Origin: a bacterium
GTDB lineage: Bacteria > Patescibacteriota > Minisyncoccia > UBA6257 > UBA9933
Length of the DNA stretch: 64,000 nt
Assembly (NCBI GenBank): GCA_021796335.1
Contig: JAJYHZ010000001.1
Coordinates: 219,454-283,453 of the forward strand
Direction: 5' to 3'
In this document: piece after piece, positions 1-64,000 of the stretch
How the letters are laid out: each line of letters starts with the position of its first letter
Numbering within the stretch: position 1 is the first letter of the stretch
Made by a program: the position numbers and the translations under genes
The notes under the pieces: model-generated
Seen by the model: the letters and a program-made list of their open reading frames with translations, nothing else
Database searches by the model: none
Told to the model about the DNA's origin: nothing

Positions 1-457
1 ACGTCTGCAAGTTATAATCGCGATAAATCGACTGAGAAGTTTTTATATCAAGCACTCCAAACTTTCCATCTATTAAAGCAAGCGCATCTAAAGTTCCTGC
101 GTATCTTTCATCGTAATTTACAAGCTGCTTTTCAACCCATTCCGGATCGACATGGATATTTTTTTCTTCGGCGAATTTTGCATATGCTTCCACTGACGGG
201 CGAATGGACGGATCGATTTCCGGAACTTCTCCGACCATAATTTTTTCAACTGCTTCATGAATCATTGTCCCTTCGGAAGCGGAGTTCTTTTTAACATCTT
301 CGCCTTCTTCAAAACTTCCCAATTCGGCATAATAGCGGTATAAAGCAGGCTTGGATTTAATCTCGACGATTTTGGTCACGCGAGGAAACCAAATACTACC
401 GTTATTGATATTATAACCAGCCAAACTTTTAAAATGTTCTAAATTGGAATAATACAT
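1..457 (-). CDS. PD-(D/E)XK nuclease family protein (Cas4/RecB-like), 3'-truncated by window edge
   Basis: Reverse-strand translation from the ATG at 457 reads MYYSNLEHFKSLAGYNINNGSIWFPRV...GTLDALALIDGKFGVLDIKTSQSIYRDY. The D-x(n)-D-I-K-T-x(n)-Y signature is typical of PD-(D/E)XK nucleases. It was not in the ORF track because it runs off the window edge. The start codon is uncertain. Confidence 0.5.
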   Translation of the reverse strand, partial: MYYSNLEHFKSLAGYNINNGSIWFPRVTKIVEIKSKPALYRYYAELGSFEEGEDVKKNSASEGTMIHEAVEKIMVGEVPEIDPSIRPSVEAYAKFAEEKNIHVDPEWVEKQLVNYDERYAGTLDALALIDGKFGVLDIKTSQSIYRDYNLQT

Positions 458-620
458 AAACTTTAAAATAAAATATATCCAAATATAACAGAATTTTAAG
501 GAAAATTTAATAGCTAAAAAAATAAAATAAAAAGAACTGTACCGAAATGAGAGGGAATAGCTCTTTTTTATTTTACTGTATGTCGCAAAATGAATGTTTT
601 ACGACATATAATAATTTCAA

Positions 621-809
621 TCACAGTTTAGAGATAACCATCTGGATAAGACTGATAAAAAATTGCAGTATTTTTATTAAAACCGCTGCCAAATCTTTTA
701 TAATCTGCGTTAAATCTAATTTAACAAACAAACTTAAAATCCATTTTACAATTTCTCCGATGATCGCCAAAATCTGCTGGATTATTTCGTTTACGGGCAA
801 ATTATTCAT
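621..809 (-). CDS. small hydrophobic/amphipathic hypothetical protein (62 aa)
   Basis: ORF in the gap between the nuclease start and the gltX stop. The product is helical and hydrophobic. No Shine-Dalgarno site is visible. Confidence 0.25.
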   Translation of the reverse strand: MNNLPVNEIIQQILAIIGEIVKWILSLFVKLDLTQIIKDLAAVLIKILQFFISLIQMVISKL

Positions 810-827
810 TTTAAATTTAATTATAAA

Positions 828-2279
828 CTATAATTTATCAATCGCAATTCCAATACGTCTTATTGATTCTTCTCTACCAAGAATTTCTAAAAGTTCAAAC
901 GGACCGGAAGAAGTGGTTTTACCGCTTAGAGCCGCCCGCAGAGGAAAAAGTAATTCCCCTCTGCCCCATATTTCGGTTAAAGGCATCAGGATTCCCTCAA
1001 TGAATTCTTTCTTAAAACCGTCCGGAATTTTTTCCAATTCCTTCAAAATCAGGTTTAAATGTTCTTTTGTTTTTTGCTCCGAAGTTTCGTTCCAAATCAG
1101 AATTCTTTTGTCATAGTCCGGCAATTCAAAAAATATCTCTGCTTTTTCCTTAAACTCCGACAGTTTTTTAATTCTTGATTTTTCCACGAAAATTATTTTC
1201 AACAGCAATTCCTTATTGCTTTTCCACTCGTTGGGAATGTATTCAAAAAGATCATCTAATAAATCTTCCGGACTCATTTTTTTAATGTGCTGCGCATTTA
1301 GCCATTCTAATTTTTCCAGATTAAAAATCGCGCCGGATTTTTGAACCCTGTTAATGCCGAATTCTTTTATTAATTCTTCAGGTGATAAAATTTCCAGGTC
1401 GCCTTTCGGATGCCAGCCCAAAAACGCCATGAAATTAATTAAGGCTTCCGGCAAATATCCTTGTTTTCGAAAATCGTTCAGGGAAGTTTCAACAAATCTC
1501 TTCGACAACTTACTCCTGTCAGGCGCCAAAATCAACGGCAAATGCGCGTATTCGACACTGTTAAGGCCCAGGGCTTTTTGAAGCGCGATTTGTTTTGGAG
1601 TATTCGAAATATGATCTTCTCCGCGAATAACATGCGTTATTCTCATTTCATAATCGTCTATAACCCCCGCCAAAGCGTATAAAGGAGATTTTAAATTTCG
1701 GGCAATAACGATATCTCCGATTAAAGACATATCCATAGAAACTTTCCCTCTGATTAAATCTTCAAATTCGATTTTTTCTTCCGGCATTTTAAAGCGAATT
1801 ACCGCTGTTTCCCCTCCTCCCTCAAGTAAACGCTTATTTACTTCTTCCTCGGATAAATTACGGCATTTACCGTTATATTTCGGAACCAATCCCTGGCTTA
1901 CCATGGCTTCACGGTCCTTCTCAAGTTCCTCGCGCGAACAAAAACAATAATAAGCCTTCTTCTCATCCAAAAGTCGTTTTAAATACTTATCATACAATTC
2001 CGTCCGTTCAGATTGCCTATACGGACCAAAATCGCCTCCCCTGTCCGGACCCTCATCCCAATCCAGCCCCAGCCATTTTAAGCCGCTTACTATATCATCC
2101 TCGTATTCCTTTTTAGAACGTTCTATATCCGTATCTTCTATTCTCAAAATAAAATCACCTCCCTGATTTCGTGTAAAAAGCCAGTTAAAAAGAGCTGTTC
2201 TTGCTGTTCCGAAGTGAAGCAGTCCGGTTGGCGAAGGCGCCATCCTGACTCTTATTTTCTTTTTCTCGTTTTTATCCAT
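828..2279 (-). CDS. gltX: glutamate--tRNA ligase (class I GluRS)
   Basis: APSPTGLLHFGTARTALFNWLF (HIGH region), VIRGEDHISNTPKQ and KLSKR (KMSKS-like) motifs. 483 aa. Confidence 0.9.
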   Translation of the reverse strand: MDKNEKKKIRVRMAPSPTGLLHFGTARTALFNWLFTRNQGGDFILRIEDTDIERSKKEYEDDIVSGLKWLGLDWDEGPDRGGDFGPYRQSERTELYDKYLKRLLDEKKAYYCFCSREELEKDREAMVSQGLVPKYNGKCRNLSEEEVNKRLLEGGGETAVIRFKMPEEKIEFEDLIRGKVSMDMSLIGDIVIARNLKSPLYALAGVIDDYEMRITHVIRGEDHISNTPKQIALQKALGLNSVEYAHLPLILAPDRSKLSKRFVETSLNDFRKQGYLPEALINFMAFLGWHPKGDLEILSPEELIKEFGINRVQKSGAIFNLEKLEWLNAQHIKKMSPEDLLDDLFEYIPNEWKSNKELLLKIIFVEKSRIKKLSEFKEKAEIFFELPDYDKRILIWNETSEQKTKEHLNLILKELEKIPDGFKKEFIEGILMPLTEIWGRGELLFPLRAALSGKTTSSGPFELLEILGREESIRRIGIAIDKL

Positions 2280-2357
2280 TTACGCATTCTACCATAAATT
2301 AGCCAAATTTTCTATAAAATGGTAAAATTATATTAGTTATTAAAACATTTAGGAGGT

Positions 2358-2783
2358 ATGCTGAAAGTGAAGAAAAAAACTCTCAGTTATTATAAAAAAC
2401 ACACCTTCTCTGAGATCGAACTGAAAATCCAAATCTTTAAGTCCCTTTTGGCTGGCGCAAAACTGCTCTCTGCAGCCTCGGAAATTTTAAAGGAACAAAT
2501 AAGGAAATTTATAAGGCGGCATGGCATCCTGGACACCAAAACAGGCGTTAAAACCTGGAAAGGCGAAAAAGAAGGAGCGCAAATTCAGCCGGCTCTTCAA
2601 TACGTAACCGATCCTTATCTGCTTATTGAATTGATAAGCCTTGATGCGACTTTGCCATTTATTAAAATTGATTATGGTAAACTGGAAAAAGCCGTAAAAA
2701 ATAAAAAAATCCAGCTCACAAGAAAACAGCTCAAAAGCATCACAAAAATCACTTTTGGGAAAGAAAAAGTTTTTCCTTTATAA
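2358..2783 (+). CDS. hypothetical protein (141 aa)
   Basis: A strong Shine-Dalgarno site (taGGAGGt) lies 4 nt upstream of the ATG. It is followed by an intrinsic terminator. It is the only convincing plus-strand gene in the first 25 kb. Confidence 0.55.
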   Translation: MLKVKKKTLSYYKKHTFSEIELKIQIFKSLLAGAKLLSAASEILKEQIRKFIRRHGILDTKTGVKTWKGEKEGAQIQPALQYVTDPYLLIELISLDATLPFIKIDYGKLEKAVKNKKIQLTRKQLKSITKITFGKEKVFPL

Positions 2784-2803
2784 AATTTAAGAAATATACT
2801 CCC

Positions 2804-2835
2804 CCGCACTTCCTTTGGTTGTGCGGATTTTTTTC
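2804..2835 (+). terminator. rho-independent terminator (ccgcac-N11-gtgcgg + T7)
   Basis: Hairpin CCGCAC/GTGCGG followed by atttttttc, directly after the 2358..2783 ORF. Confidence 0.5.
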
Positions 2836-2915
2836 ATACTTAACAAAATAAATTACATTAGAAAATATCTTTTAATTTTGAAAGGATTTTTAAACTCATT
2901 TGTCTATTATTCAGA

Positions 2916-4136
2916 TTATATTACAAATCGGCCATTTCTATAAATAATTTTCTTATTCCCGTTTCTTAAAAAAGCCGTCACTGTCCGATTTGTCGTGGAG
3001 ACGATATCCTCATGTATCGCGGAATCATTAAAGCCCAATTTTTCCCAACTTTCTTTTTTCATCTTTTTCAAATCTCCTTTATAGCAATCATGGAACGACT
3101 TTCCAATCGCAATATGCATATTTCCATACGGCCCGCTTATATTCTCATCATATAAAGTCTCTGCCATAAATTTCGTGATCCTTGAAAATCGCTTGTCGGT
3201 TAAAGAAAATTCTCCGATTTTATTTCCGCCCCTTGTTTTAACTAACTCTTTCAATAATTTTTCATTTTTTTTCGCCTTAGCTCTTATAATCTGCCCGTTT
3301 TTAAATTCCAATTCAATTCCGGAAATAACGTTTCCGAAACTGTATAAGGGCTGATTAAATTTTATCCATCCGCTTGTCCCTCGCCAATCAGGAGACGTAA
3401 AGATCTCAAAACTCGGCATATTGGATCCCGCTCCGCCCTTCCATCTGCGATTCTCTCCTAATTTTATCCATAAATTAACATCCGGTCCTGTAATATTGAA
3501 CTTGTCAGCTTGTAAATTATTTAATTTCTTTATATATTCCTGGATTTTGTGAAAAATAATTTTCCATTCTTTATTCGGATCGGGTTTGTCCAAATAGCAG
3601 GCTTTTATTATCTGATTCCAATATTCGTTTTGACTTAAATTTGCCTCTTTTGCCATTGCTTCAGTGCCGTAAAGTCCTATTATCCAACTGAGCTTGCCGT
3701 TATTTTCTTTTTCGTCTCGCCAATCGTTATAAGACTTAAAAGCAAGGCCGCGTTTCATCAGTTTTTTTGGATCAATCTCTTTTAAAGATTGTTTGTCGGT
3801 TTCACTGTCAATAAAAAGCATATGATCGATTTGATCGACCAATCCCCTGTAAAATTTACTCGGGAAAAAGCTTAAGTGATGATCCTGCGCCAGCAAATAA
3901 AAATCTTTGTCCAAATTATATTTGCCCGGCTCATTATCCGGATGATAACTTGAAATTATATGGCCTCCGGATCTTAAAATCGCTTTTCTCGCTTCAACCA
4001 TCAACGGCTTTGCGCTTTCGCCGCTAACCAGATAAACAACGTCTCCCTTTTTAATCCCTTTTCCGTTCCCTAAAGCAAAATTCACCAATAAATCCGCATA
4101 TTTTTCTAAAACTTTTTGAGGCGGCTGATATGTCAT
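2916..4136 (-). CDS. aminopeptidase, M29 (AmpS/PepS/aminopeptidase T) family
   Basis: 406 aa. GNMHIAIG and FEIFTSPDWRG-type motifs and overall layout typical of thermophilic metalloprotease family M29. Confidence 0.7.
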   Translation of the reverse strand: MTYQPPQKVLEKYADLLVNFALGNGKGIKKGDVVYLVSGESAKPLMVEARKAILRSGGHIISSYHPDNEPGKYNLDKDFYLLAQDHHLSFFPSKFYRGLVDQIDHMLFIDSETDKQSLKEIDPKKLMKRGLAFKSYNDWRDEKENNGKLSWIIGLYGTEAMAKEANLSQNEYWNQIIKACYLDKPDPNKEWKIIFHKIQEYIKKLNNLQADKFNITGPDVNLWIKLGENRRWKGGAGSNMPSFEIFTSPDWRGTSGWIKFNQPLYSFGNVISGIELEFKNGQIIRAKAKKNEKLLKELVKTRGGNKIGEFSLTDKRFSRITKFMAETLYDENISGPYGNMHIAIGKSFHDCYKGDLKKMKKESWEKLGFNDSAIHEDIVSTTNRTVTAFLRNGNKKIIYRNGRFVI

Positions 4137-5305
4137 AAATTACCCAATCTTATTATCTCTTCCGCAATAGTCTGGGCGGCCTGAGGTTTGGAAAAATTTT
4201 TAGCCGCAAGAGACATCAATTTCAACAATTCCGGATTTTGGAATAATCTATTTATTTGATCTATGAATAAATGCGGTTTTAAATTTTCATCCTCAATAAC
4301 GATAGCCGCTCCCTTATCGGCATATTCGTAAGCGTTTTTAATTTGATGCTCGCCCGCAATCTCTTTTGATAAGGGCAATAAAATCGCCGGCTTACCCGCC
4401 GCGGCAACTTCAAAGATTGATCCGCTCCCCGCTCTTGATACAATCAGATCCGCGGCCGCATAAGCGTCCTTAATGTCGTCATTGAAATACGCCGCGATCC
4501 TAAAGGCGAATTTCAAATCATCGGGCAGGGTGTCGGCCGTTAATTTCCATTCCGATTTTATCTCGTCGAAGTTATTTATCCCGGTTTGCAATAAAATCTG
4601 TAATCCTCCGCTGACCAGCTCCTTTCCGATATTCACAAAAAAATCATTAATCCGCATAGCTCCTTGAGATCCGCCCAAAACCAGAATAAGCGGTTTTTCC
4701 GGATTGAATTCAAAAATTTTTTTTGCAACTTGCCTGTTAATGTCACCTTCTTTCAGTAAAAAATTTCTTATCGGATTTCCGACTAAAGCTATCTTTGCCA
4801 AAACATCGCCTTTATCTTGTTCTTTTTCGTAATGATCCGCAAAAGATTCCGCCGTTTTTTCAAATCCTATCGCAATCCGATCCGCATATTTGCTGGAAAA
4901 AAGGTTGGAAAAACCGGCGATTGAATCGGATTCATGGATTATTATGGGAATGCGATAAAATTTGCATGCCAGAACGACGGGTACCGAACCTGTTCCGCCT
5001 TTTGAAAATAAAACGTCCGGCATTATCCAAAAAACTTTCCAAAATGCCTGAATAATACCTAATAATAATCTGGGTAATGTAAAAATATTTCGGATATCGG
5101 AATACCTTCTGCGCTTCGCCGAAATCAATTTCGAAATCCGCACTCCATTGCTTACTAAAACAAATTCAAAATTTCCCGGACATCCCAAATAAATAATTTC
5201 CATCGGAATTCTTTTTTGATCGGAAATAATTTTTAATTGTTCGGCGACGGAAATCAAAGGATAAATATGGCCGCCGGAATCTCCTCCTGTCAATAAAATC
5301 CTCAT
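4133..5305 (-). CDS. murG: undecaprenyldiphospho-muramoylpentapeptide beta-N-acetylglucosaminyltransferase
   Basis: MRILLTGGDSGGHIYP N-terminus, GGSQGA motif, 390 aa. Adjacent to ftsW. Confidence 0.85.
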   Translation of the reverse strand: MRILLTGGDSGGHIYPLISVAEQLKIISDQKRIPMEIIYLGCPGNFEFVLVSNGVRISKLISAKRRRYSDIRNIFTLPRLLLGIIQAFWKVFWIMPDVLFSKGGTGSVPVVLACKFYRIPIIIHESDSIAGFSNLFSSKYADRIAIGFEKTAESFADHYEKEQDKGDVLAKIALVGNPIRNFLLKEGDINRQVAKKIFEFNPEKPLILVLGGSQGAMRINDFFVNIGKELVSGGLQILLQTGINNFDEIKSEWKLTADTLPDDLKFAFRIAAYFNDDIKDAYAAADLIVSRAGSGSIFEVAAAGKPAILLPLSKEIAGEHQIKNAYEYADKGAAIVIEDENLKPHLFIDQINRLFQNPELLKLMSLAAKNFSKPQAAQTIAEEIIRLGNL

Positions 5306-5348
5306 AAAAAACTTATGCTTTAATTTATGATTTTTAATTTATAGTCTC

Positions 5349-6470
5349 CTAATTATATCTTGATATATTAGCAATGATTCCCATCATGGTCAAAAAAATG
5401 GCGAGAGCCGTTCCTCCATAGCTTACGAAAGGCAGCGGTACTCCCGTTAGCGGTAAAATTCCCGAAATCGCTCCTATATTTATGAACGCCTGAAGCGCAA
5501 CAATGGAAATAAACCCGATCACGATTAGCCGTCCAAACTGATCCCTGCAATTCATGGCAATCTTAAAGCCCCTGATAAAAATTAGGGCAAACAGAGTTAT
5601 TAAAAATATAGCGCCCAAAAAACCCAATTCTTCCGCTATTACGGCAAAAATTGAATCGCCGAACGGTTCCGGTAAAAATTTATATTTCGCCGTTGCTTGA
5701 CCGTATCCCACCCCCGTCAACCCGCCGGAACCGATTGCAATCAAAGCTTGATTCCTTTGATAACCGCTTCCTTGAATATCCGCTTTATTGTGATTAATAT
5801 AATCGATCACGCGCTGATAACGGTAGGGAGTTATTGAAATGACCGCTCCAATCGCGACCACACCCAGTAAAATTATTCCGGCGATATATTTCAATTTTGC
5901 CCCGCTTACGAAATAAATAACCAAACTCGAAACCAGAATAATCGCTATTGTCGTAGTTGCCGGCTGTAAAATAACCAAAACAGAAATAAAACCGAGCAAA
6001 ATCAAAAGCGGCAGCAAACCTTCGTTAAAACTGGATTGTCGGTTCGCTTTTTTACTGGAGAGCCAAGCCGCCAAATAAATTATAAAATTCAATTTTAAAA
6101 GTTCCGCCGGCTGAACCGAAAGCGGCCCCAAATTAATCCACCGTGTGGCGCCGCCGGCATGCATGCCCAACGGAGTAAATACTAAAATTAAAGCGATAAT
6201 GCTGATAATCAAAAGATATGGCGCCGCCGTTTTCCATTTTTTATAAGGTATGAAATATCCCGCTAAAAATCCCGCTATTCCCAAACTTAAGCCATAGAGG
6301 ATTTGATGTTTAAGATAATAGAAAGTGTCGTTAAAATGAATTTTTCCCAAATCGGAAGAGGCGCTTGAAAGCATTGCCAACCCGAAAATCACCAGGATAA
6401 AAACCGTGGTGATAAAAACATAATCGGGAGATCCGCCTTTCTTTCTTAAAGTTTTTAAAAATCTAAACAT
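5349..6470 (-). CDS. ftsW: SEDS family peptidoglycan glycosyltransferase FtsW/RodA
   Basis: Polytopic membrane protein with a LPEPFGDSIFAVIAEELGFLGA motif. 373 aa. Confidence 0.85.
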   Translation of the reverse strand: MFRFLKTLRKKGGSPDYVFITTVFILVIFGLAMLSSASSDLGKIHFNDTFYYLKHQILYGLSLGIAGFLAGYFIPYKKWKTAAPYLLIISIIALILVFTPLGMHAGGATRWINLGPLSVQPAELLKLNFIIYLAAWLSSKKANRQSSFNEGLLPLLILLGFISVLVILQPATTTIAIILVSSLVIYFVSGAKLKYIAGIILLGVVAIGAVISITPYRYQRVIDYINHNKADIQGSGYQRNQALIAIGSGGLTGVGYGQATAKYKFLPEPFGDSIFAVIAEELGFLGAIFLITLFALIFIRGFKIAMNCRDQFGRLIVIGFISIVALQAFINIGAISGILPLTGVPLPFVSYGGTALAIFLTMMGIIANISRYN

Positions 6471-7989
6471 GCGAATGCTTTAGAATTTTTCCGGCATTTA
6501 CAGCCGTTAATTCTCCGTTTCTTAAAGTAATTTGTCCGTTTACAATGACGGTTTCTATTTTCCCGTCCCTAATCAAAACCAAATCGGCGCAATATCCTTC
6601 TTTTATTACTCCCCTATTCTTCAAACCCAGTCTGCTTGCCGGCAAACTGGTTATTTTTTTAATCGCTTTTTCTGCCGGCAAAATCTTATCTTTAAAAACC
6701 AGATTAAGATAATTTAAAAAAGTGCCGATTCCCGAGTCCGACGGATTTCGATTGTCAAAATCCTGGCCGGAAGAAGAAATAATCGACCGATCATTGACTA
6801 AAGCCAAAGGTATCCGCTTTAGCGAAAGATTCCTAAAATTAACGACAACCTTTAATTTTGTCTGCCTTAAAAGTTCCAATAAGCCTTCTTTGGAATCCAA
6901 TTCCGTATTTTGTATGAATTCCTTTAAAGTCTTTCCTTCCAAATGCCTGAATTCGGGAACTCTGAAAATAACAATTTCTTCAGTCTTCAAAATCGGCATA
7001 TCTTTTTTTATTTTTTTCCGGATTTCAGAATCATTTATATTTTTTAAAATCTCGTTGAATCCGCCCCGCAAAGCCCAGCCCGGAAGAAAATAAAAAGCCG
7101 GAATTATCGTTTCGTCTGAAAGATGGAAATTAAAAAAAACGTCAGCAGAAGCGGAATTCTCGTTTATCGAATCCAAAGCAGATTCATAATCTCTTTCTAA
7201 ACCTTTCGGACAGGAAAAATTGTTTATCTGCGTTTTTGCCATCGTTTCTTTCGCTAAATTTATAATTTCGTTTACCGCCGGCAAAAAATTTTCTTTTAAT
7301 GTTTTTGCCGGCAAAACGGCATCGGAGCCGTTGCGCAACTTAAAACTTATCAAACCTCTGTGTTTTGCTGCCGCCTCGAAAAATAATTTAATTTCTTTTG
7401 TCGATGTCAATGCGGTTAGCGGAAAATTCAAATCGAAGGAAATTCCAAAAGCGCCTTCTTTCATTGACCGATCCAAAATCAGCCTGAATACGTCGATTTC
7501 TTTAACAGTCAAATCTCTGAAATCATCGCCGATTATTTCTTCTTTCACGGTTGAATGACCGATAAAAGTCCCGAAATTAACGCCCAGTTTTTTGGTTTTC
7601 ATGAAATCAAGGAATTCTCCGACGGAATGCCAATCGGTGTTAAATTTAAAATGTTCGGCCCAAAATCTATGTAAATCCGGTTTTCCGTACAAAAGTGGTG
7701 CAAGCGAAATTCCGCTTTGACCGCCGATAATCGTAGTCACGCCCTGCTTGATAAAATTCTCTTGTGAGGGTTTCGAAAATAACCCTAGATAGAGGTCGGA
7801 ATAGGTGTTTATATCGATAAATCCCGGCGCCAAATATGCGCTTCCCAACCCGTCGAAAATTTCATCTGCTTTATATTGCGGAAAAGAACCGACAGCCGCG
7901 ATTTTGTCGTGTTTTATCAAAACATCAGCCCTTGTTGCGGGCTGATTCGTGCCGTTTAAAAGCAAAATATTTTTAATTAGAATGGACAT
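6463..7989 (-). CDS. amidohydrolase family protein (D-aminoacylase/dihydroorotase-like fold)
   Basis: N-terminus IKNILLLNG...ADVLIKHDKIAAVG and C-terminus LVLIRDGKIETV are typical of the metal-dependent amidohydrolase superfamily. Overlaps ftsW by 8 bp. Confidence 0.6.
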   Translation of the reverse strand: MSILIKNILLLNGTNQPATRADVLIKHDKIAAVGSFPQYKADEIFDGLGSAYLAPGFIDINTYSDLYLGLFSKPSQENFIKQGVTTIIGGQSGISLAPLLYGKPDLHRFWAEHFKFNTDWHSVGEFLDFMKTKKLGVNFGTFIGHSTVKEEIIGDDFRDLTVKEIDVFRLILDRSMKEGAFGISFDLNFPLTALTSTKEIKLFFEAAAKHRGLISFKLRNGSDAVLPAKTLKENFLPAVNEIINLAKETMAKTQINNFSCPKGLERDYESALDSINENSASADVFFNFHLSDETIIPAFYFLPGWALRGGFNEILKNINDSEIRKKIKKDMPILKTEEIVIFRVPEFRHLEGKTLKEFIQNTELDSKEGLLELLRQTKLKVVVNFRNLSLKRIPLALVNDRSIISSSGQDFDNRNPSDSGIGTFLNYLNLVFKDKILPAEKAIKKITSLPASRLGLKNRGVIKEGYCADLVLIRDGKIETVIVNGQITLRNGELTAVNAGKILKHSHV

Positions 7990-8228
7990 TTAAAGAAAAT
8001 CAATTCTTTATGAAATTAATATTTATTTTAGAATTTTTTTATTAAAAACAAAAGGGCCTGCTCTGATTAATGCGATAATATGAATACCAGCGCATTCTTC
8101 TAAAAATATCGTTTATATTTGAAACGCAGTTGGAAGATCATATCTTCAATTCCTTTTAAACGAAGAAGTTTAAGCGAAATTTTATTTCGGTATCCCGCCA
8201 AAAAATAGAGTCATTTCAAAATAGGTAA

Positions 8229-8266
8229 AAATTCGCTTTAAAAATTAAAAAACCCCGCCAATTAAA
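8229..8266 (-). terminator. rho-independent terminator downstream of the LamG-domain gene
   Basis: Minus-strand RNA reads aaaacccugc-loop-gcgggguuuu followed by uuaauuuuu. The stem is 10 bp with one G-U pair. Confidence 0.45.
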
Positions 8267-8416
8267 GCAGGGTTTTTAATTAATTTCATCGTTTTCTCTC
8301 CTGAGTCTCGTCGGGAGTTATCTGACGGAATATCCTTCCATCCCCTTTTCTTAATAATCTGTATATCACTCTCATATGCATCGAAACTTAATCACTCGGA
8401 TCTCGGGACGGACCGC

Positions 8417-11152
8417 TTATGGATTCGTAATCGTGCAGGTGTTGCCGCAGGAGCCTGCCGGCGTCTTACCGGTCATGGTTTCGTAATGTGCGTCGATCTG
8501 CGCCTGCGAAAGCAAGTGATCATACACTGCCACCTTACCCACCGCGCCCTTGAACCATGTGTCCATCGCCATCGTACCGATGGTAAGAGGTGATGAACCC
8601 GCTTTCGGCGCAATATCGTACTGGCTCATACAGCCAGTCGGCGCGTGCGCAGCAAAATCTTGCTTAACGCCATCCACCCAGATGTTAATGGTGCCTGGAT
8701 ATGCCGAAGAACAAGCCGGGGGTGTTTGTGTCGTGTCATATTCCGCAACGACATAAACCCACATACCAGTCTTAAACAAGCCTGCGACCGGCTGCCAATC
8801 CGCCGCGCTGCCTAAACCCGCGGATGGATTAAAGACATAAGCGGAGAAGCGGTTCGGACGGTTTTCAGGGGTGACAGCGCTGTAAAGACGCGCCTCCCAC
8901 TCACAGCTTGGCGAGTAGTTCTCGCATTTTCCCATCCAATCAACATAGCCATCACCGCTTGCGTTCGGGAACTGAAGTGTGTCAAGCCGCACCCAACCTT
9001 CCCAGGTAAGCTGACCGGTAGTCGGGATGGAAAGCGCAGGATTAGACGGAACCGTAAGATACTCGCTTGAACCGTTAAAGTCGGCGGCGATATCGCCGTT
9101 AGGCATTGCTACCGTGCTTGGCGTACCGCCTTTGTAGGTGCCGTCATTACCGTGGCCAGAAAGATCTGTCTCGTGCCCCGACGAAGACGAATTCATCGAA
9201 AAATACATAACCGGATTATCGGCAAGTATGAGCGAGTCGTATGTCGAAGCCGGAACTGAAGCTGATACTGGGTCAAGAGTGGAAATCGGCGCCAAAGCGC
9301 TATTTACTGCAACCGATGAATTAGAAAAAACATAATTTTTGAACGAAGCATCCATAAAATCTGTTCTAACTCCCCCATAACCGGTGTTTGTCATCGGCGA
9401 TCCTCCTTGTGATCCGTTATCGGTTGTCTGAACCGCTAAAACCCAATTTCCAGTATTATTCTTGTCAATATAAACCTGGATAAGAACCGAACCATCCGGC
9501 TGGTTAGTTACAACCGAGCGAAGTCCGATCCATGTATTTAGCGGAATTAAATTGGGATTACTGTTCTGATTGTAATTTCCGGAATAAACCTTGTTTAAAG
9601 CAAGTGTGTAGTATGCGCCATTTTCTTTTTTCTTAATTACGGCCTGCCCGTCAACACGAATACCGGTATAATAAACATTATTCTGATCGACGTATCTATT
9701 AAAAAAGAAAATGCCATTTGACGCGTTCCTATTCGGACTCGAACTTAACCAATACTTAGACACATTAAAATACGCCTGTTGCGATTCATTTTGATTTGAT
9801 GATTTAGTTACCAAACGAAAGATATTTTGCGGATGATAACCGTTATCAGTATCCACCGGATTTGTACTGTTGTACAAAATTCTCCATGGATCATTACTCG
9901 GCAAGCTTCCCGTAATTGATTTTCCCACTCCATTATTTACATAAAAGTATGCGCCCGAACTTAACCACCAATCCGAATCAGCACTTGCACTCATGGAATC
10001 TGCTTCAGTAATTATTCGATTTGCATTGAGTCCATAATAATTAGAAGTGGAAGTAGAAATGTTTACAGTAGAAGAACTTGTCTGGATATTTGTCGTCGAC
10101 GTTGTTGGACTGTTTGATTGAATTGACGTATTGCTTAATGTCTCACTGCCAGCGTCTGCAAAAGCATTAATGTAATTGAGATCTGTTGCTGTAGATTGTT
10201 CTGTTCGAAACGCATAACCAAGACCAACTGTTTTTTCTGACGATCCTTGCGGAGTTACGTAAATATCATAACTATGGTTGGGAATATCGATTGCCAAGCG
10301 GAATGTGTAAGTATTCCCCGCAGTATAAGGAATTGCGGTTTGAGCTTGATAACTTGAGCCGTTTCTGGCATCAATGTTCCCGTTAGTATTGAATCTGACG
10401 ATTGCGGCAAGATCAGTAAATTTTGAAGCTAATTGAGAAGACAGTCCGATAACGCCGTCCATATTATTTCCGTTTGGTATTGCATCAAAAGTAGCAGTGA
10501 ATTTGCCATTTTGAGCAGTTATTGGATTTCCTTGCCAGACGGAATTTGTTGTTATTGAGTTGTTTGTATTTGTTGTTGTCGTCGACGTTGTTGGACTGTT
10601 TGATTGAATTGACGTATTGCTTAATGTCTCACTGCCAGCGTCTGCAAAAGCATTAATGTAATTGAGATCTGTTGCTGTAGATTGTTCTGTTCGAAACGCA
10701 TAACCAAGACCAACTGTTTTTTCTGACGATCCTTGCGGAGTTACGTAAATATCATAACTATGGTTGGGAATATCGATTGCCAAGCGGAATGTGTAAGTAT
10801 TCCCCGCAGTATAAGGAATTGCGGTTTGAGCTTGATAACTTGAGCCGTTTCTGGCATCAATGTTCCCGTTAGTATTGAATCTGACGATTGCGGCAAGATC
10901 AGTAAATTTTGAAGCTAATTGAGAAGACAGTCCGATAACGCCGTCCATATTATTTCCGTTTGGTATTGCATCAAAAGTAGCAGTGAATTTGCCATTTTGA
11001 GCAGTTATTGGATTTCCTTGCCAGACGGAATTTGTTGTTATTGTTAAGGTTGAATTAGTAACGGCATTAGCTGGTAAAATTATCAAGCTAAGCGCCATTA
11101 TTCCCAATAAAACACCTGAAAATGCTTTATTGAGATTAGAAGCATAATTCAT
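8417..11152 (-). CDS. secreted repeat protein with C-terminal LamG/concanavalin-A-like domain
   Basis: 911 aa with a signal peptide (MNYASNLNKAFSGVLLGIMALSLIILPANA). It has two identical ~162-aa modules and S/T-rich linkers. The C-terminal segment ...DLSGHGNDGTYKGG...FNGSSEYLTVP...WEGWVRL is typical of LamG-like jellyroll domains. The 3' third (8417-9400) is much GC-richer than the rest of the gene. Confidence 0.75.
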   Translation of the reverse strand: MNYASNLNKAFSGVLLGIMALSLIILPANAVTNSTLTITTNSVWQGNPITAQNGKFTATFDAIPNGNNMDGVIGLSSQLASKFTDLAAIVRFNTNGNIDARNGSSYQAQTAIPYTAGNTYTFRLAIDIPNHSYDIYVTPQGSSEKTVGLGYAFRTEQSTATDLNYINAFADAGSETLSNTSIQSNSPTTSTTTTNTNNSITTNSVWQGNPITAQNGKFTATFDAIPNGNNMDGVIGLSSQLASKFTDLAAIVRFNTNGNIDARNGSSYQAQTAIPYTAGNTYTFRLAIDIPNHSYDIYVTPQGSSEKTVGLGYAFRTEQSTATDLNYINAFADAGSETLSNTSIQSNSPTTSTTNIQTSSSTVNISTSTSNYYGLNANRIITEADSMSASADSDWWLSSGAYFYVNNGVGKSITGSLPSNDPWRILYNSTNPVDTDNGYHPQNIFRLVTKSSNQNESQQAYFNVSKYWLSSSPNRNASNGIFFFNRYVDQNNVYYTGIRVDGQAVIKKKENGAYYTLALNKVYSGNYNQNSNPNLIPLNTWIGLRSVVTNQPDGSVLIQVYIDKNNTGNWVLAVQTTDNGSQGGSPMTNTGYGGVRTDFMDASFKNYVFSNSSVAVNSALAPISTLDPVSASVPASTYDSLILADNPVMYFSMNSSSSGHETDLSGHGNDGTYKGGTPSTVAMPNGDIAADFNGSSEYLTVPSNPALSIPTTGQLTWEGWVRLDTLQFPNASGDGYVDWMGKCENYSPSCEWEARLYSAVTPENRPNRFSAYVFNPSAGLGSAADWQPVAGLFKTGMWVYVVAEYDTTQTPPACSSAYPGTINIWVDGVKQDFAAHAPTGCMSQYDIAPKAGSSPLTIGTMAMDTWFKGAVGKVAVYDHLLSQAQIDAHYETMTGKTPAGSCGNTCTITNP
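10085..11043. repeat. perfect tandem direct repeat, 2 x 486 bp, inside the CDS
   Basis: The sequence tgtcgtcgacgttgttggactgtttgattgaattgacgtattgcttaatg... recurs with an offset of exactly 486 bp (10091 vs 10577). About 470 bp of each copy are identical by eye. Confidence 0.85.
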
Positions 11153-11512
11153 TTATTTTTATCCGCTTTCGATATCACACTAATCTGAACGTTTTGGAAC
11201 CTCGACTATCTTTGCGCAAATAGTTTCTCGTTTTATAAGTAAATTAATCAAAAACACTGTGCATTAACCAATTAAAAACCTCGACAAGGAAACAAAACAT
11301 AAAAATTAATGCAGGTTTTATCGATAATTACCCATAAAAACCATATCTTCAGCAGATAAAAAAGCGTATCATCCAAATCTCAAAAAAGCAAGGAAAATAA
11401 GGGTTATTTACACTCTAAGGCAAAAATGATGTAACATTCTTGACAGAAGATTTAGAATTTATTTCTCTATAAAAATTGAGCGGTTAATTAAAAATAGGAC
11501 ATGGATTATTTT

Positions 11513-11560
11513 AAAAGTAAAACGCCACTGGCTAAAAATTGTGGCGTTTTACTTTTAAAA
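11513..11560 (-). terminator. hairpin terminator downstream of the 11592..12671 gene
   Basis: A 13-bp stem agtaaaacgccac/gtggcgttttact flanked by T/A runs on both sides. It lies ~35 bp below the stop codon. Confidence 0.5.
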
Positions 11561-11591
11561 ATTATGCCGGGAAAAAACAGCCAAGAAAGAG

Positions 11592-12671
11592 CTACGGCTG
11601 AATTTCTCTAACACTCATTTTTTTATAAATCAGACCGTTTTCATTTACGTTGTCGCTTCTCCAATATACCGCAATGTTCGGTTTGCCCGATTCGGACCCC
11701 GGACGCTTGTTACTATCGGTCAGTTTCAGCGCCGGATTTATGCCAGGTGCGCAAGCCACCCCTCCGACTCCGAAGTTATTGCCATCATCGACAAATTCAT
11801 TTATTTTTTTCCAATCTCCGCCGTTTGCGCCATCCGTCAAATCCATATAAGCTTCAAGCTTTACTTTACCTTCGGAGAGATCATAAACCACGAATTTATA
11901 TCCGATCCACCGATCGTATGGCATTCCGTTGGGCCATATTGTTTTATTTGCGATTGCCGTTGAATTCGGATGGCTTGTCTCTTTTTCAAAATCCGTATGA
12001 CCGTCGTATCTTATCCTCGCATCAATCCCCCTGGTATCGCAGAGATTCTGCAGTTCGTTTCCGGTAGCTCCGTGATTTGTGCGCGCAACTCCTTCAATGC
12101 CGCCCCATGGAGTGTTTTGGTCGGAAATACGCTCGGCATAAACAGTCATTTCTACATTATGCCAACTTTGTTTAAGAGCGGGATCGTAAATATACATTCG
12201 CGGAGTTGACCCTGATATGTATAAAAGCCCCTTACCGTCAGCGTAATATGCCGCATCTCCGTGATCGGCGTCAAACCATAAATCTTGAGGATCAACTCCG
12301 GAAAATTTTCTTGCTATACCGTCATTCCATTGTGAAAACCATTCTTTTCCATCCGCAGCCGTAGGATAAATTTCGGCTATTCCAAAGACATCTTTACCGG
12401 ATATCTTTGCTTTTGGAATTGTTCCCGAGCCGAATCCATAACCTGAAAAAGCCGAAGAAGTATTATTTTTGTACGATGAATTATTTTCAAATCCGTAATT
12501 TTCTAAAGTGCTCGGAGAAGTTGAAGTATATTGCGGCACTACGCCAGGCTTGGAAGATTTTTTTTTGCTTTTTGCAGCTTCGAATACAAACACGGCAAAT
12601 ATTGCAAAAATCAAAATTGCTATAAAAAATATCGTTTTGGGTTTTAATTTTAATCCTGCAAATTTACTCAT
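11592..12671 (-). CDS. exported hypothetical protein, probable beta-jellyroll (lyase/lectin-like) fold
   Basis: 359 aa with an N-terminal signal anchor ([17 protein letters not shown]). The body is rich in W, Y, G and D. Its composition is beta-sheet-like with no ATP-binding or nucleotide-binding motifs. GC content is moderately elevated. Confidence 0.55.
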
Positions 12672-12699
12672 TTTTAAAAACGGCCGAATGGCCTGGATA

Positions 12700-12728
12700 T
12701 TGACTTTTAATTTAATATCGTATATATT
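12700..12728 (+). promoter_or_regulatory. sigma70-like promoter TTGACT-17-TATATT
   Basis: -35 at 12700-12705 and -10 at 12723-12728 with an exact 17-nt spacer. There is no plus-strand CDS downstream. Confidence 0.4.
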
Positions 12729-12734
12729 ATTAAC

Positions 12735-12836
12735 GTGAGTGAAAAGTTTTTCTTGTCTTTATCCGCCTCGGCGGACGAGGACATCCAAGAAAAGCTCTAT
12801 CCCAGTTTCCTCCGCCGAAAGGCGGAGGTTTTTATT
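12735..12836 (+). ncRNA. candidate small RNA (~100 nt) between two minus-strand genes
   Basis: A promoter is followed by two GC hairpins (ccgcc-tc-ggcgg at 12763-12774, and cctccgcc-GAAA-ggcggagg at 12809-12828). The second hairpin is followed by tttttatttggttt. It is oriented against the flanking genes. Confidence 0.35.
12809..12836 (+). terminator. rho-independent terminator (8-bp GC stem, GAAA loop, T-run)
   Basis: cctccgccgaaaggcggagg followed by tttttattt. On the minus strand the hairpin follows an A-run and has no downstream U-run, so it terminates plus-strand transcription. Confidence 0.55.
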
Positions 12837-12866
12837 TGGTTTGATTTTATTTTAAAAGGAAATATT

Positions 12867-15617
12867 TTATTGCGGATTTAGCATTTTTATTCCATAATCA
12901 TTAGTCACCACCTTTACTCCGGTCTGCGCGATATAATCCACTATTTGCTGGAATAATGCCGGCGTGATCGCGTAATTATCATTACTTGAATCAACCCTGT
13001 GAAATACTAAAACCAGCCATGTTTTGTCGGCGATTGACTGGTTAATCCAATTTTCGAACTGAGCCAAAGTGGTCGTATTTACCGCTTCCTGATATTTCAA
13101 TAAAAAATGGTCTGTTGATTTATCATTAAATCCGCTTTGCGTCGTTCTCGCTCCGACATATAATCCTGAATTTTTTAAAATCTGAACGGAAGTTGCGTCA
13201 TATTCTCCAAAAGGATAAGCAAATGTTGTTACATTTATGCCGATGCTATTTAGGGCATCCCACGAACCAGTAATTTCGTTCTGTTGGTCCGCATACGATA
13301 ATTGCGGCAAATGCGAATGATCAATCGTGTGCGAACCAATTTCCATTCCTTGGCTCTGCATATCCAAAACTTGAGCCGCATTTACGTAATCCGTATAATT
13401 GCCGTTAAGCGTATTGGTTATTATGTAAAATGTCCCTGATAAATTCGCTTGTTTTAAAATCGGAAAAGCTGTCTGATAAGCAGATATGTCACCATCATCG
13501 AAATTCAACGAAACCATCCCTTCAGAAAATTTATAAGGATTGTTTCCTAAATCTTTTAAATAATAATCATCTACTTTTAAAGATCCGACTCCGGTCAAAC
13601 TATGAAAAATAGTTATGGTTTTTGTGCCTGACGGAACTGCAAATTTTACATCAACCCCATTCCAGTTGTTTGCAAGAGTCGGACTCGCAATCGTTTGATA
13701 TTGATATGTCCCATCGGACATATGTAGCGCGACTTCAACCGTGTTTTGCGCAGTAGCCATATATTTATCCGAAAATTCATATAAATCTCCCGAAGTCGCA
13801 TTAACTTCAGAAAAATACCATTTCGCATCGCCGTTAGTATAGGAAGAAATATCAATTTCAGCCGCTTTACTATTAGTGCCGTCCACACCCGAAACCGGAT
13901 AAATAAAATTTGGAGTATTTACTCCCCATCCTCCCTCATACCAATTTTGCGGCAAACCTGTTGCGGAATCTGCAATTTCAAAGGATGGGTTCTTAATTAA
14001 ATTATCAGTTGATGTAGGAGGCGGAGGAGGAGGCGTCGGAGAAGTTATATCATTTAAATTAAATTCCCCGGTTGTTAATGAACCGACGCTCACCAAAGAG
14101 TGCAAAATTGTAACAGATTGCGAATTAGCAGGAGCAATAAAAGTGGACGTTGCAACTGCCGGGCTAATTGATGCCCCGGGCCTTGATAAAAGCAAATAAG
14201 AATATGTTCCGTCTGCTAAATGCACTCTGGCAATTATTGCCGTTGATGTGTCGGCGGTATAATAGTCGGAAAATTGGTATTGATGGCCGGGAATAACCGC
14301 AACATCCTTAAAATACCATCTGGAAGCTCCGCTTGTATATGAAGATATGCTTATTTTTGCCGCATCATCATTATTAAATCCCGCGACAGGATAAGTAAAT
14401 GTTGTTTGGTTAACGCCCCAATTGCCCTTATACCAGCCCTGTGGCAGACCGCTTGAAGCATCCATTAATGAAAGCGAGGGATTGAAAATTAAGTTATCAG
14501 TATTTGTTGCCGCAGGCGGCGAAGGCGGAGGAGAAGGCGTTGATGTTGATAAATAAAAATTGTCGGTTGTCAGCGAACCTGCGCTGTCCAAATATTGGTA
14601 AATATTAAGCGATTGCACGCCCGTCGGCACGACAAAAGTTGTTGTGCTGTTTTTCCATGCGTTGGATGCCGATTGAGGAAAATCAATATAAGAATAATAC
14701 CCGCCGGATAAAGTATAGCGTATTTCCAATGTAGTCGGAACTGTTGCAATGTAGGAATCGGAGAAAGTGTAAGTTTGTCCCGGTGTTGCCGGAATATCGC
14801 CGAAGGTCCACTTGGCATCTCCGCTTGTGTATGAAGTCATATCAACCTTGGCTGCATTCCCTCCGTCAATGCCCGGTACGGAATAAGTAAAGTTCGATTG
14901 GTTTATTCCCCATTTATCTTCTGTCCATCCCGCAGGCAAGCCGTCTGCGCCTACTGAATCAAAGGAACCATTATTAATTAAATTGCCGCCAGAAGACGAT
15001 GGAGGCGGAGAAATTATTGAATTTGCAATCAAGGAAAAATTATCTACTGTGAGCGATCCCACATTATCTAAATATTGATATATTGTAAATGACTTAACTC
15101 CGGCAGGAACCGTAAAAGTAGATGTGGAAGATTGCCACGTATCCGAAATGCTTGGAAATACAATGTCGTCATAAGTATAATTCCCATTAATTAAGAGATA
15201 TCTGACCTCAATCGTAGTCGGAACTGTTGCAATATAAGAATCGGAGAAAGTGTAAGTTTGTCCCGGTGTTGCCGGAATATCGCCGAAGGTCCACTTGGCA
15301 TCTCCGCTTGTGTATGAAGTCATATCAACCTTGGCTGCATTCCCTCCGTCAATGCCCGGTACGGGATAAGTAAAGTTCGATTGGTTTATTCCCCAGCTGT
15401 CTTGCGACCAACCTGCCGGCGCTCCATTTGCGCCCGTAATTTCAAAAGACCCATTGGGAATAAGATTCGATAAATCGCTTGCTTTTGTCTTAGAAATTAT
15501 CGGAAAATTCAAGGAGTTAAAAACAAAAATTATTGAAAAAAATACAACTAGGAACCTAAGAAAAACTCTTTTCATAGTATTGAAGAAAATAAAACGACCT
15601 TTTATTTTAAATTTCAA
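12867..15617 (-). CDS. secreted protein with 4 CBM-like modules and a C-terminal polysaccharide deacetylase (CE4/NodB) domain
   Basis: 916 aa with a signal anchor. It has four ~160-aa modules (NGSFE...GWxxDxWGxNQSxFTY...YTSGDAKW...Y), which are CBM4/9-like, joined by P/S linkers. The C-terminus has NFDDGDISAY...GSHTIDHSHL, which are CE4 deacetylase motifs. Confidence 0.75.
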   Translation of the reverse strand: MKFKIKGRFIFFNTMKRVFLRFLVVFFSIIFVFNSLNFPIISKTKASDLSNLIPNGSFEITGANGAPAGWSQDSWGINQSNFTYPVPGIDGGNAAKVDMTSYTSGDAKWTFGDIPATPGQTYTFSDSYIATVPTTIEVRYLLINGNYTYDDIVFPSISDTWQSSTSTFTVPAGVKSFTIYQYLDNVGSLTVDNFSLIANSIISPPPSSSGGNLINNGSFDSVGADGLPAGWTEDKWGINQSNFTYSVPGIDGGNAAKVDMTSYTSGDAKWTFGDIPATPGQTYTFSDSYIATVPTTLEIRYTLSGGYYSYIDFPQSASNAWKNSTTTFVVPTGVQSLNIYQYLDSAGSLTTDNFYLSTSTPSPPPSPPAATNTDNLIFNPSLSLMDASSGLPQGWYKGNWGVNQTTFTYPVAGFNNDDAAKISISSYTSGASRWYFKDVAVIPGHQYQFSDYYTADTSTAIIARVHLADGTYSYLLLSRPGASISPAVATSTFIAPANSQSVTILHSLVSVGSLTTGEFNLNDITSPTPPPPPPTSTDNLIKNPSFEIADSATGLPQNWYEGGWGVNTPNFIYPVSGVDGTNSKAAEIDISSYTNGDAKWYFSEVNATSGDLYEFSDKYMATAQNTVEVALHMSDGTYQYQTIASPTLANNWNGVDVKFAVPSGTKTITIFHSLTGVGSLKVDDYYLKDLGNNPYKFSEGMVSLNFDDGDISAYQTAFPILKQANLSGTFYIITNTLNGNYTDYVNAAQVLDMQSQGMEIGSHTIDHSHLPQLSYADQQNEITGSWDALNSIGINVTTFAYPFGEYDATSVQILKNSGLYVGARTTQSGFNDKSTDHFLLKYQEAVNTTTLAQFENWINQSIADKTWLVLVFHRVDSSNDNYAITPALFQQIVDYIAQTGVKVVTNDYGIKMLNPQ
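14731..15420. repeat. intragenic direct repeat, period 483 bp, ~200 bp near-identical
   Basis: gtagtcggaactgttgcaat...gcattccctccgtcaatgcccggtacgg occurs at 14731 and again at 15214. It corresponds to two of the four CBM-like modules. Confidence 0.75.
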
Positions 15618-15661
15618 AAAATTTTTTCCGGCTAATAGAATAAATTTGACTGCAAAAGTTT

Positions 15662-15681
15662 TAAGCTGATTAATCAGCTTA
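15662..15681. promoter_or_regulatory. perfect 20-bp palindrome TAAGCTGATT/AATCAGCTTA upstream of the CE4 gene
   Basis: Exact inverted repeat ~45 bp upstream of the start at 15617 and downstream of the formyltransferase stop. Confidence 0.3.
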
Positions 15682-15838
15682 TATGTAATTTAAGTAAGAA
15701 AATTCTGCCTTTAAAACGGACAAAAAACATTGCCGGAATAACAAGCGAAAATTTATGGTTTTAAAGAGAAAAATAAGTAAGTTGAGTAAGTTGCTCGTTA
15801 TTTAAATTATAATCTATTTAGGCATAAACCTCAATCAA

Positions 15839-16513
15839 TCATCCTCTTCCCGGCCTGAAAAATTCTAATATCGCTGGCGCGATATCGCCGGAATAAACCG
15901 CTTTATTCCCTTTTAATTTAATTTTTCCGTTAACAACCAGATTCAAAATAAAGCTTTGCCATGCTCTTTCTTTTTCATTAATTCTTTCTGATAAAGCAAT
16001 TGCGGTGTCACTTGAGCGGATTAAAACCGGAAGTTTAAAGATAATAGGCCCTTCATCGTATTTTTCAGTCACAAAATGAATCGTAAATCCGCTTTGTTTT
16101 ATTTTTCTTTCTTTAAATGATTTGATGGCGGCTTCATGGACATGGCGCCCGTACATTCCGGGCCCGCCGAATTCGGGCAAAAGCGCCGGATGAATATTTA
16201 TCGTTTTTGCGGGATTCAACCCTTTCACCAATTTCAGCCACCCCGAACACATGACATAATCGGCCTGAAACTTTTTTACCAAATTTTGATATCCGGTTTT
16301 TTCAAAAGGACCGGGGAAATATTTAAAAGGAATTCCCAATTTTTTCGCTCTTTTAAAAACGCCGCCGCTTTGATGATTAGAAACTACGCCGACTATTTCC
16401 GCGTTCAAAACAGCCGGATTTGTCCGCGACTGTTGTACCATTTCTTCAAATCCGGATCCTCCGCTATCTTTTGTCCCCGACGCCAAAACCAGTATTTTCG
16501 GCTTAGTTCTCAT
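15839..16513 (-). CDS. formyltransferase family protein (PurN-like, phosphoribosylglycinamide formyltransferase fold)
   Basis: LVLASG...SGW..LV and NIHPALLPEFGG motifs. 224 aa. Confidence 0.65.
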   Translation of the reverse strand: MRTKPKILVLASGTKDSGGSGFEEMVQQSRTNPAVLNAEIVGVVSNHQSGGVFKRAKKLGIPFKYFPGPFEKTGYQNLVKKFQADYVMCSGWLKLVKGLNPAKTINIHPALLPEFGGPGMYGRHVHEAAIKSFKERKIKQSGFTIHFVTEKYDEGPIIFKLPVLIRSSDTAIALSERINEKERAWQSFILNLVVNGKIKLKGNKAVYSGDIAPAILEFFRPGRG

Positions 16514-17298
16514 TTGTTTAAAATATTAAATAAACTGATTCCAGTTGCCACTGCGACATTCAAGGATTCCGCCTTCCCTCGCCCCGGAATTTTATATTCC
16601 AGATCGGCCAGATTCAAAATATCCTGATTCAATCCGTGCGACTCATTGCCCATAATTAATGCAAATTTTTCTTTTTCAAAATCTAGCTGTTCTTTTCCAT
16701 CCAAGGAAGTTGCGATTATTGAATAATTTTTTAATTTTAAATCTTTTATAAATTCAATTAAATTCTGATTCTCGATGATATTCACGTGAAAAATCGAACC
16801 CATAGTTGATTGCAGAACCTTCGAATTATAAATGTCAACCGATCCTTCCCCTAAAACGATGTTTTTTATCCCGAACCAATCTGCGGTTCTGATTATAGTG
16901 CCCAGATTTCCCGGATCCCTGATTTCATCCAAAATCAAAAATGATATATTTTCATTTTCACCCTGAACCGGCCGAGAGGGTTCATTGATTTGGGCGCCGG
17001 ATTTTTTTACAACTGCCAATATTCCGGACGGCGTTTCCAAAGAAGAAAGCACGCCGAAATCCCGGTTATCGGCGATGAAAATTTTTATTTTCTTCCTTTC
17101 CGCTACTTCAATAATTTCCTTTGTTTTGGAACTGTTTAAAAGAAAATTTTTTATTACAATAAAGGAAAATTCCCGGCCGGCCGCAAACGCCTCTTCGATA
17201 ATTTTAAATCCTTCAATGACAAATTCGCCGTAATTGTCTCTATGCTTTTTTTGCTTTAGTAAAACTATTTTCTTTTTTAAAGTTGTTGATAATTTCAT
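16510..17298 (-). CDS. TrmH/SpoU family RNA 2'-O-methyltransferase (RlmB-like)
   Basis: DPGNLGTIIRTADWFG motif and a SpoU substrate-binding N-terminal domain. 262 aa. Confidence 0.75.
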   Translation of the reverse strand: MKLSTTLKKKIVLLKQKKHRDNYGEFVIEGFKIIEEAFAAGREFSFIVIKNFLLNSSKTKEIIEVAERKKIKIFIADNRDFGVLSSLETPSGILAVVKKSGAQINEPSRPVQGENENISFLILDEIRDPGNLGTIIRTADWFGIKNIVLGEGSVDIYNSKVLQSTMGSIFHVNIIENQNLIEFIKDLKLKNYSIIATSLDGKEQLDFEKEKFALIMGNESHGLNQDILNLADLEYKIPGRGKAESLNVAVATGISLFNILNK

Positions 17299-17561
17299 TC
17301 CAAAGAAAGAATCTTAAATCCTTTTTCCTTGACATCCTTCTCCGTCCAGACAAAACTATTGATTTTAAACTCTCCGACATAAGTTATTTTTTTCTCGATT
17401 TTTCTTCCGGTATATTTTTTTATTTTCTGATCCCATTCTTCCAAAATCAGAATATCGCCCTCATTTGCTTCAAAGTCATTCAATCGCATGTCATATCGCT
17501 TTTTTCCCGAAAGAATCGCTTCAAAATATTCCGGCCAGGTTTTTTTCTTAATTATTGCCAT
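17295..17561 (-). CDS. DUF3850/ASCH-like (PUA-fold) small protein
   Basis: 88 aa. KTWPEYFEAILSGKKRYDMRLNDF...GDILILEEWD matches the DUF3850/ASCH pattern. Confidence 0.55.
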   Translation of the reverse strand: MAIIKKKTWPEYFEAILSGKKRYDMRLNDFEANEGDILILEEWDQKIKKYTGRKIEKKITYVGEFKINSFVWTEKDVKEKGFKILSLE

Positions 17562-17732
17562 TTATTTACAAAACTTTGATTTTTTCCATTCTATTACAAG
17601 TTAACGAAAAATCAAAAATCAATAAAGAGACTCTTAGCCGAACCTTCCGTCTCTCTAGAGATAGATCAACATAATAATCCTTGTACACACCCGCCCCGAT
17701 GCTTCTCCGGCAGTTTTTATTGCCATCATTAA

Positions 17733-18068
17733 TTAAACTTGTAATAACTTAAATTTTATAATTTTTACCAAAGTTTCAGAATTGACCTTATCGCCGTAAT
17801 ATTTTTGATAAGTTTCCATCATCTCTTCATGGTTTCCGAACTTTTCATGGCCGATGTAGTCCGTTTCGTTTAATTCTTTCATCGGTTTTTCTTCTAATTC
17901 GATAATTTCCGCTTCTCCGAATTTTTCGCCCGTTTCCCAATTTATCAGATTAATTTTATCGCCTATCCGCAAGTCCTTATCATCAAACAACCTCCAAGTC
18001 ACATCCTTCCTGCCTTCTAAAATTTCTGTTGCCAAAAATGGCCTGAATTTAAGCGATTTTATAACCAT
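17733..18068 (-). CDS. ASCH domain protein
   Basis: 111 aa. LKFRPFLATEILEGRKDVTWRLFDDKDLRIGDKINL matches the ASCH fold pattern. Confidence 0.5.
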   Translation of the reverse strand: MVIKSLKFRPFLATEILEGRKDVTWRLFDDKDLRIGDKINLINWETGEKFGEAEIIELEEKPMKELNETDYIGHEKFGNHEEMMETYQKYYGDKVNSETLVKIIKFKLLQV

Positions 18069-18102
18069 AATTTATCATTACTTCCCATAACACTTTTATT
18101 GC

Positions 18103-18501
18103 TTATTGACTATCATGCAAGAATTTCTCCATTTTTATCATATTCACTAATCCGATAGCGTTTTTACCTTTCCTTACAAATCCTAATCTCTGATAAAATC
18201 CCACTGCATTTAAGGTTGCGTTCAAAGAAATTTTTTCTTTGCCAGCATTTTTAAATTTATCTTCCATCACGTCGTACAACCTTCTGCCTATTCCTTGCTT
18301 CAGAAAATCGGGATCAACATTGATTTGATATATTTCACCATCAGCGACTGAATATTGTCCGAATCCAACCAATTTACCTTTTTCTTCCGCCACTATCCAA
18401 TCCGAATTCTGAAATTGATATTTTACATTTTCTTCTAATATATCTCTAAGCCACTCACTTACTGCTTCGGGAGAATAAAATTCAGAATTAACCTCTCTCA
18501 C
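18103..18501 (-). CDS. GNAT family N-acetyltransferase
   Basis: LKQGIGRRLYDVMEDKFKNAG...LNATLNAVGFYQRLGF is an acetyl-CoA binding motif of the Q/RxxGxG/A type. Confidence 0.7.
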   Translation of the reverse strand: MREVNSEFYSPEAVSEWLRDILEENVKYQFQNSDWIVAEEKGKLVGFGQYSVADGEIYQINVDPDFLKQGIGRRLYDVMEDKFKNAGKEKISLNATLNAVGFYQRLGFVRKGKNAIGLVNMIKMEKFLHDSQ

Positions 18502-18589
18502 AACTTTTTTGTGTAATTCAGTAATAACTTTAGCATCATCTGTTTATATTTAGCAGCGAATCCACAGGTAAAACGAAGTTTTATCTGTG

Positions 18590-18625
18590 GCGAGCGAACC
18601 AAATAAAAAAATGTCACGCTCCGTG
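18590..18625 (-). terminator. putative terminator overlapping the secA stop codon
   Basis: Minus-strand RNA augccac-ggagc-guggcau-like hairpin followed by uuuuuuuauuu. Confidence 0.35.
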
Positions 18626-21154
18626 GCATTTTTTAAACTTTTTCCCCGAGCCGCATGGACAGGGATCATTTCTCCCCACTCCTTCGTATTTTGGATCAAT
18701 GTTTGAATCACTGCTTAACTTTACTGCCGGAACCGGTTCAGCTGCGGCTGATTTTTCATTAGAAAGAATTAAAATACTTTTCCAAACATCGGCGAATACC
18801 CAGTCTTGATAAGATTGAAGCAAATTTTGGAATAGTAAATAACTTTCACGGCGGTACTCGGTCAATGGATCATGCTGTCCGTAAGCCCTGATTCTGACTG
18901 ATTCCCGCAAATCATCCAGACTTTCCAGATGTCCCATCCATAATTTATCCAGAAATGCCAGCAATCTTACACGCACATTAACCTCGACAACCGGATCGAT
19001 TTTTTCGTTTATTTTTTTCAGCAAATACTCCCTGATATCCTCGATTTCCCGGGATTCTTCATCGCCCAAAGCACCCGCTTCAATCAAAAACTTAATCAAA
19101 TCGTTTCTTTCCGGAAACTGTGCGGATAGCCTATCCAATGCGCCCGAAACTATTTCAGTCAACTCTTCTGCTAAATTTTTCACCAGCAAATCATCTCTTT
19201 TTTTATAGATTGCGGTTCTTTGTTTATTTAGAACATCGTCATAATCCAATAAATGCTTTCGAGTATCAAAGTTAAATCCTTCAACCTTCTTCTGAGCTTC
19301 ATTTACGATTTTAGAAACCATTTTAGATTCAATAGGTTGATCTTCCGGCAAATTAAAAGTCTCCATTATTTTTTTGACCCGATCGCCCCCGAAAATCCGT
19401 AAAAGATCGTCGTCCAGCGAGAGATAAAACTGGGTTATACCCGGATCGCCCTGTCTTCCCGAACGTCCTTGCAACTGCTTGTCAATTCTTCGCGCTTCGT
19501 GCCTTTCAGTGCCAATGACAAAAAGTCCGCCCAGATTTTTTATTTTCTGAGCTTCTTCTAAATTCGGCGGATTGCCCCCTAAAATAATATCGACTCCGCG
19601 CCCCGCCATGTTTGTCGCAACGGTTACGCCACTCTTTTTCCCAGCTTGAGCGATAATCTCTCCCTCACGTTCGTTATTCTTAGCGTTCAAAGCTTCATGA
19701 GAAATTCCGGATCTTTTCAGTAAATCGGAAATAATTTCGTTTTTTTCGATCGAAGTCGAACCGATTAAAACTGGCTGTCCCGATTGATGCAGTTCTCTTA
19801 CTTTCTTCACCAGCGCCGCGTACTTTGCTTTGGAATTTTTATAAATCAAATCCGGCATGTCTTTTCGAATCATCTGCTTGTTTGTCGGTATGCTAACAAC
19901 CTCAAGTTTATAAACTTTATGGAATTCTTCCGCTGAAGTCTGCGCCGTACCGGTCATTCCAGAAATTTTTTCGTACAAACGAAAATAATTTTGAATCGTA
20001 ATTTGGGCATATGTTCGCGATTCCTGCTGTATTTTAACTCCTTCCTTCGCCTCGATTGCCTGATGCAAACCTCCAGAGTATCTTCTGCCCGGCATTAGTC
20101 TTCCGGTAAACTCGTCGACTATAATGATTTCTCCGTTCTTAACCACATATTGCTTATCTTTGTGAAAGAGTCCTTTTGCTTTCAAAGATTCATCAAGATA
20201 ATGGACAAGCTGAAAATTTTCCGGACTGTAAATATTTGATATATTTAACATCTCCTCGACTTTATTGATTCCACTGTCCGTAATCGCAACAGACTTCATT
20301 TTCTCGTCAACATCATAATCCTCATTCTCCTTCAAATTTTGAGCGATTTTCGAAAAAACTCTGTAAAACTCGCTTGATTCCGTATCCGGTGCGGCAATAA
20401 TAAGTGGGGTTCTCGCCTCGTCGATTAAAATACTGTCAATTTCATCTATAATCGCATAACTGTGTCCGTTTTGTACTTTGTCTTCCGGCCGATAAGCAAG
20501 ATTATCGCGTAAATAATCAAATCCGAATTCGTGGTTGGTTCCGTATAAAATATCGGTTTTATACGCTTCTTTTCTGCTGATTGGCCTTAAAAATTCCTTA
20601 AAAACTTTGAAACTGCCTTTTAAATCCCGTTCTGCGTCCGTTTCCTGTTCTTCACTCTTGTCAGGAATGTAAGCCGGATCGTATAAAAATGCACTTTCAT
20701 GCGTTAAACATCCCACAGTTAAGCCTAAAACATTGTAAATTTGGCCCATCCAGACGGTATCGCGCTCGGCTAGATAATCATTGACGGTTATGACATGAAC
20801 TCCTTTCCCTGTCAAAGCATTCAGATATGCCGCCAAAGTGGCGGTTAAAGTTTTTCCTTCACCCGTCATCATCTCGGCTATCTTCCCTTCATGCAAAACA
20901 ATTCCTCCTATAAGCTGCACATCGAAATGCCGCTGTTTGAGGGTTCTTTTGGAAGCTTCCCGAATTAAAGCGAATGCCTGCGGAAGCAAATCTTCCAAGA
21001 TGCTTCCTTCCGAATAAGTTTTCTTCAGTTCAAGACTCTTTTCTTTCAGTTGACCATCGGCAAACGACCCGAATTCCTTCTCAAGCTGATTTATTTTTTT
21101 GATGACCGGATCATAATCATATTCACCGAATATTTTTTTAAATAAATTTGACAT
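18614..21154 (-). CDS. secA: preprotein translocase ATPase SecA
   Basis: 846 aa. It has DEAD-like motor motifs and a C-terminal zinc-binding CPCGSGKKFKKCHG. Confidence 0.9.
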   Translation of the reverse strand: MSNLFKKIFGEYDYDPVIKKINQLEKEFGSFADGQLKEKSLELKKTYSEGSILEDLLPQAFALIREASKRTLKQRHFDVQLIGGIVLHEGKIAEMMTGEGKTLTATLAAYLNALTGKGVHVITVNDYLAERDTVWMGQIYNVLGLTVGCLTHESAFLYDPAYIPDKSEEQETDAERDLKGSFKVFKEFLRPISRKEAYKTDILYGTNHEFGFDYLRDNLAYRPEDKVQNGHSYAIIDEIDSILIDEARTPLIIAAPDTESSEFYRVFSKIAQNLKENEDYDVDEKMKSVAITDSGINKVEEMLNISNIYSPENFQLVHYLDESLKAKGLFHKDKQYVVKNGEIIIVDEFTGRLMPGRRYSGGLHQAIEAKEGVKIQQESRTYAQITIQNYFRLYEKISGMTGTAQTSAEEFHKVYKLEVVSIPTNKQMIRKDMPDLIYKNSKAKYAALVKKVRELHQSGQPVLIGSTSIEKNEIISDLLKRSGISHEALNAKNNEREGEIIAQAGKKSGVTVATNMAGRGVDIILGGNPPNLEEAQKIKNLGGLFVIGTERHEARRIDKQLQGRSGRQGDPGITQFYLSLDDDLLRIFGGDRVKKIMETFNLPEDQPIESKMVSKIVNEAQKKVEGFNFDTRKHLLDYDDVLNKQRTAIYKKRDDLLVKNLAEELTEIVSGALDRLSAQFPERNDLIKFLIEAGALGDEESREIEDIREYLLKKINEKIDPVVEVNVRVRLLAFLDKLWMGHLESLDDLRESVRIRAYGQHDPLTEYRRESYLLFQNLLQSYQDWVFADVWKSILILSNEKSAAAEPVPAVKLSSDSNIDPKYEGVGRNDPCPCGSGKKFKKCHGA

Positions 21155-21219
21155 AATTTTAATTCAAACCCGCCGAGGATCTGTTAATGTAAAAGGATTG
21201 GAACATCGGAAATCAAAAA

Positions 21220-21531
21220 TTATTTTTTCGATTTGAATTTCTCAATCTCAATCTTAAGGATGTCTTTTATTTTGTCGATTGCGGCTCGCACATCTTCATC
21301 TCCGTACTCCGCCCTCAGTGTGCCGCCTTTTATATGCAGATTGACTTTGGCATCATAAACTTTCCCCTGATGATGGTGTTTTGTATTCCTTGAAATTTCA
21401 ACATCGGCTTCCGCCTCTTCTTGGTTTTCCAATCTTGTCAAAAATTTTTCGACGGAGCCGATTTTTTCTTCTATATATTCTTTAATCGCCGGGGTAATCT
21501 CTAAATCCTTGGCCTTTATATTTATTTGCAT
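21220..21531 (-). CDS. hpf: ribosome hibernation promoting factor / RaiA (S30EA family)
   Basis: 103 aa. MQINIKAKDLEITPAIKEYIEEKI...H-rich loop...LRAE fits the YfiA/HPF fold pattern. Confidence 0.75.
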   Translation of the reverse strand: MQINIKAKDLEITPAIKEYIEEKIGSVEKFLTRLENQEEAEADVEISRNTKHHHQGKVYDAKVNLHIKGGTLRAEYGDEDVRAAIDKIKDILKIEIEKFKSKK

Positions 21532-21662
21532 ATTTTTTATTTTTATTGATTTATAGCCGATTAAAAGGCGATAAAAAAATTAATTTAAACCCATTTTAAT
21601 CTGAATAATAATACCATAATATTCCTTCAGCTTCAAATGAAACCATGCAAATAAAATCCATT

Positions 21663-21694
21663 ACAAAAAAACCGCCCCGCTAAACGGGACGGCT
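21663..21694 (-). terminator. strong rho-independent terminator
   Basis: Minus-strand RNA ccgucccg-uuuag-cggggcgg followed by U8. Confidence 0.6.
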
Positions 21695-21706
21695 TTCTCA
21701 AGAGAT

Positions 21707-21775
21707 TTATTTTCTCTTTGATGATTTCTTTTTAGCAGTAGTTTTCTTTTTTGCTGCTTTCTTTTTTGCTGCCAT
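21707..21775 (-). CDS. 22-aa lysine-rich small ORF (MAAKKKAAKKKTTAKKKSSKRK)
   Basis: ATG preceded by AAGGAAG, with a TAA stop followed 12 nt later by the strong terminator. It is too short for the ORF track. Confidence 0.35.
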   Translation of the reverse strand: MAAKKKAAKKKTTAKKKSSKRK

Positions 21776-22108
21776 TTTTTTAATTACTTCCTTTACTTTC
21801 GCATTGGAAGAAATTATTTTTTATTTTCAAAATATTGCCGACCAAACAATTATTTTGAAAATTCTTTTTCCAATAAAATATCTTTTGAATATTTTATCTT
21901 CTTATATTAATTTTGATACAAATGATTTTAAAAAACAATGTGGATAACTCAAATTTTAAAAAAATAAAAATTTAAGGAAAACTTTCAAAAAATTTAAAAA
22001 CTTTCCCCAGGGGACAACGGCGGTGATCCTCCCAGTATTTTTAATTTTGTGAGTGCTCGTCCGTTATCCCAATTTAATTATAGCAAATTTTTTTATTGCA
22101 AACAGGAT

Positions 22109-22744
22109 TCAATTTGAATTGGCGGGAATATTCTCATGTTTTTTAAAAACAATAAACTTGTAGCCGATAAAATTCCAAACCAGAGAAATTATAGTCGCAG
22201 ATAGCGCTCCGACATTGGCCCATCTCGCCGGAGTAAATCCGGCCAAGGGATGAATAACATTGACAATGAAAGAAGCACTAGCAACATTCACGCCGAATCC
22301 GATTACGCTTACCACTAAAAATTGCCCGAACTCTTTCACATTCGCATTCGCTTTGCTTTCGAAAGTCCAGTATTTATTCCAAAGATATGAGTTTATAGTC
22401 GCAACCGTAAACGAAATACCCTTAAAAACTGCATACCAAACTCCCGCAGTTACGGAAAAAGCGATCAATAAGATATTCAATATTCCCAGATCTATAAAAG
22501 TATTTAATGCTCCGGTTGCCGCAAATTTGGCAATCTGCAAAAATACAGGAATTTTTTTCGCGATCAGCGAAGAAATCCAAAGGGCGGCAATCGCAAATAA
22601 AATAAAAAATATTACGATTGCGATTCCCGCAGTTATAGTAATCGGCAAACCGGAAATCTTAATATTCTTTAAAATCGGCAGCGAAAACAATCCGAAAAAA
22701 AATCCGATAATCGATACCAGTAAATAATCTTTTTTTGTCAGCAT
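22109..22744 (-). CDS. GtrA family membrane protein with N-terminal 2-TM extension
   Basis: NTFIDLGILNILL...NSYLWNKYWTF is the GtrA signature. 211 aa. Confidence 0.6.
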   Translation of the reverse strand: MLTKKDYLLVSIIGFFFGLFSLPILKNIKISGLPITITAGIAIVIFFILFAIAALWISSLIAKKIPVFLQIAKFAATGALNTFIDLGILNILLIAFSVTAGVWYAVFKGISFTVATINSYLWNKYWTFESKANANVKEFGQFLVVSVIGFGVNVASASFIVNVIHPLAGFTPARWANVGALSATIISLVWNFIGYKFIVFKKHENIPANSN

Positions 22745-22797
22745 TTTTATTCTTGCCAGGTTTCAATTTATAAATTTGAAAATTTATAAATTATTCT

Positions 22798-23613
22798 CTA
22801 TTGAAGATAATTTATTACTAAATCATTCAAATCCGGATGGCTCTTTAAAATATCGGTGCCGTGCCCGCCGAATTGGAAACTTTTTGTTTCTTTCGCCACG
22901 CCGGCCGGAACCTTGCCATACAACGCTTGAACCTCAGAATTGTTTGATCCGTCATCCTTACTTGTTATGAACACGACCTTTTGGCCGAGCTTCAATTTTT
23001 CAATCAGAGGCGCGGCTTCGATTCCCTTATAATTTAATCCCGGCGAAAATAAAATTGCAGCCGGAAAATTTCCGTTCTCCGCCAGATATTCCAATGATAA
23101 ATTAGCTCCGATTGAAGCACCTATGAGGAAAATCTTGTCCGGCGTTGCTCCTTTACTCTCCAAATAATTAACTGCCGCGGCAATATCCAAAATGCTTTTT
23201 TGTGTATCTTTATTACTAAATTTAAGATAACCGTTCGGACCCCCTTCCGATTCTCCATGCCCCCTTAAATCAATCGCAATACTTTCAAATCCGTTATTTT
23301 GCAGATCGTTTGCCAGACTATTCCAAGATTCTTTAGTTGCGGGCATCATGTGCGTTAAAACTGCCCAACCGGCGGGATTTGTAAATTGCGCCTGATCTAC
23401 CGGAAAATAATCCGCGGCTATGGTTTTATTATCTGAAGTAGTTAAGGTTATTTTTTCCATCGGAGGCAAATTTGACTGTTGAGAATTCTGATTTTGTAAA
23501 GCGCTCTGACTCTGGTTAGAAACGAAAAATAATCCCGATAAACTGAAAATTGTCATTAACCCTATCAATATGATTATAGCACTTGAAGCTTTTTGTTTAA
23601 ATTTAGTTGCCAT
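22798..23613 (-). CDS. alpha/beta hydrolase (membrane-anchored)
   Basis: N-terminal TM helix, GASIG nucleophile elbow (GxSxG) and DLRGHGESEG. 271 aa. Confidence 0.65.
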   Translation of the reverse strand: MATKFKQKASSAIIILIGLMTIFSLSGLFFVSNQSQSALQNQNSQQSNLPPMEKITLTTSDNKTIAADYFPVDQAQFTNPAGWAVLTHMMPATKESWNSLANDLQNNGFESIAIDLRGHGESEGGPNGYLKFSNKDTQKSILDIAAAVNYLESKGATPDKIFLIGASIGANLSLEYLAENGNFPAAILFSPGLNYKGIEAAPLIEKLKLGQKVVFITSKDDGSNNSEVQALYGKVPAGVAKETKSFQFGGHGTDILKSHPDLNDLVINYLQ

Positions 23614-24171
23614 TTAGAATTTTACTTGTACCGGTTCTTTTTCAGATTCGTTTTCCAGCCCGAAAAATTCCTCTTTCGTGAAACCAAACACCCCCGCAAA
23701 TAGATTGGCGGGAAACATATTTATTCGGGTGTTATATTCCATGACATTGCCGTTATAAAACCTTCTGGCAGCTTGCAGTTTATCCTCCGTATCTGTAAGT
23801 TCCCGCTGTAGATCCAAAAAATTGGCATTGGCTTTTAATTCCGGATAATTCTCTGCAACCGCAAATAAAGTCTTTAGAGTTCCGCTTAATGTATTTTCAG
23901 CTCCGGCTCGCTGATCTTTTCCTTGCGCGCCCAAAGCTTGCGCTCGGGCCTGAGTTACATTCTCAAAAACCGTTCTTTCGTGGACCATATAGCCCTTAAC
24001 AGCTTCGATCAGATTAGGGATAAGATCATGCCTCCGTTTTAGCTGAACATCAATATCCGACCAGGCTTCCCTGACTCTGTATCTGTTTCGCACCAGCGAA
24101 TTAAAAGTGAAGATCAGCCACAAAACAATCGCGACTAAAATTATTATTAAAATTGTCGTTAAGTTGATCAT
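23614..24171 (-). CDS. lemA: LemA family protein
   Basis: N-terminal TM helix and ...ENYPELKANANFLDLQRELTDTEDKL.ARRFYN, which are LemA motifs. Confidence 0.8.
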   Translation of the reverse strand: MINLTTILIIILVAIVLWLIFTFNSLVRNRYRVREAWSDIDVQLKRRHDLIPNLIEAVKGYMVHERTVFENVTQARAQALGAQGKDQRAGAENTLSGTLKTLFAVAENYPELKANANFLDLQRELTDTEDKLQAARRFYNGNVMEYNTRINMFPANLFAGVFGFTKEEFFGLENESEKEPVQVKF

Positions 24172-24336
24172 AAAAATTTTTTCTAATAGTTACGGCCTTT
24201 ATTTTGAATTATTATAACAAATTTAATGCAGATTCAATATAGAAAAACCCAGCTTAATTCCATATTATTATTGCCGCTCTATTGTAAACAGCCAATCTAA
24301 CATACAAACGCAGTTTCTCGACCGTAAGGTCATGGG

Positions 24337-24384
24337 AAATCTAATCGTATATTTTGACGATCGTCAAAATATACGATTAGATTT
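24337..24384. repeat. perfect 48-bp palindrome with CGATCG centre
   Basis: aaatctaatcgtatattttgacga|tcgtcaaaatatacgattagattt was verified base by base. It overlaps the uvrC stop codon (24383-24385). Confidence 0.9.
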
Positions 24385-25585
24385 ATGGTTTTAAACTATT
24401 AAATCTTCTTTTCCGCCTGCTTGATTTCAAGGCAAATCTATGAGCTTCGTCTCTCGCTCTTAATAAAATTCCTTTAATGCTTTGGATCAGCTCTTTAGTT
24501 GACTTTCCTGCTTTTGGCGCAAATACCAGAATATCCCCCCCCAGCTTTGATATTCCCACTAACGGAATACTCATATTCAGCTTCTGCAGAATCTTGTAAG
24601 TAAAACTTATCTGCGGTCTTCCTCCGTCAATCATTATTAAATCCGGAAATTGCCATTCAGGATGTTGAAATCTTCGAGTTAAAACTTCCTCTAGGGCACG
24701 CAAATCATCGTTTGCCGGAGCTTCTTTTATTTTAAATAATCGGTATTGTTCTTTGTCAGGCAATCCGTCGGTAAAAACGACCATTGACCCGAAAGTTTCC
24801 TTGCCAGCAAAATGTGAAATATCATATCCTTCAATTCTGTTCAGATTAAAGACTGTAGCCTCCGTCTCTTCCCTCGCTATCAACGAAACATCCTGAACAT
24901 GCCTTAAAGCCGAAATTTTTTCCGGATTATCTTTTTTTAATTTATTTAATAATTGTTTTTTCTCGCCGCGCAAAAATAAGATTATATTTTTTATATTCTT
25001 TTGGTAATCTTCTTTTGAAATTGCTCCGGCGCACACTCCGGGGCATAATCCGATTTGATAATCAAAACATGGCTTTCCCGGAAAAGGATTTGCAGGTTTG
25101 CCCGCCGGCAAACAAGTGCTATAAGGGAAAACCCGTCTTATGATTTTCAACGCGTTTTTGATTAAATTCAGGCTTTGATAAGGACCGAATACGTAAAAAT
25201 CTCCAATTTTCAATCTCCAATTTTCAATTTCCCTGCCGCGTATAATTATCGGCTTCGGATAATCTTCTTTCTTGGAAATTAATACGTATAAAAATGATCG
25301 ATTATCTCTGTCTTTTATATTGTATTTCGGCCAATATTTTTTAATGAGATTCGCTTCCAAAATTATTGCCTCCAGAAGCGTATCCGTTTGGATGTATTTC
25401 ACACACCTGGCCAATTCTACCATTTCTTGAATACGCGGATTTAATGGACGCTGAAAATATTGCGAAATTCTCCGTCGCAAAGAAGTCGCCCTGCCCACAT
25501 ATAAAATCCCACCTTTTTTGTCAATAAATTGATAAACTCCGGGGGTTAATGGAAAATTTTTTATTTTTAGTGAATTCACAGTCAT
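24383..25585 (-). CDS. uvrC: excinuclease ABC subunit C (short form lacking C-terminal HhH)
   Basis: GIY-YIG N-terminus (GVYQFIDKKGGILYVGRATSLRRR) and a central UvrBC/RNaseH-like region (RDEAHRFA). It is only 400 aa. Confidence 0.75.
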   Translation of the reverse strand: MTVNSLKIKNFPLTPGVYQFIDKKGGILYVGRATSLRRRISQYFQRPLNPRIQEMVELARCVKYIQTDTLLEAIILEANLIKKYWPKYNIKDRDNRSFLYVLISKKEDYPKPIIIRGREIENWRLKIGDFYVFGPYQSLNLIKNALKIIRRVFPYSTCLPAGKPANPFPGKPCFDYQIGLCPGVCAGAISKEDYQKNIKNIILFLRGEKKQLLNKLKKDNPEKISALRHVQDVSLIAREETEATVFNLNRIEGYDISHFAGKETFGSMVVFTDGLPDKEQYRLFKIKEAPANDDLRALEEVLTRRFQHPEWQFPDLIMIDGGRPQISFTYKILQKLNMSIPLVGISKLGGDILVFAPKAGKSTKELIQSIKGILLRARDEAHRFALKSSRRKRRFNSLKP

Positions 25586-25694
25586 AAGTAATTATAACAC
25601 TCGATTTGCGATAGAAAGATGCCGAAATTTCTGCTAAAATAATTAAAGAGTCGCAATTCTTTTATTTTAAATTCCATATCAGAAAGAGGCAATT

Positions 25695-26036
25695 ATGGAT
25701 ATCAGAATTCTGGAAGTTAAAGATCTTAAATTTTTTTTCGTTATAATCCTTTTCCCCGTTCTGATAAGAGAAAACAACATTTTCTGGAGTGAATACTTTT
25801 ACAATATTATAATCGCGGAAAATGAAACGGAAGCGAAAAAAATACTTTTAAACTCTCTTCCGCCAAAAAAAGCCGAAATACTGAAAGTTTTAAAAAAACA
25901 AGGCAAGGCGGAATCTGGCTATTACAAAATCCATTTTAAGAAACTAAAAAATCCTGACGGGAAAGGAATTATAAATCTTCCACTTTCCATCCGGTCAAAC
26001 CTTAAAATCGACGATTCCGAATATATTGAAACCTAA
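25695..26036 (+). CDS. hypothetical protein (113 aa)
   Basis: Shine-Dalgarno site gAAGAGGc 5 nt upstream. The GGCC-GCAA-GGCC terminator lies immediately after the stop. Confidence 0.5.
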   Translation: MDIRILEVKDLKFFFVIILFPVLIRENNIFWSEYFYNIIIAENETEAKKILLNSLPPKKAEILKVLKKQGKAESGYYKIHFKKLKNPDGKGIINLPLSIRSNLKIDDSEYIET

Positions 26037-26060
26037 AAAGGCCGCAAGGCCTTTTTTTTA
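26035..26060. terminator. bidirectional terminator (A-run, ggcc-gcaa-ggcc, T-run)
   Basis: aaaaaggccgcaaggccttttttt lies between convergent genes, the hypothetical gene and uvrA. Confidence 0.5.
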
Positions 26061-26063
26061 AGG

Positions 26064-28604
26064 TTATACCAGGTAATTTTTCAAGTATCTCCCCGTAATA
26101 CTATTTGCATTTTTAACAATTTCTTCGGGAGTTCCCTTCGCGATTGCTTTTCCGCCTCTCTGACCCCCTTCCGGCCCCAAATCAATAATATAATCTGCCG
26201 ATTTTATGATATGCATATTATGCTCGATTACAATAACGGAATTTCCCTTGTCAATCAGTTTATTTAAAACTCTTAAAAGAAGCTCGATATCATGATAATG
26301 CAAACCGACTGTCGGCTCATCCAATAAATACAAAGTTTTCTTTCCTAGCGGATGCACCAGTTCCCGCGCCAATTTTATTCTTTGCGCCTCGCCTCCCGAC
26401 AAAGTCGTCGCGCTCTGCCCCAGTTGCAAATAGCCCAATCCGACTTCTTGCAAAACTTTCAGCTTGTCCGTTATTTGATATATATTTTCAAAAAATTCTA
26501 CTGCCTCATCTATTGTCATCTCGAGCACTTCCGCGATACTTTTCTTTTTATATTTTATTTGCAGAGTTTCTCTGTTGAATCTTTTTCCGTGGCAAACATC
26601 ACATTCCACCAGAACCGGCGGCAAAAAATGCATTTCTATTAAATTAAAACCCGCTCCTTCGCAAGCTTCGCACCTTCCGCCGCGCACATTAAACGAAAAT
26701 CGTGAAGCCGTATATCCTTTTCCCCGCGCATCGGGAAGTTCTGCAAAAAATTCTCGAATTGGCGTAAAAATCCCGGTATAAGTCGCTGGATTCGAACGTG
26801 GAGTTCTTCCGATTGGCGACTGATCAACCATTATAATCTTATCGACATATTCTCCGCCTAAAATTCTGCTCACATTTTGAAGCGGCTCATTGATCCGCGC
26901 TTTAACTAAATTTAAATTCTCATATAAAACATCATAAACCAAACTGGATTTTCCGCTGCCCGAAACGCCGGTAACGCAAACCAGTTTTCTCAAGGGGAAA
27001 TCGATGTCGATGTTTTTCAAATTATTCGCCCGCGCGCCGATTATGCTTATTTTCTCGCTCATCCTTGTTCTTCTTTGCGGCACCTCAATTTGCGACTCTC
27101 CTTTCAAATATTTAAGAGTCAGCGACTTTGGAAATTCCTCTTTTTCCTTTTTCTTTCCCCTTTTTAACAACTCTTTTATCAGGCCAGCTGCCACTACCTC
27201 ACCTCCATTCCTGCCCGCAAACGGTCCCAAATCAACCAAAAAATCGGATTCTTTTATAGTCATTTCATCATGCTCAACAATTACCACCGAATTATTCCTA
27301 TTCCGCAAATCCTTTAAAGTGCCTACCAGCCTGTCAGTATCTCTTTCATGGAGTCCGATCGTTGGCTCATCCAAAACATACAGCGTATTTGACAAATGAG
27401 ATCCAATCTGAGAAGCCAGCCTTATTCTTTGCGCCTCTCCACCGGATAAGGTTTCCGCTTCGCGATCCATGCTTAAATAATCCAAACCGACTTCGATCAA
27501 AAAATATAACCGGTCCGAAATTTCTTTGACCACGTTTTGAGCGATAATTCTCTGTCTTTCGGTTAATTTTTTTTGGTAATTTTCAAAAAATTCGAAAGTT
27601 TCATTGATCGGCATGCGGACTATTTCCCAGATATTTTTCCCGTCTAGTTTTACCGATAATGCTTCCGGTTTCAGCCGTTTCCCTTCGCAATCCGGGCAAA
27701 TTGTTTTCAAAAATAGATCTGTTTTTCCCAACCCGCCGCAAGTCGGACACGCGCCATGCGGGCTGTTGAAAGAAAACAATCTTGGCTCCACCTCAGGAAA
27801 AGAAAAATTATCTTTCGGACAAGTCCATTTTGAAGAGAGCATAAATTCCTCTTGATTCTTTTTCTTTTCATCCAAAATTACCGTTACCAATCCCTTGCTA
27901 TAATTTAAAGCAGTTTCAACCGCTTCGAACATCCTGGCTTGATCGCTAGTTATAACGCGGTCAACAACAATATCTATGTTGTGTTCTTTGTACTTTGATA
28001 ATTCGACTTTGTCATGCAATGAATGAAGTTTTCCGTCTATTCTTGCCTCGGAAAATCCTAAAGACAAAAAATCATAAAGCAGCTGATAATATTCTCCCTT
28101 TCTTCCCTGCACTACCGGCGATAAAATTATTACAGAATCTTCATTTTTATTTCCTCTTTCTTTTTTATTTTTTACTCTATCTGTGATAATATCCACTATT
28201 TCTTCCAATGAAAGCTTTTCAATTCTTGTTCCGTCAATGGGGCAATACACTTCGCCCAACCTTGCAAACAAAACTCTCAGATAATCATAGACTTCCGTCA
28301 AAGTTCCCACTGTTGAACGCGGATTATGGCTTAAGGCGCGTTGATCTATCGCAATCGCCGGCGACAATCCGATTATTTCATCTACATCAGCCCGCTCCAT
28401 TTGCCCCAAAAACTGCCTTGCGTAAGGTGAAAGTGATTCTATATACCTTCTTTGCCCTTCGGCAAAGATTGTGTCAAAAGCCAGACTGGATTTTCCGCTG
28501 CCCGAAACGCCCGAAAAAACTACCAGTTTGTTTTTTGGAATTTCCAGACTTATATTCTTCAGATTGTGCACCCGAGCTCCCTTTATGCTTATTTTGTCCT
28601 CCAT
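26064..28604 (-). CDS. uvrA: excinuclease ABC subunit A
   Basis: Two ABC ATPase modules ([12 protein letters not shown] / LSGGEAQR, and [13 protein letters not shown] / [12 protein letters not shown]) plus zinc-finger cysteines. 846 aa. Confidence 0.9.
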
Positions 28605-28877
28605 AACATAAATTCCCCTCTGTTTTATTCCAAAGGGTATATAATAATTAAAATTGCATTCTAATTATGCCAGAATTCTATGAAATTTCAATATCTTTTA
28701 TTAATTTAACCATTTAAAAATTGCCGTGAAAATTCATAATAAGATTATGGGATAGAATTTCCGGGTTTCTTTATCTCCTCTTCGTAAACAATATGTCAAG
28801 TTCAGAGAATAATCCGAAATTTTCCCTGCCTGCCTGCGGGCGTGTTTACAATTTATAAAAAAGCGCGAAAAATTATC

Positions 28878-29120
28878 TTATTCGATAAACTCTTTCTCGT
28901 CCTTTTTTTCTTCTTTTTTCTCCAGTAATATTTCGATGAAAATCACGCTTATGACAAGTATGGTGATTTGCGAAATTGTTTCCGTTACAACACGATCAAA
29001 AACTATTCTGCCCACAATCAGTCCGAATAATCCGCCCATATGCTCAGCCATAAAGTGAATAGTAAAGCTGTGCACGAATAATCTAATCAGTTTTTTGAAT
29101 TTTTGGCTAAATTTTCTCAT
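28878..29120 (-). CDS. small membrane protein, hypothetical
   Basis: 80 aa with one or two hydrophobic helices and a KE-rich tail. Confidence 0.3.
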   Translation of the reverse strand: MRKFSQKFKKLIRLFVHSFTIHFMAEHMGGLFGLIVGRIVFDRVVTETISQITILVISVIFIEILLEKKEEKKDEKEFIE

Positions 29121-29205
29121 ACAATTTAGACAAATCGATTAGATTAAAAACGCCCCGATTTATCTAACCGAGGCGATCTTGTTTTTGGATTTTACGTATA
29201 TTTCC

Positions 29206-29421
29206 CTATTCTTTAAATTGCGATTCAGCTGCGCCAAAATCGCCTTGGTTAAATAAATCCCTTTTATTATTATTTTTAATATACAGGAATAAACCGTAAA
29301 TTCCGTCCATTTCTGAAGGATTTATATTATGGGACCCGTGAAATTGTGCACAGTAAATCTTTGTCATTTCACTAATTATAACGATTGATTTTTCAATCTG
29401 TTTCATTGACATTTTCGTCAA
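29206..29421 (-). CDS. hypothetical small protein
   Basis: 71-aa ORF. Its 5' end overlaps the predicted plus-strand promoter, so the two calls conflict. Confidence 0.2.
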   Translation of the reverse strand: MTKMSMKQIEKSIVIISEMTKIYCAQFHGSHNINPSEMDGIYGLFLYIKNNNKRDLFNQGDFGAAESQFKE

Positions 29422-29433
29422 TATTCATTAAAA
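29405..29433 (+). promoter_or_regulatory. sigma70-like promoter TTGACA-17-TAAAAT
   Basis: -35 at 29405-29410 and -10 at 29428-29433 with an exact 17-nt spacer. Confidence 0.4.
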
Positions 29434-29439
29434 TCTTAA

Positions 29440-29633
29440 ACCGCGATGAATTTGCTGTCGAGATTTACTTGGAAAACTTACTCCAGGCAAATACTAAAAA
29501 TCTTGCTCGAATATCCTCCGCAATTTTCCCCCCATGAAAAGATTATCCAGCAAGGGGCAGATCCTACTAGGGCGGGGCAGATCCGCCCTGGCAAAAAAGA
29601 TTGGGGACGCGCCAGCCGCGTCATCATTTTTTT
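29440..29633 (+). ncRNA. candidate ~190-nt structured RNA (or leaderless small-protein mRNA)
   Basis: The promoter is followed by the GC-rich direct repeat gggcagatcc x2 and the inverted repeat gggcgg...ccgccc. It ends at hairpin gacgcg-ccagc-cgcgtc + aucauuuuuuu (29606-29633). The 82-aa ORF at 29446 runs through the terminator and is not protein-like. Confidence 0.3.
29606..29633 (+). terminator. rho-independent terminator
   Basis: gacgcg/cgcgtc stem and T7 run. On the minus strand it is preceded by an A-run, so it is plus-oriented. Confidence 0.5.
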
Positions 29634-29638
29634 AAAAA

Positions 29639-31522
29639 TTAATCCACTTCAAAATCACGATCAATTTGTATTAATTCCTCAATATTTTTTTTGATTGATT
29701 TAGGCGTAATGTTATGTTTTTTATTATATTCCGTCTGAATTTTCCTTCTTCTTTCCACTTCTGTCATCGCCCGCTTCATCGATCCCGTAATTTTATCAGC
29801 ATATAAAATAACTTTTCCTTCCACATTTCTGGCCGCACGACCCATTGTTTGAATCAGCGAGGTTTCGTTCCTTAAAAATCCTTCCCTATCAACATCAAAA
29901 ATCGCCACCAGAGTTACTTCCGGCAAATCCAATCCTTCGCGCAGCAAATTAACTCCTACTAAGACATTAAATTTTCCCGTTCTGAAATCGGTTAAAATTT
30001 GAGTGCGTTCCAAAGTTTTGGTATCCGAATGCATGAAATTAGCCTTTATCCCTTCTTTGATTAAATAATCGGTCAAATCTTCCGCCATCTTCTTTGTCAG
30101 CGTATTTATAATCGCCCGTTCTTTTTTATTTACGATTTCTTTTATTTCATCAATTACGTCATCAACCTGGCTTCTGTTTTTCTTTTTATCGAAAACCGGA
30201 CGCACTTCAATCGGCGGATCGATTAATCCCGTCGGCCTGATTATCTGTTCAACCACCCGGGAAGAATTTTCCAATTCCCAGTCAGCCGGAGTAGCGGAAG
30301 TAAAAACCGCCTGATTAATTCTTTCCTCAAATTCTGAGAATTTCAGCGGCCGGTTATCCAGAGCCGAAGGCAATCTCCATCCGTATTGAATCAAAACTTC
30401 TTTTCGCGAATGATCCCCCTCATACATTCCCCTGATTTGCGGAATGGCGATATGCGATTCGTCTATAATAGTCAAAAAATCCGGCACTTTTTTTGTCTGT
30501 AACTGTCCGTGTCGTGTACGTACTGTCTGTGTCTTGGTGGGAAAATAAGAAAGCAAGGTGTCTGGCGGCTCGCCCGCAAGTTTTCCAGACAAATGCCTGG
30601 AATAATTTTCAATTCCGTGACAAAAGCCCAAAGTCTTCAGCATTTCCGTGTCGTAATTAGTTCTTCGCTCCAGCCTCTCCGCTTCCAAATATAATCCTTT
30701 TTTATTGAAATATTCTAACCGCTCTTTTAATTCCTTTTTAATTTCCTTTATGGCGTTAATAATCTGCGGCTGGCTTGAAATAAAATGTTTGGGCGGGAAA
30801 ATAATGGCTTCGCTTAAATTTTCTGTAATATTTCTGGTTAGCGGATCAATAATGGAAATCTCTTTTATTTTTTGGCTTTCAATTTCAATCCGATAGTTTA
30901 TATTGTCCGATATCGGCTGAATTTCAAAAATATCTCCCCTTACGCGGAATTCACCCCTGTGCAACATCCCCGAAGTCCGCTTGAATTGGATTTTCACCAA
31001 CTGGCGGATAAAATCTCCCCTCGTAATCGGCTGACCGGTTTCCAGATGGATAGCAGATTCATAGTAATTCGACGGCAAACCTAGGTTATAAATACAGGAA
31101 ACCGAGGCAACAACAATCACATCCCGCCTTATTGAAAGAGCGCTTGTCGCCTGATGGCGCAACCTGTCAATTTCTTCGTTTATCATCGCTTCTTTTTCGA
31201 TATAAGTATCGGAAGTCGGCATATAAGCTTCCGGCTGATAATAATCGTAATAAGAAACGAAATAGTTGACCGAATTTTCCGGAAAAAAATTTTTGTATTC
31301 GCGATAAAGCTGCGCCGCCAAAGTCTTATTTGGAGCGATAACCAGTACGGGCATATCGAAATTGGCTATGACATTAGCCATTGTGAAAGTCTTACCCGAA
31401 CCGGTCACCCCCAAAAGAGTTTGAAATCTTTCCTTTTTTTTCACTCCTTCTGTGAGCTGTTCTATTGCTTTCGGCTGGTCTCCAGTCGGTTCATATTTTG
31501 AATAAAGTTTAAATAATTGCAT
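29639..31522 (-). CDS. uvrB: excinuclease ABC subunit B
   Basis: 627 aa with helicase motifs (GVTGSGKT, DESH) and a C-terminal UVR domain. Confidence 0.9.
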   Translation of the reverse strand: MQLFKLYSKYEPTGDQPKAIEQLTEGVKKKERFQTLLGVTGSGKTFTMANVIANFDMPVLVIAPNKTLAAQLYREYKNFFPENSVNYFVSYYDYYQPEAYMPTSDTYIEKEAMINEEIDRLRHQATSALSIRRDVIVVASVSCIYNLGLPSNYYESAIHLETGQPITRGDFIRQLVKIQFKRTSGMLHRGEFRVRGDIFEIQPISDNINYRIEIESQKIKEISIIDPLTRNITENLSEAIIFPPKHFISSQPQIINAIKEIKKELKERLEYFNKKGLYLEAERLERRTNYDTEMLKTLGFCHGIENYSRHLSGKLAGEPPDTLLSYFPTKTQTVRTRHGQLQTKKVPDFLTIIDESHIAIPQIRGMYEGDHSRKEVLIQYGWRLPSALDNRPLKFSEFEERINQAVFTSATPADWELENSSRVVEQIIRPTGLIDPPIEVRPVFDKKKNRSQVDDVIDEIKEIVNKKERAIINTLTKKMAEDLTDYLIKEGIKANFMHSDTKTLERTQILTDFRTGKFNVLVGVNLLREGLDLPEVTLVAIFDVDREGFLRNETSLIQTMGRAARNVEGKVILYADKITGSMKRAMTEVERRRKIQTEYNKKHNITPKSIKKNIEELIQIDRDFEVD

Positions 31523-31598
31523 ACATAAAAATAAAACTGAGCCGCAGCTATTTTAAGTATAGATAAAAAAATAAGGGCGGTCACGAACACCCGCCCCA

Positions 31599-31862
31599 TT
31601 ATAAACTCTCCAGTAATTTCTTTTCGCACCTCGATATCTCCCCGATAAATTCGGAGTTGATCTTTAAATTACTGAAAATTGTCTTAATATCATCAAAGGT
31701 AACTTCTCCCATCCTTCTCCCTAAAAGCAGTTTCTCATGACTGCAATTTTCAGGTGAATAATAAATCATCAGTTTCCCTTCTTTGAAAATACAAACAAAA
31801 ATAGATACTTTTGCGCCGCAGCTTGTGCAGCTTATATCCGGTAAGGCTATTTGCTTTATCAT
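31599..31862 (-). CDS. hypothetical small Cys-containing protein (possible zinc ribbon)
   Basis: 87 aa. CTSCG...C...NCSH. Confidence 0.3.
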   Translation of the reverse strand: MIKQIALPDISCTSCGAKVSIFVCIFKEGKLMIYYSPENCSHEKLLLGRRMGEVTFDDIKTIFSNLKINSEFIGEISRCEKKLLESL

Positions 31863-31902
31863 TATTATCCTCCTTTGATTTAAGATCTAAAATCCTTATA
31901 AC

Positions 31903-32655
31903 TTATTCGAATTTATTTATCAAGAAGCTTCCTACTATGGCTGCGGTTTCCGCCCGCAAAATCAATTTTCCTAAATTTATTATTATAAATTTATCCTGAG
32001 TTTGTCGAAGGACCTCCTTCATCTCGCCATATGCCCAACCTCCTTCTGGTCCCACCCAAATGCCGATCTTTTTACCTATAACTTCGGTCTTATTTATAAG
32101 ACCGCCGCTTGCATCAAAAAATATATTCAAATCATTGTCTTTTGCATATTCAACCGCTTTATAAAAAGATAAGATTTCACCCAGAATCGGCAATTGCCCC
32201 CTGCCGGATTGTTCTGCGGATTCTTTCATAATCTTTTCCAGTCTCTCTCTATTTAAATTCAGCTTTACCGTTCTTTCAGCAATAATCGGAATAATCTCTT
32301 TAATACCTAGTTCAGTTGTTTTCTGCACAACTAATTCAAAATTCTCCTTCTTTAAAATCGAGCAGTATAAAATCCCGTAATTGCCTGTTTCGTTTCGGTT
32401 CATTTTTAATTCCATAATTTCTACCGCGACAGAATTTCTATCGACACTTCTAATTTTGCAGACAGCCTCGTTTAATTCGCCATCTCCCAGGATAATTTGC
32501 TCGCCAACATGTAATTTCAGAACATTCCTGATTTGACTCACAGATTCTTTATCTGAAATATTCAACTCTCCCTTGTTTTTTAAATTATATTTTCCTATAA
32601 ATCTGTGTATTTTCATGCGATAATCGCCACGAATAAATAAACAAATCTTCGCCAA
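31903..32655 (-). CDS. rsmE: 16S rRNA (uracil1498-N3)-methyltransferase
   Basis: IWVGPEGGW motif and a PUA-like N-terminus. The likely true start is the internal MKIHRF (~32616). Confidence 0.75.
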   Translation of the reverse strand: MAKICLFIRGDYRMKIHRFIGKYNLKNKGELNISDKESVSQIRNVLKLHVGEQIILGDGELNEAVCKIRSVDRNSVAVEIMELKMNRNETGNYGILYCSILKKENFELVVQKTTELGIKEIIPIIAERTVKLNLNRERLEKIMKESAEQSGRGQLPILGEILSFYKAVEYAKDNDLNIFFDASGGLINKTEVIGKKIGIWVGPEGGWAYGEMKEVLRQTQDKFIIINLGKLILRAETAAIVGSFLINKFE

Positions 32656-32703
32656 TCACCGATTCATTTGTGATTCGCATTATCCGTCTTTTATTAGTTT
32701 AAA

Positions 32704-33804
32704 TCAGCAAATAAGCATCCCGTCTCCAAATGAAAAAAATTTAAAATTATTTTCTTTGGCAATTTTATATAATTTTAAAACTTCTTCTCTGGAAATAAAA
32801 GAAGATACGAGCATTAATAAGCTTGATTTCGGAACATGAAAATTTGTTATTAAACCGCCCGTGAATTTGAATTTATACCCTTCTTGAATAAACAAATCGG
32901 TCATTCCGGATAAATTGACCAATTCGCCGCGGCTGTTCGAAGCCGATTCTAAAGTTCTTGCGACTGTCGTGCCTACGGCAATAATATTTTTCTTTTCTTT
33001 TTTAAGTTTATTCAATAATTTGGCGGTTTTCTTATCAATTTCAAAATACTCTTTATGCAGTTTTTTATTCAATAAATTTTCCCTATTTAAAGTCGCAAAA
33101 GTTCCCAAATTTACATGTAAAATTATAAATTCCGTTTTAATTCCGGATTTTTTCAATTTTCCGATCAATCGTTTTGTAAAATGCAAAGAAGCAGTCGGTG
33201 CCGCCACTGATCCTACTTTCTTGGCAAAAACAGTCTGATATTTTTCTTTAATTTCTTTTTGAGTTAAAGGAGAATGTTTAATATACGGCGGGATAGGCAT
33301 TTCGCCATATTTGTCCAAAACTTCATAAACTTTATTTAAAGAAAAAGACGGCTTCAGATAATAAAATTTTTCATTTTGACTAACAACTCTAAAAAATACC
33401 TTTTTATTTAGCTCCAGTTTCGATCCGATATTTAATTTTCTGTCCGACATTGCTTTAATTAAACTATCGACAATTTTAATGTATAAAATTTTTACTTTCC
33501 CGCCGCCTTGTCCCGATTCCAAAACGGCTTTTTTTAATTCTAATCTCGCTGGAATTACTTTTGTTTTATTAAAAACCAAAACAGAATTTTTTGGCAAATA
33601 TTTTTCTAAATTAAGAAATTCATCAATTTTAACTTTACCTGTTTTTCGGTTATAAATTAACAATTTTGCGGAGTCTCTTGGCGAAGCCGGTTTTTGGGCA
33701 ACAAGCTTCTTAGGCAATTCATAATTATATTTATTTAAATATTTATCAAAATTCATAGCCTGGAAAAATTTTGGATTAAAATCAATATGAAAATTATCAA
33801 TCAA
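32704..33804 (-). CDS. queA: S-adenosylmethionine:tRNA ribosyltransferase-isomerase
   Basis: YELPKKLVAQKPASPRDSAKLL N-terminus and TGGLITNFHVPKSSLLMLVSSF C-terminus. Confidence 0.85.
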   Translation of the reverse strand: MIDNFHIDFNPKFFQAMNFDKYLNKYNYELPKKLVAQKPASPRDSAKLLIYNRKTGKVKIDEFLNLEKYLPKNSVLVFNKTKVIPARLELKKAVLESGQGGGKVKILYIKIVDSLIKAMSDRKLNIGSKLELNKKVFFRVVSQNEKFYYLKPSFSLNKVYEVLDKYGEMPIPPYIKHSPLTQKEIKEKYQTVFAKKVGSVAAPTASLHFTKRLIGKLKKSGIKTEFIILHVNLGTFATLNRENLLNKKLHKEYFEIDKKTAKLLNKLKKEKKNIIAVGTTVARTLESASNSRGELVNLSGMTDLFIQEGYKFKFTGGLITNFHVPKSSLLMLVSSFISREEVLKLYKIAKENNFKFFSFGDGMLIC

Positions 33805-33808
33805 AATT

Positions 33809-35056
33809 TCATAACAAACCTTTTTTAATTTTTCTTCTTATATTTTCAACAAAAGAATTAAAGAAATAAAGATTATGGAAGGTTAAAAGTTTTAAGGCAG
33901 TTATTTCATGCGCCCGATATAAATGATGGACATAACTCCTGGTATAATTCTGACAAACCGTGCAATCACACTTTAAATCAAGCGGTTTTCTATCCTTCGC
34001 AAAAATTGCTTTAGATATGTCCAATTTTTGAGAGGCGGATCCAGAAGCAAAGTCCCGCACGGAGCTTTGCTCTGGTGCGTGGATAAAAGCCTGGCCATGG
34101 CGCGCAAAGTGTGTCGGGACCGTGCAATCAAATGTATCAACCCCGCTTTTGATAATTTTCTCAATATCTTCCAAATACCCGATCCCCAGCAAATGCCTCG
34201 GCTTGTTTTCCGGCAGCTCTTCGATAACCCAATCAATCATTTTGATCATTGATTTTTTATCGTCCCCAAATTCACCGCCAATTCCGAATCCGTCAAAGGG
34301 AAGCGATCCTATAAATTTTGCACTTTCTTTTCTTAATTCCTTAAATTTTCCACCTTGAACAATTCCGTACAAGGCTTGCCTATTTTGACTTTTACTTTTT
34401 AACCCTTGGTTCCGAAAAGCTTCTAAACTTTTCAACGCCCACCTGTGAGTCCGTTCCATTGATTCTTTATTGTAATTAAAATCAGCCGTCGGCGGAGGAC
34501 ATTCGTCAAAAGCAAAAATGATGTCGGCTCCGATTTCCCCCTGGATTTTTATTGATTCTTTCGGACCTAAAAACAATTTACTGCCGTCTATATAAGACCT
34601 GAAATAAACTCCGCTCTCGGTTATTTTTATTTCCTTTGGCTGCTGTCCGATTTTTACATTCGCAGATTTGGATGAATTCGCGGGTTGGGGCCGCTTAATG
34701 ATTTTTCCAATCCCTAAATCTTTCCCGAATCCCAAGCTGAAAACCTGAAACCCGCCCGAATCAGTCATAATCGGCTTCGTCCAATTCATAAATTTATGGA
34801 TGCCGCCGTTTAATTTGATATTTTTTTCTCCAGGTCTCAAATGTAAATGAAACGTATTGGAGATTAAAATCTGCGATTTTGTTTGTGAAACCTCTTGATT
34901 GTCCAAAGTTTTTACAACCGCCTGAGTCGCTACCGGAACCAAAGAAGGTGTTTCTATAACGCCATGCTCCGTTTTAATCAAACCTAATCTGGCTCTGCTT
35001 TTTTTTGATTTCTTTAAAATTTCAAAATCAATCATCTCATTTAATCTATCATCCAA
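33809..35056 (-). CDS. tgt: queuine tRNA-ribosyltransferase
   Basis: TPSLVPVATQA...NTFHLHLRPG and zinc site CDCTVCQNYTRSYVHHL. 415 aa, slightly long. Confidence 0.85.
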   Translation of the reverse strand: MDDRLNEMIDFEILKKSKKSRARLGLIKTEHGVIETPSLVPVATQAVVKTLDNQEVSQTKSQILISNTFHLHLRPGEKNIKLNGGIHKFMNWTKPIMTDSGGFQVFSLGFGKDLGIGKIIKRPQPANSSKSANVKIGQQPKEIKITESGVYFRSYIDGSKLFLGPKESIKIQGEIGADIIFAFDECPPPTADFNYNKESMERTHRWALKSLEAFRNQGLKSKSQNRQALYGIVQGGKFKELRKESAKFIGSLPFDGFGIGGEFGDDKKSMIKMIDWVIEELPENKPRHLLGIGYLEDIEKIIKSGVDTFDCTVPTHFARHGQAFIHAPEQSSVRDFASGSASQKLDISKAIFAKDRKPLDLKCDCTVCQNYTRSYVHHLYRAHEITALKLLTFHNLYFFNSFVENIRRKIKKGLL

Positions 35057-35156
35057 ATCAATTTTTGCAAATTCATAATCGCCGTTTTAAAGCAAACAAC
35101 CACTCGGCATCGCGGGTGGTTGTTTGCTATTTGCATTCAGTACTTATACTGACGCT

Positions 35157-37550
35157 TTATACAAGTTCCGTTTCTTTTTCCCTTACAAAGAAATGATAAA
35201 TGCCGAATCCTATTAGAAGTCCGAGTAAAAGATCGAACAGCCAGTTGCCGAACAGAGTCCCTATGGTTCCAAGTATTGAAGCAGAAATCGACGGGCCGCC
35301 CGCCACGATTATAGTCAGGTAAGAACTTACGGCTTGGAATCTTCCCCTGTAATCTGAATAGTTCATAATCGAAGTAAATACCAGTGAATCTCCCCCTTTG
35401 GCAGAATTATTTACTTTTACTTTCATATTGACGGCGCTTTGGCTGTTTGCCGCAACAGTTCCGATCATAAACTTAAGATTATTATTCTCTTGAGAAGAAG
35501 GCTGTATATCTGCGCTTTCATAAGAGACTTCGTTCGGCAAAGCAATTTGCAAAACCGCATTTGAAACCGCGCGATTACCGCTATTCTTATACACGACGGT
35601 ATAAGTCATTTCATCTCCCGCATTCGGATTATTATTATCAACCGAAGGAGTGAGTGAAACTGTTATGCCCGGAGCCGCAGGAGGAGTGTAAACCGCTATC
35701 CCCGTACTTGGAATTGCATACGCCGGAGATTTAGTAGTAAAAGTAAGCATACTTCCGTAACTCGTACCCGCCGCGTTTTGCGCAACCGCCCTGAAATAAT
35801 ATGTCGTGTTTGAATTTAATCCGGATAAAGCGAACGATAAAGGAACGGACAATGAATCATGCCCGGCCGGCTGAACAGTTGTTTCGAATCCAAAAGAAGG
35901 GGTCGCCCCCCATTCAAACCAGGCGTTTGTAAATAGATTATTAGTTATAACCGCTCCGTTTAATACGGTGGAGTTCTGGTATACAATGCTTGCCGGTAAA
36001 GTCGTCACCATCGGTGCTTGCCCGCCTGCGCTTATAACTGCTCCGCTGCCGGTCGTAAATGTCAGAATACTTCCGTAATTCGTGCCAAAAGAATTTTGTG
36101 CAACCGCTCGATAATAATAAACGGCATTAGGAGTAAGGTTGCTTATAAAAGTATTTACGTTCATAAACCCGTTAATCTGCTGGAATCCAGACGTATATCC
36201 CAAGTTTTGTGTCGGTCCGTATTCAAACCACATACTTGCAACTGATCCGTTTGAATTCACGTCTCCATTTAAGGTTGCGGAATTCGAGGTAATATTAGTT
36301 GCCGCATCAGTATTGACGGTCGGAGCAGAAGAGATAAATCCCGTGCCGAATTGAGAGGTATTAAACGACACTATGCTTCCGTAAGTCGTGCCAAAAGAAT
36401 TTTGAGCGACTATGCGAAAATAATATGTAGTATTTGTGTTTAATGAGGAGAGGAAACTGGCGATATTAACCGCAAAATTTCCGCTTCCCGCATCCTGTGA
36501 TGCCGTTGTGAATCCCAAAGATCCGGTCGGTCCGTATTCAAACCAAACATTGGTTTCCGAATTGTTCGAATTAACAGTTCCGTTCAAAACCGCCGAATTT
36601 TGCGTAATATTAGTGGCCAAATTAGTGGTCACGATAGGAGCCACTCCGTTTATTGCGCCAGTTTGAGTTGTAAACGAAATCACATTCCCATAAGTTGTCC
36701 CAAAGGAATTTTGAGCAACTGCCCGGAAATAATAAGTTTGTCCAGAATTAAGTCCGCTCAAAAATGAAGTTATATTGAAAGCCGAATTTCCGCTGCCAAT
36801 ATTTTGGAACCCAATAGTTGATCCCAAAGAAGGGCTTGTTCCATATTCAAACCAAACGGTGGTATTTGATCCGTTTGGATTAACGCTGCCGTTTAAACTT
36901 GCGGAATTTTGCGAAATATTTGTTACAAATTGATTTAAGATAGCCGGAGCTTGGTTTTGCGCGGACTGCGACTGGCTGCTTAATTGGGCCCTGAAAACAA
37001 TATAGCCCTGTGCGCTCCATCCCGGCGCGATATCACCTATATTCAGGCCGGAAAAAGAAACTATTTCCGAACCGTTTTGGCCGTTTAATAAACCGGTTGA
37101 ATTACTCGAATCATGATTAGCGAACCATTTTACCGTTCCGGGAAGAAAAGCCAGGGTTTGAGAATTTCCCGAACTGATATTTAATGAAACATTCCCATTC
37201 GCCGAATTCGCGTTAGAAGAAAAAATTGTCCCGTTTATTGTTTGAGAAGTAAAATTTCCCGTTGGTAAATTTACGCTCGCATGCGTCTGTGAAGCCGTAA
37301 CATCCGAAGTGTTGTGGTAATAAACCAAAAAACTGATTACGTCTCCGGGATTTGCGGAAACAGAAGTTGACCAGCAGCTAGTGCATCCCGGATGCTGCGT
37401 ATAATTGGAAATCTGCAATGTCGGATAATCTTTGGGGTCAGTATTAAATGTCGCTGTTGCCGCTTGCGCGCTCAATAACGGCAAAAATATCGCCATTGTA
37501 AAAATTCCGACAAAACCTGCTTTTAAAATTATTGTTAACTTTTTTTTCAT
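35157..37550 (-). CDS. cell-surface repeat protein (4 Fn3/PKD-like modules + DUF11-like domain + C-terminal TM anchor)
   Basis: 797 aa with a signal peptide. It has four ~95-aa repeats (NITxNSAxLNGxVNxN..xWFEYG...YYFRAVAQNSFGTxYG). The DUF11-like segment is TYTVVYKNSGN. The C-terminal segment WLFDLLLGLLIGFGIYHFF is a TM helix. Confidence 0.7.
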   Translation of the reverse strand: MKKKLTIILKAGFVGIFTMAIFLPLLSAQAATATFNTDPKDYPTLQISNYTQHPGCTSCWSTSVSANPGDVISFLVYYHNTSDVTASQTHASVNLPTGNFTSQTINGTIFSSNANSANGNVSLNISSGNSQTLAFLPGTVKWFANHDSSNSTGLLNGQNGSEIVSFSGLNIGDIAPGWSAQGYIVFRAQLSSQSQSAQNQAPAILNQFVTNISQNSASLNGSVNPNGSNTTVWFEYGTSPSLGSTIGFQNIGSGNSAFNITSFLSGLNSGQTYYFRAVAQNSFGTTYGNVISFTTQTGAINGVAPIVTTNLATNITQNSAVLNGTVNSNNSETNVWFEYGPTGSLGFTTASQDAGSGNFAVNIASFLSSLNTNTTYYFRIVAQNSFGTTYGSIVSFNTSQFGTGFISSAPTVNTDAATNITSNSATLNGDVNSNGSVASMWFEYGPTQNLGYTSGFQQINGFMNVNTFISNLTPNAVYYYRAVAQNSFGTNYGSILTFTTGSGAVISAGGQAPMVTTLPASIVYQNSTVLNGAVITNNLFTNAWFEWGATPSFGFETTVQPAGHDSLSVPLSFALSGLNSNTTYYFRAVAQNAAGTSYGSMLTFTTKSPAYAIPSTGIAVYTPPAAPGITVSLTPSVDNNNPNAGDEMTYTVVYKNSGNRAVSNAVLQIALPNEVSYESADIQPSSQENNNLKFMIGTVAANSQSAVNMKVKVNNSAKGGDSLVFTSIMNYSDYRGRFQAVSSYLTIIVAGGPSISASILGTIGTLFGNWLFDLLLGLLIGFGIYHFFVREKETELV

Positions 37551-37706
37551 AATGTTTTCTTGGAATAAATTTTAGTAATTAATTTATTGAATACATTAAT
37601 TAATCGAACCTTTATTTTTCAAATTTTAATTATTTTTAAAAAAGTTTGGGAGGAGGCGTTATCCGCTCCCCCCGTTAGTTATCCCCTTTCTTCTTGCCGC
37701 CCCGGC

Positions 37707-38891
37707 TTAATTCGCCGGGAAAGGTGCCGGGCCATCAGGCTCGCCACTATTTGGCGGCGGACCGTTTGCCGGAAGAGGCGCGGGACCTGTTGGCCCCGGA
37801 ATGACGAACCTCTGCGGCTCCGGTTTTTTTATTTGCTTTCCGCCGGCATAACCGCCGACGGCTCCTAACAGTGCCCCCGCAGCTTCGCAGCGCGGGTCGC
37901 TATCGTGGTGTGGGAAAAAAATCCTATATAGCCCGGCTAGTACTCCTCCAGCCAGAAAATATGGCTGGTACCGCCGGGCCGCGAAGCCAAGTGCCAATAA
38001 TGCCGAACTGCTAGTCGAGGTAATAGTGTCCACTCCGATACAATGTACTACCGGAACGGACACTGAAGCGAACGCGGTCCCGCATTTGCTTTGAACCGCT
38101 ACGCGCATCTGGGAAACTTCTTTCCTTTTTGCGACGTAGAATGTTTTTACAATAGGCTGATTGTAATCGCCGACTACTTCAGCCTCAGTTCTGCTGCCAT
38201 CAAACTCTACCCAGCCGTATGTTTGAGTCCCGGCCGGATTTATGGAGGTCGAAATCAAATACCCGTTCTCAACCTCCATCATCTGATCGACTGTAATAGT
38301 CGGCGACGCGCATGCCACCGGCTTTTCAACAACCGGAGGAGGGACATTAACTGACGCGGGAGGAGGAACTTTAAGGCTTTCAATGGCCTTTCGCAGTTCC
38401 TTTATCTGATTTTTTAATCCGCCTATCTCAGCTTTTGCTTCAGCTTTAGCCTCAACCCTAACCGCCGCCTTTCGTACACGCACATACTTCTTTTTTACTC
38501 GTCGCTTTTTTACACCGCCAACAATGCCTGGGCATAGAGCCTCCTCTTCACAGAGGTGCGGCCCCCATACCAACGCTACCCACTGGCCGTCTTGCCGCTG
38601 AACCTGGACCGGCGACCCGAACATCATTACCGGCCCTTCTTTTCTCACTATATCATACGCCACTTCAACCGGCGTATTTTTTTTAATCCACAAAGCGCCG
38701 CCCACGGTCCGGACATACACATCTGCCGGAGACAAGATTTTTTTCACTTCGATCTTCTGCGTCTTTTTTAAAGACGCATAGTTTTTTTGAATATTCACAA
38801 TCCCCACCTGCCAGCCGAAGCTAACCGAGGGAACAAAAAACCCGACCAAAACGGCAACTGTAAAAAACGAAAAAAATTGCTTCCTCATCAT
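37707..38891 (-). CDS. compositionally foreign (GC-rich) exported hypothetical protein
   Basis: 394 aa. Shine-Dalgarno site aaAGGAGGtttta before the ATG and an N-terminal signal/TM helix. It has a KAEAKAE coiled-coil segment, a glycine-zipper-like GALLGAVGGYAGG and a Pro-rich tail. The DNA is visibly GC-rich against an AT-rich background. Confidence 0.6.
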   Translation of the reverse strand: MMRKQFFSFFTVAVLVGFFVPSVSFGWQVGIVNIQKNYASLKKTQKIEVKKILSPADVYVRTVGGALWIKKNTPVEVAYDIVRKEGPVMMFGSPVQVQRQDGQWVALVWGPHLCEEEALCPGIVGGVKKRRVKKKYVRVRKAAVRVEAKAEAKAEIGGLKNQIKELRKAIESLKVPPPASVNVPPPVVEKPVACASPTITVDQMMEVENGYLISTSINPAGTQTYGWVEFDGSRTEAEVVGDYNQPIVKTFYVAKRKEVSQMRVAVQSKCGTAFASVSVPVVHCIGVDTITSTSSSALLALGFAARRYQPYFLAGGVLAGLYRIFFPHHDSDPRCEAAGALLGAVGGYAGGKQIKKPEPQRFVIPGPTGPAPLPANGPPPNSGEPDGPAPFPAN

Positions 38892-39118
38892 TTAAAACCT
38901 CCTTTTTCCAATCCTATTTATTTTTCAATTTAACTTAAGAAATATCTTAAATAATAATAAACATTTTAAAAAAAAATGTCAAGAGCTAAATGTTTTAGGT
39001 ACATACATTCGGCGGTTTATGAAAAGGCTATTCGAAAATAGTGAAAGTATGGTGATTCTATTATGCCGGATGCAATAAAGTACCTTGATTCTGTGATTTA
39101 TTGCCTTTTTCCTGTGGA

Positions 39119-39424
39119 TTATCTAATTTTTCCCATTAATTCAGAGCTTTCTTTCTTGAAATTTTCCACCTCTTCTTTGATTATTTCATCCAAATCTTCA
39201 ATTTTGCTTTTCAAAAAATTTAAAATCATTTCTTCCGAGGAATTGCCGGCAAGCAGTTTTTCAAAATCATCCTTTTCCTCGTCGGATAATATGTCTAAAA
39301 CTCTTATAATAACTGCCTGAAAAATTATCTGTCCGATACTTATTAACGCCTCCTCCTGCTGTTCCGGAGAAAGTAATTCCAATCCCAAATCGTAAATTAT
39401 ATTATTATTTGTCTTTTTGTCCAT
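39119..39424 (-). CDS. acidic small hypothetical protein (101 aa)
   Basis: Clean ORF directly downstream of the 896-aa gene. It is E/D-rich and helical. Confidence 0.45.
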   Translation of the reverse strand: MDKKTNNNIIYDLGLELLSPEQQEEALISIGQIIFQAVIIRVLDILSDEEKDDFEKLLAGNSSEEMILNFLKSKIEDLDEIIKEEVENFKKESSELMGKIR

Positions 39425-39457
39425 AATTTTATGCTAATAACCACTAACAACTGCCAA

Positions 39458-42148
39458 CTATTTTCCGGCGACCTTTCCAAAATTATTTCTAAGAAAATTA
39501 AAAATCGTGGGGTTTTGTTTTAAAATCATTCGGCGGTCTTCGACAGGTATTTTTCTTATTATTTTCTCTAGCTTATCTACTAAAGCTTCTTTATCCTGGA
39601 TCGCCCACCAATTCGGGCTTCCCCACTCCGGCCTTGCGTAAGTCGGATCAAACCTGTTTGAAACGCCGTAAATAAATTTATTCTTATCTTGAGTTAAAAT
39701 ATCGGCGATGTGATGATTTTTCAAAGCATCAAGCGAAACAACGGAGTTGTCCGGATTGATTTTAAACATTGATTCAAAATATTTTTTAAAATCACTGTCG
39801 GATAGAACATTGTGCGCGCCGGCTGATTCCGGATGATTGTAATCGAAATGCGCCTCTGATCCCGGCGCGTGATAATGAAAATAATAGTCCGGATAATCTT
39901 CGGTCGCGCGGCTTCCCGCTTCATGGATATTTTTTTGAGCAGAATTATCTATCCCGAATTGCCCGCGATTTTCGGGAGTATTGTCAAGCACGCGGTTATG
40001 TGAAAATTCAGCGCCGTGGCCGAATGACAAACTGCTACCGTGCGGATCAATTTGAATGGAACCATGTCTGATATGTCTCATCATTTCTTCATATCCGGCC
40101 ATATTTTTTGAATAACCCAACTTTTCCAATTGCTTTAATGTATCCGGATTCTTTAACGCGCTTTCGGCCTGATTATGCCATAAATTATGCGCCTCTGTTT
40201 CCGCCCAATGATGTAAGTCGCCTTTGCTTTCGTTCCAGCCGAAAGATCTTGCCAATTCGTGATTTGTATCATGCTTATCTATAAACTTGTCGATAATGGA
40301 TCCTTCCGGTCCACGACTTCCTATCTCCAATTTGATTGGTTGATTTACGTGCTCAATTCCGATGTTGCCCGCATGCTGGCCGGGAATATTCTCTCCGGCA
40401 AATTGCCCATTCCCGCCTTTATTCCCGATATTCAAATGATTGTGTCCGATTGGCTCCAAATGATTTAATGAATTGCCGCCGCCAACCGTTGCATGGCGAT
40501 GCATTAAATTATTTATTTGGGAATCCCAACCATGGACATGCGAAAGCGTTCCCAATCCGTATCCTGCAGCCATACCCGTTCCCAGCATTGCCACGCCTTT
40601 TATTAATTTTTTCTTCCTATTTTTTGTCTGAAGTTGTTCTAATACTTTTTGGTATCTTTCTCCATATTCGCGCATTTTTTCCGCAGTCAATTCGCCGCCG
40701 GATAATTGCTCCCCTAATTTTTCTTTTTCACTCTTATGGAATTTTTCAATATTTCTGGATAAAACCGTATCTACACCCTTTCCGGTAAATTGACTCAGGG
40801 CGGCTCCGCCAAAGGCGCCCAAAATCCTCCTGCCGACAAAAACTGCAGCGCCGATTCCCGCAGCCGTTCCGCCGGAAACAGCAGTTGTAATCGCCACTGA
40901 TGATAAAATCCTGACGCTTCTTGGCAACTTTAAATACCCGTCCAAAGCTTTTTTGAAAATGTTCTTTTTCTTCGGTGGCCAGCTTTCAATTTTATTTTCT
41001 TGCAATGCAAGAGTTTCATTATAAATTAAGATTTTTGCAATCTCCTCAGCTTTGAATTTTTTGAGCTCATTTTCCAAATCATCGCCCTGCATGCCTCGCT
41101 CTACTAAATTATTTTTCTTTTGTTCAAGCAAAGCATTGCCGTAATTTATGTTTGCCTCTTCATAATCCAATTTAAACGCCTCCGCATTATAAATCGCTTC
41201 AGCGCGCTCGCGCGTGAAAAATCCGCCGGCCGCCGATACCTGGCTTATATATTTTTCTTTTCGTCTCAAAGCTTCCTTATATTCATCGGCCTCTGGAGGC
41301 AGTGATTTTAGTTTTTCCGGATCATCGGGACTTAATAAACCTTTGAATGATTTAATAGTTGATTCGAGAGCCCATCTTTCTTCTTTTTTTAAATTATTCC
41401 CGAAAATTCCGATATAATCTTTATAAGCATTCGCATACTCCTCGCGCCTATTATCTCTTATATTTTTCCATTCTTTTATTTCCTCTCCTTTGGTTTGTTT
41501 TTCGGTTTTAAATTTATTCTTGCCAGCCTCAAAGAATTCCCCCATATAATCTTTGCTTGCCAGATCTTGTTTTTTATTTTTTTCTTCGCCATTACTTTCA
41601 TCGAGGTTAAATCCCTTTTCACCCGCTTCAAAATATTCTGCCATATAATCCTTCTGTCTTGTCTTCCTTTTATTCTCCGAGCTTATTGGCTTATCAGTGC
41701 TATTTTCTGGTTTATCAAAGATTTCTTCTCCCTCGGGATCGGGAGTCGGATCAACCACATCATGGCTTTCAAGCTCAGCTTCTATTTCGCCATCTTCGGC
41801 TTTATTAACTGTACTATCAGAAACTGAATCGGCAACTTTTCCTGAATTTCCGCCATTGTCTTTTTGAATCAGTTCTTCCTTAATTTTTTTTAGTTTAAAC
41901 TCTATGGAATCCAATTTTTTTACATTTGACCTGCTATTATCTTCTTCATCAATGCTTATTAAATCCTCATTTAATCGATTTAAACGATTAATAATTTCCG
42001 CAGAATTATCCATTTTCCCGATTTCATCGCTTAATTCATGAATTTTTTTCAAAACCCCTCTGGCGGTCAGAGTTTCTCCGCCTTTTCCTTTGGCGATTAA
42101 TTTGTCTATCCCGCTGTGATCTTTATTATTAGGATAACCTTCTTTCAT
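39458..42148 (-). CDS. large orphan membrane-associated protein with internal repeats and His/Gly/Asn-rich C-terminal region
   Basis: 896 aa. It has repeated KDYM(A/G)E(Y/F)FEAG motifs. A central pair of Gly/Ala-rich TM helices reads SSVAITTAVSGGTAAGIGAAVFV...MLGTGMAAGYGLG. The C-terminal region is H-rich (HVHGW, HRH, HNH). Confidence 0.6.
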   Translation of the reverse strand: MKEGYPNNKDHSGIDKLIAKGKGGETLTARGVLKKIHELSDEIGKMDNSAEIINRLNRLNEDLISIDEEDNSRSNVKKLDSIEFKLKKIKEELIQKDNGGNSGKVADSVSDSTVNKAEDGEIEAELESHDVVDPTPDPEGEEIFDKPENSTDKPISSENKRKTRQKDYMAEYFEAGEKGFNLDESNGEEKNKKQDLASKDYMGEFFEAGKNKFKTEKQTKGEEIKEWKNIRDNRREEYANAYKDYIGIFGNNLKKEERWALESTIKSFKGLLSPDDPEKLKSLPPEADEYKEALRRKEKYISQVSAAGGFFTRERAEAIYNAEAFKLDYEEANINYGNALLEQKKNNLVERGMQGDDLENELKKFKAEEIAKILIYNETLALQENKIESWPPKKKNIFKKALDGYLKLPRSVRILSSVAITTAVSGGTAAGIGAAVFVGRRILGAFGGAALSQFTGKGVDTVLSRNIEKFHKSEKEKLGEQLSGGELTAEKMREYGERYQKVLEQLQTKNRKKKLIKGVAMLGTGMAAGYGLGTLSHVHGWDSQINNLMHRHATVGGGNSLNHLEPIGHNHLNIGNKGGNGQFAGENIPGQHAGNIGIEHVNQPIKLEIGSRGPEGSIIDKFIDKHDTNHELARSFGWNESKGDLHHWAETEAHNLWHNQAESALKNPDTLKQLEKLGYSKNMAGYEEMMRHIRHGSIQIDPHGSSLSFGHGAEFSHNRVLDNTPENRGQFGIDNSAQKNIHEAGSRATEDYPDYYFHYHAPGSEAHFDYNHPESAGAHNVLSDSDFKKYFESMFKINPDNSVVSLDALKNHHIADILTQDKNKFIYGVSNRFDPTYARPEWGSPNWWAIQDKEALVDKLEKIIRKIPVEDRRMILKQNPTIFNFLRNNFGKVAGK

Positions 42149-42151
42149 AAT

Positions 42152-42886
42152 TTATTTCTCGATTAACGGTACAAAGGCAAACCCGAAATATTCTTTTTGA
42201 TTATATTTATTTTTAGATATTTTGTCTATAACAACGATGCTTTGTCCGACCGGCGCCACGATTCTGCCGCCTATTTTAAGCTGCCTTTTCCAGGCAATAG
42301 GAACATCTTTTTGAGCGCTGGCACCCGCAATAATTCTATCAAACGGTGCTTCTTTTTTATAGCCCTTGCTGCCATCCCCTAAAATCGATTCCACGACTTT
42401 CTTCTCTATAAAATTATATTTAGAAACATTTTCCCCGGTCATTTCCCGCAATTCCGGAATTATTTCAATTGCGACAATTTTCCCCTGTAAATTAAATTTT
42501 TCCGCGTCAGTCTGAGCTTGGTCCGCGTTTGTCTGCGCCCTGCTTACAATTTGAGCCAAAATGGCCGTTTGCCAACCGCTGCCGGAACCTATTTCCAAGA
42601 TCTTTTCTCCGGCTCGCGGCTGCAATAATTCAAGCATAAAAGCCACGGTAAGCGGCTGCGAAATCGTCTGGCCGAACCCAATTGGAAGAGCTATATTTTC
42701 GTATGCCTCGGTTTTAAAATCCTCGGTGATAAAATCAATCCTGTCAATATTCTTAAAGACTTCTATCAGCTCGAAAGTCTTTAAATAGCCGTCTTTTACC
42801 AAAGAATCCGCAAGGTCGTCGTTTTGAATGCTCATATGAATAATTATGACTGATCCGAAAGCAATTTTAAACGTAACAATCCCCAA
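42152..42886 (-). CDS. pcm: protein-L-isoaspartate O-methyltransferase
   Basis: GFGQTISQPLTVAFMLELL and EIGSGSGWQTAILAQIV (SAM-binding motif). The likely true start is the internal Met (~42835), which would avoid overlap with the upstream gene. Confidence 0.8.
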   Translation of the reverse strand: MGIVTFKIAFGSVIIIHMSIQNDDLADSLVKDGYLKTFELIEVFKNIDRIDFITEDFKTEAYENIALPIGFGQTISQPLTVAFMLELLQPRAGEKILEIGSGSGWQTAILAQIVSRAQTNADQAQTDAEKFNLQGKIVAIEIIPELREMTGENVSKYNFIEKKVVESILGDGSKGYKKEAPFDRIIAGASAQKDVPIAWKRQLKIGGRIVAPVGQSIVVIDKISKNKYNQKEYFGFAFVPLIEK

Positions 42887-43299
42887 AAAATTATTATTCC
42901 AAAAACAAAATTGTAAATCAGCTCAAGAAAAAAAATCGAGGAAAAAAACAGTTTTGGAGCCAAAAAAACATACGACAAGGCCGTAAAAATAACCACGCCG
43001 GATATGTAAGTTGCCGCCGGACTCCATGCAGTTATTTTCTTTTGAATAAGCAAGTTAAGCAATCCGAAAACCAGCAAAATAACCAGTTCCCGCGAAAAAA
43101 CGGGTGTGAATTTCAAAATTAACAATGCCAGCAAAATTAATGCAACTTCTTCCAAAATATTTCTCGTTAAAAAAGGAATTGCCAAAATTATCAATAAAAC
43201 AAAATCCGGCCTTACATCGAAAAAAGAAATTCCCGAAAACTGAAGAAATTCAAAAAACAAAATTATTATGGTAAAAGGGATGATTTTTAACGCGTTCAT
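42844..43299 (-). CDS. polytopic membrane protein, hypothetical
   Basis: 151 aa with 4-5 hydrophobic helices. Directly downstream of dnaJ. Confidence 0.45.
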   Translation of the reverse strand: MNALKIIPFTIIILFFEFLQFSGISFFDVRPDFVLLIILAIPFLTRNILEEVALILLALLILKFTPVFSRELVILLVFGLLNLLIQKKITAWSPAATYISGVVIFTALSYVFLAPKLFFSSIFFLELIYNFVFGIIIFWGLLRLKLLSDQS

Positions 43300-44421
43300 T
43301 TACTGATCCAATTCTTTTTTTAAATCGTCCAAAAGTTTCTTTATTTTACTGTTAATCTTTCTGGGAGTTTTTACTTTAAACTCGATATATAAATCTCCCT
43401 TCCCAAATCTGTTGAAATGGGGCATTCCTTCCCCCGATACTTTTAACGGTTTACTTAAGTCAAAATCCGGCGGGATTTCAATATTTATATTTCTTCCCGA
43501 AATTGTTCGCACTTCAAGCTTTTTATTGTCGGCTGAAATCAACAGGAGATCTAAAAGGGAAATTTCTTTTTTAATTATCAAATCATCGCCTTTTCTCTGA
43601 AAAACGTCATGCGGTTTGACTCTGACCCGGATAAACAAATCACCGTCTTCCGCTCCTCTCTCGCCAGATTCTCCCCCGCCGTTGACCTTTATCATTTGTC
43701 CATCGCTTATGCCGGACAAAATTTTCAGCATAATTTCTTTTTCTCCTTTTACCCGGCCGGTTCCTTTGCAAACTTCGCAAATTTTATTTGGAATTTCTCC
43801 GATACCATGACACTTTGCGCAAGTTTTTATCTGCGAAAAGCTTCCGAAAAAAGTATTTCTGGTTTCTTTGATTTCTCCCTTTCCATCGCAAATTTCGCAT
43901 TTATTCGTTCCCGCTTTCGGATCATGACCGATCCCTCCGCATCTTTGGCACTTTACGTCGGTTTTATATTTTATTTGTTTCTCGACTCCTCTGAAAGATT
44001 CTTCTAAAGTGATCTCTTGCACGATTTCAATATCTGATCCGCGCTTATATGTCTTTCTTTTTTGACGAATTCCCATGCCGTCAAAAAACGCCTCGAAGAT
44101 ATCGCCCATGTCGCCGAAATCGTTGAAGTCGAATCCCCCGAAACCTTGGCCGAAATCCCAGCCTGAGGATGATCCGCCTCCGGCGGAAAACCCGCCAAAA
44201 CCCTGTTGACCATCAAAAACTCGCCCGAATTTATCGTATTGGGCTTTTTTTTCGCGATTCGAAAGAATCTGATAAGCTTCGTTGATTTCCTTGAATCTTT
44301 TTTCATCCCCTCCTTTTTTGTCGGGGTGGTATTGATGAGCTAATTTGCGAAAAGCTTTTTTAATTTCATCTTCCGAGGCGTCGCGAGAAACGCCTAAAAT
44401 TTTATAATAATCTTTCTCCAT
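43300..44421 (-). CDS. dnaJ: molecular chaperone DnaJ
   Basis: J-domain ([31 protein letters not shown]), a G/F region and four CxxCxGxG zinc-finger repeats. Confidence 0.9.
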
Positions 44422-44432
44422 AAATTAATCGG

Positions 44433-45461
44433 TTAAAGAATAATAACTTCCTTCGAACGATCTTCGAGTGAAATTCTTATAAATCCCAAAGAAATCAAAA
44501 TTTCATAAATAATGTAAGCTAAAAACGAAACAATTATCCTAATCGGCCAAGAAATGCTTGCTGCCGTTAAAAATATTAATGCCCCGATTCCAACATAAAC
44601 AAAATTTTTCAAATTGTCTGGTAATTTCATGAAATTGTCTTTTGCCGCCTGAAATGCGATATCCGGAATTTTCATCATCGGATCTATAGAACTGTTTATA
44701 AAACCGGATATTTTATCGTAAAAACTTTTATTTGCCGCATTAACCAGCTGTTGTTTTTCTTTGGTCGGCAAATATTTCGCCTGCGGCAATTCATTTACGC
44801 TATTTTGGGAAATATTATTGGCGACTTCTTCCAAAGTCGAGGTCGTAGTGAAACCCGGTACAAATTTATTTATCCAGCCCTGATTTACGGAAAAAATATC
44901 CTCGAAAACAGTGTGAGATATCGGCATATTTTGCGTTGATTCTAAAAACATCGGTATTACGGCGCTCACTATCAGCGCCACCGCAACAATTCCTCCATAA
45001 ACGACCACACGGCTTATTTCTCCAAATCTTATCTTTAATGAATTATTGATTATTTTTCTTCCCGCCGCGTTCGCCGAATATAAAATAAGAAAATTCACCG
45101 CGATAAAAATCAATATCCAAATATTACTGTTTATAAAAATAAACCCCAGGGCAAAACTCTGCAGAGCGATCAAAAAGGCGGCTTGTCCCGATTCGCTGAC
45201 CAAAAAGGTTTGCAAAACAAAAAAAATCAGAAATAAAACAAACACGATAATAACCCAGACAAGGTTGCCCGTTCCACCCGATTCTAAAAGAAACTTCAAA
45301 AACCAGCCGAAGAAAAATGCCGAGATGATTCCCAAAAACGACAACGAAGCCGTTCTGAGGGAAAAAGAATTGTTTTGTTCAATGCGCTTATTCAGTATTT
45401 GAACTTCCATTTTTTTGATTATACATCCCGCACACAAATTATTCCAGCGGAATGAAATCAA
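44433..45461 (-). CDS. polytopic membrane protein, hypothetical (between dnaK and dnaJ)
   Basis: 342 aa with 6-8 TM helices and no recognisable catalytic motif. Confidence 0.45.
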   Translation of the reverse strand: MISFRWNNLCAGCIIKKMEVQILNKRIEQNNSFSLRTASLSFLGIISAFFFGWFLKFLLESGGTGNLVWVIIVFVLFLIFFVLQTFLVSESGQAAFLIALQSFALGFIFINSNIWILIFIAVNFLILYSANAAGRKIINNSLKIRFGEISRVVVYGGIVAVALIVSAVIPMFLESTQNMPISHTVFEDIFSVNQGWINKFVPGFTTTSTLEEVANNISQNSVNELPQAKYLPTKEKQQLVNAANKSFYDKISGFINSSIDPMMKIPDIAFQAAKDNFMKLPDNLKNFVYVGIGALIFLTAASISWPIRIIVSFLAYIIYEILISLGFIRISLEDRSKEVIIL

Positions 45462-45476
45462 AAATAAATCGGAAAA

Positions 45477-47315
45477 TCACTGCTCACTTGATCCATTCTC
45501 TTCTCCTTCATTATGCGCGTGATACATCGATTGACCGATTTTTGAAAGTTCGTCGGAAAGTTCTCGAGTTCTTTCCGAAATCGCAGCTTCATCTTCTCCG
45601 TCTTTGACGGCTTTTAACTCCTCGATTTTTTTATTTACCGCATTCTTAATTTCTTGCGAGACTTTGTCTCCGGAATCCCTCAGTGATTTTTCCGCGATAT
45701 AAATCAACTGTTCGGCCTGATTCTTTATTTCAATTAAATTCTTTTTCTTTTTGTCCTCTTCAGCATGTACCGCAGCTTCCTGTTTCAATTTTTCAACTTC
45801 TTCCTTTGAAAGCTGAGTGGAAGCCTCTATTCTGACGGACTGGCTTTTCCCCGAAGCTTTATCCTTTGCCGAAACATTTAAAATCCCATTCGCATCTATA
45901 TCGAAAGTGACTTCAACTTGCGGAATTCCTCTCGGCGCCGGTGGAATCCCGTCTAAAATAAATCTTCCCAAAGTTTTATTATCTTTAGCCATCGGACGTT
46001 CCCCTTGTAAAATATGTATCTCCACGGAAGTTTGATTATCCGCCGCAGTCGAAAAAACTTGCGATTTTGAAGTCGGAATGGTTGTATTCTTCTCGATTAG
46101 CGAAGTAAATACTCCTCCTAAAGTTTCGATTCCGAGTGAAAGAGGAATGACGTCTAAAAGCAGAACATCTTTGACATCGCCCTGGAAAATTCCGGCCTGA
46201 ACCGCAGCTCCAATTGCCACCACCTCATCCGGATTTATTCCCCTATGGGCTTCTTTTCCGAATAAATCCTTAACTGCTTCCTGTATTCTCGGCATTCTGG
46301 TTTGTCCTCCCACTAGAACCACTTCGTTTATATCCGAAATTTTTAATCCCGCATCAGACACAATCTTTTTTACAATTTCAACCGATTTATCAACATATCC
46401 GCCGACAAGTTCCTCTAATTTAGCCCTCGTCATTTTCATTATGAAATGTTTCGGGCCCGAAGCATCGGAAGTTATATAAGGAAGATTAATTTCTGTTTCG
46501 AAAGCGGTGGAAAGCTCATGCTTCGCCCTTTCGGCTGCCTCTTTTAATCGTTGTAAAGCCAGCGGATCACCCGAAAGATCGATTCCTTCTTGTTTTTTAT
46601 ATTCTGAAACCAAATATTCGATAATCGTCTTGTCAAAATCATCTCCGCCTAAATGCGTATCTCCACCGGTCGCCTTTACTTCAACAACATCATCGCCGAT
46701 TTCTAAAACAGATACGTCAAATGTTCCGCCGCCAAAATCATAAACGACGATTTTCTCGTTTTTTTGCCGGTTTAAACCGTAAGCCAAAGCCGCGGCAGTC
46801 GGTTCATTGATGATTCGTTTAACCTGAAAACCGGCAATTTCTCCGGCATTTTTTGTTGCCTGTCTCTGTGCATCGTCAAAGTAGGCGGGAACGGTAATAA
46901 CTGCTTCGGTTATGGTTTCTCCCAATTTTGCCTCCGCATCGGCTTTCAACTTTGCCAAAACCATTGCGGAAATTTCTTCCGGCTTATACCAACGATCCGC
47001 CATTTTCACTTCAACGCCGCCTCCGGACGCTTCCTTTAATTCAAAGGGAAACCATGCTTTGTCCTGCTGAACTTCAGTATCGCTGAATTTACGCCCGATC
47101 AAGCGTTTGACGGAAAATATCGTGTTCTTTGGATTAACGACCGCCTGACGTTTTGCCAGCATCCCGACAAGTCTTTCGCCGGATTTACTGACGGCCACAA
47201 TTGAAGGGGTTGTCCGCGCTCCTTCATGATTTTCCAAAACTCTCGGCTCGCCTCCATCCATAACCGCCATAGCTGAATTTGTTGTACCGAGATCTATACC
47301 TAAAATTTTTGCCAT
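45477..47315 (-). CDS. dnaK: molecular chaperone DnaK (Hsp70)
   Basis: [18 protein letters not shown] and DLGGGTFD. 612 aa. Confidence 0.95.
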
Positions 47316-47400
47316 AATTAAATTATAGTAATTAGTTTTAGAAATTAGTTGAAAAAAATAAATTTAAAAACTATTCACTAAAAACTGAAAACTATTTTTG

Positions 47401-47889
47401 TTATTTTGCTATTTTCACCCGCGCTGGGCGAATTAATTTATTATTCAATAAATATCCTTTTTCGATTTCCTCGACAATGGTTCCGGACGGCTGATCTGAT
47501 TCTATTTCTATAACCGCCTCATGATACGCCGGATTAAATATTTGATTCTTAGAGACCGCAACCTTTTCCAATCCGTAACTTTTTAAAATGTCCTCCAACT
47601 GGGATTTAATCAAATAAATTCCTTTTTCTCCCTTGCCTTCTTTTTCCAGCGCCACCAACGCCAGATCGAAACTGTCTAGAACTAAAATCAATTCGCGAAT
47701 AACCGATTCATTGGCAAATTTAGCCATTGTTTCCAGTCTCTTGGCTTCGTCTTTTTTATAATTTATAAAGTCAGCCCTGGCTCTTTGCCATCCGTCCAAA
47801 TATTCGTCACGCTCTTTTTTGATTTTTTCAAGTCCGACATTATCCGAACCTGAAAAATCGGACTGATTGTTTATATCTTTTTCGTCCAT
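47401..47889 (-). CDS. grpE: nucleotide exchange factor GrpE
   Basis: DEYLDGWQRARADFINYKKD and the C-terminal beta domain. 162 aa. Confidence 0.85.
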   Translation of the reverse strand: MDEKDINNQSDFSGSDNVGLEKIKKERDEYLDGWQRARADFINYKKDEAKRLETMAKFANESVIRELILVLDSFDLALVALEKEGKGEKGIYLIKSQLEDILKSYGLEKVAVSKNQIFNPAYHEAVIEIESDQPSGTIVEEIEKGYLLNNKLIRPARVKIAK

Positions 47890-48060
47890 CTTCGAAAATC
47901 AAGTGTCTTTATGCTCTAAATTATATTAAATCTTAAAAATTAATCAAGATTCGATTAAATTTTCATCGACACCAAACCTTTTTCAGTATCTAAAATACGA
48001 AATACGAATTCAGAAACAAGCCTGTGATGAATAATTTATAAGCATAAATTTTATTTACGT

Positions 48061-48696
48061 TTATAAATTATCCAATGATTCTTTTTTGAAAAATCGTTTC
48101 CAAATCCACACCGCGATGAATGCGGCAATCACTATTAGTAAGATATTGTCAAATTGTTTGAAATAAGTTCGCAAAATCGGCCAATTTTCCCCTAAAATAA
48201 ATCCCAATTTTGCCAAAATATAAGACCAAATCATCGCGCCAATGAATGTAAATGGCAGAAAATATCTCATTTTCATTTTTGCCATTCCGGCCGGAAAAGA
48301 TATGAATGTATTGACAATCGGCACTATCCTCCCTATTAAAACCGAGACGGATCCGTATTTTTCAAACCATATCTGGGCCCGGTTTAAGCTTTTGTCACTG
48401 ATTAAAGTTCTAACAACTCTGCTTCTCTCCCGCAAACCGTTTGCCAAAACGTAGGCCGCCAGCATGTACGATAAATATCCCCCTACCAAATTTCCTATGG
48501 CGCCACATAGAACGACGAACCAGAAATTAAAGACTCCCTGCGATGCCAAAAATCCCGAAAACGGCATTATAACTTCCGACGGAATCGGAATATTCAAGCT
48601 TTGAATTATCATTAACCCGACAATTCCCAAATATCCCCCTCGTTGAATGATGATTAAAATTGCCGAAATGATTTTTTCGATTATTAATGAAAGCAT
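48061..48696 (-). CDS. DedA/TVP38 family membrane protein
   Basis: YLGIVGLMIIQSLNIPIPSEVIMPFSGFLA and G..GN..GY motifs. Confidence 0.7.
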   Translation of the reverse strand: MLSLIIEKIISAILIIIQRGGYLGIVGLMIIQSLNIPIPSEVIMPFSGFLASQGVFNFWFVVLCGAIGNLVGGYLSYMLAAYVLANGLRERSRVVRTLISDKSLNRAQIWFEKYGSVSVLIGRIVPIVNTFISFPAGMAKMKMRYFLPFTFIGAMIWSYILAKLGFILGENWPILRTYFKQFDNILLIVIAAFIAVWIWKRFFKKESLDNL

Positions 48697-48700
48697 GGGT

Positions 48701-49690
48701 CTATCCTCTTAATATTTTTGCCGCTTGCTCCGGTTTCACCATTGTTATATCAATTCCAGTTCCAACCTCAAATCCTCCGAAAAATCGTATTTTTGGCTGA
48801 ATCTCAATATGCCAATGATAATGAGTATATTTTTTTTTATTCTGTAGAGGTGCCGTATGAATGAAAAAAATATAATCCGGATCACCCAAATTTTTTTCCA
48901 ACTTCAATAATGATTTTTGCAAAGCGTCAATAATACCCTTTAAAGTCTTTTCGTCCGTATTTTCAAAATAAGGCAAATGCTTTCTCGGAAAAACTCTGAG
49001 CTCGAACGGTTCTTTGGAAGCAAACGGAGTAAAAACAATGGCATCTTTGTTTTTATAAACCAATCTTTTCTTGGATTCCAACTCGAATTCCTCCATCTCG
49101 CAATGAACGCATTTCTTGTGACTTTTATAAAACCGCGCTGATCCTTCCAAAGAACGAGCGACATCGGGAGGAATAATTGGGAGTGAAAGAATCTGATAAT
49201 GAGGATGAAATATGGAAGCTCCCGCCTTTTGCCCCCAGTTATGAAAAATAAAAAAGTATTTAAGGTATTTATTTTTCGCAACCATTTTTTCCCTTTTCTG
49301 AAAAATTTTGAACAGCTCAAGAGCAGTTTTTTTATCCAAATGGGCGAAATTTTTATAATGATTTCTTGTAATTACAATATCATGAAATCCTTCTCCGTTT
49401 TCAAAATTGTAAATTCCCTTCAAATTTATACGCGGACGAATATTTCTATGCGCCAAAACAGGATATTTATTCGGGATGATTTGAATTTTCCACTTCTTCA
49501 AATCCGGATAAACTAAAATAGGATCGCCGTTTCCGTTTTTTTGCGGATCTTCAAAAAGGCATCCCTTAATAGGAGCTATTTTTCGTTTTTCTTTTCGCTT
49601 AAATTGATCCGGCCTCTGAGCCCTTTTGGGCGCGATCACAACCCAATCGCCGGAAACCAAATCTTGCCGCAACTCGCTTGTATTTGCCAT
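48701..49690 (-). CDS. galactose-1-phosphate uridylyltransferase family protein (GalT/HIT-like)
   Basis: HPHYQI (HxHxQ active-site motif) and CVHCE (zinc site). 329 aa. Confidence 0.65.
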   Translation of the reverse strand: MANTSELRQDLVSGDWVVIAPKRAQRPDQFKRKEKRKIAPIKGCLFEDPQKNGNGDPILVYPDLKKWKIQIIPNKYPVLAHRNIRPRINLKGIYNFENGEGFHDIVITRNHYKNFAHLDKKTALELFKIFQKREKMVAKNKYLKYFFIFHNWGQKAGASIFHPHYQILSLPIIPPDVARSLEGSARFYKSHKKCVHCEMEEFELESKKRLVYKNKDAIVFTPFASKEPFELRVFPRKHLPYFENTDEKTLKGIIDALQKSLLKLEKNLGDPDYIFFIHTAPLQNKKKYTHYHWHIEIQPKIRFFGGFEVGTGIDITMVKPEQAAKILRG

Positions 49691-49693
49691 ATT

Positions 49694-51577
49694 TCAATTA
49701 GTTTTTTTGCTAAGCCTGTTGTTATAATACCACTTCAAAACATCATTTGCCACTGGCACCGCGTTTAAACTGCCCTGCTTCGAATTTTCAATTAAAATCA
49801 AAATTACAATCTGAGGGCTACTTGAAGAATCGGCCGGCCCATAGCCCACGAAAAATGCATTTTCTTTGGTATTTAAAGCGACTTGGGCACTTCCGGTTTT
49901 TGCGCCAACCAAAAATGGCAGATCTTTCAGCATATAAGAAGTTCCGTAACTTTCTTGTGTTCCTTCGATCATTCCTTTCTGCACTTCTGCTATTGCGCCA
50001 GACATATAAGTTAAATCAGCCGCCAACTTCGGTTTGGTTTCGCTGACAATATCGCCCTTGCTGTCGGTTATTTTTGAAACGATATAAGGCTGATATATTT
50101 TCCCGCCGTTGGCGATTGCTGAAATATAATCCAGAAGTTCGATCGGAGTTACCATTAAGTCTCCTTGGCCTATGCTCACATTATAAGTATCTCCCAAATG
50201 CCACGGCTGGCCGACGCGCGTTTCTTTTTCCTGCGGATTAGGCAATAATCCCGTTTTCTCGCCAGGCAAATCAATTCCGGTTTTTTGATCCAATCCGAAT
50301 TTTTTCCAATAATCATTGAGTTTATCGATACCCAATCCTTTTTGGTTTTCATAACCGCCCCCCACTTCATAAAAATAAACATCACTTGATTTTGCCAGGG
50401 CCGAGTATAAATTTACCCACCCTTGGTATTGCCAATCCAAAAACCTAGTCGGCTTATTAGGGTTATACGGATTCGGTACATCAAGATAACCGGGTGAAAA
50501 AATCTGATCCGACGGAGAAATAATATTCTCCGTCAAAGCCGCCGTTGCGACCAGCGGCTTAATTGTCGAGCCAGGGCTATAAACCCCGGAAACCGCCCGG
50601 TCGAAAAGCGGCTTTGCCTGACTTGTTAAATCAGCCGTTGTTATATTGTTGGGATTAAAACTCGGAAAACTCATCAGAGCCAAAATCTCTCCGGTTTGCG
50701 GATTCATTGCGAGTGCAGCTCCCGACGTTCTACCCAATTTGGCCAATTGAGCCTCCATACTCTGATAAAAATAATTTTGGAAATCCTTGTCTATGGATAG
50801 ATAGAGATTATCCCCGTTTTCCGGTTCTACCGTCGAATTCTCTCCTATGCTTTGATTTTTCGCATTACGATAATCATAAATGGCGCCGTTTTTACCTCTA
50901 AGCTGCTGATCGTATTCCGATTCAATGCCCGCCTTCCCCACAATATCATTCAATTCCAAATTATTGTTATTTTTCAGGTCATTTTCCGAAACGATTCCCG
51001 TATATCCCAAAACATGGCTAAAAGCGTCCGTATACGTATAATTTCTATTATAGTCATTCTCCACGGTAACATCTTTGTAGTTCAAATTTTTTATTTCCGC
51101 GACCTGCTCAATTGTCAAATTTCGCGCCAGTATCACCGAATTTTGTTTCTCTAAATTAATAGCCGAAAGCCATTCCTGAATTTGATTTTCAGGTAGATTT
51201 AAAATATCCTCCAGTTTTTTTAATTCGTTCTTTTTCTCGATATCGGATTTTTGGAAAAAATCTGCGACATTTAAAACAGCTTTAAAGCTTGGCACATTAC
51301 TCACCAGTGAATTGCCAGAACGATCAAAAATCAATCCTCTTTGTGCCGGAATTACGGTGATGTCGCTCATATTCGCCAACGCCCTTGCCTGATAAAATTT
51401 CCCATCCTTCAAGTCTAAGTAAGAAATTCTTAGAAAAACAACGAAAGCGATAATCAATGCGATTGCAGTAATAAAATTAAACGCTTTTTTAGAAAGCGGA
51501 ACTTCCAAAGAGTTAAAACTTTGGGACATATCGTCCAAAACTGATTCTTCTAAAAAAAATTCTTCCTTTTTACTCAT
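49694..51577 (-). CDS. penicillin-binding protein 2 / FtsI-type peptidoglycan D,D-transpeptidase
   Basis: N-terminal TM helix, STIKP (SxxK), SGN-like and KTGSAQ (KTG) motifs. 627 aa. Confidence 0.85.
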   Translation of the reverse strand: MSKKEEFFLEESVLDDMSQSFNSLEVPLSKKAFNFITAIALIIAFVVFLRISYLDLKDGKFYQARALANMSDITVIPAQRGLIFDRSGNSLVSNVPSFKAVLNVADFFQKSDIEKKNELKKLEDILNLPENQIQEWLSAINLEKQNSVILARNLTIEQVAEIKNLNYKDVTVENDYNRNYTYTDAFSHVLGYTGIVSENDLKNNNNLELNDIVGKAGIESEYDQQLRGKNGAIYDYRNAKNQSIGENSTVEPENGDNLYLSIDKDFQNYFYQSMEAQLAKLGRTSGAALAMNPQTGEILALMSFPSFNPNNITTADLTSQAKPLFDRAVSGVYSPGSTIKPLVATAALTENIISPSDQIFSPGYLDVPNPYNPNKPTRFLDWQYQGWVNLYSALAKSSDVYFYEVGGGYENQKGLGIDKLNDYWKKFGLDQKTGIDLPGEKTGLLPNPQEKETRVGQPWHLGDTYNVSIGQGDLMVTPIELLDYISAIANGGKIYQPYIVSKITDSKGDIVSETKPKLAADLTYMSGAIAEVQKGMIEGTQESYGTSYMLKDLPFLVGAKTGSAQVALNTKENAFFVGYGPADSSSSPQIVILILIENSKQGSLNAVPVANDVLKWYYNNRLSKKTN

Positions 51578-51647
51578 ATATGATAATTAATCTAAAACAA
51601 TCGAATAAAAGACGCAAATAAGAAAAATTAATTTTTCAATTTAAACC

Positions 51648-51685
51648 AGGTATACAATTTTAACGATCGTTGAAATTGTATACCT
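51648..51685. repeat. 38-bp palindrome (1 mismatch) with CGATCG centre
   Basis: aggtatacaattttaacga|tcgttgaaattgtatacct lies between the mutM stop and the PBP2 start. The core TTTTRACGATCGTYAAA is shared with the 24337 palindrome. Confidence 0.85.
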
Positions 51686-51753
51686 TTAAGGAAGTTAGAA
51701 ATCATCGGCCTTATCTCGCCTCAATGGATAATAGGAAATTCCACGAAGGCGGA

Positions 51754-52713
51754 TTAGAGTTTTTGGCAAACCGGACAAAAATGCGCCGATCTGCCTCCAA
51801 TTCTAATCCTTTCTATCTTTCCTCCGCAAACGGGACAAGGCCGTCCTTCCTTCCTGTATACGGATCTTACGTTGCCGTAATTGCCCGATTTTCCGGCCGT
51901 ATCCCTGAAATCGCTGATCGAAGTTCCACGCAGCTTAATTGCTTTCTTTAAAATTCCGCCGGTAGCTTTATATATTTTTTTCAACTCTCCTTCGGATAAG
52001 GAATTCGCCCGCCTTAGGGGATGAATTTGCGCCTTCCATAAAATTTCATCGGAATAAATATTCCCTATTCCTGAAATTTTTTCCTGGTCCATCAAAATTT
52101 GTTTTATTTTTCCGGGAAGCGAACGGATTATTTTGTTAAATTTCTCAAAAGTAAATCTGCCGTCAAGCGGATCTATTCCTAATTTCTTCAATTCGGGAAT
52201 GTTTTCAATCTCATTCCGTTTTCCAAAAACCACTTTGGCAAATTTTCTCAAATCTGAAAGAGCCAATTGTTCCCCGCTGTCCAAATAAAAAATGACATGG
52301 ATATAATTGTTCACCTTCTCATTTAAAGGACCTTTAATCAAGGAAATCACACTATTTCTTCCATCTTCGGATAGGCGCATTCGGGTTTTCGTTTTTCGAA
52401 CACTCCATTTCCCGACCAATAAATGTCCTGTCATCTTCTGGTGAATAAGCAATAGCATATCGTCGGCGGCTAGTTGCTTATTGTCAGCCGATTTGCTATT
52501 TGCTGTTTTTGGTTTGCCCAAATATATAAGTATGTTTTTGCCTCGCCGCTTTATTTCTTTTATCCTTAATCCCTTAATTTGATTTTCCAAATCCTCCGCT
52601 TTTGGCCGCTTAATTAATTTTGGCGCGTCAAACCAAACGCCAACAATGCGTTTTCCTATAATTTTTTTATTAAGATCCCCAACGATTGTTTGAACTTCGG
52701 GCAATTCCGGCAT
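51754..52713 (-). CDS. mutM: formamidopyrimidine-DNA glycosylase (Fpg/Nei family)
   Basis: MPELPEVQT N-terminus (catalytic Pro2, Glu3) and a C-terminal zinc finger CPVCGGKIERIRIGGRSAHFCPVCQ. It has an insertion and is 319 aa. Confidence 0.85.
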   Translation of the reverse strand: MPELPEVQTIVGDLNKKIIGKRIVGVWFDAPKLIKRPKAEDLENQIKGLRIKEIKRRGKNILIYLGKPKTANSKSADNKQLAADDMLLLIHQKMTGHLLVGKWSVRKTKTRMRLSEDGRNSVISLIKGPLNEKVNNYIHVIFYLDSGEQLALSDLRKFAKVVFGKRNEIENIPELKKLGIDPLDGRFTFEKFNKIIRSLPGKIKQILMDQEKISGIGNIYSDEILWKAQIHPLRRANSLSEGELKKIYKATGGILKKAIKLRGTSISDFRDTAGKSGNYGNVRSVYRKEGRPCPVCGGKIERIRIGGRSAHFCPVCQKL

Positions 52714-52933
52714 AATATAATTTTTTTCTCAAATATTTATTTTCTCCTGATAATGTGAAAATTCTAAATTGAATAAAAGAAAAATTTTCCACAAAAATTT
52801 CGTTTCTTGATCCGTCCACTGACTGACAAACGGAAAGTTAGGAATTTGACAGGTAAAAATTTTCCGGAGATTCCTAAATTTTCACGACCAGAAGATTTTT
52901 GTGCACTTTTTCCGTAAAAAGTGCAGTTTTCCA

Positions 52934-54256
52934 TCAGTTTTCTCCGAAACCTTCCTTTTGAGGAATTAGACTCGGATCTGTCGGTAAAGTAAAATAAAAA
53001 GTGCTGCCTCGGTTAAGCTGAGACTCCGCCCAAACTTCCCCTCCATGCCTGTTTATGATGTTTTTTACGATATAAAGCCCTAAGCCGCTTCCGTTTGTGG
53101 CGACTTTTTGCGCGTTATCTGCCCTGAAGAATTTAGTGAATAATTTATTAATTTCTTCTTTGGGTATTCCTATTCCGGTATCTTTCACACTGATCTGGAT
53201 GTAGGGTTTATCCGCAATCGGCTTAGCTTCCACGACCACCTCTCCGTTTTGAATATTGTATTTTATGGCATTGGCAACCAAATTTGACAATGCGATAGAT
53301 AACTTTTGATAGTCGATTAGAACCTGCGGCAACGGCTTTTCTGGTTTTTTTAAATAAAGTTTTATTCCGGATTCATTTGCAAAAGGCATAATATTTTTTA
53401 AAACATTCTCAATAAAAGCGACAATGTCGGTGTTTTGTAATTTATACCCGAATTTGCCCTCCTCAATCTGATTTACGTCCAATAAATCATTTACGATCTT
53501 TATGATATTCGCTGCCGCCATATTGCCCATATCAACCAATTCTTTTTGGCTATCACTGAGTTTTTCTTTTTCAAGCGATTCAAAAATCCAATTGATTGAG
53601 GTCAACGGAGTTCTTAGCTGATGGGCGGCAACCTCGATAAACTCGCTTTTTGATTCCATTAACTCCACCTCTCTTGTACGATTATGGATAACTTTGACAA
53701 ATCCCAGCAAATTTCCGTTCGGATCGACTATCCGGTCAGTGGAAATCTCAAGCTCAAGCCGCGGATCTTTAAACGTCATATCGGTTACCTGAGGATAAAC
53801 GCCCGGATCCGATTTCCGTATTACGAGCGGTGCCAAAGAAGGATATAAAACCATGCTTAAAATTGCTAGCCTGGAATCCTTGGCCCTTTCGGGAGAAAAG
53901 TTTTTATCAAGAATGCCATCCGCTTTAACCTTGAAAATATTTTCCGCGGCTCTGTTGAAAATTAAAATCCGAGAATCACGGTCGTAAGCAATCAAACCGT
54001 CGGAAAAATTCGAAATAATGCTCTTGAGTTCGTTTCTTTCTATTTTTACCTCCGTATTCAATTTATTCGCTCTTATACTGTTAACCAATAAAATCGCCAA
54101 TAAAACTATAAATATGGCTGCGGAGATCAAAAACCAGATCATCGGCATGTAAGTGATATCTATAATCAAAATTGCGAATGCTAAGGGCAAAAAATACCAG
54201 AATAAGCGCATTTCCGGTAATTTCAAATAAAGGCTGAATTTTTGCCGATTTTCCAT
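52934..54256 (-). CDS. sensor histidine kinase (2 TM + PAS + HisKA + HATPase)
   Basis: H-box HQLRTPLTSINW, N-box NLVANAIKYN and G-boxes DTGIGI / GSGLGLYIV. No response regulator in the window. Confidence 0.85.
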   Translation of the reverse strand: MENRQKFSLYLKLPEMRLFWYFLPLAFAILIIDITYMPMIWFLISAAIFIVLLAILLVNSIRANKLNTEVKIERNELKSIISNFSDGLIAYDRDSRILIFNRAAENIFKVKADGILDKNFSPERAKDSRLAILSMVLYPSLAPLVIRKSDPGVYPQVTDMTFKDPRLELEISTDRIVDPNGNLLGFVKVIHNRTREVELMESKSEFIEVAAHQLRTPLTSINWIFESLEKEKLSDSQKELVDMGNMAAANIIKIVNDLLDVNQIEEGKFGYKLQNTDIVAFIENVLKNIMPFANESGIKLYLKKPEKPLPQVLIDYQKLSIALSNLVANAIKYNIQNGEVVVEAKPIADKPYIQISVKDTGIGIPKEEINKLFTKFFRADNAQKVATNGSGLGLYIVKNIINRHGGEVWAESQLNRGSTFYFTLPTDPSLIPQKEGFGEN

Positions 54257-54294
54257 GGAAAAATTAACTAGACGTATTTATTGACAATTTATCA

Positions 54295-55419
54295 TTACAA
54301 ATCCAAAGAGTAAAGTTTGTTATCATAACGGTTTATGAAAAAAAGTTCATTCCCGCTCAAAGTTAAATCAACGGCATCGATAATATTGTTGTCCGAATCG
54401 TATAAAGGCTGAAACTTGTTATTCTGTAAATCAATTTGGTAAATTCCGTCATTAAAATAAATTCCGTGCTTCAAATAGTTGTCCAAGATCTCCGGATCGG
54501 AAAAGACGCTTTGATCTTTTGGAATAGCGCAATAAATCTGGCTCAAACTTGAAATCAGGCATTTGTCGGGAAAAGTAAAGAAATTAAAATCCGCTTTTTT
54601 GTTCCCGCTTCCATCAATTAATGTCAAACGGTTATTCCCGTTATCAACCGAGAATTTTATTCCCAAATCTCCAAATTTCGACCAATTCACCATTAATCCT
54701 TTCCCGGAAGCGATTTCCGACAAAGTTTTGTTTTTTAGATTCAAGTTCCAAATCTCAGAATCGATATCCGAAGACGGCTTGGAAGATAAAATAACATTAT
54801 CGGTATTAATCCAGTTCAAGTTAAAATCAATCGGACTTAACCCCGAAAGCTTGGTTATCGCAGAAGTGAATTTATCAAGCCCTGTTTTAAATATTCCTGA
54901 ATCGCTTGAATATATAATCGATTTTCCGTCCGGAGAAATATCCATATCGCCCAATTGATCAAAAGATTGCTGCCACATATTTTTATCGGAATTATACACG
55001 TCAAAATCATTCTCTCCTGTGCCTGATTTTAGTAAGATCATTTTACCATCATTGGAAATTTTTATATTTCCCAAACCGATTAAAGTCGAACTGGCTATCA
55101 AATTTTCGGTTCCGGACGCAATCTCAAATATCTGAGCATTATGATAGTTTTGTCCGTTATCATAAATATAATAAATATTGGGATTAGGGGTGGTTGAACT
55201 CGAATAGGCAACCCAATATCCCATGGCGGGATTTTTGCTTAAAATATGCAATTTGTCGGTCGTCGTAGATTGGCTTTGAACGCTGAATTGCGCCGTTGGA
55301 TTTTGATTTGAAATAGTCGGATTATTATTAGTTTTTGATTTCCAGGCAAAATAAATTCCAACAAGTAAAGCAATAATCACCAAACCTATAATAATAAAAA
55401 TTAATTTTTTCTTATTCAT
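54295..55419 (-). CDS. membrane-anchored protein with PD40/TolB-like beta-propeller repeats
   Basis: N-terminal TM helix and repeated ...SPDGK.I.YSS... motifs. It is the first gene of a tightly packed operon continuing to 57590. Confidence 0.5.
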   Translation of the reverse strand: MNKKKLIFIIIGLVIIALLVGIYFAWKSKTNNNPTISNQNPTAQFSVQSQSTTTDKLHILSKNPAMGYWVAYSSSTTPNPNIYYIYDNGQNYHNAQIFEIASGTENLIASSTLIGLGNIKISNDGKMILLKSGTGENDFDVYNSDKNMWQQSFDQLGDMDISPDGKSIIYSSDSGIFKTGLDKFTSAITKLSGLSPIDFNLNWINTDNVILSSKPSSDIDSEIWNLNLKNKTLSEIASGKGLMVNWSKFGDLGIKFSVDNGNNRLTLIDGSGNKKADFNFFTFPDKCLISSLSQIYCAIPKDQSVFSDPEILDNYLKHGIYFNDGIYQIDLQNNKFQPLYDSDNNIIDAVDLTLSGNELFFINRYDNKLYSLDL

Positions 55420-55421
55420 GA

Positions 55422-56420
55422 TTATATCTGTATATGAATATTGTCTCCGGTCGTAGTATTGTACGTTTTTCCGTTTGCTTCTTTATACTCATTAACAACA
55501 CGGCTGAATCCTGCTTGTTTCGCCGCTGCCATCATCTTTTGGACGGCATCCGTCAACTGCGCAGGACTGAGATTTTTTACATAATTTGGATCAAGCGCAA
55601 TATCAACGCAACTGCCATTGTAATGGCATTGGCTGTTATGTTGAACCGTCGGAGGCCAAGCCTCGGTAACCTGCCAGTCACCCGAAGGTATACCCATATT
55701 GGTAGCCAAAGCAGAAAGTTTATTAAGATTTCCTGTCATTTGCGAAGAAAATTGGCAACTATTGACTCCTCCCGAGCATGCCGTAAGACCAGTTTTTTTA
55801 ACATTAAAATAATCCGCATATGGATCATATGTATTGCAATTATTGCAAACTGTCTGTCCCTGCCAATTCTTGCCGAATTGAAATACGCCGGTGTTCTGCT
55901 GTGGAACCGTAGTTGTGGGCATCAAACTTTTTATTTGCTGATCGACATTACCGACATTTAAAAGATTCGGATCAATGGTGTTTAAAATCAAAGCTCCGCC
56001 GATTAAAAGCGCTAGACCGGAAAGCGCTCCGATTATATAATTATTGCCCTCCATATTAAGCGAAGGAACCCCGCTGGAAACTATTTTCAAAACCGCTCCG
56101 TAAATTAAGGCGCCCAAAGCCACGACACCCACAATTCCCAAGGCATATTCATAAATATTTATAATCAATTGTCCCGGAGTCGTTGCGGAATTGATAAATC
56201 CACTTGGTAAAAATTGGACATTCGCCGAACCGTTTGCGTTCAAACTGCCGTTGAAATTACTGTTCCCTCCGCCCGGCGATGCAACTTGGCCGTTTGAAAT
56301 AGATGCGCTCGTTGAAGCATAGCTGACTCGAACAGTTACGTCTTCGAATACAACTATGACCGTTCCCAAAACCAAAATGATTAATAGAAGTACCGAAAAT
56401 ATTCTTAAAAAAATTTTCAT
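55422..56420 (-). CDS. T4SS-associated membrane protein with Cys-rich extracytoplasmic domain (hypothetical)
   Basis: 332 aa with three N-terminal TM helices and then a ~190-aa domain with 8 Cys. It overlaps the next gene by 4 bp (ATGA). Confidence 0.45.
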   Translation of the reverse strand: MKIFLRIFSVLLLIILVLGTVIVVFEDVTVRVSYASTSASISNGQVASPGGGNSNFNGSLNANGSANVQFLPSGFINSATTPGQLIINIYEYALGIVGVVALGALIYGAVLKIVSSGVPSLNMEGNNYIIGALSGLALLIGGALILNTIDPNLLNVGNVDQQIKSLMPTTTVPQQNTGVFQFGKNWQGQTVCNNCNTYDPYADYFNVKKTGLTACSGGVNSCQFSSQMTGNLNKLSALATNMGIPSGDWQVTEAWPPTVQHNSQCHYNGSCVDIALDPNYVKNLSPAQLTDAVQKMMAAAKQAGFSRVVNEYKEANGKTYNTTTGDNIHIQI

Positions 56421-57109
56421 TGCGCGATATTTAGATTTATCAGCTTTTGCGCCCTTTCCAAATCGTTGCTCAAATTTTGCGTTTGGTTTTCGATTGTTAT
56501 CGGAGACTGATTTTGATCGCCGATAGCCAAATTAAAGATATTCGAATCGGATTGCGAATTACTTGCCGCCTGTCCATTCACATACCATTTTGTTATCAGA
56601 TTACTTCCGCTGAAAAAGAACGGCCATACGGTAAAATAATATGATCCCTTGCTGACATTACCGTTATAATAAGGCGAATCTATCACCACTTCCGGATTTT
56701 TAATCGGAATGGTTATTATTTCGTCCAAATTATTCCCGTTATAATCGGGAATTGAAATCCTCACGTTTATATCATTTCCGTTATAAGTCGTATTATCTCT
56801 GAAGGAAATGGCCTTGATGCCCAATCCGTTCTGTTCGTTTTCGTACAAATTATCGTTTATATACCAGCGCACCGGAGTTTGCGACAGATTGACTATTTTC
56901 CCGTTATCAACAAGCTCGAATGAAACTTTTATAATGCTGTTAAAAGTCGGAAAAATTTTCCCTTTAAACCAGGAAGGCGCGAAACTGTCCGCCGACCAGC
57001 TGACTAGAAATTGCGGCGCATCGCTTTGTGCTTTTGCAATTACAATGAAACCGCTTAATAAAATTGATGTCGTAAAGATTATTATAAATTTATTTTTTAT
57101 CCCGCGCAT
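56417..57109 (-). CDS. secreted hypothetical protein (T4SS cluster)
   Basis: 230 aa with a signal peptide. It is N/Y-rich and beta-rich. Confidence 0.45.
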   Translation of the reverse strand: MRGIKNKFIIIFTTSILLSGFIVIAKAQSDAPQFLVSWSADSFAPSWFKGKIFPTFNSIIKVSFELVDNGKIVNLSQTPVRWYINDNLYENEQNGLGIKAISFRDNTTYNGNDINVRISIPDYNGNNLDEIITIPIKNPEVVIDSPYYNGNVSKGSYYFTVWPFFFSGSNLITKWYVNGQAASNSQSDSNIFNLAIGDQNQSPITIENQTQNLSNDLERAQKLINLNIAQ

Positions 57110-57200
57110 AATTTTTCGGTTATTTAGACAAATCTATGATCTGTATGAAATTTGGAAAATTTTTATGAATCCGCAACTTTCATTTAAAAATTCGCGGAAT

Positions 57201-57590
57201 TCATTCTATCGGCAATTTTGTCACAGCTGAAATTCCTTTCGCTTTTTCCGGATGGTTGATGAAATAAATTGCGATTGCGACAGCCAATGGTTCTATTAAA
57301 AATCCGAACGCGTCTCCGGCAAGACCGTTTATCACGGTTCCCGCCGCGAACGTGCCAAGCTGTCTGAAACCGCGCGCTCCCATCATGAACATCCAGATTT
57401 CAACAGCGAATCCGGCAATTCCATTCAGGATTTCTGAAACCATTATACCAAATCCAGTCAAACCTCCCAAGGATCCGACTGTGGATATCAAATCAACCCC
57501 CGACTCCAGTAAACCCAAAACCAACAGCGCCAAAATTACGATGAGCGCCAACGGCAATCCGACTTTAGGCTGACTTTTTTCTTCTTCCAT
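57201..57590 (-). CDS. small polytopic membrane protein, possible VirB2/pilin-like or VirB3-like T4SS subunit
   Basis: 129 aa with 3-4 glycine-rich TM helices. Its position downstream of VirB4 suggests a T4SS role. Confidence 0.35.
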   Translation of the reverse strand: MEEEKSQPKVGLPLALIVILALLVLGLLESGVDLISTVGSLGGLTGFGIMVSEILNGIAGFAVEIWMFMMGARGFRQLGTFAAGTVINGLAGDAFGFLIEPLAVAIAIYFINHPEKAKGISAVTKLPIE

Positions 57591-57820
57591 ATTTTATTTA
57601 ACCATTTTCTATTAGTTTTAGTTTTAGTGGCTGTCCGAAAACTGTTATCCCGAACTCGCTTATCCCGTATCAGAATTTATTTTTGTGTAGAATTCAGGAT
57701 TTATAGGACGTTTTTCAGATGCTGAAATAAAGCTTGCGCTGAATTTATTTCAGTATTCGGCATGACAAAACGATTTATGTTTTATCATGCCCCCGAACGG
57801 CGCCTTGGGTATTATAAATA

Positions 57821-59572
57821 TTATGAACTTTTCTCCTGCTCCATTTCTAATAATTGTTCCGGATTTGTCGTTATTGTTTTGTCTTCAAAATAAGACGCCA
57901 CTATTTTGAGCGCAACGTGCTTCAAACCCACCAAAAACAATCCTTCGCCGACATCGGCCTGGCTCAACAGTCCTTTCTCGATTTCGCTCAAACTGAAAGT
58001 TTTTTCCAAAACGCCGATAGCAGACGGAGCCTGCTTTAATAATAACTGCAAAGATGAATTTGTTATTATCGGCTGGCCGTACTGCGAATTTAAAAAGTCT
58101 TCCACGTTCTGAGTAATCGTCGTAAGCCCCAAATAGTATTTTCTGCATCGCTTTGCCAAAGAAAATAAAAATGACGCGCTGTCCGGATACTTCATCATCC
58201 ACCACGCTTCATCGATTATCAAAATTCTTTTTTTTAGTTCCGATCTGATCAAATTCCACACAAAATTCAAAACGATATATACCGCAATCGGCCTTAACTC
58301 TTCCTCTAAATCCCTGATCGAAAAAACAACCAACCTGTTTTTTATATCAACGTTCGTCGGCTTATTCGCGAATCCGGCATAAGTCCCCTTTGTAAATTTA
58401 TATAATCGGGATGCCAAACTTTGACCGCCTTCGATATTTTCCAAAACAGTCTGTAAATCTTCGAGCAGTGGCGGCTCTATTTTTGAAAAATCTTCCACAT
58501 CGGCGGTAATCCCGCGCGAAGCATAAGTTTCCGTAATGGCTCGGTCCAAAAGCGCATCTTCTTCCGGCGTAATCTGCCCTACCATCAGCTTTAATAAACC
58601 GGCCAGGTTTAAAATATGAGATTTGAATACATCGGCCGGATCTTCGCCCTTCGGAACAATTGGAATATCCAAAGGATTAATAGAAGTTTTTGAAGTTAAA
58701 GAAATTTTCAAAACGCTTCCCCCAACCGCCTCCGCAAGCCTTTGGTATTCGTTTTCAGGATCAATAACCATAATGTCTATTCCCATCATCAATGAACGCA
58801 GGATCTCCAATTTTGTCGCATAAGATTTCCCCGCGCCGGCTTTCGCAAAAACCACCTGGTTCGCATTTTCCAAAGAAAACCTGTCAAAAATAACCAGCGA
58901 ATTATTAAACCGGTTAATCCCGTACAAAACTCCCGTGTCCGAAGTCAGATCGGTTGAAACAAAAGGAAACAAGGATGAAGCCGGATTTGTGTTTAAGGGC
59001 GTATAAATAGCCAACTTATCCTGGCCTGTCGGCATTGTTGATATGAATCCTTCGATATGCTGAAAAATCGCCGGTTTCGCATAGACCATCTGGCTATCCA
59101 GAATCGAAATAACCTGTTCTTCCAGCTTATTCAATTCATCCACGGTCTTCGCATAAATAGTTACATAGACCCCTACATTGAAAAGTTTTTCCTGAGCCTG
59201 CTGCAATTGGTCGCGCAAATTTTCTATATCCTGATAAGCGGTTTCCAGAACAGGATCGCGGACCAATCCTTTATCGTCTCTTTCAGAAAGCTGGGACTCG
59301 ATTTGAGTAACCTTCTTTCTCAGCTGCTTCAAAGCGGTGGTGGTATCAACCGGATGGACGAAAACGGAAACATCCAAAAGATTCGGAAGATTTATTATTG
59401 AATCAAACCATCCCGTGGACAAATATCGCGGATAAGTGAAAACAAAAAGAGTTTTAGAAACTATATCCCCCAACCTTAAATAATTCGGATTCACTTCCAA
59501 GGCCGCGGGAGCAATCACATTTTTCACATCTTCCTCCTTCGAATTGAATGGTTGTGGAATTTCTATTTTCAT
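57821..59572 (-). CDS. VirB4-like T4SS ATPase (TrsE/TcpF/Orf16-type), core + ATPase domains
   Basis: Walker A AKAGAGKSYAT, Walker B/DEAW motif LIIDEAWWMM and YPRYLSTGWFDSIINLPNLLDVSVFVHPVD, typical of Gram-positive VirB4 homologues. 583 aa, which is short. Confidence 0.8.
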   Translation of the reverse strand: MKIEIPQPFNSKEEDVKNVIAPAALEVNPNYLRLGDIVSKTLFVFTYPRYLSTGWFDSIINLPNLLDVSVFVHPVDTTTALKQLRKKVTQIESQLSERDDKGLVRDPVLETAYQDIENLRDQLQQAQEKLFNVGVYVTIYAKTVDELNKLEEQVISILDSQMVYAKPAIFQHIEGFISTMPTGQDKLAIYTPLNTNPASSLFPFVSTDLTSDTGVLYGINRFNNSLVIFDRFSLENANQVVFAKAGAGKSYATKLEILRSLMMGIDIMVIDPENEYQRLAEAVGGSVLKISLTSKTSINPLDIPIVPKGEDPADVFKSHILNLAGLLKLMVGQITPEEDALLDRAITETYASRGITADVEDFSKIEPPLLEDLQTVLENIEGGQSLASRLYKFTKGTYAGFANKPTNVDIKNRLVVFSIRDLEEELRPIAVYIVLNFVWNLIRSELKKRILIIDEAWWMMKYPDSASFLFSLAKRCRKYYLGLTTITQNVEDFLNSQYGQPIITNSSLQLLLKQAPSAIGVLEKTFSLSEIEKGLLSQADVGEGLFLVGLKHVALKIVASYFEDKTITTNPEQLLEMEQEKSS

Positions 59573-59588
59573 TTAAATAATTTTCTTT

Positions 59589-59608
59589 AGGTTAATTAGA
59601 ATAATTAG
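59589..59608 (-). promoter_or_regulatory. CTAATTA iteron-like motif copy A (20-mer ctaattattctaattaacct)
   Basis: Lies 16 nt upstream of the VirB4-ATPase ATG. It is a near-identical 20-mer to copy B and consists of three 8-bp-spaced CTAATTA units. Confidence 0.4.
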
Positions 59609-59679
59609 TAATTAGTTTAAATTTTATTTATTATTTTAACTCGTTATCGCGTTAACCCGTTAATACCTAATCTATTGGT

Positions 59680-60333
59680 TTATTTATCTTGTCGTACTAT
59701 ATGCAATTCTTTCTTTTCCATCGGCTGCGGATTGTATAAATTGTAAAATAATTCTATCAATTCCTCGGTCATAAGCGCGACCGCCCGCAAACCGATTGCA
59801 GATAACCCGGCGACAACCTCATCAGTCCTTTGATCTAATTGGCTTATCTTTTCTTCCAGGGTTTGTGCATCCTCCGACGCGTTTTTTTTCTTCTTGCCAA
59901 AAAACGGAATTGCTTCCATAACTTTTTCGGTTCCCTCGGAGATATTTATCGCATCATATGGAACGACAACGAAAAAATTTTTGGACATAATTTCGTTTGA
60001 TTCAACGAAAGATTTCACAAATTCCACGTACTCGGAAATCTGATCTTTCAGCAAGTCGTTCTTTTCGTTCTCCTGCATCTCACTTAAATTATCCAAATAC
60101 CCTTTGATATTTAATTTCCTCGAGTGAATGACTATTTGTAATGAAAAATCGAGGGAATTCAAAAAATTTTGATAAGCTCCCAAAATCGCGTTCTGCTCGT
60201 CTTCGGATTTCAATTCGAAGTTAATTCCCGTTACCATCAAAACCCGCCGTAAAGAGCCGCTTTTTAAAATAACTGTCCCGTCGCGGATTTCTTCGATATC
60301 AACAAATTGTTGGGTTGATTGGGATTCTTTCAT
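59680..60333 (-). CDS. protein resembling the N-terminal (CagE/TrbE/VirB4 N-domain) part of VirB4
   Basis: 217 aa with no TM helix. DGTVILKSGSLRRVLMVTGINFELKSEDEQNAILGAYQNFLNSL matches the pattern of the VirB4 N-terminal domain as I recall it. It lies 107 bp upstream of the ATPase ORF on the same strand. Confidence 0.45.
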   Translation of the reverse strand: MKESQSTQQFVDIEEIRDGTVILKSGSLRRVLMVTGINFELKSEDEQNAILGAYQNFLNSLDFSLQIVIHSRKLNIKGYLDNLSEMQENEKNDLLKDQISEYVEFVKSFVESNEIMSKNFFVVVPYDAINISEGTEKVMEAIPFFGKKKKNASEDAQTLEEKISQLDQRTDEVVAGLSAIGLRAVALMTEELIELFYNLYNPQPMEKKELHIVRQDK

Positions 60334-60402
60334 AATAACTAATAGTAACTAGTCGTTGGTTTTTAGTTTTCGCAATAAACTTTTCAACATTTTCATAACT
60401 TC

Positions 60403-60711
60403 TTACAAGAATAATTTCAAACGAATGAATTCTTGTTTAGGTCTTAAGCCTAATTTCTTTGATAATAATAGCTGAGTTTCTGATTCTACGCCAGACCCAG
60501 AGGCAATAGAGATAACTTGATAGAACTCCTTTTTATGTCTTCGAGATAATCCTTCTGCGATATTTGAGGGTATTGATATGGCGCATCTCTTTATTTGGGA
60601 AGTTGTTCCATATAATTCATATTTTGGAAAAAACCTTGTTAGTTCATAAATTTCCAGAACTAATTCCATTGATTTATTCCAAACAATCAAATTTTTATAA
60701 GAGTTTTCCAT
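60403..60711 (-). CDS. four-helix-bundle protein (23S rRNA intervening-sequence protein / Avd-like family)
   Basis: 102 aa. LIVWNKSMELVLEIYELTRFFPKYELYGTTSQIKRCAISIPSNIAEGLSRRHKKEF..IASGSGVESETQLLLSKKLG is the canonical family pattern (VWQKA...P..E.YGL.SQ.RRAA.SI.SNIAEG...E...L). Confidence 0.7.
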   Translation of the reverse strand: MENSYKNLIVWNKSMELVLEIYELTRFFPKYELYGTTSQIKRCAISIPSNIAEGLSRRHKKEFYQVISIASGSGVESETQLLLSKKLGLRPKQEFIRLKLFL

Positions 60712-60757
60712 TTTTTTAAAAAATAATATCTAAAAACTAACGGCTAATACTAACCGA

Positions 60758-61270
60758 TTACCTGTAATCCACTCTCTTCGCCACTTCTTTTTCTCCGGTT
60801 AATTTTCTAAATACGCTGTATGAATCGGTTTGTTTTATCGGACCGGTTTTTTCCCTTCTCGGAATCGGATTTTTCGTCGTGGTTAAATCATTCCAAAGCT
60901 TTCCGATAGACGGCATGCCAAATGAGAAATCCTTCAAATTTTTCCTTTCTTCTAAAACTTTCTCATTGGGAATATCGATAACCGTGGTTTTCAATTCCCT
61001 TTGCCACAAATACATTCGCGGCTGCCAGAAAAAATTCAAAGCCGAAATTATTATTTTAATCAAAGGCTGTCCATTGTATCTGACAAAAGCCAAGGAAATT
61101 CCGATTACGGCTACGAAAGTCGTGAGTAATAACCAAATCCAGAACGGAAAAATAAAATAACCGATAAAACTGATTGCGCCCGCTCCCAATAAATAAAGAA
61201 GCTGCTTTAAAGTAAGCGGTCCGGCAATCTTATCCTCAACTTCAATAAATTGGGGTATTTGAAAGCGCAT
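60758..61270 (-). CDS. PrgI/TcpE-family (VirB3-like) T4SS membrane protein
   Basis: 170 aa. QIPQFIEVEDKIAGPLTLKQLLYLLGAGAI followed by two TM helices and RYNGQPL. This matches the Tn916 Orf17/PrgI pattern that normally sits directly upstream of the VirB4 homologue. Confidence 0.6.
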   Translation of the reverse strand: MRFQIPQFIEVEDKIAGPLTLKQLLYLLGAGAISFIGYFIFPFWIWLLLTTFVAVIGISLAFVRYNGQPLIKIIISALNFFWQPRMYLWQRELKTTVIDIPNEKVLEERKNLKDFSFGMPSIGKLWNDLTTTKNPIPRREKTGPIKQTDSYSVFRKLTGEKEVAKRVDYR

Positions 61271-61292
61271 ACAACAAAAATTAATCTAATTT

Positions 61293-61315
61293 CTAATTAG
61301 TCTAATTATTCTAAC
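61293..61315 (+). promoter_or_regulatory. CTAATTA iteron-like motif copy C (inverted orientation)
   Basis: ctaatttc taattagt ctaattat tctaac has four 8-bp-spaced units. It overlaps the stop of the upstream four-helix-bundle gene and lies ~35 bp upstream of the prgI-like start. Confidence 0.35.
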
Positions 61316-61659
61316 TTATTTTTAATTTTATTTCGAATTGAATTAAAAATTAAATTTAATTCCTTCGCTTCCTGCCATAATTTTCGAGCATCCTCTTTTA
61401 AGTCTGGAGATGTGACCACAGCCATTCTTAACCAATATTTTGTTTCTCGAGCTTCTTTTTTGCGAATCTCGATCTTATGTTGAAAATCCTTGCTTGATTC
61501 CGCATCGTCGGCTTCACAATAATTTGCGCCAATACTTGTTCCCGCTCTAACCAGCTGAATTATTATCGGCTTTATAATTGAATTTTGGAGAATTTTTTTA
61601 GAAAAATTTATAATTTCTTCACCAAATTTAGCGGTTCTTTCTTCCAAATCATATTTCAT
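61306..61659 (-). CDS. four-helix-bundle protein (23S rRNA IVS protein / Avd-like family), second divergent paralogue
   Basis: 117 aa. IIQLVRAGTSIGANYCEADDAESSKDFQHKIEIRKKEARETKYWLRM is a family hallmark (RSGTSIGANY.EA....S..DF..K..IA.KEA.ET.YWL). Confidence 0.7.
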   Translation of the reverse strand: MKYDLEERTAKFGEEIINFSKKILQNSIIKPIIIQLVRAGTSIGANYCEADDAESSKDFQHKIEIRKKEARETKYWLRMAVVTSPDLKEDARKLWQEAKELNLIFNSIRNKIKNKLE

Positions 61660-61674
61660 AATTGGAATTTACTT

Positions 61675-61694
61675 AGGTCAATTAGAATAATTAG
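61675..61694 (-). promoter_or_regulatory. CTAATTA iteron-like motif copy B (20-mer ctaattattctaattgacct)
   Basis: Lies 15 nt upstream of the four-helix-bundle gene ATG at 61659. It shares 19 of 20 nt with copy A at the same spacing from the ATG. Confidence 0.4.
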
Positions 61695-61947
61695 AGATTA
61701 GGTCAATTTTTACTATTCTATTTCCTTCAAATCTATTGATTTTCATTCTAACTCGTTAATAAGTAAATTAATGTAGCTATTTCCCTAATGTCCTCAAATC
61801 CACCATGTTTTCTTCCGCCGAATATCTTCTAATTTAATTTCTTCCGATAATTCGGAAAAATCTTTCCTTTTTTAAAACAATCTTGTCGTCAAAATTATTC
61901 TCATTATTAGTTGCATCACATATATCTGTTGTATATTGGTATTGTAT

Positions 61948-63135
61948 TTATTTCTCCAGCATCCTCAGATCCACGATATCTTCCTTCACAGGGATATCTT
62001 CCAGTTTTACTTCTTCCCGTGGCTCGGGCAGCTCCGCCGGTTTATTTAATGTAACGGTGTTATTTTCTTTTTCGACTTCCTTTTTAGGCAAAGGCTGATA
62101 AAAATTGACTGTTTTGGCCGGCTGTTCACCAATGATTTGTTTTTGAGGCAATACTGATTCCAGTTTATTTTCTCCGATAATATCCGGCAGTTCCGGCTTG
62201 TCAATTTTATTTAATTCCACGACCTTCGGCGCTGCCTGATAAAAATTAATACTGCTATTTTCTTTCGGCTTCAAAGGAAGATCTTCCAAAATTACAGGTT
62301 GCTCAAAATTGGCATTTTTTAATTCGGACTGTTCGGAAATTTTCACGCTTGGTTGGACGGCGGATTGCGGAGTCTGCGGCAGCGGATTATTGATTTGTTG
62401 CGCGATTTTTTCTTGCGCATTCATTTCAGCCGGCTGTCCGGAAGTTTGATTCAAAAAAGAATTTTTAAAATCGCTGTAATGCACGATTTTCATTTTCGGT
62501 TTTTCGGTCTCTCCGATTTCTGATGTTTTTGTTTTATTGAATAAACTTACCTCCGCTTCAACCGGTTTCTCGGGCATAGGAGGAATCTTCTCATCCCGCC
62601 TGAAAAGTCCGAAAATTCCGGAAAAAGAGGGCTTGGACTGCTTTATGGCGTTTACTTTTTTCTCTTCGTGAATAATAGCCGGCGCCTCTCCGATTTCATT
62701 CAAATTGACGGTCTTTGCGACTTCAGATGATGGAGCCGACGAAATTGCAATTTGCTCTGATTTCGAACCAAAATCAACCGGATTGTCGTTTACGGCAACC
62801 GATTCCTTATCTGAAACCGGACTGTATACTTCATTTAATTCATTTTGAATTGGAGAAAAAATTTTTCGATTGATTTCTTTTGCCAAAGATTCCGCAATTT
62901 CGTTTTTTACTCCCAAAGCAGCGATTTCTCTTTCCAGATCCGCGGCGCTTATAAAACCCAATATAATATAACCGCCGATTGAAGCAAGATCATATTTTTG
63001 ATCATCTGTTAAATGGAATGTATCGCCTAAATTCCATAATAAATTGGCGCTTTCTTCGGAAAATAAGGCTTCTTTTAAATTATCCGACAAAGTGTCATAT
63101 CTCCTGTCGATTTGTTCTTGCGGTATTTTTTTCAT
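61948..63135 (-). CDS. hypothetical protein, low-complexity P/E/K/Q-rich C-terminal half
   Basis: 395 aa with no TM helix. It is the first complete gene upstream of the T4SS-like block. Confidence 0.45.
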   Translation of the reverse strand: MKKIPQEQIDRRYDTLSDNLKEALFSEESANLLWNLGDTFHLTDDQKYDLASIGGYIILGFISAADLEREIAALGVKNEIAESLAKEINRKIFSPIQNELNEVYSPVSDKESVAVNDNPVDFGSKSEQIAISSAPSSEVAKTVNLNEIGEAPAIIHEEKKVNAIKQSKPSFSGIFGLFRRDEKIPPMPEKPVEAEVSLFNKTKTSEIGETEKPKMKIVHYSDFKNSFLNQTSGQPAEMNAQEKIAQQINNPLPQTPQSAVQPSVKISEQSELKNANFEQPVILEDLPLKPKENSSINFYQAAPKVVELNKIDKPELPDIIGENKLESVLPQKQIIGEQPAKTVNFYQPLPKKEVEKENNTVTLNKPAELPEPREEVKLEDIPVKEDIVDLRMLEK

Positions 63136-64000
63136 TAAGTTTTTATTTCTTCTTTCTTCTCTTCTTTTTCATCTTCTTCCTCGCCAAAAGCGACCTTGCC
63201 CATGGATTTTTTGATAGTCTTCTCAATTCCTTGCCGAGTTTCATCATCATAAGTATGCAACGTTTTACTCATATAGCTTGCAAACAGCCTAATCGAGGAA
63301 ATGTCCATTTTTGGAAACATACTATGAACAGCGTTAACCCTTTGCGCTTTCACCAAAGCGTTCGTAATTGATTGTCGTAAAGATTCTAAGGCCTTCGGAG
63401 ATATATTCAAGTTCGGTTTTGCCTTAAATGCTTCCAAAATTTCAATTGCGTTTGCGAACTCCGCAGGTTTCATATCTCTATAAATTTTTGCCCTTTCTTT
63501 CTCTTCTTCATCCCGAAGTTTCTTGTAATCGTCATGCATTTTAACTTGTTCCGGAGAAGATGTTTGTTTTGCCCACCAAGCTTCCGGTTTATCTTCTATA
63601 TCTTTCACATTTTCAGCCATGGCATCGGCTTGCTTCTTTAGAGACAATGTCTTTGAATTCTCTGTTGATCTCTTCGCTACATCGTCATAATCAAATCCTC
63701 GGGTATCAAATTGCTTCTCCAGCTTTCCCACCTCATCTGGATTCATAAGAACTTCTTTCAATACCTTTCCGCCTTTTTTAAATTTATTCTTTTTGGCGGC
63801 TTCATCTAACAAAACCATTTTTTGAAAACCGGATGCAGCCAATATTCTAGACTCGATTTGATCCTTGGATAAACCGCTCAAACTGTCACGATATTCCTTC
63901 TCTCCGGTTCTGGATAATTTCTTAGTCTGGGTCTGCAAACTTGTCAGCCCTTTGGAAGCAGCTCCTGCGCCCAACAATTTACCCAAAGTTCCCCTGTTTG
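63135..64000 (-). CDS. hypothetical protein, 5'-truncated by window edge
   Basis: The open frame continues past 64000. The track Met at 63986 is really a TTG, and upstream in-frame codons show no stop. The product is K/E-rich and helical. Confidence 0.4.
   Translation of the reverse strand, partial: NRGTLGKLLGAGAASKGLTSLQTQTKKLSRTGEKEYRDSLSGLSKDQIESRILAASGFQKMVLLDEAAKKNKFKKGGKVLKEVLMNPDEVGKLEKQFDTRGFDYDDVAKRSTENSKTLSLKKQADAMAENVKDIEDKPEAWWAKQTSSPEQVKMHDDYKKLRDEEEKERAKIYRDMKPAEFANAIEILEAFKAKPNLNISPKALESLRQSITNALVKAQRVNAVHSMFPKMDISSIRLFASYMSKTLHTYDDETRQGIEKTIKKSMGKVAFGEEEDEKEEKKEEIKT

Follow-up and report, generated by a model that had tools for sequence, protein, structure and literature searches.

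How did a single gene for a secreted protein in an ultra-small, Wolfebacteria-like Patescibacterium (CPR) come to carry a GC-rich 3' part and, upstream of it, two identical copies of one module? The gene lies in a 64-kb stretch of DNA that was analyzed as a whole and is referred to below as the window. We consider it probable that the gene is a mosaic glycan-binding gene, with a tail from a GC-richer Patescibacterium and a far more recent in-frame duplication of a CBM. Composition, comparison with other genomes, and the anatomy of the repeat bear on this reading, and several alternatives are weighed against it.

Architecture of the gene and its product

The open reading frame was present as originally described, on the minus strand and encoding 911 aa. 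In order, the protein consists of a putative signal peptide, two PF22585-type CBMs, a CBM66/DUF1080-like fold, and a LamG_3 module, with Ser/Thr/Asn-rich linkers connecting the four jelly-roll modules (Table 1). The predicted signal peptide, as read from the translation, shows a basic n-region and then a hydrophobic core, with A-N-A as the cleavage motif. AT-rich DNA of host-like character surrounds the terminator-like hairpin, which lies ∼140 nt past the stop codon. Neighboring genes encode a CBM4_9-rich polysaccharide deacetylase.

Table 1. Features of the locus, in window coordinates
Feature	Coordinates	Strand	Remarks
Gene for the secreted protein (911 aa, four jelly-roll modules)	8417..11152	-	ORF list; stop codon 8417-8419
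Putative Sec signal peptide, residues 1-30	11063..11152	-	MNYASNLNKAFSGVLLGIMALSLIILPANA/V; predicted from reading the translation
Repeat copy A, 468 bp	10576..11043	-	PF22585-type (Sialidase-like CBM) module 1
Spacer CAACAAATACAAACAACT, 18 bp	10558..10575	-	In frame; encodes Thr/Asn-rich linker residues
Repeat copy B, 468 bp	10090..10557	-	100% identical to copy A
Middle module, residues ∼366-612	9317..10057	-	AT-rich
GC-rich segment of foreign composition	8393..9300	unassigned	Change-point fit, codon statistics, 79 other genomes
C-terminal LamG_3-type module, residues 637-911	8420..9244	-	Six invariant cysteines
Intrinsic-terminator-like hairpin, then T run	8248..8277	-	

With both copies present, the whole protein scores 39.7 bits against PF22585 (cutoff, 27), while one copy by itself reaches 23.4 bits, under the cutoff; many homologues bear a precomputed PF22585 label. 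The middle module matched no Pfam or NCBIfam family, even at an E value of ≤10. Its predicted fold is a ConA-like jelly roll, with CBM66 and DUF1080-type domains as the nearest folds; the likeness to the CBM66 of Bacillus subtilis levanase (PDB entry 4b1m) and to DUF1080-type jelly rolls (3imm and 3hbk) is one of resemblance only, with no family match. The assignment of the 3' part to a LamG/ConA-like jelly roll proved sound: the C-terminal part scanned alone matches Pfam PF13385 (Laminin_G_3) at 38.1 to 38.4 bits (cutoff, 27.6; E value of about 2e-9) over profile positions 1 to 150 of 151, and all aligned homologues of the module (58/58) match the same profile. A whole-protein Pfam scan missed this domain, which was found only when the C-terminal part was scanned by itself. 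The module has the two-sheet beta-sandwich of a jelly-roll fold.

NCBIfam returned no match for any module or neighboring gene, and Rfam and ARAGORN found nothing in the 64-kb window. A promoter scan did not rise above shuffled expectation. Nothing pointed to a diversity-generating retroelement or a comparable system, and the only long repeats between positions 8000 and 16000 are two domain duplications.

Composition and relatives of the C-terminal segment

The maximum-likelihood GC-rich segment spans 908 bp, with a GC content of 0.547 versus 0.375 in the surrounding 5 kb (log-likelihood ratio, 44.9), and is the highest-GC 900-bp stretch of the window (mean, 0.386; sd, 0.037). Its start lies in the linker, 19 codons ahead of the LamG module, and its end 24 nt past the stop codon. 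Along the gene, GC3 climbs from about 0.30 to 0.55-0.66 near residues 620 to 640. The contrast drawn in the preliminary description between a GC-rich 3' ∼1 kb and an AT-rich 5' part and genome is thus borne out, and the sliding-window GC and codon-usage analysis it had suggested returned a nonuniform GC content and foreign codon choice. The C-terminal part has a GC3 of 0.571, compared with 0.391 ± 0.034 in 40 host genes (z = 5.35). The first ∼618 codons, including the middle module, give no foreign codon signal, their GC3 of 0.31 being a little lower than the host mean (0.39).

It could be argued that no transfer took place and that a Gly/Ala/Pro-rich amino-acid composition alone makes the C-terminal module GC rich. 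Composition does contribute: under host codon usage, the C-terminal peptide would have a GC content of 0.495 and a GC3 of 0.454, the respective values for the N-terminal part being 0.416 and 0.404, so that amino acids account for about half of the excess in raw GC. Several other genomes also have a module a few points GC-richer than the host. Nevertheless, the observed GC content of 0.544 exceeds the expected 0.495 by a z of 5.2, and the GC3 lies above that of every host 300-codon segment, none of which exceeds 0.46. Synonymous choice also differs in kind, with GGC/GGT supplying 92% of Gly codons and CTT 69% of Leu codons in the C-terminal part, where the host uses GGA (46%) and TTA/TTG (67%). 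Moreover, the high GC content extends over the 19 linker codons and 24 noncoding nucleotides, and homologues of the module in low-GC CPR hosts show a GC content of 0.40 to 0.45 (among 27 tabulated loci) and a GC3 of 0.26 to 0.37. We therefore regard amino-acid composition as a very improbable sole cause. The break in composition and codon usage is sharp (z of about 5, with the amino-acid sequence controlled), as expected of horizontally acquired DNA.

Comparison with other genomes places the segment further apart. Module-minus-flank GC ranges from -0.09 to +0.08 in the 27 tabulated loci and is +0.16 in the window, which is the outlier for module-minus-host GC among 80 genomes, the other 79 loci falling within about ±0.09. 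In a neighbor-joining tree, computed without bootstrap, the window module is sister to that of locus L004, inside a CPR subclade with a host GC content of 0.54 to 0.61. L004 is the closest relative of the LamG module (85% amino-acid and 76.6% nucleotide identity) and shares the combination of middle and LamG modules, yet identity in the middle module is 42%. Loci L009 and L012 have a middle module of similar identity to that of the window (43%) and a LamG module of just 68 to 69%. Phylogenetic discordance of the LamG module is thus indicated both by this tree, which lacks bootstrap values, and by the unequal identity to L004.

Third-position changes polarized with L005 as the outgroup number 51 GC>AT and 6 AT>GC in the window lineage, mostly C>T and G>A, versus 11 and 23, respectively, in the L004 lineage; GC-rich outgroups can inflate the GC>AT count in such a polarization. 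Taken with the foreign codons, the position as an outlier, and the placement in a GC-rich subclade, this drift supports the earlier suggestion of capture from a higher-GC donor. From these sequence comparisons, the LamG segment reads as an imported and partly ameliorated module, for which we infer the direction and mechanism of transfer. Partial amelioration implies that the capture event is not brand new.

Judging from the same comparisons, the donor most likely belonged to the Patescibacteria as well, not to a distant phylum. Near-identical donor DNA was not found, the best match being 76.6% at the nucleotide level, so the donor lineage was read from a distance tree without bootstrap. As for a phage vector, the LamG module occurs on only 1 contig among 2.9 million in IMG/VR, at 60% amino-acid identity. 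Neither repeats nor mobile-element genes occur at the segment borders. To look for a native LamG module that the import may have displaced, 80 module sequences were compared with the entire window by tblastn; hits beyond 8380-9320 did not rise above noise (best E value, 0.016). Because no remnant was seen, replacement and addition of the imported piece are indistinguishable.

Recombination within the linker probably brought in the last ∼294 codons from a GC-richer Patescibacterium of the type of L004, L001, and L005; besides the LamG_3-type module, the piece would have carried half of the linker on one side and the stop codon plus a further 24 nt on the other. It would have either added a new C-terminal module or replaced an earlier one, and the tail would then have drifted partway toward the AT-rich composition of the host.

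The same discontinuity could in principle come from an assembly chimera, with reads from the LamG gene of some GC-rich organism joined into the contig. This is a metagenome-assembled genome, and a module so highly conserved among co-occurring taxa could mislead assemblers. Such an event would need two frame-keeping crossovers inside 908 bp flanked at either end by host-like DNA, and the DNA of the closest homologue, 76.6% identical, is too dissimilar for graph merging. The identical sequence also occurs in a second public assembly, although the two assemblies may share reads and are not fully independent, and the intermediate GC3 and GC>AT drift are consistent with residence in this genome. 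We consider a chimera exceedingly unlikely. Selection on the DNA of the module was also considered as a cause of its GC content and is disfavored by the low-GC versions of the module in low-GC hosts, which argue likewise against both pure amino-acid composition and a chimera.

Copy number of the N-terminal module

The second peculiarity of the gene is its repeated 5' module. Tandem Repeats Finder (TRF) reported a repeat at 10090-11043 with a period of 486 and 100% matches. The period and perfection of the repeat were as first described, but the identical stretch is 468 bp long and the copies are separated by a unique 18-bp spacer, rather than standing plainly head to tail; the repeat begins at 10090 and not at 10085. 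In the two-copy form, the spacer junctions read …GACGACAA / CAACAAATACAAACAACT / CAATAACAAC…. The spacer occurs nowhere else in the 64-kb window and is absent from a public contig with one copy (L084). The copies are identical, in frame, and joined at a defined junction, as in a genuine tandem duplication.

That one-copy contig (k141-named, 201 kb) is otherwise 100% identical to the window over 21 kb. A 201,998-bp NCBI contig also has the 749-aa one-copy form, which shares one 90% protein cluster with the 911-aa form, whose member P0241 lies on a 420,705-bp NCBI contig. Tandem copies of the module, 2 to 4 in number and 50 to 99% identical, were present in all relatives checked (23/23). Exact-match scans of JGI metagenome contigs retrieved none with the spacer junction and none with a repeat-internal 38-mer. 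These observations fit the three possibilities raised at the outset, namely, a recent duplication, a hotspot of copy-number variation, or an assembly problem. The difference between one and two copies reflects either true copy-number variation or short-read collapse.

An expansion artifact, with a true gene of one copy as in L084, would account for the two contigs carrying the 749-aa form with the rest 100% identical, and assemblers are notoriously prone to err at perfect repeats. This alternative is nevertheless distinctly unlikely in our estimation. The 18-bp spacer and its two junctions have no other occurrence in the window and none in L084, the spacer preserves the reading frame, and arrays of 2 to 4 tandem copies are the rule in the family. 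The one-copy form, in turn, holds nothing that the two-copy form lacks, so it could arise by collapse or by real recombinational deletion. An assembler cannot invent a spacer with its junctions, and this unique sequence speaks for two copies as the real state of the gene.

On the mosaic reading, the N-terminal PF22585-type CBM would have been duplicated in frame, separately from and much later than the import of the tail, with the 18-bp filler joining the two identical 468-bp copies. Recombination between identical copies could delete one again, so that copy number, and with it binding avidity, may vary. Variation in tandem-repeat copy number is a general phenomenon in bacterial surface adhesins. 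The present gene resembles those cases in its identical in-frame repeats, its low-complexity linkers, and a repeat number that differs between otherwise identical genomes; it differs in that only one versus two copies are seen, a difference that assembly collapse may also explain. Disagreement of short-read assemblies over the domain copy number of a surface protein is relevant to comparisons of CPR surface proteomes from metagenome-assembled genomes.

The LamG_3 subfamily and its possible activity

The gene product appears to be a secreted, multivalent glycan-binding protein, with glycan binding and adhesion predicted from fold only, and it is probably cell surface associated. No catalytic domain is recognizable in the 911-aa protein. 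Concanavalin/LamG proteins of CPR have been described as putative attachment factors (PMC11310336, PMC12911398). Like other PF13385-matching secreted proteins of Patescibacteria, this one combines an HMM match and a jelly-roll fold with secretion and a multimodular layout in a Patescibacterium host. Compared with PF13385 proteins at large, its module belongs to a much tighter subfamily, defined by six invariant Cys residues and a CEWEAR[ML]Y motif.

Known structures offer distant parallels. Domain 4 of AbnA, the extracellular GH43 arabinanase of Geobacillus stearothermophilus (PDB entries 5hon and 5ho0), is only 17 to 18% identical to the module; unlike AbnA, the window protein lacks a GH43 or other catalytic domain, and its disulfide pattern, with three bonds predicted in the LamG module, and conserved motifs are subfamily specific. 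Identity to the Hc-N lectin-like jelly roll of clostridial neurotoxins and NTNH (e.g., 1fv2, 3obr, and 3rsj) is 11 to 14%, and the window protein has neither a translocation or protease domain nor a toxin context. A PDB sequence search returned only a pentraxin match (E value of ∼0.8), and no characterized member of the subfamily is known as far as the searched collections show.

An alternative to glycan binding is that the C-terminal module is an effector (enzyme or toxin), that the N-terminal modules merely target it, and that the effector cassette is what gets swapped. The module is unusually conserved, with 55 to 85% identity across Patescibacteria, Polyangia, Actinomycetota, and Acidobacteriota, and charged and aromatic residues are numerous among its 51 invariant positions; charged residues conserved this strongly would fit an enzyme too. 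It is almost always C terminal, behind varied targeting domains (CBM2, LysM, F5/8-C, dockerin, fn3, or a pilin N terminus). A poly-gamma-glutamate hydrolase domain (PF05908) occurs in related scaffolds of repeat and middle modules and, in P0144, lies on the N-terminal side of the repeats. Even so, we judge an effector role to be unlikely.

A broader and still speculative proposal, to which we give a somewhat better though low chance, is that the ∼275-aa C-terminal module is a horizontally mobile cassette with one strongly constrained activity (recognition of a conserved glycan of the bacterial envelope, enzymatic or toxic) that is swapped among bacteria living or preying on bacteria. If so, it would be plugged behind LysM, CBM2, dockerin, pilin N termini, and repeat/middle lectins, and the window would show one cassette swap in progress.

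Domain shuffling, intragenic horizontal transfer, and tandem-repeat variation of surface proteins are already well established, and current understanding of them is unchanged; the gene is a clear but ordinary instance of surface-protein evolution through module swapping and copy-number change. What it offers is a sharply bounded case of subgenic module exchange between Patescibacteria that differ widely in GC content, with the linker breakpoint and ongoing amelioration both visible in one gene. It also draws attention to an uncharacterized, unusually conserved LamG_3 subfamily common to episymbiotic CPR and soil Polyangia, Actinomycetota, and Acidobacteriota, which could suit binding and structure studies on cell-cell attachment. 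The subfamily is small: among 25,909 LamG-like representatives, about 50 clusters (50% identity) score >400 bits for it.

Architecture of the gene and the repeated module

The 911-aa protein joins two copies of a PF22585-type module (rep) to a middle jelly-roll module (mid; 9317-10057, residues ~366-612) and a C-terminal LamG_3-type module (Pfam PF13385; residues 637-911), hereafter the LamG module. The whole protein scores 39.7 bits against PF22585, while a single copy alone scores 23.4 bits (cut-off, 27). The best named matches of the host SecA (60-69% identity) come from Wolfebacteria, Paceibacterota or Patescibacteria, which places the host within the Patescibacteria, close to Wolfebacteria.

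Features of the 911-aa gene and its neighbours
Feature	Position	Strand	Remark
ORF of the 911-aa protein	8417-11152	minus	ORF list
Putative signal peptide, Sec-like	residues 1-30		A-N-A end; reading of the sequence
Repeat copies, 468 bp each	10576-11043 and 10090-10557		both PF22585-type (Sialidase-like CBM) modules
In-frame 18-bp spacer, CAACAAATACAAACAACT	10558-10575		between repeat copies
GC-rich segment, 908 bp	8393-9300		maximum-likelihood two-breakpoint fit
Terminator-like hairpin	8277-8248		within AT-rich DNA
Secreted-looking 359-aa protein	11592-12671	minus	without family match
916-aa protein	12867-15617	minus	four CBM4_9-like modules and polysaccharide deacetylase

Two perfect tandem repeats with a period of 486 bp had been reported for this gene, and apart from small coordinate details they are borne out. 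Tandem Repeats Finder returned 10090-11043 (period 486, 100% matches) as the sole array scoring at least 100 in the 64 kb; the copies are identical, and the sequences flanking them are unrelated. Among database proteins the nearest is P0121, which at 749 aa (exactly 911 minus 162) differs from the window protein solely in having one copy. Its 201-kb contig, L084 (ENA ERZ27233565, k141_1681766), matches the window at 100% across 21 kb with zero mismatches, and its 468-bp unit aligns to each of the two window copies. The 90%-identity cluster of P0121 also includes a 911-aa member, presumably from the window's own contig. Two public assemblies of one strain therefore differ in copy number.

The preliminary description had offered a very recent duplication, copy-number variation or an assembly collapse or expansion. 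The identical copies agree with the first, and an expansion artefact in the window is disfavored: the spacer is absent elsewhere in the window and from L084, and because such a unique sequence is beyond what an assembler can create, the two-copy form is very likely genuine. Every part of the one-copy form is also present in the two-copy form; having no sequence of its own, it may reflect either graph collapse or a real recombinational deletion between identical copies.

Tandem copies were present in all relatives examined (23/23), numbering 2 to 4 with adjacent identities of 50-99%; in the related protein P0124, adjacent copies share 96.6% and 99.3% identity. Thus, repeated module amplification is a family trait, of which the window is the youngest case. 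Amplification also recurs at the locus, as the deacetylase gene carries its own internal tandem duplication (14727-14912/15209-15395, period 483; 97.9% identity across 186-187 bp, inside a 264-nt repeat at 86%), which is older than that of the 911-aa gene.

Composition and origin of the LamG module

The preliminary description also noted a GC-rich 3' part of the gene and suggested its capture from a high-GC donor. The GC and codon-usage check that it proposed confirmed a nonuniform composition. GC is 0.547 in the fitted segment versus 0.375 in the surrounding 5 kb, making this the GC-richest 900-bp stretch of the window (mean, 0.386; sd, 0.037), and GC3 climbs from ~0.30 to 0.55-0.66 near residue 620-640. 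Recoded with host codon usage, the C-terminal peptide already reaches GC 0.495 and GC3 0.454, and about half of the raw excess is amino-acid composition. The rest persists: observed GC of the C-terminal part is 0.544 (z = 5.2 versus 2000 host-codon recodings of the same peptide), and its GC3 is 0.571 versus 0.391±0.034 in 40 host genes (z = 5.35), with no host 300-codon segment above 0.46. Codon preference is also of a different type: glycine is encoded by GGC/GGT in 92% of cases (host, GGA 46%) and leucine by CTT in 69% (host, TTA/TTG 67%). A better control than the host genes is the module's composition elsewhere. Across 27 tabulated loci, LamG module GC minus flank GC ranged from -0.09 to +0.08, and the low-GC Patescibacteria (CPR) hosts among them had module GC of 0.40-0.45 and GC3 of 0.26-0.37. 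The window value, +0.16, is the maximum among 80.

In a neighbor-joining tree, the window LamG module is sister to that of locus L004 (85% amino acid, 76.6% nucleotide identity), within a subclade of Patescibacteria with host GC of 0.54-0.61; low-GC hosts fall on separate branches. The mid+LamG architecture recurs in L004 and four further CPR genomes. Between the window and L004, mid is 42% and LamG 85% identical; against loci L009 and L012, mid is 43% and LamG just 68-69%. The two modules record discordant histories. With third-position changes polarized using locus L005 as the outgroup, the window lineage shows 51 GC>AT and 6 AT>GC changes, chiefly C>T and G>A, and the L004 lineage shows 11 and 23. 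GGC-to-GGT and CTC-to-CTT shifts relative to GC-rich relatives agree with this bias.

An assembly chimera could produce a segment of this kind but is unlikely here, given that the segment keeps the reading frame and is bordered on either side by host-like DNA, that the closest known DNA is too divergent for merging in an assembly graph, and that an identical sequence occurs in the second public assembly. Taken together, codon usage, GC outlier status, the tree, module discordance and substitution bias argue for import followed by partial amelioration. The donor was probably another, GC-richer Patescibacterium, and half the linker, the LamG module, the stop codon and 24 nt past it would have entered by recombination within the linker. 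The capture proposal is thus upheld, although for a partly ameliorated segment and not a brand-new arrival. The window contains no trace of a native module that might have been displaced; the event would have been replacement of an older module or addition.

The LamG module falls in a remarkably tight subfamily. The best 120 of 647 matches share 58-76% identity across ~275 residues, and an alignment of 58 members has 51 invariant columns, six cysteines among them. In an exhaustive profile search, ~50 representatives (at 50% identity) scored >400 bits, below which scores merge gradually into 25,909 general LamG-like proteins. The module is C-terminal in nearly all cases, behind CBM2, LysM, F5/8 type C, dockerin, fn3, a pilin N-methylation motif, PF22585 or mid. 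Hosts are Patescibacteria, many Polyangia, Actinomycetota and Acidobacteriota; phage carriage is rare (one IMG/VR contig, 60% identity). No characterized member was apparent, with no match in a PDB sequence search or NCBIfam. One archaeal MAG, Thaumarchaeota TA_9 (L020 6001-6834 and L083), likewise carries the conserved LamG module, whose GC there (0.47; flanks, 0.39) gives an excess second only to the window's; a further transfer could explain it, as could contamination of the bin.

Proposed function and other features of the window

From its four lectin-type jelly rolls, its putative signal peptide and its neighbors (the secreted deacetylase with CBM4_9 modules and the 359-aa protein), we infer that the 911-aa protein is secreted or lies at the surface, binds glycans multivalently and plausibly serves in host-cell attachment or cell-wall polysaccharide handling. 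CBM duplication would increase avidity. The CPR literature speaks of concanavalin/LamG proteins in general terms only, as putative attachment factors (PMC11310336, PMC12911398). No catalytic domain was found in the 911-aa protein. Charged residues of the LamG module are strongly conserved, which would suit an enzymatic or effector role that we consider improbable. The related protein P0123 (842 aa) has two mid modules with a homologue of the 359-aa protein fused between them, suggesting a functional link between the 359-aa and 911-aa proteins. The 359-aa protein itself weakly resembles the C-terminal half of mid (30% over 101 aa, E = 2e-7). The locus is a tidy example of already known processes within a known protein superfamily.

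In four related proteins (P0144, P0219, P0230 and P0235), a rep+rep+mid-like scaffold occurs together with PF05908, a poly-gamma-glutamate hydrolase domain, and an annotated LamG module is absent. Because the repeats of P0144 begin only at residue 289 and its mid-like region forms the protein end, PF05908 appears to lie N-terminal to the scaffold and not in the place of LamG. Such combinations indicate that the scaffold has recombined with varied partner domains.

A second GC-rich island spans a whole 394-aa ORF (37707-38891, minus strand; GC 0.50-0.61, GC3 0.51; flanks, ~0.32), which may be another foreign gene. Its product has a hydrophobic N-terminal segment, contains the stretch KAEAKAEAKAE and is rich in Pro at the C-terminus, with no Pfam or NCBIfam match. 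Directly adjoining it is a 797-aa secreted protein (35157-37550, minus strand) with a DUF11 domain and 4-5 fn3-like repeats, in which the pattern ...WFEYG...YYFRAVAQNSFGT.YG... recurs. Rfam and ARAGORN found no tRNA, rRNA or other RNA genes in the 64 kb, and nearly all window ORFs of at least 150 aa lie on the minus strand.

Follow-up and report, generated by a model that had tools for sequence, protein, structure and literature searches.

Three adjacent genes on the minus strand, at positions 8417 to 15617 of the 64,000-nucleotide stretch of DNA analysed here (the window), may well encode the exported part of a conserved system that assembles and modifies a GlcNAc-based extracellular polysaccharide. 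In other genomes the corresponding gene set also holds a NodC/HAS-like GT2 polymerase and a UDP-glucose 6-dehydrogenase (UGDH), and, to judge from this gene context, the polymer probably contains glucuronic acid and is partly de-N-acetylated. Sequence comparisons and structural models support the assignment of the three products (P1 to P3) as exported or membrane-anchored proteins that comprise carbohydrate-binding-type β-sandwich modules and one intact CE4 deacetylase. As first described the trio would be ordinary, since Patescibacteria are already expected to carry CE4 deacetylases and concanavalin-type surface proteins; the unusual part is the C-terminal domain of P2 (hereafter X), which comprises 270 residues unannotated in Pfam, NCBIfam and the PDB, and which is some 70% identical between bacteria and archaea whilst the neighbouring enzymes have drifted to around 35%. 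Our literature searches found no description of X, nor of the cluster UGDH-GT2-CE4-M-X in which it occurs (M being a second domain, present here in P1).

The preliminary description of three back-to-back minus-strand genes is borne out exactly by the open reading frame (ORF) coordinates (Table 1) and, because each has hundreds of homologues, P1, P2 and P3 are real genes rather than chance ORFs. As had also been claimed, they are flanked by housekeeping genes, with an amidohydrolase, FtsW and MurG on one side and a PurN-like gene, SpoU and SecA on the other. The term island, in the sense of foreign DNA, had to be abandoned: GC3 of the three genes (0.354-0.394) is core-like, lying within the range of 0.344-0.454 that holds for all but one (37707-38891, with 0.514) of the 17 other long genes tabulated, comparison of the flanks gave no common word of 10 nt or more, and a search around the trio for tRNA and mobility genes found none, so that a horizontally acquired island was rejected. 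An Rfam scan returned no matches in any part of the window, the 439 bp that separate P2 from P1 included, and a metagenome scan with the flanking amidohydrolase recovered only relatives of at most 29% identity, none of which had another flank gene in common. Each gene had been credited with its own hairpin terminator; this stands for P1, where hairpin and T-run are of canonical type, and for P2, which is followed by a hairpin of AAAACGCCAC and GTGGCGTTTT around a 12-nt loop and then by the T-rich tail ACTTTTAAAA (overlooked by the hairpin scanner on account of the long loop), but it fails for P3, whose GC-rich hairpin, CCTCCGCC-TTTC-GGCGGAGG, is followed by a T-run on the opposite strand only.

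Table 1. Features of the three-gene locus, in window coordinates.
Feature	Positions	Strand	Basis
P1	8417-11152	-	ORF, 911 aa
P1 Sialidase-like CBM (PF22585) copy 1, aa 31-190	10583-11062	-	Pfam 39.7 bits, cut-off 27, two stretches in P1
P1 Sialidase-like CBM (PF22585) copy 2, aa 193-352	10097-10576	-	Pfam and internal repeat
P1 M domain, aa 371-612	9317-10042	-	distant paralogue of X, CBM66-like fold
P1 Laminin_G_3 (PF13385), aa 693-886	8495-9076	-	Pfam 38.3 bits, cut-off 27.6
Tandem DNA duplication, 486-bp period	10090-11043	.	10090-10557 = 10576-11043, 468 nt, 100% identical
Terminator-like hairpin and T-run 3' of P1	8248-8277	-	hairpin scan; canonical intrinsic-terminator type
P2	11592-12671	-	ORF, 359 aa
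P2 N-terminal hydrophobic helix, aa 11-34	12570-12641	-	AF2 helix; taken as signal anchor, predicted topology
X domain, aa 90-359, ConA/L-type-lectin-like β-sandwich	11595-12404	-	AF2 model, fold matches, alignments
Hairpin with T-rich tail 3' of P2	11519-11550	-	read from sequence
P3	12867-15617	-	ORF, 916 aa from TTG start
P3 CBM_4_9-like module 1	15048-15446	-	internal tblastn repeat; 76% aa identity with module 2; DNA repeat 86% identical
P3 CBM_4_9-like module 2	14568-14963	-	best Pfam CBM_4_9 stretch, aa 211-343; internal tblastn repeat
P3 CBM_4_9-like module 3	14073-14459	-	43% aa identity with module 2
P3 CBM_4_9-like module 4	13578-13964	-	44-46% aa identity with modules 1 and 2
P3 CE4 (NodB-homology) catalytic domain	12870-13562	-	Pfam 88.5 bits; FDD, HTIDH, AYPFG, LVFHR motifs
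GC-rich hairpin 3' of P3	12809-12828	.	T-run after hairpin on + strand only

The earlier account of P3, a 916-aa protein with four CBM-like modules joined to a CE4 domain, agrees with its Pfam scores, internal repeats and motifs. An identical protein of 916 aa is recorded at NCBI, the sister assembly calling it at 881 aa, and a start at the in-frame ATG of codon 15 (nt 15575) yields what was judged by eye to be a classical signal peptide, MKRVFLRFLVVFFSIIFVF...TKA/SD. Pfam CBM_4_9 (PF02018) matches at 44.5 bits (cut-off 25.9) over two stretches and the modules are alike among themselves (76% identity for modules 1 and 2, 41-46% for the others); they are predicted to be carbohydrate-binding modules of CBM_4_9 type. 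The catalytic domain scores 88.5 bits with Polysacc_deac_1 (gathering score 23.1), has sequence relatives in the PDB down to E 3e-14, and was aligned to PDB 6dq3, 4wcj and 7bly, with which the CE4 motifs, as defined in PMC5855634, are in register. Motif 1, (T/Y)FDD, which supplies the catalytic base Asp and a metal-binding Asp, appears as LNFDDGD opposite TFDD(S/G) of all three structures; motif 2, H(S/T)xxH, with two metal-binding His, as GSHTIDHSH in register with HTVNH and HTYDH; and motif 5, LxH(D), with the catalytic acid His, as LVLVFHRVD opposite VVLCYHRV of 4wcj. Motif 3 departs from the canonical RxPY in that Ala replaces Arg (FAYPFGEY), a variant that is also that of 6dq3 (AYPSG) and 4wcj (AYPYG), in which it is not inactivating, and that is a subfamily trait. 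The metal and catalytic residues of P3 are, by this alignment, intact, and deacetylase function is predicted.

The best model scores for the CE4 domain (HfsH 84 bits, IcaB 42 bits, PgdA 29 bits) place it closer to the exopolysaccharide deacetylases HfsH and IcaB than to the peptidoglycan deacetylase PgdA. That P3 should modify the cell's own peptidoglycan, giving a PgdA-like lysozyme resistance, with P1 and P2 as functionally unrelated neighbours, is accordingly considered very improbable, even though the trio adjoins FtsW, MurG and the amidohydrolase and peptidoglycan deacetylases do exist among CE4 enzymes: the PgdA models, whose cut-offs are 400-800 bits, give P3 a weak 22-29, a secreted protein with four CBM modules is ill-suited to the part of a wall-proximal PgdA, and the repeated occurrence of the three gene types together in other genomes, described below, speaks against unrelated neighbours.

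P1 had been presented as a LamG-domain repeat protein. One Laminin_G_3 domain is indeed present (matched in a scan of aa 612-911 alone and unlisted in the whole-protein scan), but the repeated unit is PF22585, which occurs twice; the order is signal peptide, two PF22585 modules, M and Laminin_G_3, and P1 is predicted to be a secreted, four-module lectin-like protein, of which M appears CBM66-like in fold. One copy of the 468-nt repeat is missing from the sister ENA assembly, which is otherwise 100% identical and in which the protein has 749 rather than 911 aa. With the two to seven CBM modules counted in P3 homologues, this variability fits the earlier suggestion of diversification through modular repeats. 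Pfam matches to DUF5122, KTSC and Dscam_C on P1 or P3, and to YxzE ('bacteriocin') on P2, were dismissed as lying in transmembrane or low-complexity regions or as scoring under cut-off.

P2, which the earlier reader had ranked as the least defined of the trio, is its most unusual part. That it is exported and beta-rich, as proposed, is consistent with the AF2 model, in which the N-terminal helix is followed by a disordered, Ser/Thr/Asn-rich linker of low pLDDT (aa 36-82) and by the β-sandwich of X, with pLDDT mostly above 90; P2 would on this model be a membrane-anchored X-domain protein. Modelling had been recommended as a means of recognising a lyase or lectin fold, and yielded a ConA/L-type-lectin-like β-sandwich: the best Foldseek neighbours are L-type lectins (E 2.5e-6), a fold-level match at 9-13% identity. 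Searches of Pfam, NCBIfam, PHROGs and PDB sequences, with the single sequence and with a 42-sequence profile, gave no meaningful match, and those of Pfam, NCBIfam and PDB sequences gave no link between X and any CAZy catalytic family. X does not show the E-x-D-x(x)-E catalytic strand of GH16 and clan GH-B as such, and in those searches it matched neither their family model nor the signatures or models of the β-jelly-roll lyases PL7, PL14, PL20 and PL36, to which its likeness is at the level of fold. It carries a strand motif D227-x-E229-x-E231, R219/R221, a conserved pair Cys211/Cys307 and a long, conserved Gly/Pro-rich insert (aa 296-333), and is homologous to M, its distant paralogue.

X shares 58-78% identity with its homologues in Patescibacteria, DPANN archaea, Elusimicrobiota, Methylococcales and Myxococcota, with identity within a phylum about the same as that between phyla (roughly 70%); at the same 11 loci, median pairwise identity is 68.6% for X as against 34.7% for GT2 and 37.2% for UGDH. 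The alignment has 68 invariant columns, including charged residues that alternate on β-strands, and many of the invariant Asp and Gly residues are in loops. X lies at the C-terminus of 73 of 83 full-length proteins and is joined to variable CBM-type modules, and fusions of the types X-M and M-X are common. By these sequence patterns X behaves like a catalytic core, and it would most likely cleave or trim the polymer in a glycanase or lyase role; synthase-dependent polysaccharide systems normally include such an enzyme. In keeping with this, the two closest full-length P3 homologues have a GH46 chitosanase next to their CBM-CE4 gene, where the present locus has X. Nevertheless, since M appears CBM66-like, X could equally be a pure lectin, and it is a distinct possibility that X is a non-enzymatic, Ca-dependent, L-type-lectin-like receptor or anchor by which the membrane is tied to the polymer or to a partner cell; the trio would then be purely adhesive save for CE4. 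The flexible tether of P2 in the model would suit such a role, and the invariant loop Asp and Gly are compatible with metal sites. Lectins and CBMs are, however, seldom so conserved, and the CBM-type modules of X fusion proteins share no more than 40-54% identity with their homologues; X moreover is present once, while these modules vary in number beside it, which is the pattern of a catalytic domain, and no other candidate glycanase was found in the conserved clusters.

The connection to polysaccharide synthesis comes from the gene neighbourhoods of 78 X-domain loci from GTDB genomes, in which genes within four of X were counted as near. GT2 accounts for 21 of 482 near genes and 0 of 437 farther genes of the same loci (Fisher p = 1e-6) and UGDH for 11 of 482 and 1 of 437 (p = 0.007); enrichment of CE4 near X is not by itself significant (p = 0.39), so that it is GT2, UGDH and the annotated loci that carry the argument. 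A GT2 is near X in 18 of the 78 loci, about 60 having none, many of those being short contigs (examples of loci lacking the cluster are L004/L023 and L120). Clusters with GT2 were found in Patescibacteria, DPANN archaea, Methylococcales, Chloroflexota and Myxococcota, and ten loci encode a processive GT2 with a deacetylase (L005, L006, L008, L017, L027, L037, L066, L117, L118 and L119). On the four Pfam-annotated contigs with the closest X homologues the order is GT2-CE4 (about 520 aa)-M (a stand-alone protein of 259-312 aa), with X adjoining and, in three of the four, UGDH preceding; a P3-type 2xCBM-CE4 gene accompanies the X cluster in L005, L006 and L119 and is lacking in L118. All three gene types of the trio thus belong to the X neighbourhood. 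The GT2 proteins are NodC-like (115-197 bits), their best solved relatives being hyaluronan synthases (E 8e-25), far ahead of chitin synthase (E 8e-7). The sole IMG/VR match to X, with the order UGDH-CE4-GT2-LamG_3-X, has 65% GC and the full operon and looks cellular, and a phage origin was rejected. Neither GT2 nor UGDH was found in the window or in the Pfam-annotated 9 kb past its right end, and this genome may lack a synthase altogether.

In the polysaccharide system proposed here, P3 would be secreted and held on the polymer by its four CBM_4_9-like modules, and its CE4 domain would strip N-acetyl groups, so that a glycan that had been neutral or acidic would become partly cationic and sticky, as PNAG, holdfast and chitosan do on deacetylation. 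P1, also secreted, would have a multivalent hold on the glycan by way of its four ConA-type modules (the two copies of PF22585, M with its CBM66-like fold, and LamG), and P2, in the membrane on its flexible linker, would display X at the cell surface, where it would recognise the modified polymer. More tentatively, X may found a new family of glycan-active proteins, most likely glycanases or lyases, and be the signature of a system of UGDH, NodC/HAS-like GT2, CE4, M and X for an adhesive, partly deacetylated, glycosaminoglycan-like polymer, which would be common to Patescibacteria, DPANN archaea, Elusimicrobiota, methanotrophs and myxobacteria; in its synthase-less version, an ultra-small bacterium could process a polymer made by a partner.

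The preliminary description had instead seen an episymbiont of reduced metabolism whose trio attaches to and remodels a host cell wall of peptidoglycan or a chitin-like polymer. Export of all three proteins and their richness in glycan-binding modules accord with this, as does the occurrence of X in DPANN archaea, likewise episymbionts; with no synthase in the window the substrate could be foreign, and a role in attachment has been speculated for concanavalin-like proteins of Patescibacteria (PMC12911398). We nonetheless consider a host wall an unlikely target, as the CE4 scores and the GT2/UGDH context point to a dedicated extracellular polysaccharide: the gene types of the trio co-localise with a biosynthetic GT2 and UGDH operon, including in free-living Methylococcales and Myxococcota, which favours a self-made polymer in most carriers, a Pfam scan of P1 to P3 found no LysM, PG_binding or SH3 peptidoglycan-binding domains, and no host is known. 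Similarly doubtful is nutrient scavenging, in which P3 would deacetylate, X cleave and P1 capture GlcNAc-containing necromass (chitin- or chitosan-like), with GlcN, GlcNAc and acetate feeding a fermentative cell. The two closest full-length P3 homologues (42% identity, 4xCBM and CE4) do adjoin GH46 chitosanase genes, as a classical deacetylate-then-cleave pair (neither the window nor any of the X loci examined has a GH46 gene), and release of acetate from EPS has been proposed for CE4 enzymes of a Parcubacteria ectosymbiont (bioRxiv 10.1101/2022.04.20.488981). However, the trio has beside it neither a sugar transporter nor a gene of GlcN/GlcNAc catabolism, the association of X in other genomes is with a synthase operon and not with catabolic genes, and its cleavage activity is a prediction.

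Linked by gene order to a hyaluronan/chitin-synthase-like operon, X provides a testable handle on an uncharacterised extracellular polysaccharide system on which episymbiotic ultra-small bacteria and archaea could depend for adhesion, and methanotrophs and myxobacteria for biofilm formation. Should X prove catalytic, it would represent a new carbohydrate-active enzyme family, and as some carriers are cultured (e.g. Methylovulum and Methylobacter isolates) experiments could be possible.

[quoted passage not shown] These CE4 enzymes are exported, as is predicted for P3, and icaB and pgaB adjoin a GT2 synthase, as does the CE4 gene in loci related to that of P3. Unlike IcaB/PgaB and HfsH, P3 has four N-terminal CBM_4_9-like modules; it falls far under every equivalog cut-off (HfsH 84 bits against 400), and its gene, unlike icaB and pgaB, has no adjoining synthase gene in the window. 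The pairs of CBM-CE4 and GH46 chitosanase genes in other Patescibacteria resemble the trio in placing a second exported glycan-active gene directly beside CBM-CE4, the partner being the chitosanase there and the X-domain gene here.

X itself has at most 17% sequence identity, and no family model match, to CBM66, the galactocerebrosidase C-terminal lectin domain and L-type lectins (ERGIC-53, VIP36); it is some 100 residues bigger than CBM66, has the insert and Cys pair, and is conserved far beyond what is usual for lectins. With β-jelly-roll enzymes (GH16; PL7, PL14, the glucuronan lyase PL20 and PL36) it has in common acidic and basic residues alternating on adjacent strands and the joining of one core domain with CBMs, although it has D-x-E-x-E where the GH16 signature is E-x-D-x(x)-E and has no sequence match to GH16 or the PLs. 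At the level of operons, hasAB directs hyaluronan synthesis, nodBC encodes a chitooligosaccharide synthase and deacetylase, and pgaABCD/icaADBC serve PNAG. X loci likewise cluster a NodC/HAS-like GT2, UGDH (as hasB) and CE4 (as nodB, icaB and pgaB), of which this window has the exported components alone; in contrast to the has, nod, pga and ica operons, X clusters also encode M and X, both exported and of ConA type, and are present in archaea as well as bacteria.

ORF calling placed the three minus-strand genes of the island, P1, P2 and P3, exactly where the preliminary description had located them, and proteins identical to their products are recorded for an NCBI contig of 420,705 bp. A sister assembly in ENA (loci L001 and L087) is 100% identical to the window over 44 kb, save for one absent copy of a 486-bp repeat in P1. 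The island is flanked on one side by genes for an amidohydrolase, FtsW, MurG and an M29 peptidase, and on the other by genes for a PurN-like formyltransferase, a SpoU methylase, ASCH proteins and SecA. Core-like composition had been named beforehand as evidence against the island reading; GC3 of P1-P3 (0.354-0.394) falls inside the range of neighbouring genes, and by that measure the block is therefore not a foreign island. The slightly raised total GC of the three genes reflects amino-acid composition, and a search of the island flanks for repeats, tRNA and mobility genes found none.

Features of the window and of related loci, with coordinates
Feature	Location	Strand	Description
P1	8417-11152	-	911 aa
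P1 tandem duplication	10090-11043		486-bp unit, 468 nt identical
P2	11592-12671	-	359 aa
P3	12867-15617	-	916 aa, TTG start
Large-protein pair	35157-37550 and 39458-42148	-	797 aa and 896 aa
Secreted-looking protein	37707-38891	-	394 aa
Gene set resembling a conjugation or type IV secretion system	57821-64000	-	runs past right edge (on L121)
HTH transposase-like small ORF, L017 (DPANN)	9053-9403		HTH_Tnp_1 / HTH_28
HTH transposase-like small ORF, L037 (DPANN)	9256-9588		HTH_Tnp_1 / HTH_28

The large-protein pair, one member (797 aa) secreted-looking with faint FN3-type matches and a DUF11-type repeat and the other (896 aa) without any family match, has no domain in common with P1-P3, which suggests that the window contains more surface-protein regions than the island. 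The gene for the 394-aa protein, which has no match in Pfam or NCBIfam, shows GC of 0.516 and GC3 of 0.514, against a GC3 of 0.34-0.45 in all other long genes tabulated, and may be a recent horizontal acquisition. The secretion-like set comprises a VirB4/TraC-type ATPase (583 aa), a TraC-like N-terminal protein (217 aa), a PrgI-like protein (170 aa) and a TrbL_3-like protein (722 aa), with two small 23S_rRNA_IVP-family genes interspersed.

P3 carries the Pfam domains CBM_4_9 (44.5 bits) and, at residues 697-820, Polysacc_deac_1 (88.5 bits); self-comparison resolves four CBM modules, of which the first two are 76% identical and the others 41-46%. Its motifs FDD, HTIDH, AYPFG and LVFHR align in register with those of solved CE4 enzymes, in which FDD supplies the base and metal-binding Asp, HTIDH the metal-binding His pair and LVFHR the acid His (motif definitions in PMC5855634); motif 3 lacks the canonical Arg, as it does in 6dq3 and 4wcj. 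NCBIfam models rank HfsH (84 bits) above IcaB (42 bits) and PgdA (29 bits), all far under their cut-offs. The nearest homologues come from MAGs labelled Patescibacteria, a group to which the source organism probably belongs, and since CBM(n)-CE4 proteins with 2-7 modules are frequent in that group, P3 is an ordinary protein of an already known type. The two closest full-length homologues each have a GH46 chitosanase gene as neighbour; no GH46 gene occurs in the window or in the examined loci encoding X, the 270-aa β-sandwich domain of P2.

In P1, a signal peptide of the A-x-A type, predicted by eye, is followed by two Sialidase-like CBM modules (PF22585, Pfam), a 240-aa domain (M) with no family match, and Laminin_G_3, which scores 38.3 bits when its region is scanned alone. 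Because of this make-up, the earlier label of LamG repeat protein holds for the fold but not for the details: the repeat is of PF22585, and there is one Laminin_G_3 domain. The PF22585 pair is encoded by the tandem duplication, which is perfect over 468 nt. The window and the NCBI contig both carry it; the MEGAHIT assembly (L001), identical in all else, has a single collapsed copy and so a protein of 749 aa, a difference that could stem from the assembler having merged the repeats or from true polymorphism in copy number.

In an AF2 model of P2, a helix at residues 11-34 is joined by a disordered linker to a β-sandwich at approximately 90-359. This domain, X, had zero sequence matches in Pfam, NCBIfam, PHROG or the PDB, profile search included, yet it matched 1044 clusters (90% identity clustering) at 56-78% identity and, in a set of 1.84 billion representatives (50% identity clustering), reached E ≤ 1e-3 with 1119 of them and E ≤ 1e-30 with 309. 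Carriers among GTDB genomes include Elusimicrobiota (often with several copies), Myxococcota, Methylococcales, Patescibacteria, DPANN archaea, Verrucomicrobiota and others. Of 83 full-length proteins, 73 have X as their last domain and 70 have an N-terminal hydrophobic segment; partner modules vary (PF22585, discoidin, LamG, FN3, Big). HHalign identifies M of P1 as a distant paralogue of X (probability 97.4%, E 1e-11), and M-X, X-M and M-X-M fusions occur in other proteins.

Across 11 loci encoding X together with a NodC/hyaluronan-synthase-like polymerase (GT2) and UDP-glucose 6-dehydrogenase (UGDH), pairs of X sequences have a median identity of 68.6%, compared with 34.7% for GT2 and 37.2% for UGDH. 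Identity of patescibacterial X to that of other Patescibacteria (70%), DPANN (69%), Elusimicrobiota (70%) and Methylococcales (71%) is about the same between phyla as within a phylum, a plateau that points to constraint on some two-thirds of positions, rather than recent transfer alone. An alignment of 42 sequences contains 68 invariant columns, including the β-strand residues R219/R221, D227-x-E229-x-E231, E174/T176/Y178, K259 and Y336/R338, together with a nearly invariant Cys211/Cys307 pair.

To define the gene neighbourhood, ORFs were called in 78 X loci and searched with domain queries. GT2 was found in 21/482 genes within four genes of X (18 loci) against 0/437 farther away in the same loci (Fisher p 1e-6), and UGDH in 11/482 against 1/437 (p 0.007); enrichment of CE4 was not significant (14/482 against 8/437; p 0.39). 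Such clusters were seen in Patescibacteria, DPANN, Methylococcales, Chloroflexota and Myxococcota. The cluster GT2 proteins are NodC-like (115-197 bits), and among solved structures hyaluronan synthases come closest to them (E 8e-25), ahead of chitin synthase (E 8e-7). Among Pfam-annotated contigs bearing the closest X homologues, L118 has the order response regulator, M (279 aa), CE4 (529 aa), GT2, UGDH, a divergently transcribed X and histidine kinase, and L119 the order X, UGDH, GT2, CE4 (509 aa), M (259 aa) and a P3-type 2xCBM-CE4 protein, with equivalent arrangements in L005 and L006. Thus P3-type CBM-CE4 proteins, X and M are all found repeatedly alongside a synthase for GlcNAc polymers and an enzyme that forms UDP-glucuronate. 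In L006 and L118 the UGDH-GT2-CE4-M genes and X lie between a gene for a response regulator (Response_reg + Trans_reg_C) and one for a PAS histidine kinase, which suggests two-component control. In the two DPANN loci, the transposase-like ORF lies between the operon CE4 gene and X, and hints that X can move independently of the synthase operon. The sole IMG/VR match for X, on L117 (UViG 3300043313_001192, 177 kb, 65% GC), lies in a complete UGDH-CE4-GT2-LamG_3-X cluster; considered as a phage gene, it looks instead cellular or prophage-adjacent, given this GC content and full cluster.

The reading with the strongest support is that the three genes provide exported proteins, with roles in processing and binding, of a conserved extracellular GlcNAc-based polysaccharide system; the polymer would probably contain glucuronic acid and be partly de-N-acetylated. 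P3 would deacetylate this polymer, P1 would bind it, and membrane-tethered X in P2 would recognise and probably cleave it. Cleavage is favoured by the extreme conservation of X, its architecture of a single copy with CBMs, the charged residues alternating on its strands, the fact that the clusters contain no other candidate glycanase and, by analogy, the GH46 genes that likewise neighbour CBM-CE4 in relatives. Ranked slightly behind is a role for X as a pure binder, with which its closest structures, lectins, and its CBM66-like paralogue M agree. Neither GT2 nor UGDH is encoded in the window or in the 9 kb past its right end, and the cell may make the polymer, take it from a partner or scavenge it. 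The putative role suggested in the preliminary description, attachment to or remodelling of a host cell wall, would be compatible with the absence of a synthase and with the attachment role speculated for concanavalin-like proteins of Patescibacteria (PMC12911398).

No description of X, or of its link to UGDH/GT2/CE4/M clusters, was found in the libraries or literature searched, and there is a reasonable chance that X represents a new glycan-active family. P1, like P3, is a new representative of a familiar kind of protein, and the proposed system encoded by the clusters would itself be of an already known kind, the synthase-dependent polysaccharide type.

Follow-up and report, generated by a model that had tools for sequence, protein, structure and literature searches.

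A candidate cis-antisense RNA of about 100 nt between a polysaccharide deacetylase gene and its neighbour in a Patescibacteria-like genome

In the spacer between a polysaccharide deacetylase gene and a gene for a membrane-anchored protein of 359 aa, both encoded on the minus strand, a promoter-like site, two GC-rich hairpins and a T-run follow one another on the plus strand. This unit possibly specifies a cis-antisense RNA, lineage-specific and about 100 nt long, whose target would be the operon which the two genes would form; this reading is preferred here, though tentatively. A small RNA of about 100 nt read from the plus strand had been proposed in the first-pass annotation of this DNA, and that interpretation is partly supported: the sequence and the strand features fit such a candidate, but neither a homologue nor an Rfam family was found for it. 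A more specific proposal, in which the unit would be a lineage-specific regulatory antisense RNA of a member of the Patescibacteria and would adjust how much surface polysaccharide deacetylase is made relative to its lectin-fold partner, through cleavage or blockage, within the spacer, of the mRNA common to both, is doubtful.

The regulatory repertoire of Patescibacteria is barely known and their intergenic DNA is mostly unannotated. To our knowledge, no small RNA with experimental support has been described in this group, and a literature search for small RNAs in Patescibacteria surfaced nothing specific. If true, the present reading would provide a concrete and testable case of regulation by RNA in the reduced genomes of this group and would tie regulation to the modification of cell-surface polysaccharides, which is likely to be relevant to an episymbiotic lifestyle. 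Intergenic promoter-to-terminator units are what small-RNA predictors routinely return, and many never receive validation; the unit described here likewise remains an unvalidated addition to a well-known class and, as a prediction from a single sequence, one of a common kind.

The window, i.e. the whole stretch of 64 kb that was analysed, has a G+C content of about 38%, with nearly all of its open reading frames of at least 150 aa on the minus strand, and reads like the genome of a member of the Patescibacteria (candidate phyla radiation). The nearest named relatives of its PurN protein are proteins of Patescibacteria and Falkowbacteria, with identities of at most 72%, and in a collection of about 15 billion sequences, clustered at 90% identity, five proteins of the window stand as singletons. 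Neither tRNA nor tmRNA was detected in the 64 kb. The spacer under study spans positions 12672-12866 (195 bp) between two minus-strand reading frames, and the placement of the unit given earlier, on the plus strand of this spacer and with minus-strand genes on both sides, proved correct in all its coordinates. The spacer and its flanks are 100% identical in three further assemblies from this population, which leaves no population variation in the predicted stems. The features of the locus are listed in Table 1.

Table 1. Sequence features of the spacer and its surroundings, in order of position (position 1 is the first nucleotide of the window)
Feature	Position	Strand	Basis or value
Two terminators directly after the 359-aa gene	11515-11600	minus	CAGCC...GGCTG + T6; perfect 20-bp hairpin between A and T runs
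Downstream cistron, 359-aa membrane-anchored protein	11592-12671	minus	Open reading frame, homologues, predicted fold
Small hairpin GGCC-GAAU-GGCC, between the start codon of the 359-aa gene and the -35 hexamer	12682-12693		-6 to -7 kcal/mol
Sigma-70-like promoter candidate, TTGACT-17 nt-TATATT	12700-12728	plus	10/12 match
Predicted ~100-nt (102-nt) transcript: 10-nt 5' tail, hairpin 1, 12-nt linker, terminator hairpin, U-tract	12735-12836	plus	Fold
Hairpin 1, 52 nt, irregular stem	12745-12796	plus	Fold, -25.1 kcal/mol
Linker CUCUAUCCCAGUUU, predicted single-stranded	about 12797-12808	plus	Unpaired probabilities
Intrinsic terminator: 8-bp stem, GAAA loop, then UUUUUAUU	12809-12836	plus	-16.9 kcal/mol
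Upstream cistron, 916-aa protein with repeated carbohydrate-binding modules and a polysaccharide deacetylase domain	12867-15617	minus	Open reading frame, domains
Promoter candidate TTGAGG-17-TATAAT, ahead of the 916-aa gene	15806-15834	minus	Hexamer match

The terminator is the best defined element of the unit. Its hairpin, CCTCCGCC-GAAA-GGCGGAGG at 12809-12828 of the plus strand, is followed by TTTTTATTT, with a run of five T residues (T5) reaching to position 12833. All eight pairs of the stem are standard and seven of them are G-C. A G+C-rich stem, a GAAA loop and TTTTTATT 3' of the stem, on the plus strand only, are the features of an intrinsic (Rho-independent) terminator, and the strong terminator of GAAA hairpin and T-run recognised in the first-pass annotation is confirmed by them and by the folding energy. 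The site (12809-12836) ranks first among the terminator-like sites in positions 1-20000, its sequence of 20 nt occurs a single time in the window (0 expected), and it is of the same type as the canonical coding-strand gene terminators of this genome. For any one intergenic position, the probability that a T5 run lies no more than 1 nt away is 0.021.

The two GC hairpins described earlier downstream of the promoter-like site are both present, at 12745-12796 and 12809-12828, and the 102-nt unit as a whole folds at -43.4 kcal/mol, compared with -24.8 ± 3.4 kcal/mol for dinucleotide shuffles of the same sequence (z = -5.46); none of the 200 shuffles folded as well, and the mean pair probability in the best fold is 0.97. 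Hairpin 1 consists of 21 pairs, three of them G-U, and is interrupted by one A/C mismatch and by a bulge of 4 nt (UCCA); its apex has the sequence CCGCC-TC-GGCGG and folds as UCCGC-CUCG-GCGGA. The linker and the 5' tail are, as judged by their unpaired probabilities, the most accessible segments of the predicted RNA. The pattern CCGCC-N2-8-GGCGG is found four times in the window against an expectation of 0.12, with two of the four occurrences inside the unit, and the hairpins clearly exceed chance. This genome is, however, rich in structured intergenic segments, and the unit is not the top one of the window: several have z-scores more extreme than that of the unit, and these are mostly ordinary terminators. 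The small hairpin at 12682-12693 is followed on the minus strand by GTTTTTAAAA-ATG.

The -35 hexamer TTGACT occupies positions 12700-12705 and the -10 hexamer TATATT positions 12723-12728 of the plus strand, with a predicted transcript start near 12733-12736. Both hexamers and the 17-nt spacing of the promoter noted earlier are thus present, but its description as a textbook promoter was too generous, in that only 10 of the 12 positions match and the class of such hexamer pairs occurs at the frequency seen in shuffled sequence (10 matches, with 7.9 ± 2.2 expected, in 2.5 kb of AT-rich DNA). Promoter-like matches are enriched only about two-fold in intergenic DNA on either strand, and plus-strand matches of at least 10/12 are rare there, with only three in 9,865 nt of intergenic sequence, the site at 12700-12728 among them. 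Taken alone, the promoter match is weak evidence for a transcript. The combination of a promoter-like site, a hairpin and an abutting T5 in the right order and on the right strand is unusual: about 0.02 occurrences are expected by chance, a rough estimate over some 15 strong intergenic hairpins that follows from the T5 probability given above and from the small number of plus-strand promoter matches of this quality.

The 359-aa protein carries, at its C terminus, a conserved domain for which no family match was obtained, and its predicted fold is a beta-sandwich of the concanavalin-A-like lectin/glucanase type. In unrelated organisms, homologues of the 359-aa and the 916-aa proteins are encoded on shared contigs, often together with a chitin-synthase-like glycosyltransferase. 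The spacer 12672-12866 contains no terminator of minus orientation and no minus-strand promoter match of at least 9/12. Since, in addition, a promoter candidate precedes the 916-aa gene and terminators, which would mark the end of the operon, follow the 359-aa gene, the deacetylase gene and the 359-aa gene are probably expressed as one minus-strand mRNA that crosses the spacer. If the two genes are co-transcribed, an RNA from the plus strand would be antisense to an intercistronic segment of their mRNA rather than merely located between two genes. The complementary segment begins 31 nt and ends 132 nt after the upstream stop codon, and lies 64-165 nt before the downstream start codon, which is left uncovered.

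The sequence elements, their fold, the strand asymmetry described below and the lack of a terminator of minus orientation in the spacer are observed; from them we infer promoter activity, co-transcription and the downstream effects that follow, all of which are put forward as a proposal. Transcription would begin at TTGACT-17-TATATT, with a start near position 12735 of the plus strand, and would end at the GC-rich GAAA hairpin with its U-tract, near 12833-12836. The minus-strand bicistronic mRNA would cross the spacer, and the small RNA would be perfectly complementary to its intercistronic segment. By one route, pairing might be initiated through the unpaired 5' tail and the linker, and a double-strand-specific nuclease would then cut the duplex, whereby the two cistrons would be uncoupled; by another, converging RNA polymerases might collide in a zone of 100 nt bounded by the terminator. 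The hairpin loops of the unit, of only 4 nt, are poorly suited to the loop-loop contacts typical of antisense RNAs.

Whether the hairpins belong to a plus-strand RNA or to the mRNA of the opposite strand can be judged from several asymmetries of the sequence. The T-run stands directly 3' of the terminator stem on the plus side only, the corresponding minus side being AAACTGGG, and, as the plus-strand stem has no A-run in front of it, the terminator is not bidirectional. Its loop reads GAAA in the plus orientation, a GNRA tetraloop, but UUUC in the minus orientation. Hairpin 1 folds at -25.1 kcal/mol on the plus strand against -16.5 kcal/mol on the minus strand, a difference of 8.6 kcal/mol that arises because its three G-U pairs turn into A-C mismatches on the minus strand; regarded as a count (three positions versus one), this G-U asymmetry is not significant alone. 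The fold of the whole spacer reaches -65.7 kcal/mol on the plus strand against -53.4 kcal/mol on the minus strand. The promoter-like site has the same orientation as the T-run, the GNRA loop and the G-U pairs, and these four independent signals favour the plus strand as the one from which an RNA would be made. The reversed orientation of the terminator is considered meaningful because coding-strand genes in this genome carry canonical terminators of GC stem and U-tract in their own orientation.

The same observations bear on the main rival, which we consider rather unlikely, namely that the hairpins act only within the minus-strand bicistronic mRNA, where they would block 3' exonucleases or guide processing and thereby set the levels of the two cistrons, and that no small RNA is made. 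The promoter match and the T-run of the plus strand would then be coincidences of AT-rich, T-skewed DNA, and it is consistent with such coincidences that promoter-like matches occur at chance level and that a loosely T-rich stretch comes after 23% of the intergenic positions on the plus strand; the strict T5 abutting the stem is harder to account for in this manner (p = 0.02). The spacer folds well on the minus strand also (z = -4.5 for the fold of -53.4 kcal/mol given above), and the 8-bp hairpin, located 38 nt downstream of the 916-aa stop codon, is about equally stable there (-16.0 versus -16.9 kcal/mol), but its loop is then UUUC in place of GAAA, and hairpin 1 is weaker by 8.6 kcal/mol and is broken up by additional internal loops. 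UUUU stands two bases after hairpin 1 on the minus strand, which makes weak termination or attenuation of the mRNA conceivable, whereas the minus-strand genes of this genome end with clear U-tract terminators of minus orientation and the terminator in the spacer points the other way.

Searches for relatives of the unit returned no homologue from the window, from 27 fetched loci or from metagenome and viral collections. With the covariance models of Rfam 15 at their gathering thresholds, the whole 64-kb window gave no match, and the Rfam scan proposed in the first-pass annotation, now carried out, yielded generic matches only below threshold. At E <= 10 over positions 12600-12950, 13 matches were listed, all of them sub-threshold; the best one over the unit was to anti-hemB, with 20.7 bits against a gathering threshold of 49.5, and aligned the generic hairpin and terminator only. 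GadY (RF00122) was not among the 13 matches listed. No second copy of the unit was found in the 64 kb by a pattern search allowing three mismatches or by a covariance model, the latter built from the single sequence of the unit, and a repeated extragenic element (REP or MITE) was rejected on account of this single copy. A second plus-strand pair of promoter and terminator, at 29406-29632, was tried as a sibling of the unit and was likewise rejected (z = -1.0, no Rfam match).

Among other genomes, BLASTN, nhmmer and the covariance model detected no similar RNA at 16 genome loci with homologues of the 359-aa protein or at the locus of its nearest homologue (L020), and the gene contexts of all these loci differ from the one described here. 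The closest PurN relatives, the best of which is 72% identical, share no synteny with the window, and no homologue of the unit appeared in their loci; the best deacetylase homologue is 42% identical. At a further locus (L030), the gene order differs and the covariance model gives only a 10-bit match, situated at a terminator. An exact-pattern scan of metagenomes with both hairpin apexes produced two matches only, which are attributed to chance because they fall inside GC-rich coding DNA, and two exact patterns had no match in viral contigs. As this lineage is without sequenced close relatives, the failure to find homologues says little for or against the unit.

A further rival is a relic or an insulator, that is, a terminator left behind by a plus-strand gene since lost or rearranged, or one that stops stray antisense transcription from entering the deacetylase gene, its product in both cases being functionless. 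The region is variable, the nearest relatives found preserving neither the spacer nor the synteny; the flanking proteins belong to a type that has spread horizontally, and the unit has no homologue in the loci and collections searched. Termination, however, does not require hairpin 1, which is long and strand-biased, and a relic would be expected to decay, yet all eight pairs of the terminator are standard and the 21 pairs of hairpin 1 are kept. A relic or an insulator is regarded as improbable.

A trans-acting RNA is given a small chance only. It would be transcribed as proposed here but would use its 5' tail or linker for pairing with mRNAs encoded elsewhere, or bind a protein, so that its position opposite the two genes would be incidental. 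Its predicted anatomy, in which a structured body follows an unpaired 5' end and a U-rich linker leads to a U-tailed terminator, is that of many trans-acting small RNAs. Against this, no target among the 41 translation start regions of the 64-kb window scored better than shuffled seeds (fractions of 0.60 and 0.72 of the shuffles scored as well or better), and a role in cis needs fewer assumptions because perfect complementarity to the overlapping mRNA comes free.

The alternative pairings pointed out earlier between the ccgcc/ggcgg arms that the two hairpins share are possible, since GGCGGA of hairpin 1 can form 6 bp with UCCGCC of the terminator. Switching between them would make the unit a conditional terminator resembling an attenuator or riboswitch, in which the arms exchange partners and permit read-through antisense to the deacetylase gene, and the unit does bear a weak sub-threshold resemblance to leader and cis-regulatory models. 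Such switching is, however, unsupported and a conditional terminator is very improbable: the cross-paired fold reaches -30.6 kcal/mol against -43.4 kcal/mol, i.e. 12.8 kcal/mol worse, and no cross-paired structure lies within 6 kcal/mol of the best; hairpin 1 would be the first to form during transcription; no plus-strand gene follows downstream; and no riboswitch or leader model of Rfam matches at threshold. Membership of the attenuators or riboswitches was rejected because the energies of the two folds are not comparable and a downstream plus-strand gene is absent.

That the unit encodes a small protein is hardly credible: a 48-codon GTG frame (12735-12881, plus strand) does begin at the predicted transcript start, which qualifies the earlier statement that no plus-strand reading frame lies behind the promoter, but it passes the terminator by 45 nt and enters the neighbouring gene, so that a terminated transcript would be without a stop codon, the unit has no ATG, and the gene caller of the source assembly placed no gene in the 195-bp spacer. 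A type I toxin-antitoxin system was also rejected, the longest minus-strand frame in the spacer having 9 codons.

The preferred reading, a cis-antisense RNA, can be compared with several known systems. Anti-hemB, also known as Burkholderia RNA 7 (RF02837), has the same generic shape as the unit, in which a short GC hairpin is separated by a spacer from a U-tailed, GC-rich terminator, but the internal parts of its model are replaced by unrelated sequence, so the resemblance is confined to features common to very many RNAs; membership of this family was rejected on the score given above. Intercistronic stabilising stem-loops of polycistronic mRNAs, such as the REP hairpins in malEFG, are likewise GC-rich hairpins that occur soon after an upstream stop codon and fold on the mRNA strand. 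They differ in that the unit is single-copy and in that its strand signals (T-run, GNRA loop, G-U pairs, promoter-like site) indicate the strand opposite to the mRNA. RNAI, CopA and Sok, which are plasmid copy-number RNAs and type I antitoxin RNAs, are likewise short, highly structured, constitutively terminated and fully complementary to an overlapping transcript. Their loops of 5-7 nt serve kissing contacts, whereas those of the unit have 4 nt, and, unlike the case of type I antitoxins, no small toxin frame lies opposite the unit, whose context is chromosomal and inside a putative operon.

GadY, as reported by Opdyke et al. in 2004 and 2011, is an RNA of about 100 nt that pairs with the gadX-gadW intergenic mRNA and leads to its cleavage with the involvement of RNase III. 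GadY binds Hfq. The closest precedent for the layout of the present unit is GadY of E. coli (RF00122). The GadY gene lies on the opposite strand between the co-directional genes gadX and gadW of Escherichia coli (PMC11300174). No sequence or structure similarity links GadY and the unit, and the host here is of the Patescibacteria type. In position and orientation the unit fits the GadY layout, and its two flanking genes would, as that layout requires, share one transcript; the arrangement of a small RNA gene on the opposite strand between two co-directional genes would be the same in both, and it would represent a likeness in the mode of action and not family membership.

The C-terminal domain of the 359-aa protein, encoded by the downstream cistron of the putative two-gene operon, has no sequence match in Pfam, NCBIfam or PDB. 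More than 1000 homologues were identified (E-value <= 1e-30), and these are 55-78% identical across very distant lineages, namely the Thaumarchaeota, the Pacearchaeota/Nanoarchaeota, the Elusimicrobia, the Patescibacteria and Methylovulum. An alignment of 32 sequences contains about 80 invariant columns, many of them occupied by D, H, R, E, K or W. FN3, discoidin, LamG or CBM domains are frequent fusion partners among the homologues, and the genes in their vicinity encode GT2 chitin-synthase-like proteins and polysaccharide deacetylases. The positions of this domain and of the other features discussed here are listed in the table.

Features in and around the operon and elsewhere in the window
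Feature	Position	Strand	Remarks
C-terminal domain of the 359-aa protein	gene 11592-12671	-	residues about 94-359 (~265 residues)
Perfect 20-bp hairpin TTTTAAAAGTAAAACGCCAC...GTGGCGTTTTACTTTTAAAA	11515-11566		3' of the 359-aa gene; A and T runs symmetrically on both sides
Small hairpin GGCC-GAAT-GGCC	12682-12693		upstream of the 359-aa gene, 10 nt from its ATG
911-aa surface protein gene	8417-11152	-	copies of the internal repeat at about 10255-10410 and about 10741-10896
Two 187-bp repeat segments	14727-14912 and 15209-15395		within the 916-aa deacetylase gene
Second promoter-like site TTGACA-17-TAAAAT with terminator-like hairpin	29406-29632	+	promoter match 11/12
Perfect 44-bp palindrome ATCTAATCGTATATTTTGACGATCGTCAAAATATACGATTAGAT	24339-24382		directly past the stop codon of gene 24383-25585

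The 359-aa gene is flanked by hairpins on both sides. The 20-bp hairpin is a textbook bidirectional terminator for the end of the gene, and is itself preceded by a smaller terminator that consists of a hairpin and a T6 run. The small hairpin upstream of the start codon, which reads GGCC-AUUC-GGCC-G-UUUUU-AAAA-AUG on the mRNA strand, resembles a miniature terminator or attenuator and lies at the usual position of a ribosome-binding site.

Internal repeats were observed in two genes. In the 911-aa gene a 486-bp segment is perfectly duplicated in tandem, which shows as identical sub-ORFs, and the counterpart of this gene in L017, another assembly of the source organism, encodes a protein of 749 aa, the shortfall being exactly one 486-bp (162-codon) copy; the alignment of L017 with the window is split in two at about 10557-10576. 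The copy number of this repeat appears to vary among assemblies. The two segments of the deacetylase gene, which correspond to repeated carbohydrate-binding modules and contain repeated sub-ORFs, share about 98% DNA identity, which suggests a recent internal duplication or gene conversion.

Almost all of the genes in the window lie on one strand. The second plus-strand promoter-like site falls in a stretch of 1 kb that separates minus-strand genes and also contains two small ORFs (80 and 71 aa) on the minus strand. The site is followed about 170 nt downstream by the terminator-like hairpin with its T7 run; the structure of this segment is not unusual (z = -1.0) and it matches no Rfam family. 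The most extreme fold among the intergenic segments of the window (z = -9.7) is that of the 44-bp palindrome, which overlaps a TTGACG promoter-like hexamer and could serve either as an operator for a DNA-binding protein or as a bidirectional terminator. Searches of the 64 kb detected no tRNA, no tmRNA and no Rfam family. Most start codons in the window are not preceded by a Shine-Dalgarno-like sequence; GGAGG is limited to a small number of genes, among them 37707-38891. All five window proteins tested form singleton clusters at 90% identity and the lineage is therefore one without sequenced close relatives.

The C-terminal domain of the 359-aa protein may represent an uncharacterised carbohydrate-active domain that has spread horizontally. 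Its AlphaFold model is a beta-sandwich (pLDDT 81.5), for which the closest solved folds, at low TM scores of 0.3-0.6, are those of the L-type lectins (ERGIC-53, VIP36 and the legume lectins) and of a PL-14 alginate lyase.

Follow-up and report, generated by a model that had tools for sequence, protein, structure and literature searches.

A GC-rich gene of a Patescibacteria genome encodes a member of a rare family of predicted envelope proteins and lies beside a gene for a DUF11/fn3-repeat surface protein

Here we analyzed an unusually GC-rich open reading frame (37707-38891, minus strand, 394 aa plus stop) in a 64-kb stretch of bacterial DNA, to which we refer as the window. The ORF is a genuine gene, its high GC content is mainly a by-product of a protein rich in Ala, Gly, Pro, Val and Arg and poor in Ile, Leu, Asn and Asp, and sequence comparison places this protein in a rare family characterized by a CxG motif, a DSDPxC motif, a glycine zipper and a Pro/Gly tail. 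Genes of this family lie directly upstream of orthologs of one DUF11/fn3-repeat surface-protein gene, forming a conserved gene pair. The family is best read as a very rare, fast-evolving and uncharacterised group of envelope proteins, and we consider it fairly probable that the gene is a resident one whose product acts in the cell envelope with the adjacent surface protein. A previous sequence-only reading of this DNA had regarded the gene as compositionally foreign and hence horizontally acquired. Because its GC content comes mostly from its amino acids and because it holds a fixed place beside the surface-protein gene, our results lend no support to a recent foreign acquisition. A local peak in GC content within an otherwise AT-rich genome does not have to indicate foreign DNA, as protein composition, which the few relatives have in common, yields most of the signal here.

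The compositional contrast that had drawn attention to the gene is real. Its GC content (0.516) is the highest among the 51 ORFs of at least 100 aa in the window (mean 0.386, SD 0.039), and it is also the top outlier in GC3 (0.514 against 0.386-0.388, SD 0.048), with GC1 and GC2 raised as well (0.587 against 0.445 and 0.446 against 0.353, respectively). In bins of 100 nt the GC content jumps to 0.40-0.68 within the ORF, where the GC-rich run gcagcgcgggtcgctatcgtggtg is found at about 37888-37911, the intergenic bins on either side being at 0.18-0.19. No Rfam family matched anywhere in the window, so the GC-rich stretch does not represent a known RNA gene. Amino-acid composition (Ala, Gly, Pro, Val, Arg) accounts for about 74% of the GC excess. 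When GC3 was conditioned on the amino-acid sequence and on the codon table of the other 48 minus-strand ORFs of the window, the expected value was 0.420 (SD 0.023), which the observed value exceeds with z = +4.1, the largest upward deviation among the 49 ORFs tested; the synonymous share of the GC3 difference is only about 0.09 of 0.126. The housekeeping gene queA (32704-33804) is an equally strong outlier of opposite sign (z = -4.6). The synonymous excess peaks in the region encoding the orphan N-terminal domain (0.586 against 0.421 expected, z = 3.6) and GC3 is not raised in that encoding aa 126-195 (z = -0.5), while the choice of Ala, Pro, Asp and Asn codons is indistinguishable from the background. 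With three codon tables compared, including only two alternatives to that of its own genome, the gene was fitted best by its own-genome table (-1.165 per codon, against -1.188 and -1.206 for the tables of two homolog hosts), and the codon usage of each family member was likewise best fitted by the table of its own host. The homologs are also richer in GC than their host contigs by about 6-12 points (0.530/0.406, 0.493/0.420 and 0.503/0.44-0.46), and a P0003-type homolog presents a similar GC3 excess in a host with low GC3 (z = +3.4).

Examination of the locus identified a consensus Shine-Dalgarno site, AGGAGG (38898-38903, minus strand), separated from the ATG by 6 nt, as had been reported before. 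About 60 nt 5' of the start codon there is a promoter-like TTGACA-17-TATTAT (38954-38982, minus strand) with 11 of 12 consensus matches, which is a consensus match only, the region holding 21 such sites against 16.2 expected by shuffling. On the other side of the gene a terminator-like GC-rich hairpin (37648-37673) is followed by a U-run (37638-37644), both on the minus strand; the folding energy over the 88-nt stretch is -25.3 kcal/mol (z = -2.3), and a consensus scan of transcription signals did not report this hairpin. The reading frame is backed by the homology of the C-terminal 110-170 aa with three proteins, P0002, P0003 and P0004, and tblastn searches of the homologs against the window hit 37710-38213 with E values of 1e-8 to 1e-10. 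The gene had been placed between a surface repeat protein and a giant orphan protein. The surface repeat protein does lie downstream; the immediate upstream neighbor, however, is a 101-aa DUF5663 ORF (39119-39424), the orphan (896 aa) lying beyond it. Besides DUF5663, the genes around are housekeeping ones (TGT, QueA, UvrB, DnaJ/K, GrpE and PCMT), and the best matches to the TGT of the window, at 64-67% identity, come from Patescibacteria MAGs. The host is a Patescibacteria genome of the Parcubacteria/Paceibacteria type. Both junctions are contained in a stretch of 21,185 bp over which the contig L001 of an ENA assembly is 100% identical to the window. The protein is recorded on three contigs, and these assembly records suggest no chimeric join at the locus. 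The 64 kb contain no tRNA, and the neighbors include no mobility gene (integrase or transposase). Only one repeat flanks the gene, 15 nt of A and T with a single mismatch (estimated chance expectation about 0.3); we considered this repeat and a 13-nt GC-rich inverted match as att sites or a target-site duplication, but both may well have arisen by chance.

The description of the product as an exported protein with a KAEAKAE segment, a glycine zipper and a Pro/Gly-rich tail holds from the sequence, export or membrane association being predicted. The features described here are all encoded on the minus strand. The N-terminus, MMRKQFFSFFTVAVLVGFFVPSVSFG, reads as signal-peptide-like (aa 1-26, 38814-38891), with a basic n-region, a 15-residue hydrophobic core and SVSFG, and contains no lipobox cysteine, whereas the homologs have the lipoboxes LGAGC, LLSGC and FGVGC. 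It is followed by an N-terminal domain (aa 27-125, 38517-38813) with no detectable relatives and a low-confidence model, and by a basic/amphipathic region (aa 126-195, 38307-38516) that comprises the basic stretch KKRRVKKKYVRVRK, EAKAEAKAE (aa 147-155), the putative amphipathic helix LKNQIKELRKAIESLK with Leu/Ile at a 4-3-4-3 spacing, and the linker VPPPASVNVPPPVV. The next segment (aa 196-285, 38037-38306) is predicted to form a seven-strand beta sandwich of the fn3/Ig type and is a diverged copy of the repeat 'WFEYG...YYFRAVAQN' of the neighboring protein. The family-defining module (aa 286-352, 37836-38036) consists of C284-x-G, three Gly/Ala/Ser-rich helices (287-304, 311-325 and 333-353), S331-D332...C335 and a (GxxxG)3 zipper, G339-x3-G343-x3-G347-x3-G351, lying within the predicted helix 333-353. 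The protein ends in a basic KQIKK and a Pro/Gly-rich tail terminating in GPAPFPAN (aa 353-394, 37710-37835). The C-terminal helices are moderately hydrophobic (Kyte-Doolittle 1.1-1.7 over 15 residues), so that true membrane spanning is not certain. Structural models have low overall pLDDT (51-56), with the beta sandwich (198-278) and the three module helices at pLDDT 68-85, and the alignment comprises only four sequences. The modeled seven-strand fold matches solved fn3/Ig domains, and also PKD and CARDB structures; in fold searches the matches were generic fn3/Ig ones only, and neither the N-terminal domain nor the helical module matched anything. The Pfam HMMs for fn3 and Pur_ac_phosph_N did not match the protein, and the homologs yielded sub-threshold Pur_ac_phosph_N matches (18-19 bits against a cut-off of 30).

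Only three relatives were found among about 15 billion proteins, and the family amounts to four clusters at 90% identity. An exhaustive phmmer search of 1.84 billion representatives retrieved only P0002 (E = 2.8e-4) and P0003 (E = 7.4e-4), through the C-terminal module, and a profile of the fn3 domain plus the module retrieved P0002 and P0004 only, thereby adding the latter. These members (P0002, P0003/P0005 and P0004/P0006) are metagenomic proteins of 255-366 aa with no Pfam, NCBIfam or source name. They share with the protein studied here the C-x-G...T motif, the three Gly-rich helices, [DE]SD[PA]xC, (GxxxG)n, the basic stretch and the Pro/Gly tail with GPA, as well as a preceding fn3-like 'W-F-E-Y...VA-N' domain and a GC content above host level. 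C284, G286, T289, S331, D332, C335, G343, G347, G351 and G387-P388-A389 are invariant in the alignments of the four sequences; within DSDPxC the Pro occurs in three of the four members and the GPA of the tail in all. Our protein differs from the others in its non-lipoprotein signal sequence, its unrelated N-terminal domain and an extra basic/amphipathic helix with a PPP linker, and identity across the shared part is only 26-35%. Comparing its N-terminal domain with the 164-aa lipoprotein domain of the homologs led us to reject homology between the two (hhalign probability 0.2). The full protein matched nothing in Pfam (E <= 0.01), NCBIfam, PHROGs, PADLOC or the PDB sequences, and a word-indexed search of 5.8 billion clusters returned only the protein itself. 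When the module by itself served as the profile in a word-indexed protein search, no protein was recovered, and as the known members were missed too this null result carries little weight. The module profile produced only noise against Pfam and PDB (Glug, C19orf12 and PT-VENN at E >= 0.7, a chitinase at E = 0.23). Of two pattern scans of metagenomes, the first confirmed no family member and the other, in which P0003 stood first, found one further P0003-type locus only, and three family profiles run against the six-frame ORFs of 92 sequences (1.3 Mb) revealed no new members; a marginal HMM match in L067 (E = 0.008) was dismissed because it falls in a shadow frame within a pilin-like gene rich in Gly.

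The partner gene (35157-37550, minus strand) lies 156 bp downstream in the window, is of native composition (GC 0.426, GC3 0.392) and encodes a surface protein of 797 aa whose N-domain is DUF11/CARDB-like and which also carries a signal peptide, five fn3-like 'WFEYG' repeats, a DUF11 domain and, at its C-terminus, a TM anchor. The gene downstream of the family member encodes a product 41% identical to the 797-aa protein in L082 (E = 5e-41) and one sharing 44% identity with it along about 650 aa in L088/L089 (E = 6e-142). Family gene and partner are arranged alike in three metagenomes (L085-L087), the arrangement being seen across L085-L091, and the other neighbors of the family genes differ in every lineage. 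This conservation refers to the three lineages with downstream sequence, the L084 contig ending before the position of the partner. Pairing is not obligatory, since L010 has the partner without a gene of this type upstream, and the two genes may not be co-transcribed because of the terminator-like hairpin between them. The central domain of our protein aligns with the repeats of its 797-aa neighbor (E = 0.004) and the fn3 domains of the homologs match these repeats at E = 1e-11 to 1e-14. The domain aligns with the fn3/Pur_ac_phosph_N-like repeats of Patescibacteria DUF11 (CARDB-type) proteins, with a predicted seven-strand sandwich, but it is present in one copy only, has diverged so strongly that no Pfam model detects it, and is coupled to a predicted membrane module, with which the DUF11 repeat proteins are not endowed. 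Literature searches brought up no relevant work on either DUF11 or DUF5663 in this phylum.

Placing these results into a model of a resident envelope protein, the product would be exported through Sec by means of its N-terminal signal sequence, and would display outside the cell the orphan N-terminal domain, a short oligomerizing amphipathic helix and one fn3/Ig-like domain, while the C-terminal bundle of three small-residue (glycine-zipper) helices would hold it in the cytoplasmic membrane. The Patescibacteria, the host phylum, are not known to have an outer membrane. The distribution of charges would favor an N-out topology, with a basic loop behind helix 1 and a basic stretch behind helix 3 (both inside) and an acidic DSDPxC loop (outside). 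In that topology C284 and C335 would face outward and could be joined by a stapling disulfide, and the Pro/Gly tail would lie in the cytoplasm. The protein most likely acts with the 797-aa protein, for instance as its membrane-proximal anchor or organizer, given the position of the gene directly upstream of the ortholog and the shared type of repeat, the function being drawn from context only. The analyses establish the gene, its composition, its family, the conserved pair and the fn3-like fold, whereas export, topology, disulfide and partnership are inferred. If real, the partnership would open a way to test how such surface proteins are anchored or organized, in a group whose surface machinery for attaching to host cells is poorly known.

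Whether the composition of the gene betrays its origin requires taking into account a transfer from a donor richer in GC, followed by incomplete amelioration, of the whole gene or at least of its N-terminal half, a scenario that we find doubtful. It would agree with the extreme position of the gene in GC and GC3, with the synonymous excess overall and in the orphan N-terminal domain, with the extremely sparse distribution of the family and with a family GC3 (0.47-0.52 in all four genes) that resembles the hosts of L082/L084 (0.49) and not the window (0.39) or L089 (0.37). The gene is moreover missing upstream of the partner in L010 (partner ortholog at 51% identity, also next to TGT), although the more distant L082 and L088 have one, the relatives compared for presence or absence being distant (best TGT identity 64-67%). 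Against this, the GC excess is mostly non-synonymous and common to the family, four amino acids use their codons as the background does, the own-genome table fits best, a housekeeping gene such as queA deviates as strongly in the opposite direction, the position upstream of a compositionally native partner has been kept in three lineages, and the locus presents no tRNA, integrase, transposase, significant flanking repeat or PHROG match. Identity within the family is so low that a transfer between these lineages, if there was one, would have to be ancient, and an ancient transfer is possible in view of the GC3 excess that remains (z about 4) and of the lack of the gene in L010. The gene accordingly resembles horizontally acquired genomic islets in its atypical GC and GC3, sparse distribution and predicted surface-exposed product, and differs from them in having no mobility signatures, in an atypical composition that is mostly set by the protein sequence and reappears in the homologs, in its conserved linkage to a native gene and in a codon usage closest to that of its own genome.

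The product could be a stand-alone surface or adhesion protein whose adjacency to the 797-aa gene stems from local duplication of an fn3 repeat or from shared regulation and not from physical cooperation. The likeness of its fn3-like domain, and more so of those of the homologs, to the neighbor's repeats, its own promoter-like site and terminator-like hairpin, and the unpaired partner in L010 all fit this idea, but adjacency and orientation persist across lineages without other common neighbors at about 30% identity, which would be hard to keep without selection for linkage, and we hold it improbable. More improbable still is an exported effector whose weakly hydrophobic helices insert into the membrane of a target (host) cell as glycine-zipper toxins do. 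Such helices would be less hydrophobic than typical stop-transfer segments, as observed, and the homologs, N-terminally lipid-anchored through their lipobox, would not strictly need a second anchor; glycine-zipper modules occur in membrane-damaging effectors (PMC12955049), and cultivated Patescibacteria are all obligate episymbionts (PMC12206443). No toxin, PADLOC or PHROG family matched, however, no adjacent immunity-like small gene was recognized, the charge pattern suits a resident three-helix N-out topology, and the gene with which linkage is conserved encodes a structural surface protein. A bolder version of the partnership, which we consider quite unlikely, is that the pair constitutes a previously undescribed two-component envelope module in which the small protein anchors or organizes the large one or enters the host membrane. 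Were it true, the module would consist of a large, adhesin-like surface protein with DUF11/fn3 repeats and a small protein that combines an fn3 domain with a glycine zipper of three helices stapled by cysteines and with a Pro/Gly tail, the host membrane would be that of the cell to which the episymbiont attaches, and the constant GC3 of about 0.5 across hosts that differ in GC content would reflect selection on mRNA or translation, not ancestry.

The module invites comparison with two glycine-zipper lipoproteins from the outer membrane of Gram-negative bacteria, SlyB ('glycine zipper 2TM domain') and YfgH, which are described in two preprints (bioRxiv 10.64898/2026.06.08.730324 and 10.64898/2025.12.22.696046). 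These are small exported proteins with tandem GxxxG small-residue helices and membrane association, as predicted for our family, whose other members are lipoproteins too; the module studied here would differ from them in its three helices, two invariant cysteines and DSDPxC loop, and in lying C-terminal to an fn3 domain and before a Pro/Gly tail. The four isolated modules had no match at E <= 10 to the Pfam glycine-zipper families (Gly-zipper 2TM/Rick_17kDa_Anti, Gly-zipper_Omp, _OmpA and _YMGG), and a repeated GxxxG in a predicted small-residue helix is present in our protein.

Sequence searches of the product of the GC-rich gene (ORF 37707-38891, minus strand, 394 aa) against Pfam, NCBIfam, PHROG, PADLOC and PDB gave no match, and a word-indexed search covering 5.8 billion clusters retrieved nothing beyond the protein itself. 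An exhaustive phmmer search (1.84 billion representatives) yielded two weak matches among metagenomic proteins, P0002 (E = 2.8e-4) and P0003 (E = 7.4e-4), both limited to the C-terminal 110 residues of the query, and a profile search added a third homolog, P0004; in a window-sized search space the similarities between the protein and its homologs reach E = 1e-8 to 1e-10. Alignments of these proteins define a module comprising an invariant Cys-x-Gly directly after the beta domain, three helices rich in Gly, Ala, Ser and Thr, an acidic loop [DE]SD[PA]xC bearing a second invariant Cys, a (GxxxG)n zipper, a basic stretch and a Pro/Gly tail with GPA, and this module is preceded in all family members by an fn3-like 'W-F-E-Y...VA-N' domain. 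Lipoboxes (LGAGC, LLSGC and FGVGC) mark the homologs as lipoproteins. In P0003 a 164-aa lipoprotein domain with conserved PV[ND]P-R-YDP...EFL...LR-C-C-NG is fused to the remainder (fused form on contig L085, 1082-2182), whereas in L082, the contig of the P0004 lineage (9489-9983), and in contig L084 (3788-4282) it is a separate upstream gene, a fission or fusion by which a third component is linked with the module. No relationship was detectable between this domain and the N-terminal domain of the window protein. In its working the protein most resembles an Ig/fn3 surface protein anchored in the membrane by a glycine zipper. It does not belong to the Pfam glycine-zipper families (SlyB-type and others), whose architecture is unlike its own and whose HMMs did not match the module even at E <= 10; its true family is the unnamed group of four clusters.

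The key result comes from the genomic context. The gene for a 797-aa DUF11/fn3-repeat surface protein (35157-37550, minus strand) lies 156 bp downstream, and in every lineage with downstream sequence the next gene after the homolog is an ortholog of this partner: in L082 it is 41% identical to the window partner over 211 aa (E = 5e-41), in three metagenomes (L085-L087) it has the same N-terminal sequence, and in contigs L088-L090 it is 44% identical over about 650 aa (E = 6e-142). Comparison of the loci found no other neighbouring gene common to the lineages. One arrangement counts against strict co-inheritance of the pair: in a relative, L010, the partner ortholog (51% identity) likewise lies near TGT but has a glycerate-kinase-like gene upstream in place of the family gene. 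The composition of the window partner is ordinary (GC 0.426, GC3 0.392). The N-terminal fragment of the partner available in L082 (10910-11542) deviates strongly from its host towards low GC3 (0.314 vs 0.463 expected, z = -4.6), the reverse of what the window shows.

With 38.6% GC the window is AT-rich, and nearly all its ORFs are on the minus strand. The sequence-only reading, which had placed the GC content of the gene far above that of its neighbours, was borne out by measurement: at 0.516 against a mean of 0.386 (SD 0.039) the gene ranks first among the 51 window ORFs of at least 100 aa, and its GC3 is 0.514 against 0.386 (SD 0.048). In 100-nt bins GC ranges from 0.40 to 0.68 within the ORF and from 0.18 to 0.19 in the flanking intergenic bins. 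GC1, GC2 and GC3 are 0.587, 0.446 and 0.514 (background 0.445, 0.353 and 0.388), and the protein is enriched in Ala, Gly, Pro, Val and Arg and depleted in Ile, Leu, Asn and Asp. Because the GC3 expected from the protein's own amino acids and the genome's codon table is 0.42, synonymous choice contributes only about 0.09 at third positions, about one quarter of the whole GC excess. This residual is real (z = +4.1, the highest positive outlier among 49 ORFs tested), with regional z values of 3.6 in the N-terminal domain, 2.25 in the fn3-like domain and 1.95 in the helical module and no excess in the linker.

From this composition the gene had been proposed to be a horizontal acquisition. The deviation at synonymous sites speaks for such an origin, but it is weakened as evidence because Ala, Pro, Asp and Asn codons are used in a way indistinguishable from the background, because the own-genome codon table fits the synonymous usage better than those of the two other host lineages for which tables could be built, and because queA (32704-33804; GC 0.298, the strongest low-GC outlier in the window), a housekeeping gene, deviates to a similar extent in the opposite direction (GC3 0.263 vs 0.369 expected, z = -4.6), showing that native genes of this genome can depart strongly at synonymous sites. 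Most of the GC excess, moreover, comes from the amino acids, and all homologs are GC-richer than their host contigs (0.530 vs 0.406, 0.493 vs 0.420 and 0.503 vs 0.44-0.46), GC3 in the family being 0.47-0.52 both in hosts at 0.37-0.39 and in hosts at 0.49. A single recent insertion leaves the conserved pairing with a native partner unaccounted for, and three independent insertions at the same spot would be unparsimonious. The horizontal-transfer reading is thus not supported, although an ancient transfer is still conceivable. Nor was there any sign of a chimeric assembly on comparing contigs, since an ENA assembly contig (L001) is identical over 21,185 bp including the gene and both junctions; the protein is recorded on three contigs. 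The gene is an ordinary hypothetical envelope gene, and the one useful lead is that in Patescibacteria its pairing with the gene of a DUF11/fn3 surface protein is conserved.

The earlier description of the product was essentially right: a signal-peptide-like N-terminus, EAKAEAKAE (aa 147-155), a G339-x3-G343-x3-G347-x3-G351 zipper and a Pro/Gly tail were all found, as was the AGGAGG Shine-Dalgarno site, with the ATG 6 nt downstream. The gene has its own promoter-like site and terminator-like hairpin. The AlphaFold2 model from the four-sequence alignment, of low overall confidence (pLDDT 56), predicts a seven-strand sandwich at aa 198-278 (pLDDT 72-81), helices at 287-304, 311-325 and 333-353 (pLDDT 68-85) and a further helix at aa 157-171. 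The helix LKNQIKELRKAIESLK shows a 4-3-4-3 spacing of Leu/Ile; the hydrophobicity of the three C-terminal helices is no more than moderate (Kyte-Doolittle 1.1-1.7 over 15 residues). In the window protein, P0002 and P0004, direct reading of the sequences shows basic charge following both helix 1 and helix 3 and acidic charge in the DSDPxC loop; of this pattern P0003 shares the acidic loop only. This pattern fits a three-helix, N-out topology, which would leave both invariant cysteines facing outward, where they may form a disulfide, and the Pro/Gly tail in the cytoplasm. The protein may act as a partner of the 797-aa protein.

The gene had also been placed between a surface repeat protein and a giant orphan. 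The former is indeed its neighbour, but the 896-aa orphan (39458-42148) is not adjacent, a 101-aa DUF5663 ORF (39119-39424) intervening immediately upstream. For the orphan, searches of Pfam, NCBIfam, PHROGs and PADLOC gave nothing, and 80 TGT loci contained no homolog; its N-terminal half is Lys/Glu-rich and its C-terminal half His-rich, and hydrophobic segments rich in Gly lie near aa 415-470 and 535-555. The other neighbours are housekeeping genes (TGT, QueA, an RsmE-like methyltransferase, UvrB, UvrA, DnaK/DnaJ/GrpE and PCMT), and the top TGT matches (64-67%) are to MAGs of Wolfebacteria, Jorgensenbacteria, Staskawiczbacteria and other Patescibacteria, with no close relative among them. 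A 13-nt perfect inverted match joins an arm of the GC-rich gene's hairpin (37649-37661, GGAGGAGGCGTTA) to a site within the DUF5663 ORF (39344-39356, TAACGCCTCCTCC), and a 15-nt AT-only near-repeat flanks the gene (37611-37625 and 38917-38931); both are compatible with chance.

Elsewhere in the window, the ORF at 8417-11152 (minus strand, 911 aa) contains a perfect (100%) 468-nt tandem duplication (10090-10557 and 10576-11043; period 486 nt, 162 codons), an exactness that points to a repeat protein with a very recent in-frame duplication or else to an artefact of assembly. The ORF at 12867-15617 (minus strand, 916 aa), of similar size and with high GC2 as in the 911-aa and 797-aa proteins, carries a 187-nt direct repeat of 97.9% identity (14727-14912 and 15209-15395) and probably encodes a further surface protein with repeats. 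At the 3' end of the ORF at 24383-25585 (minus strand) lies a perfect 48-nt palindrome (24337-24384) that may be a strong bidirectional terminator hairpin.
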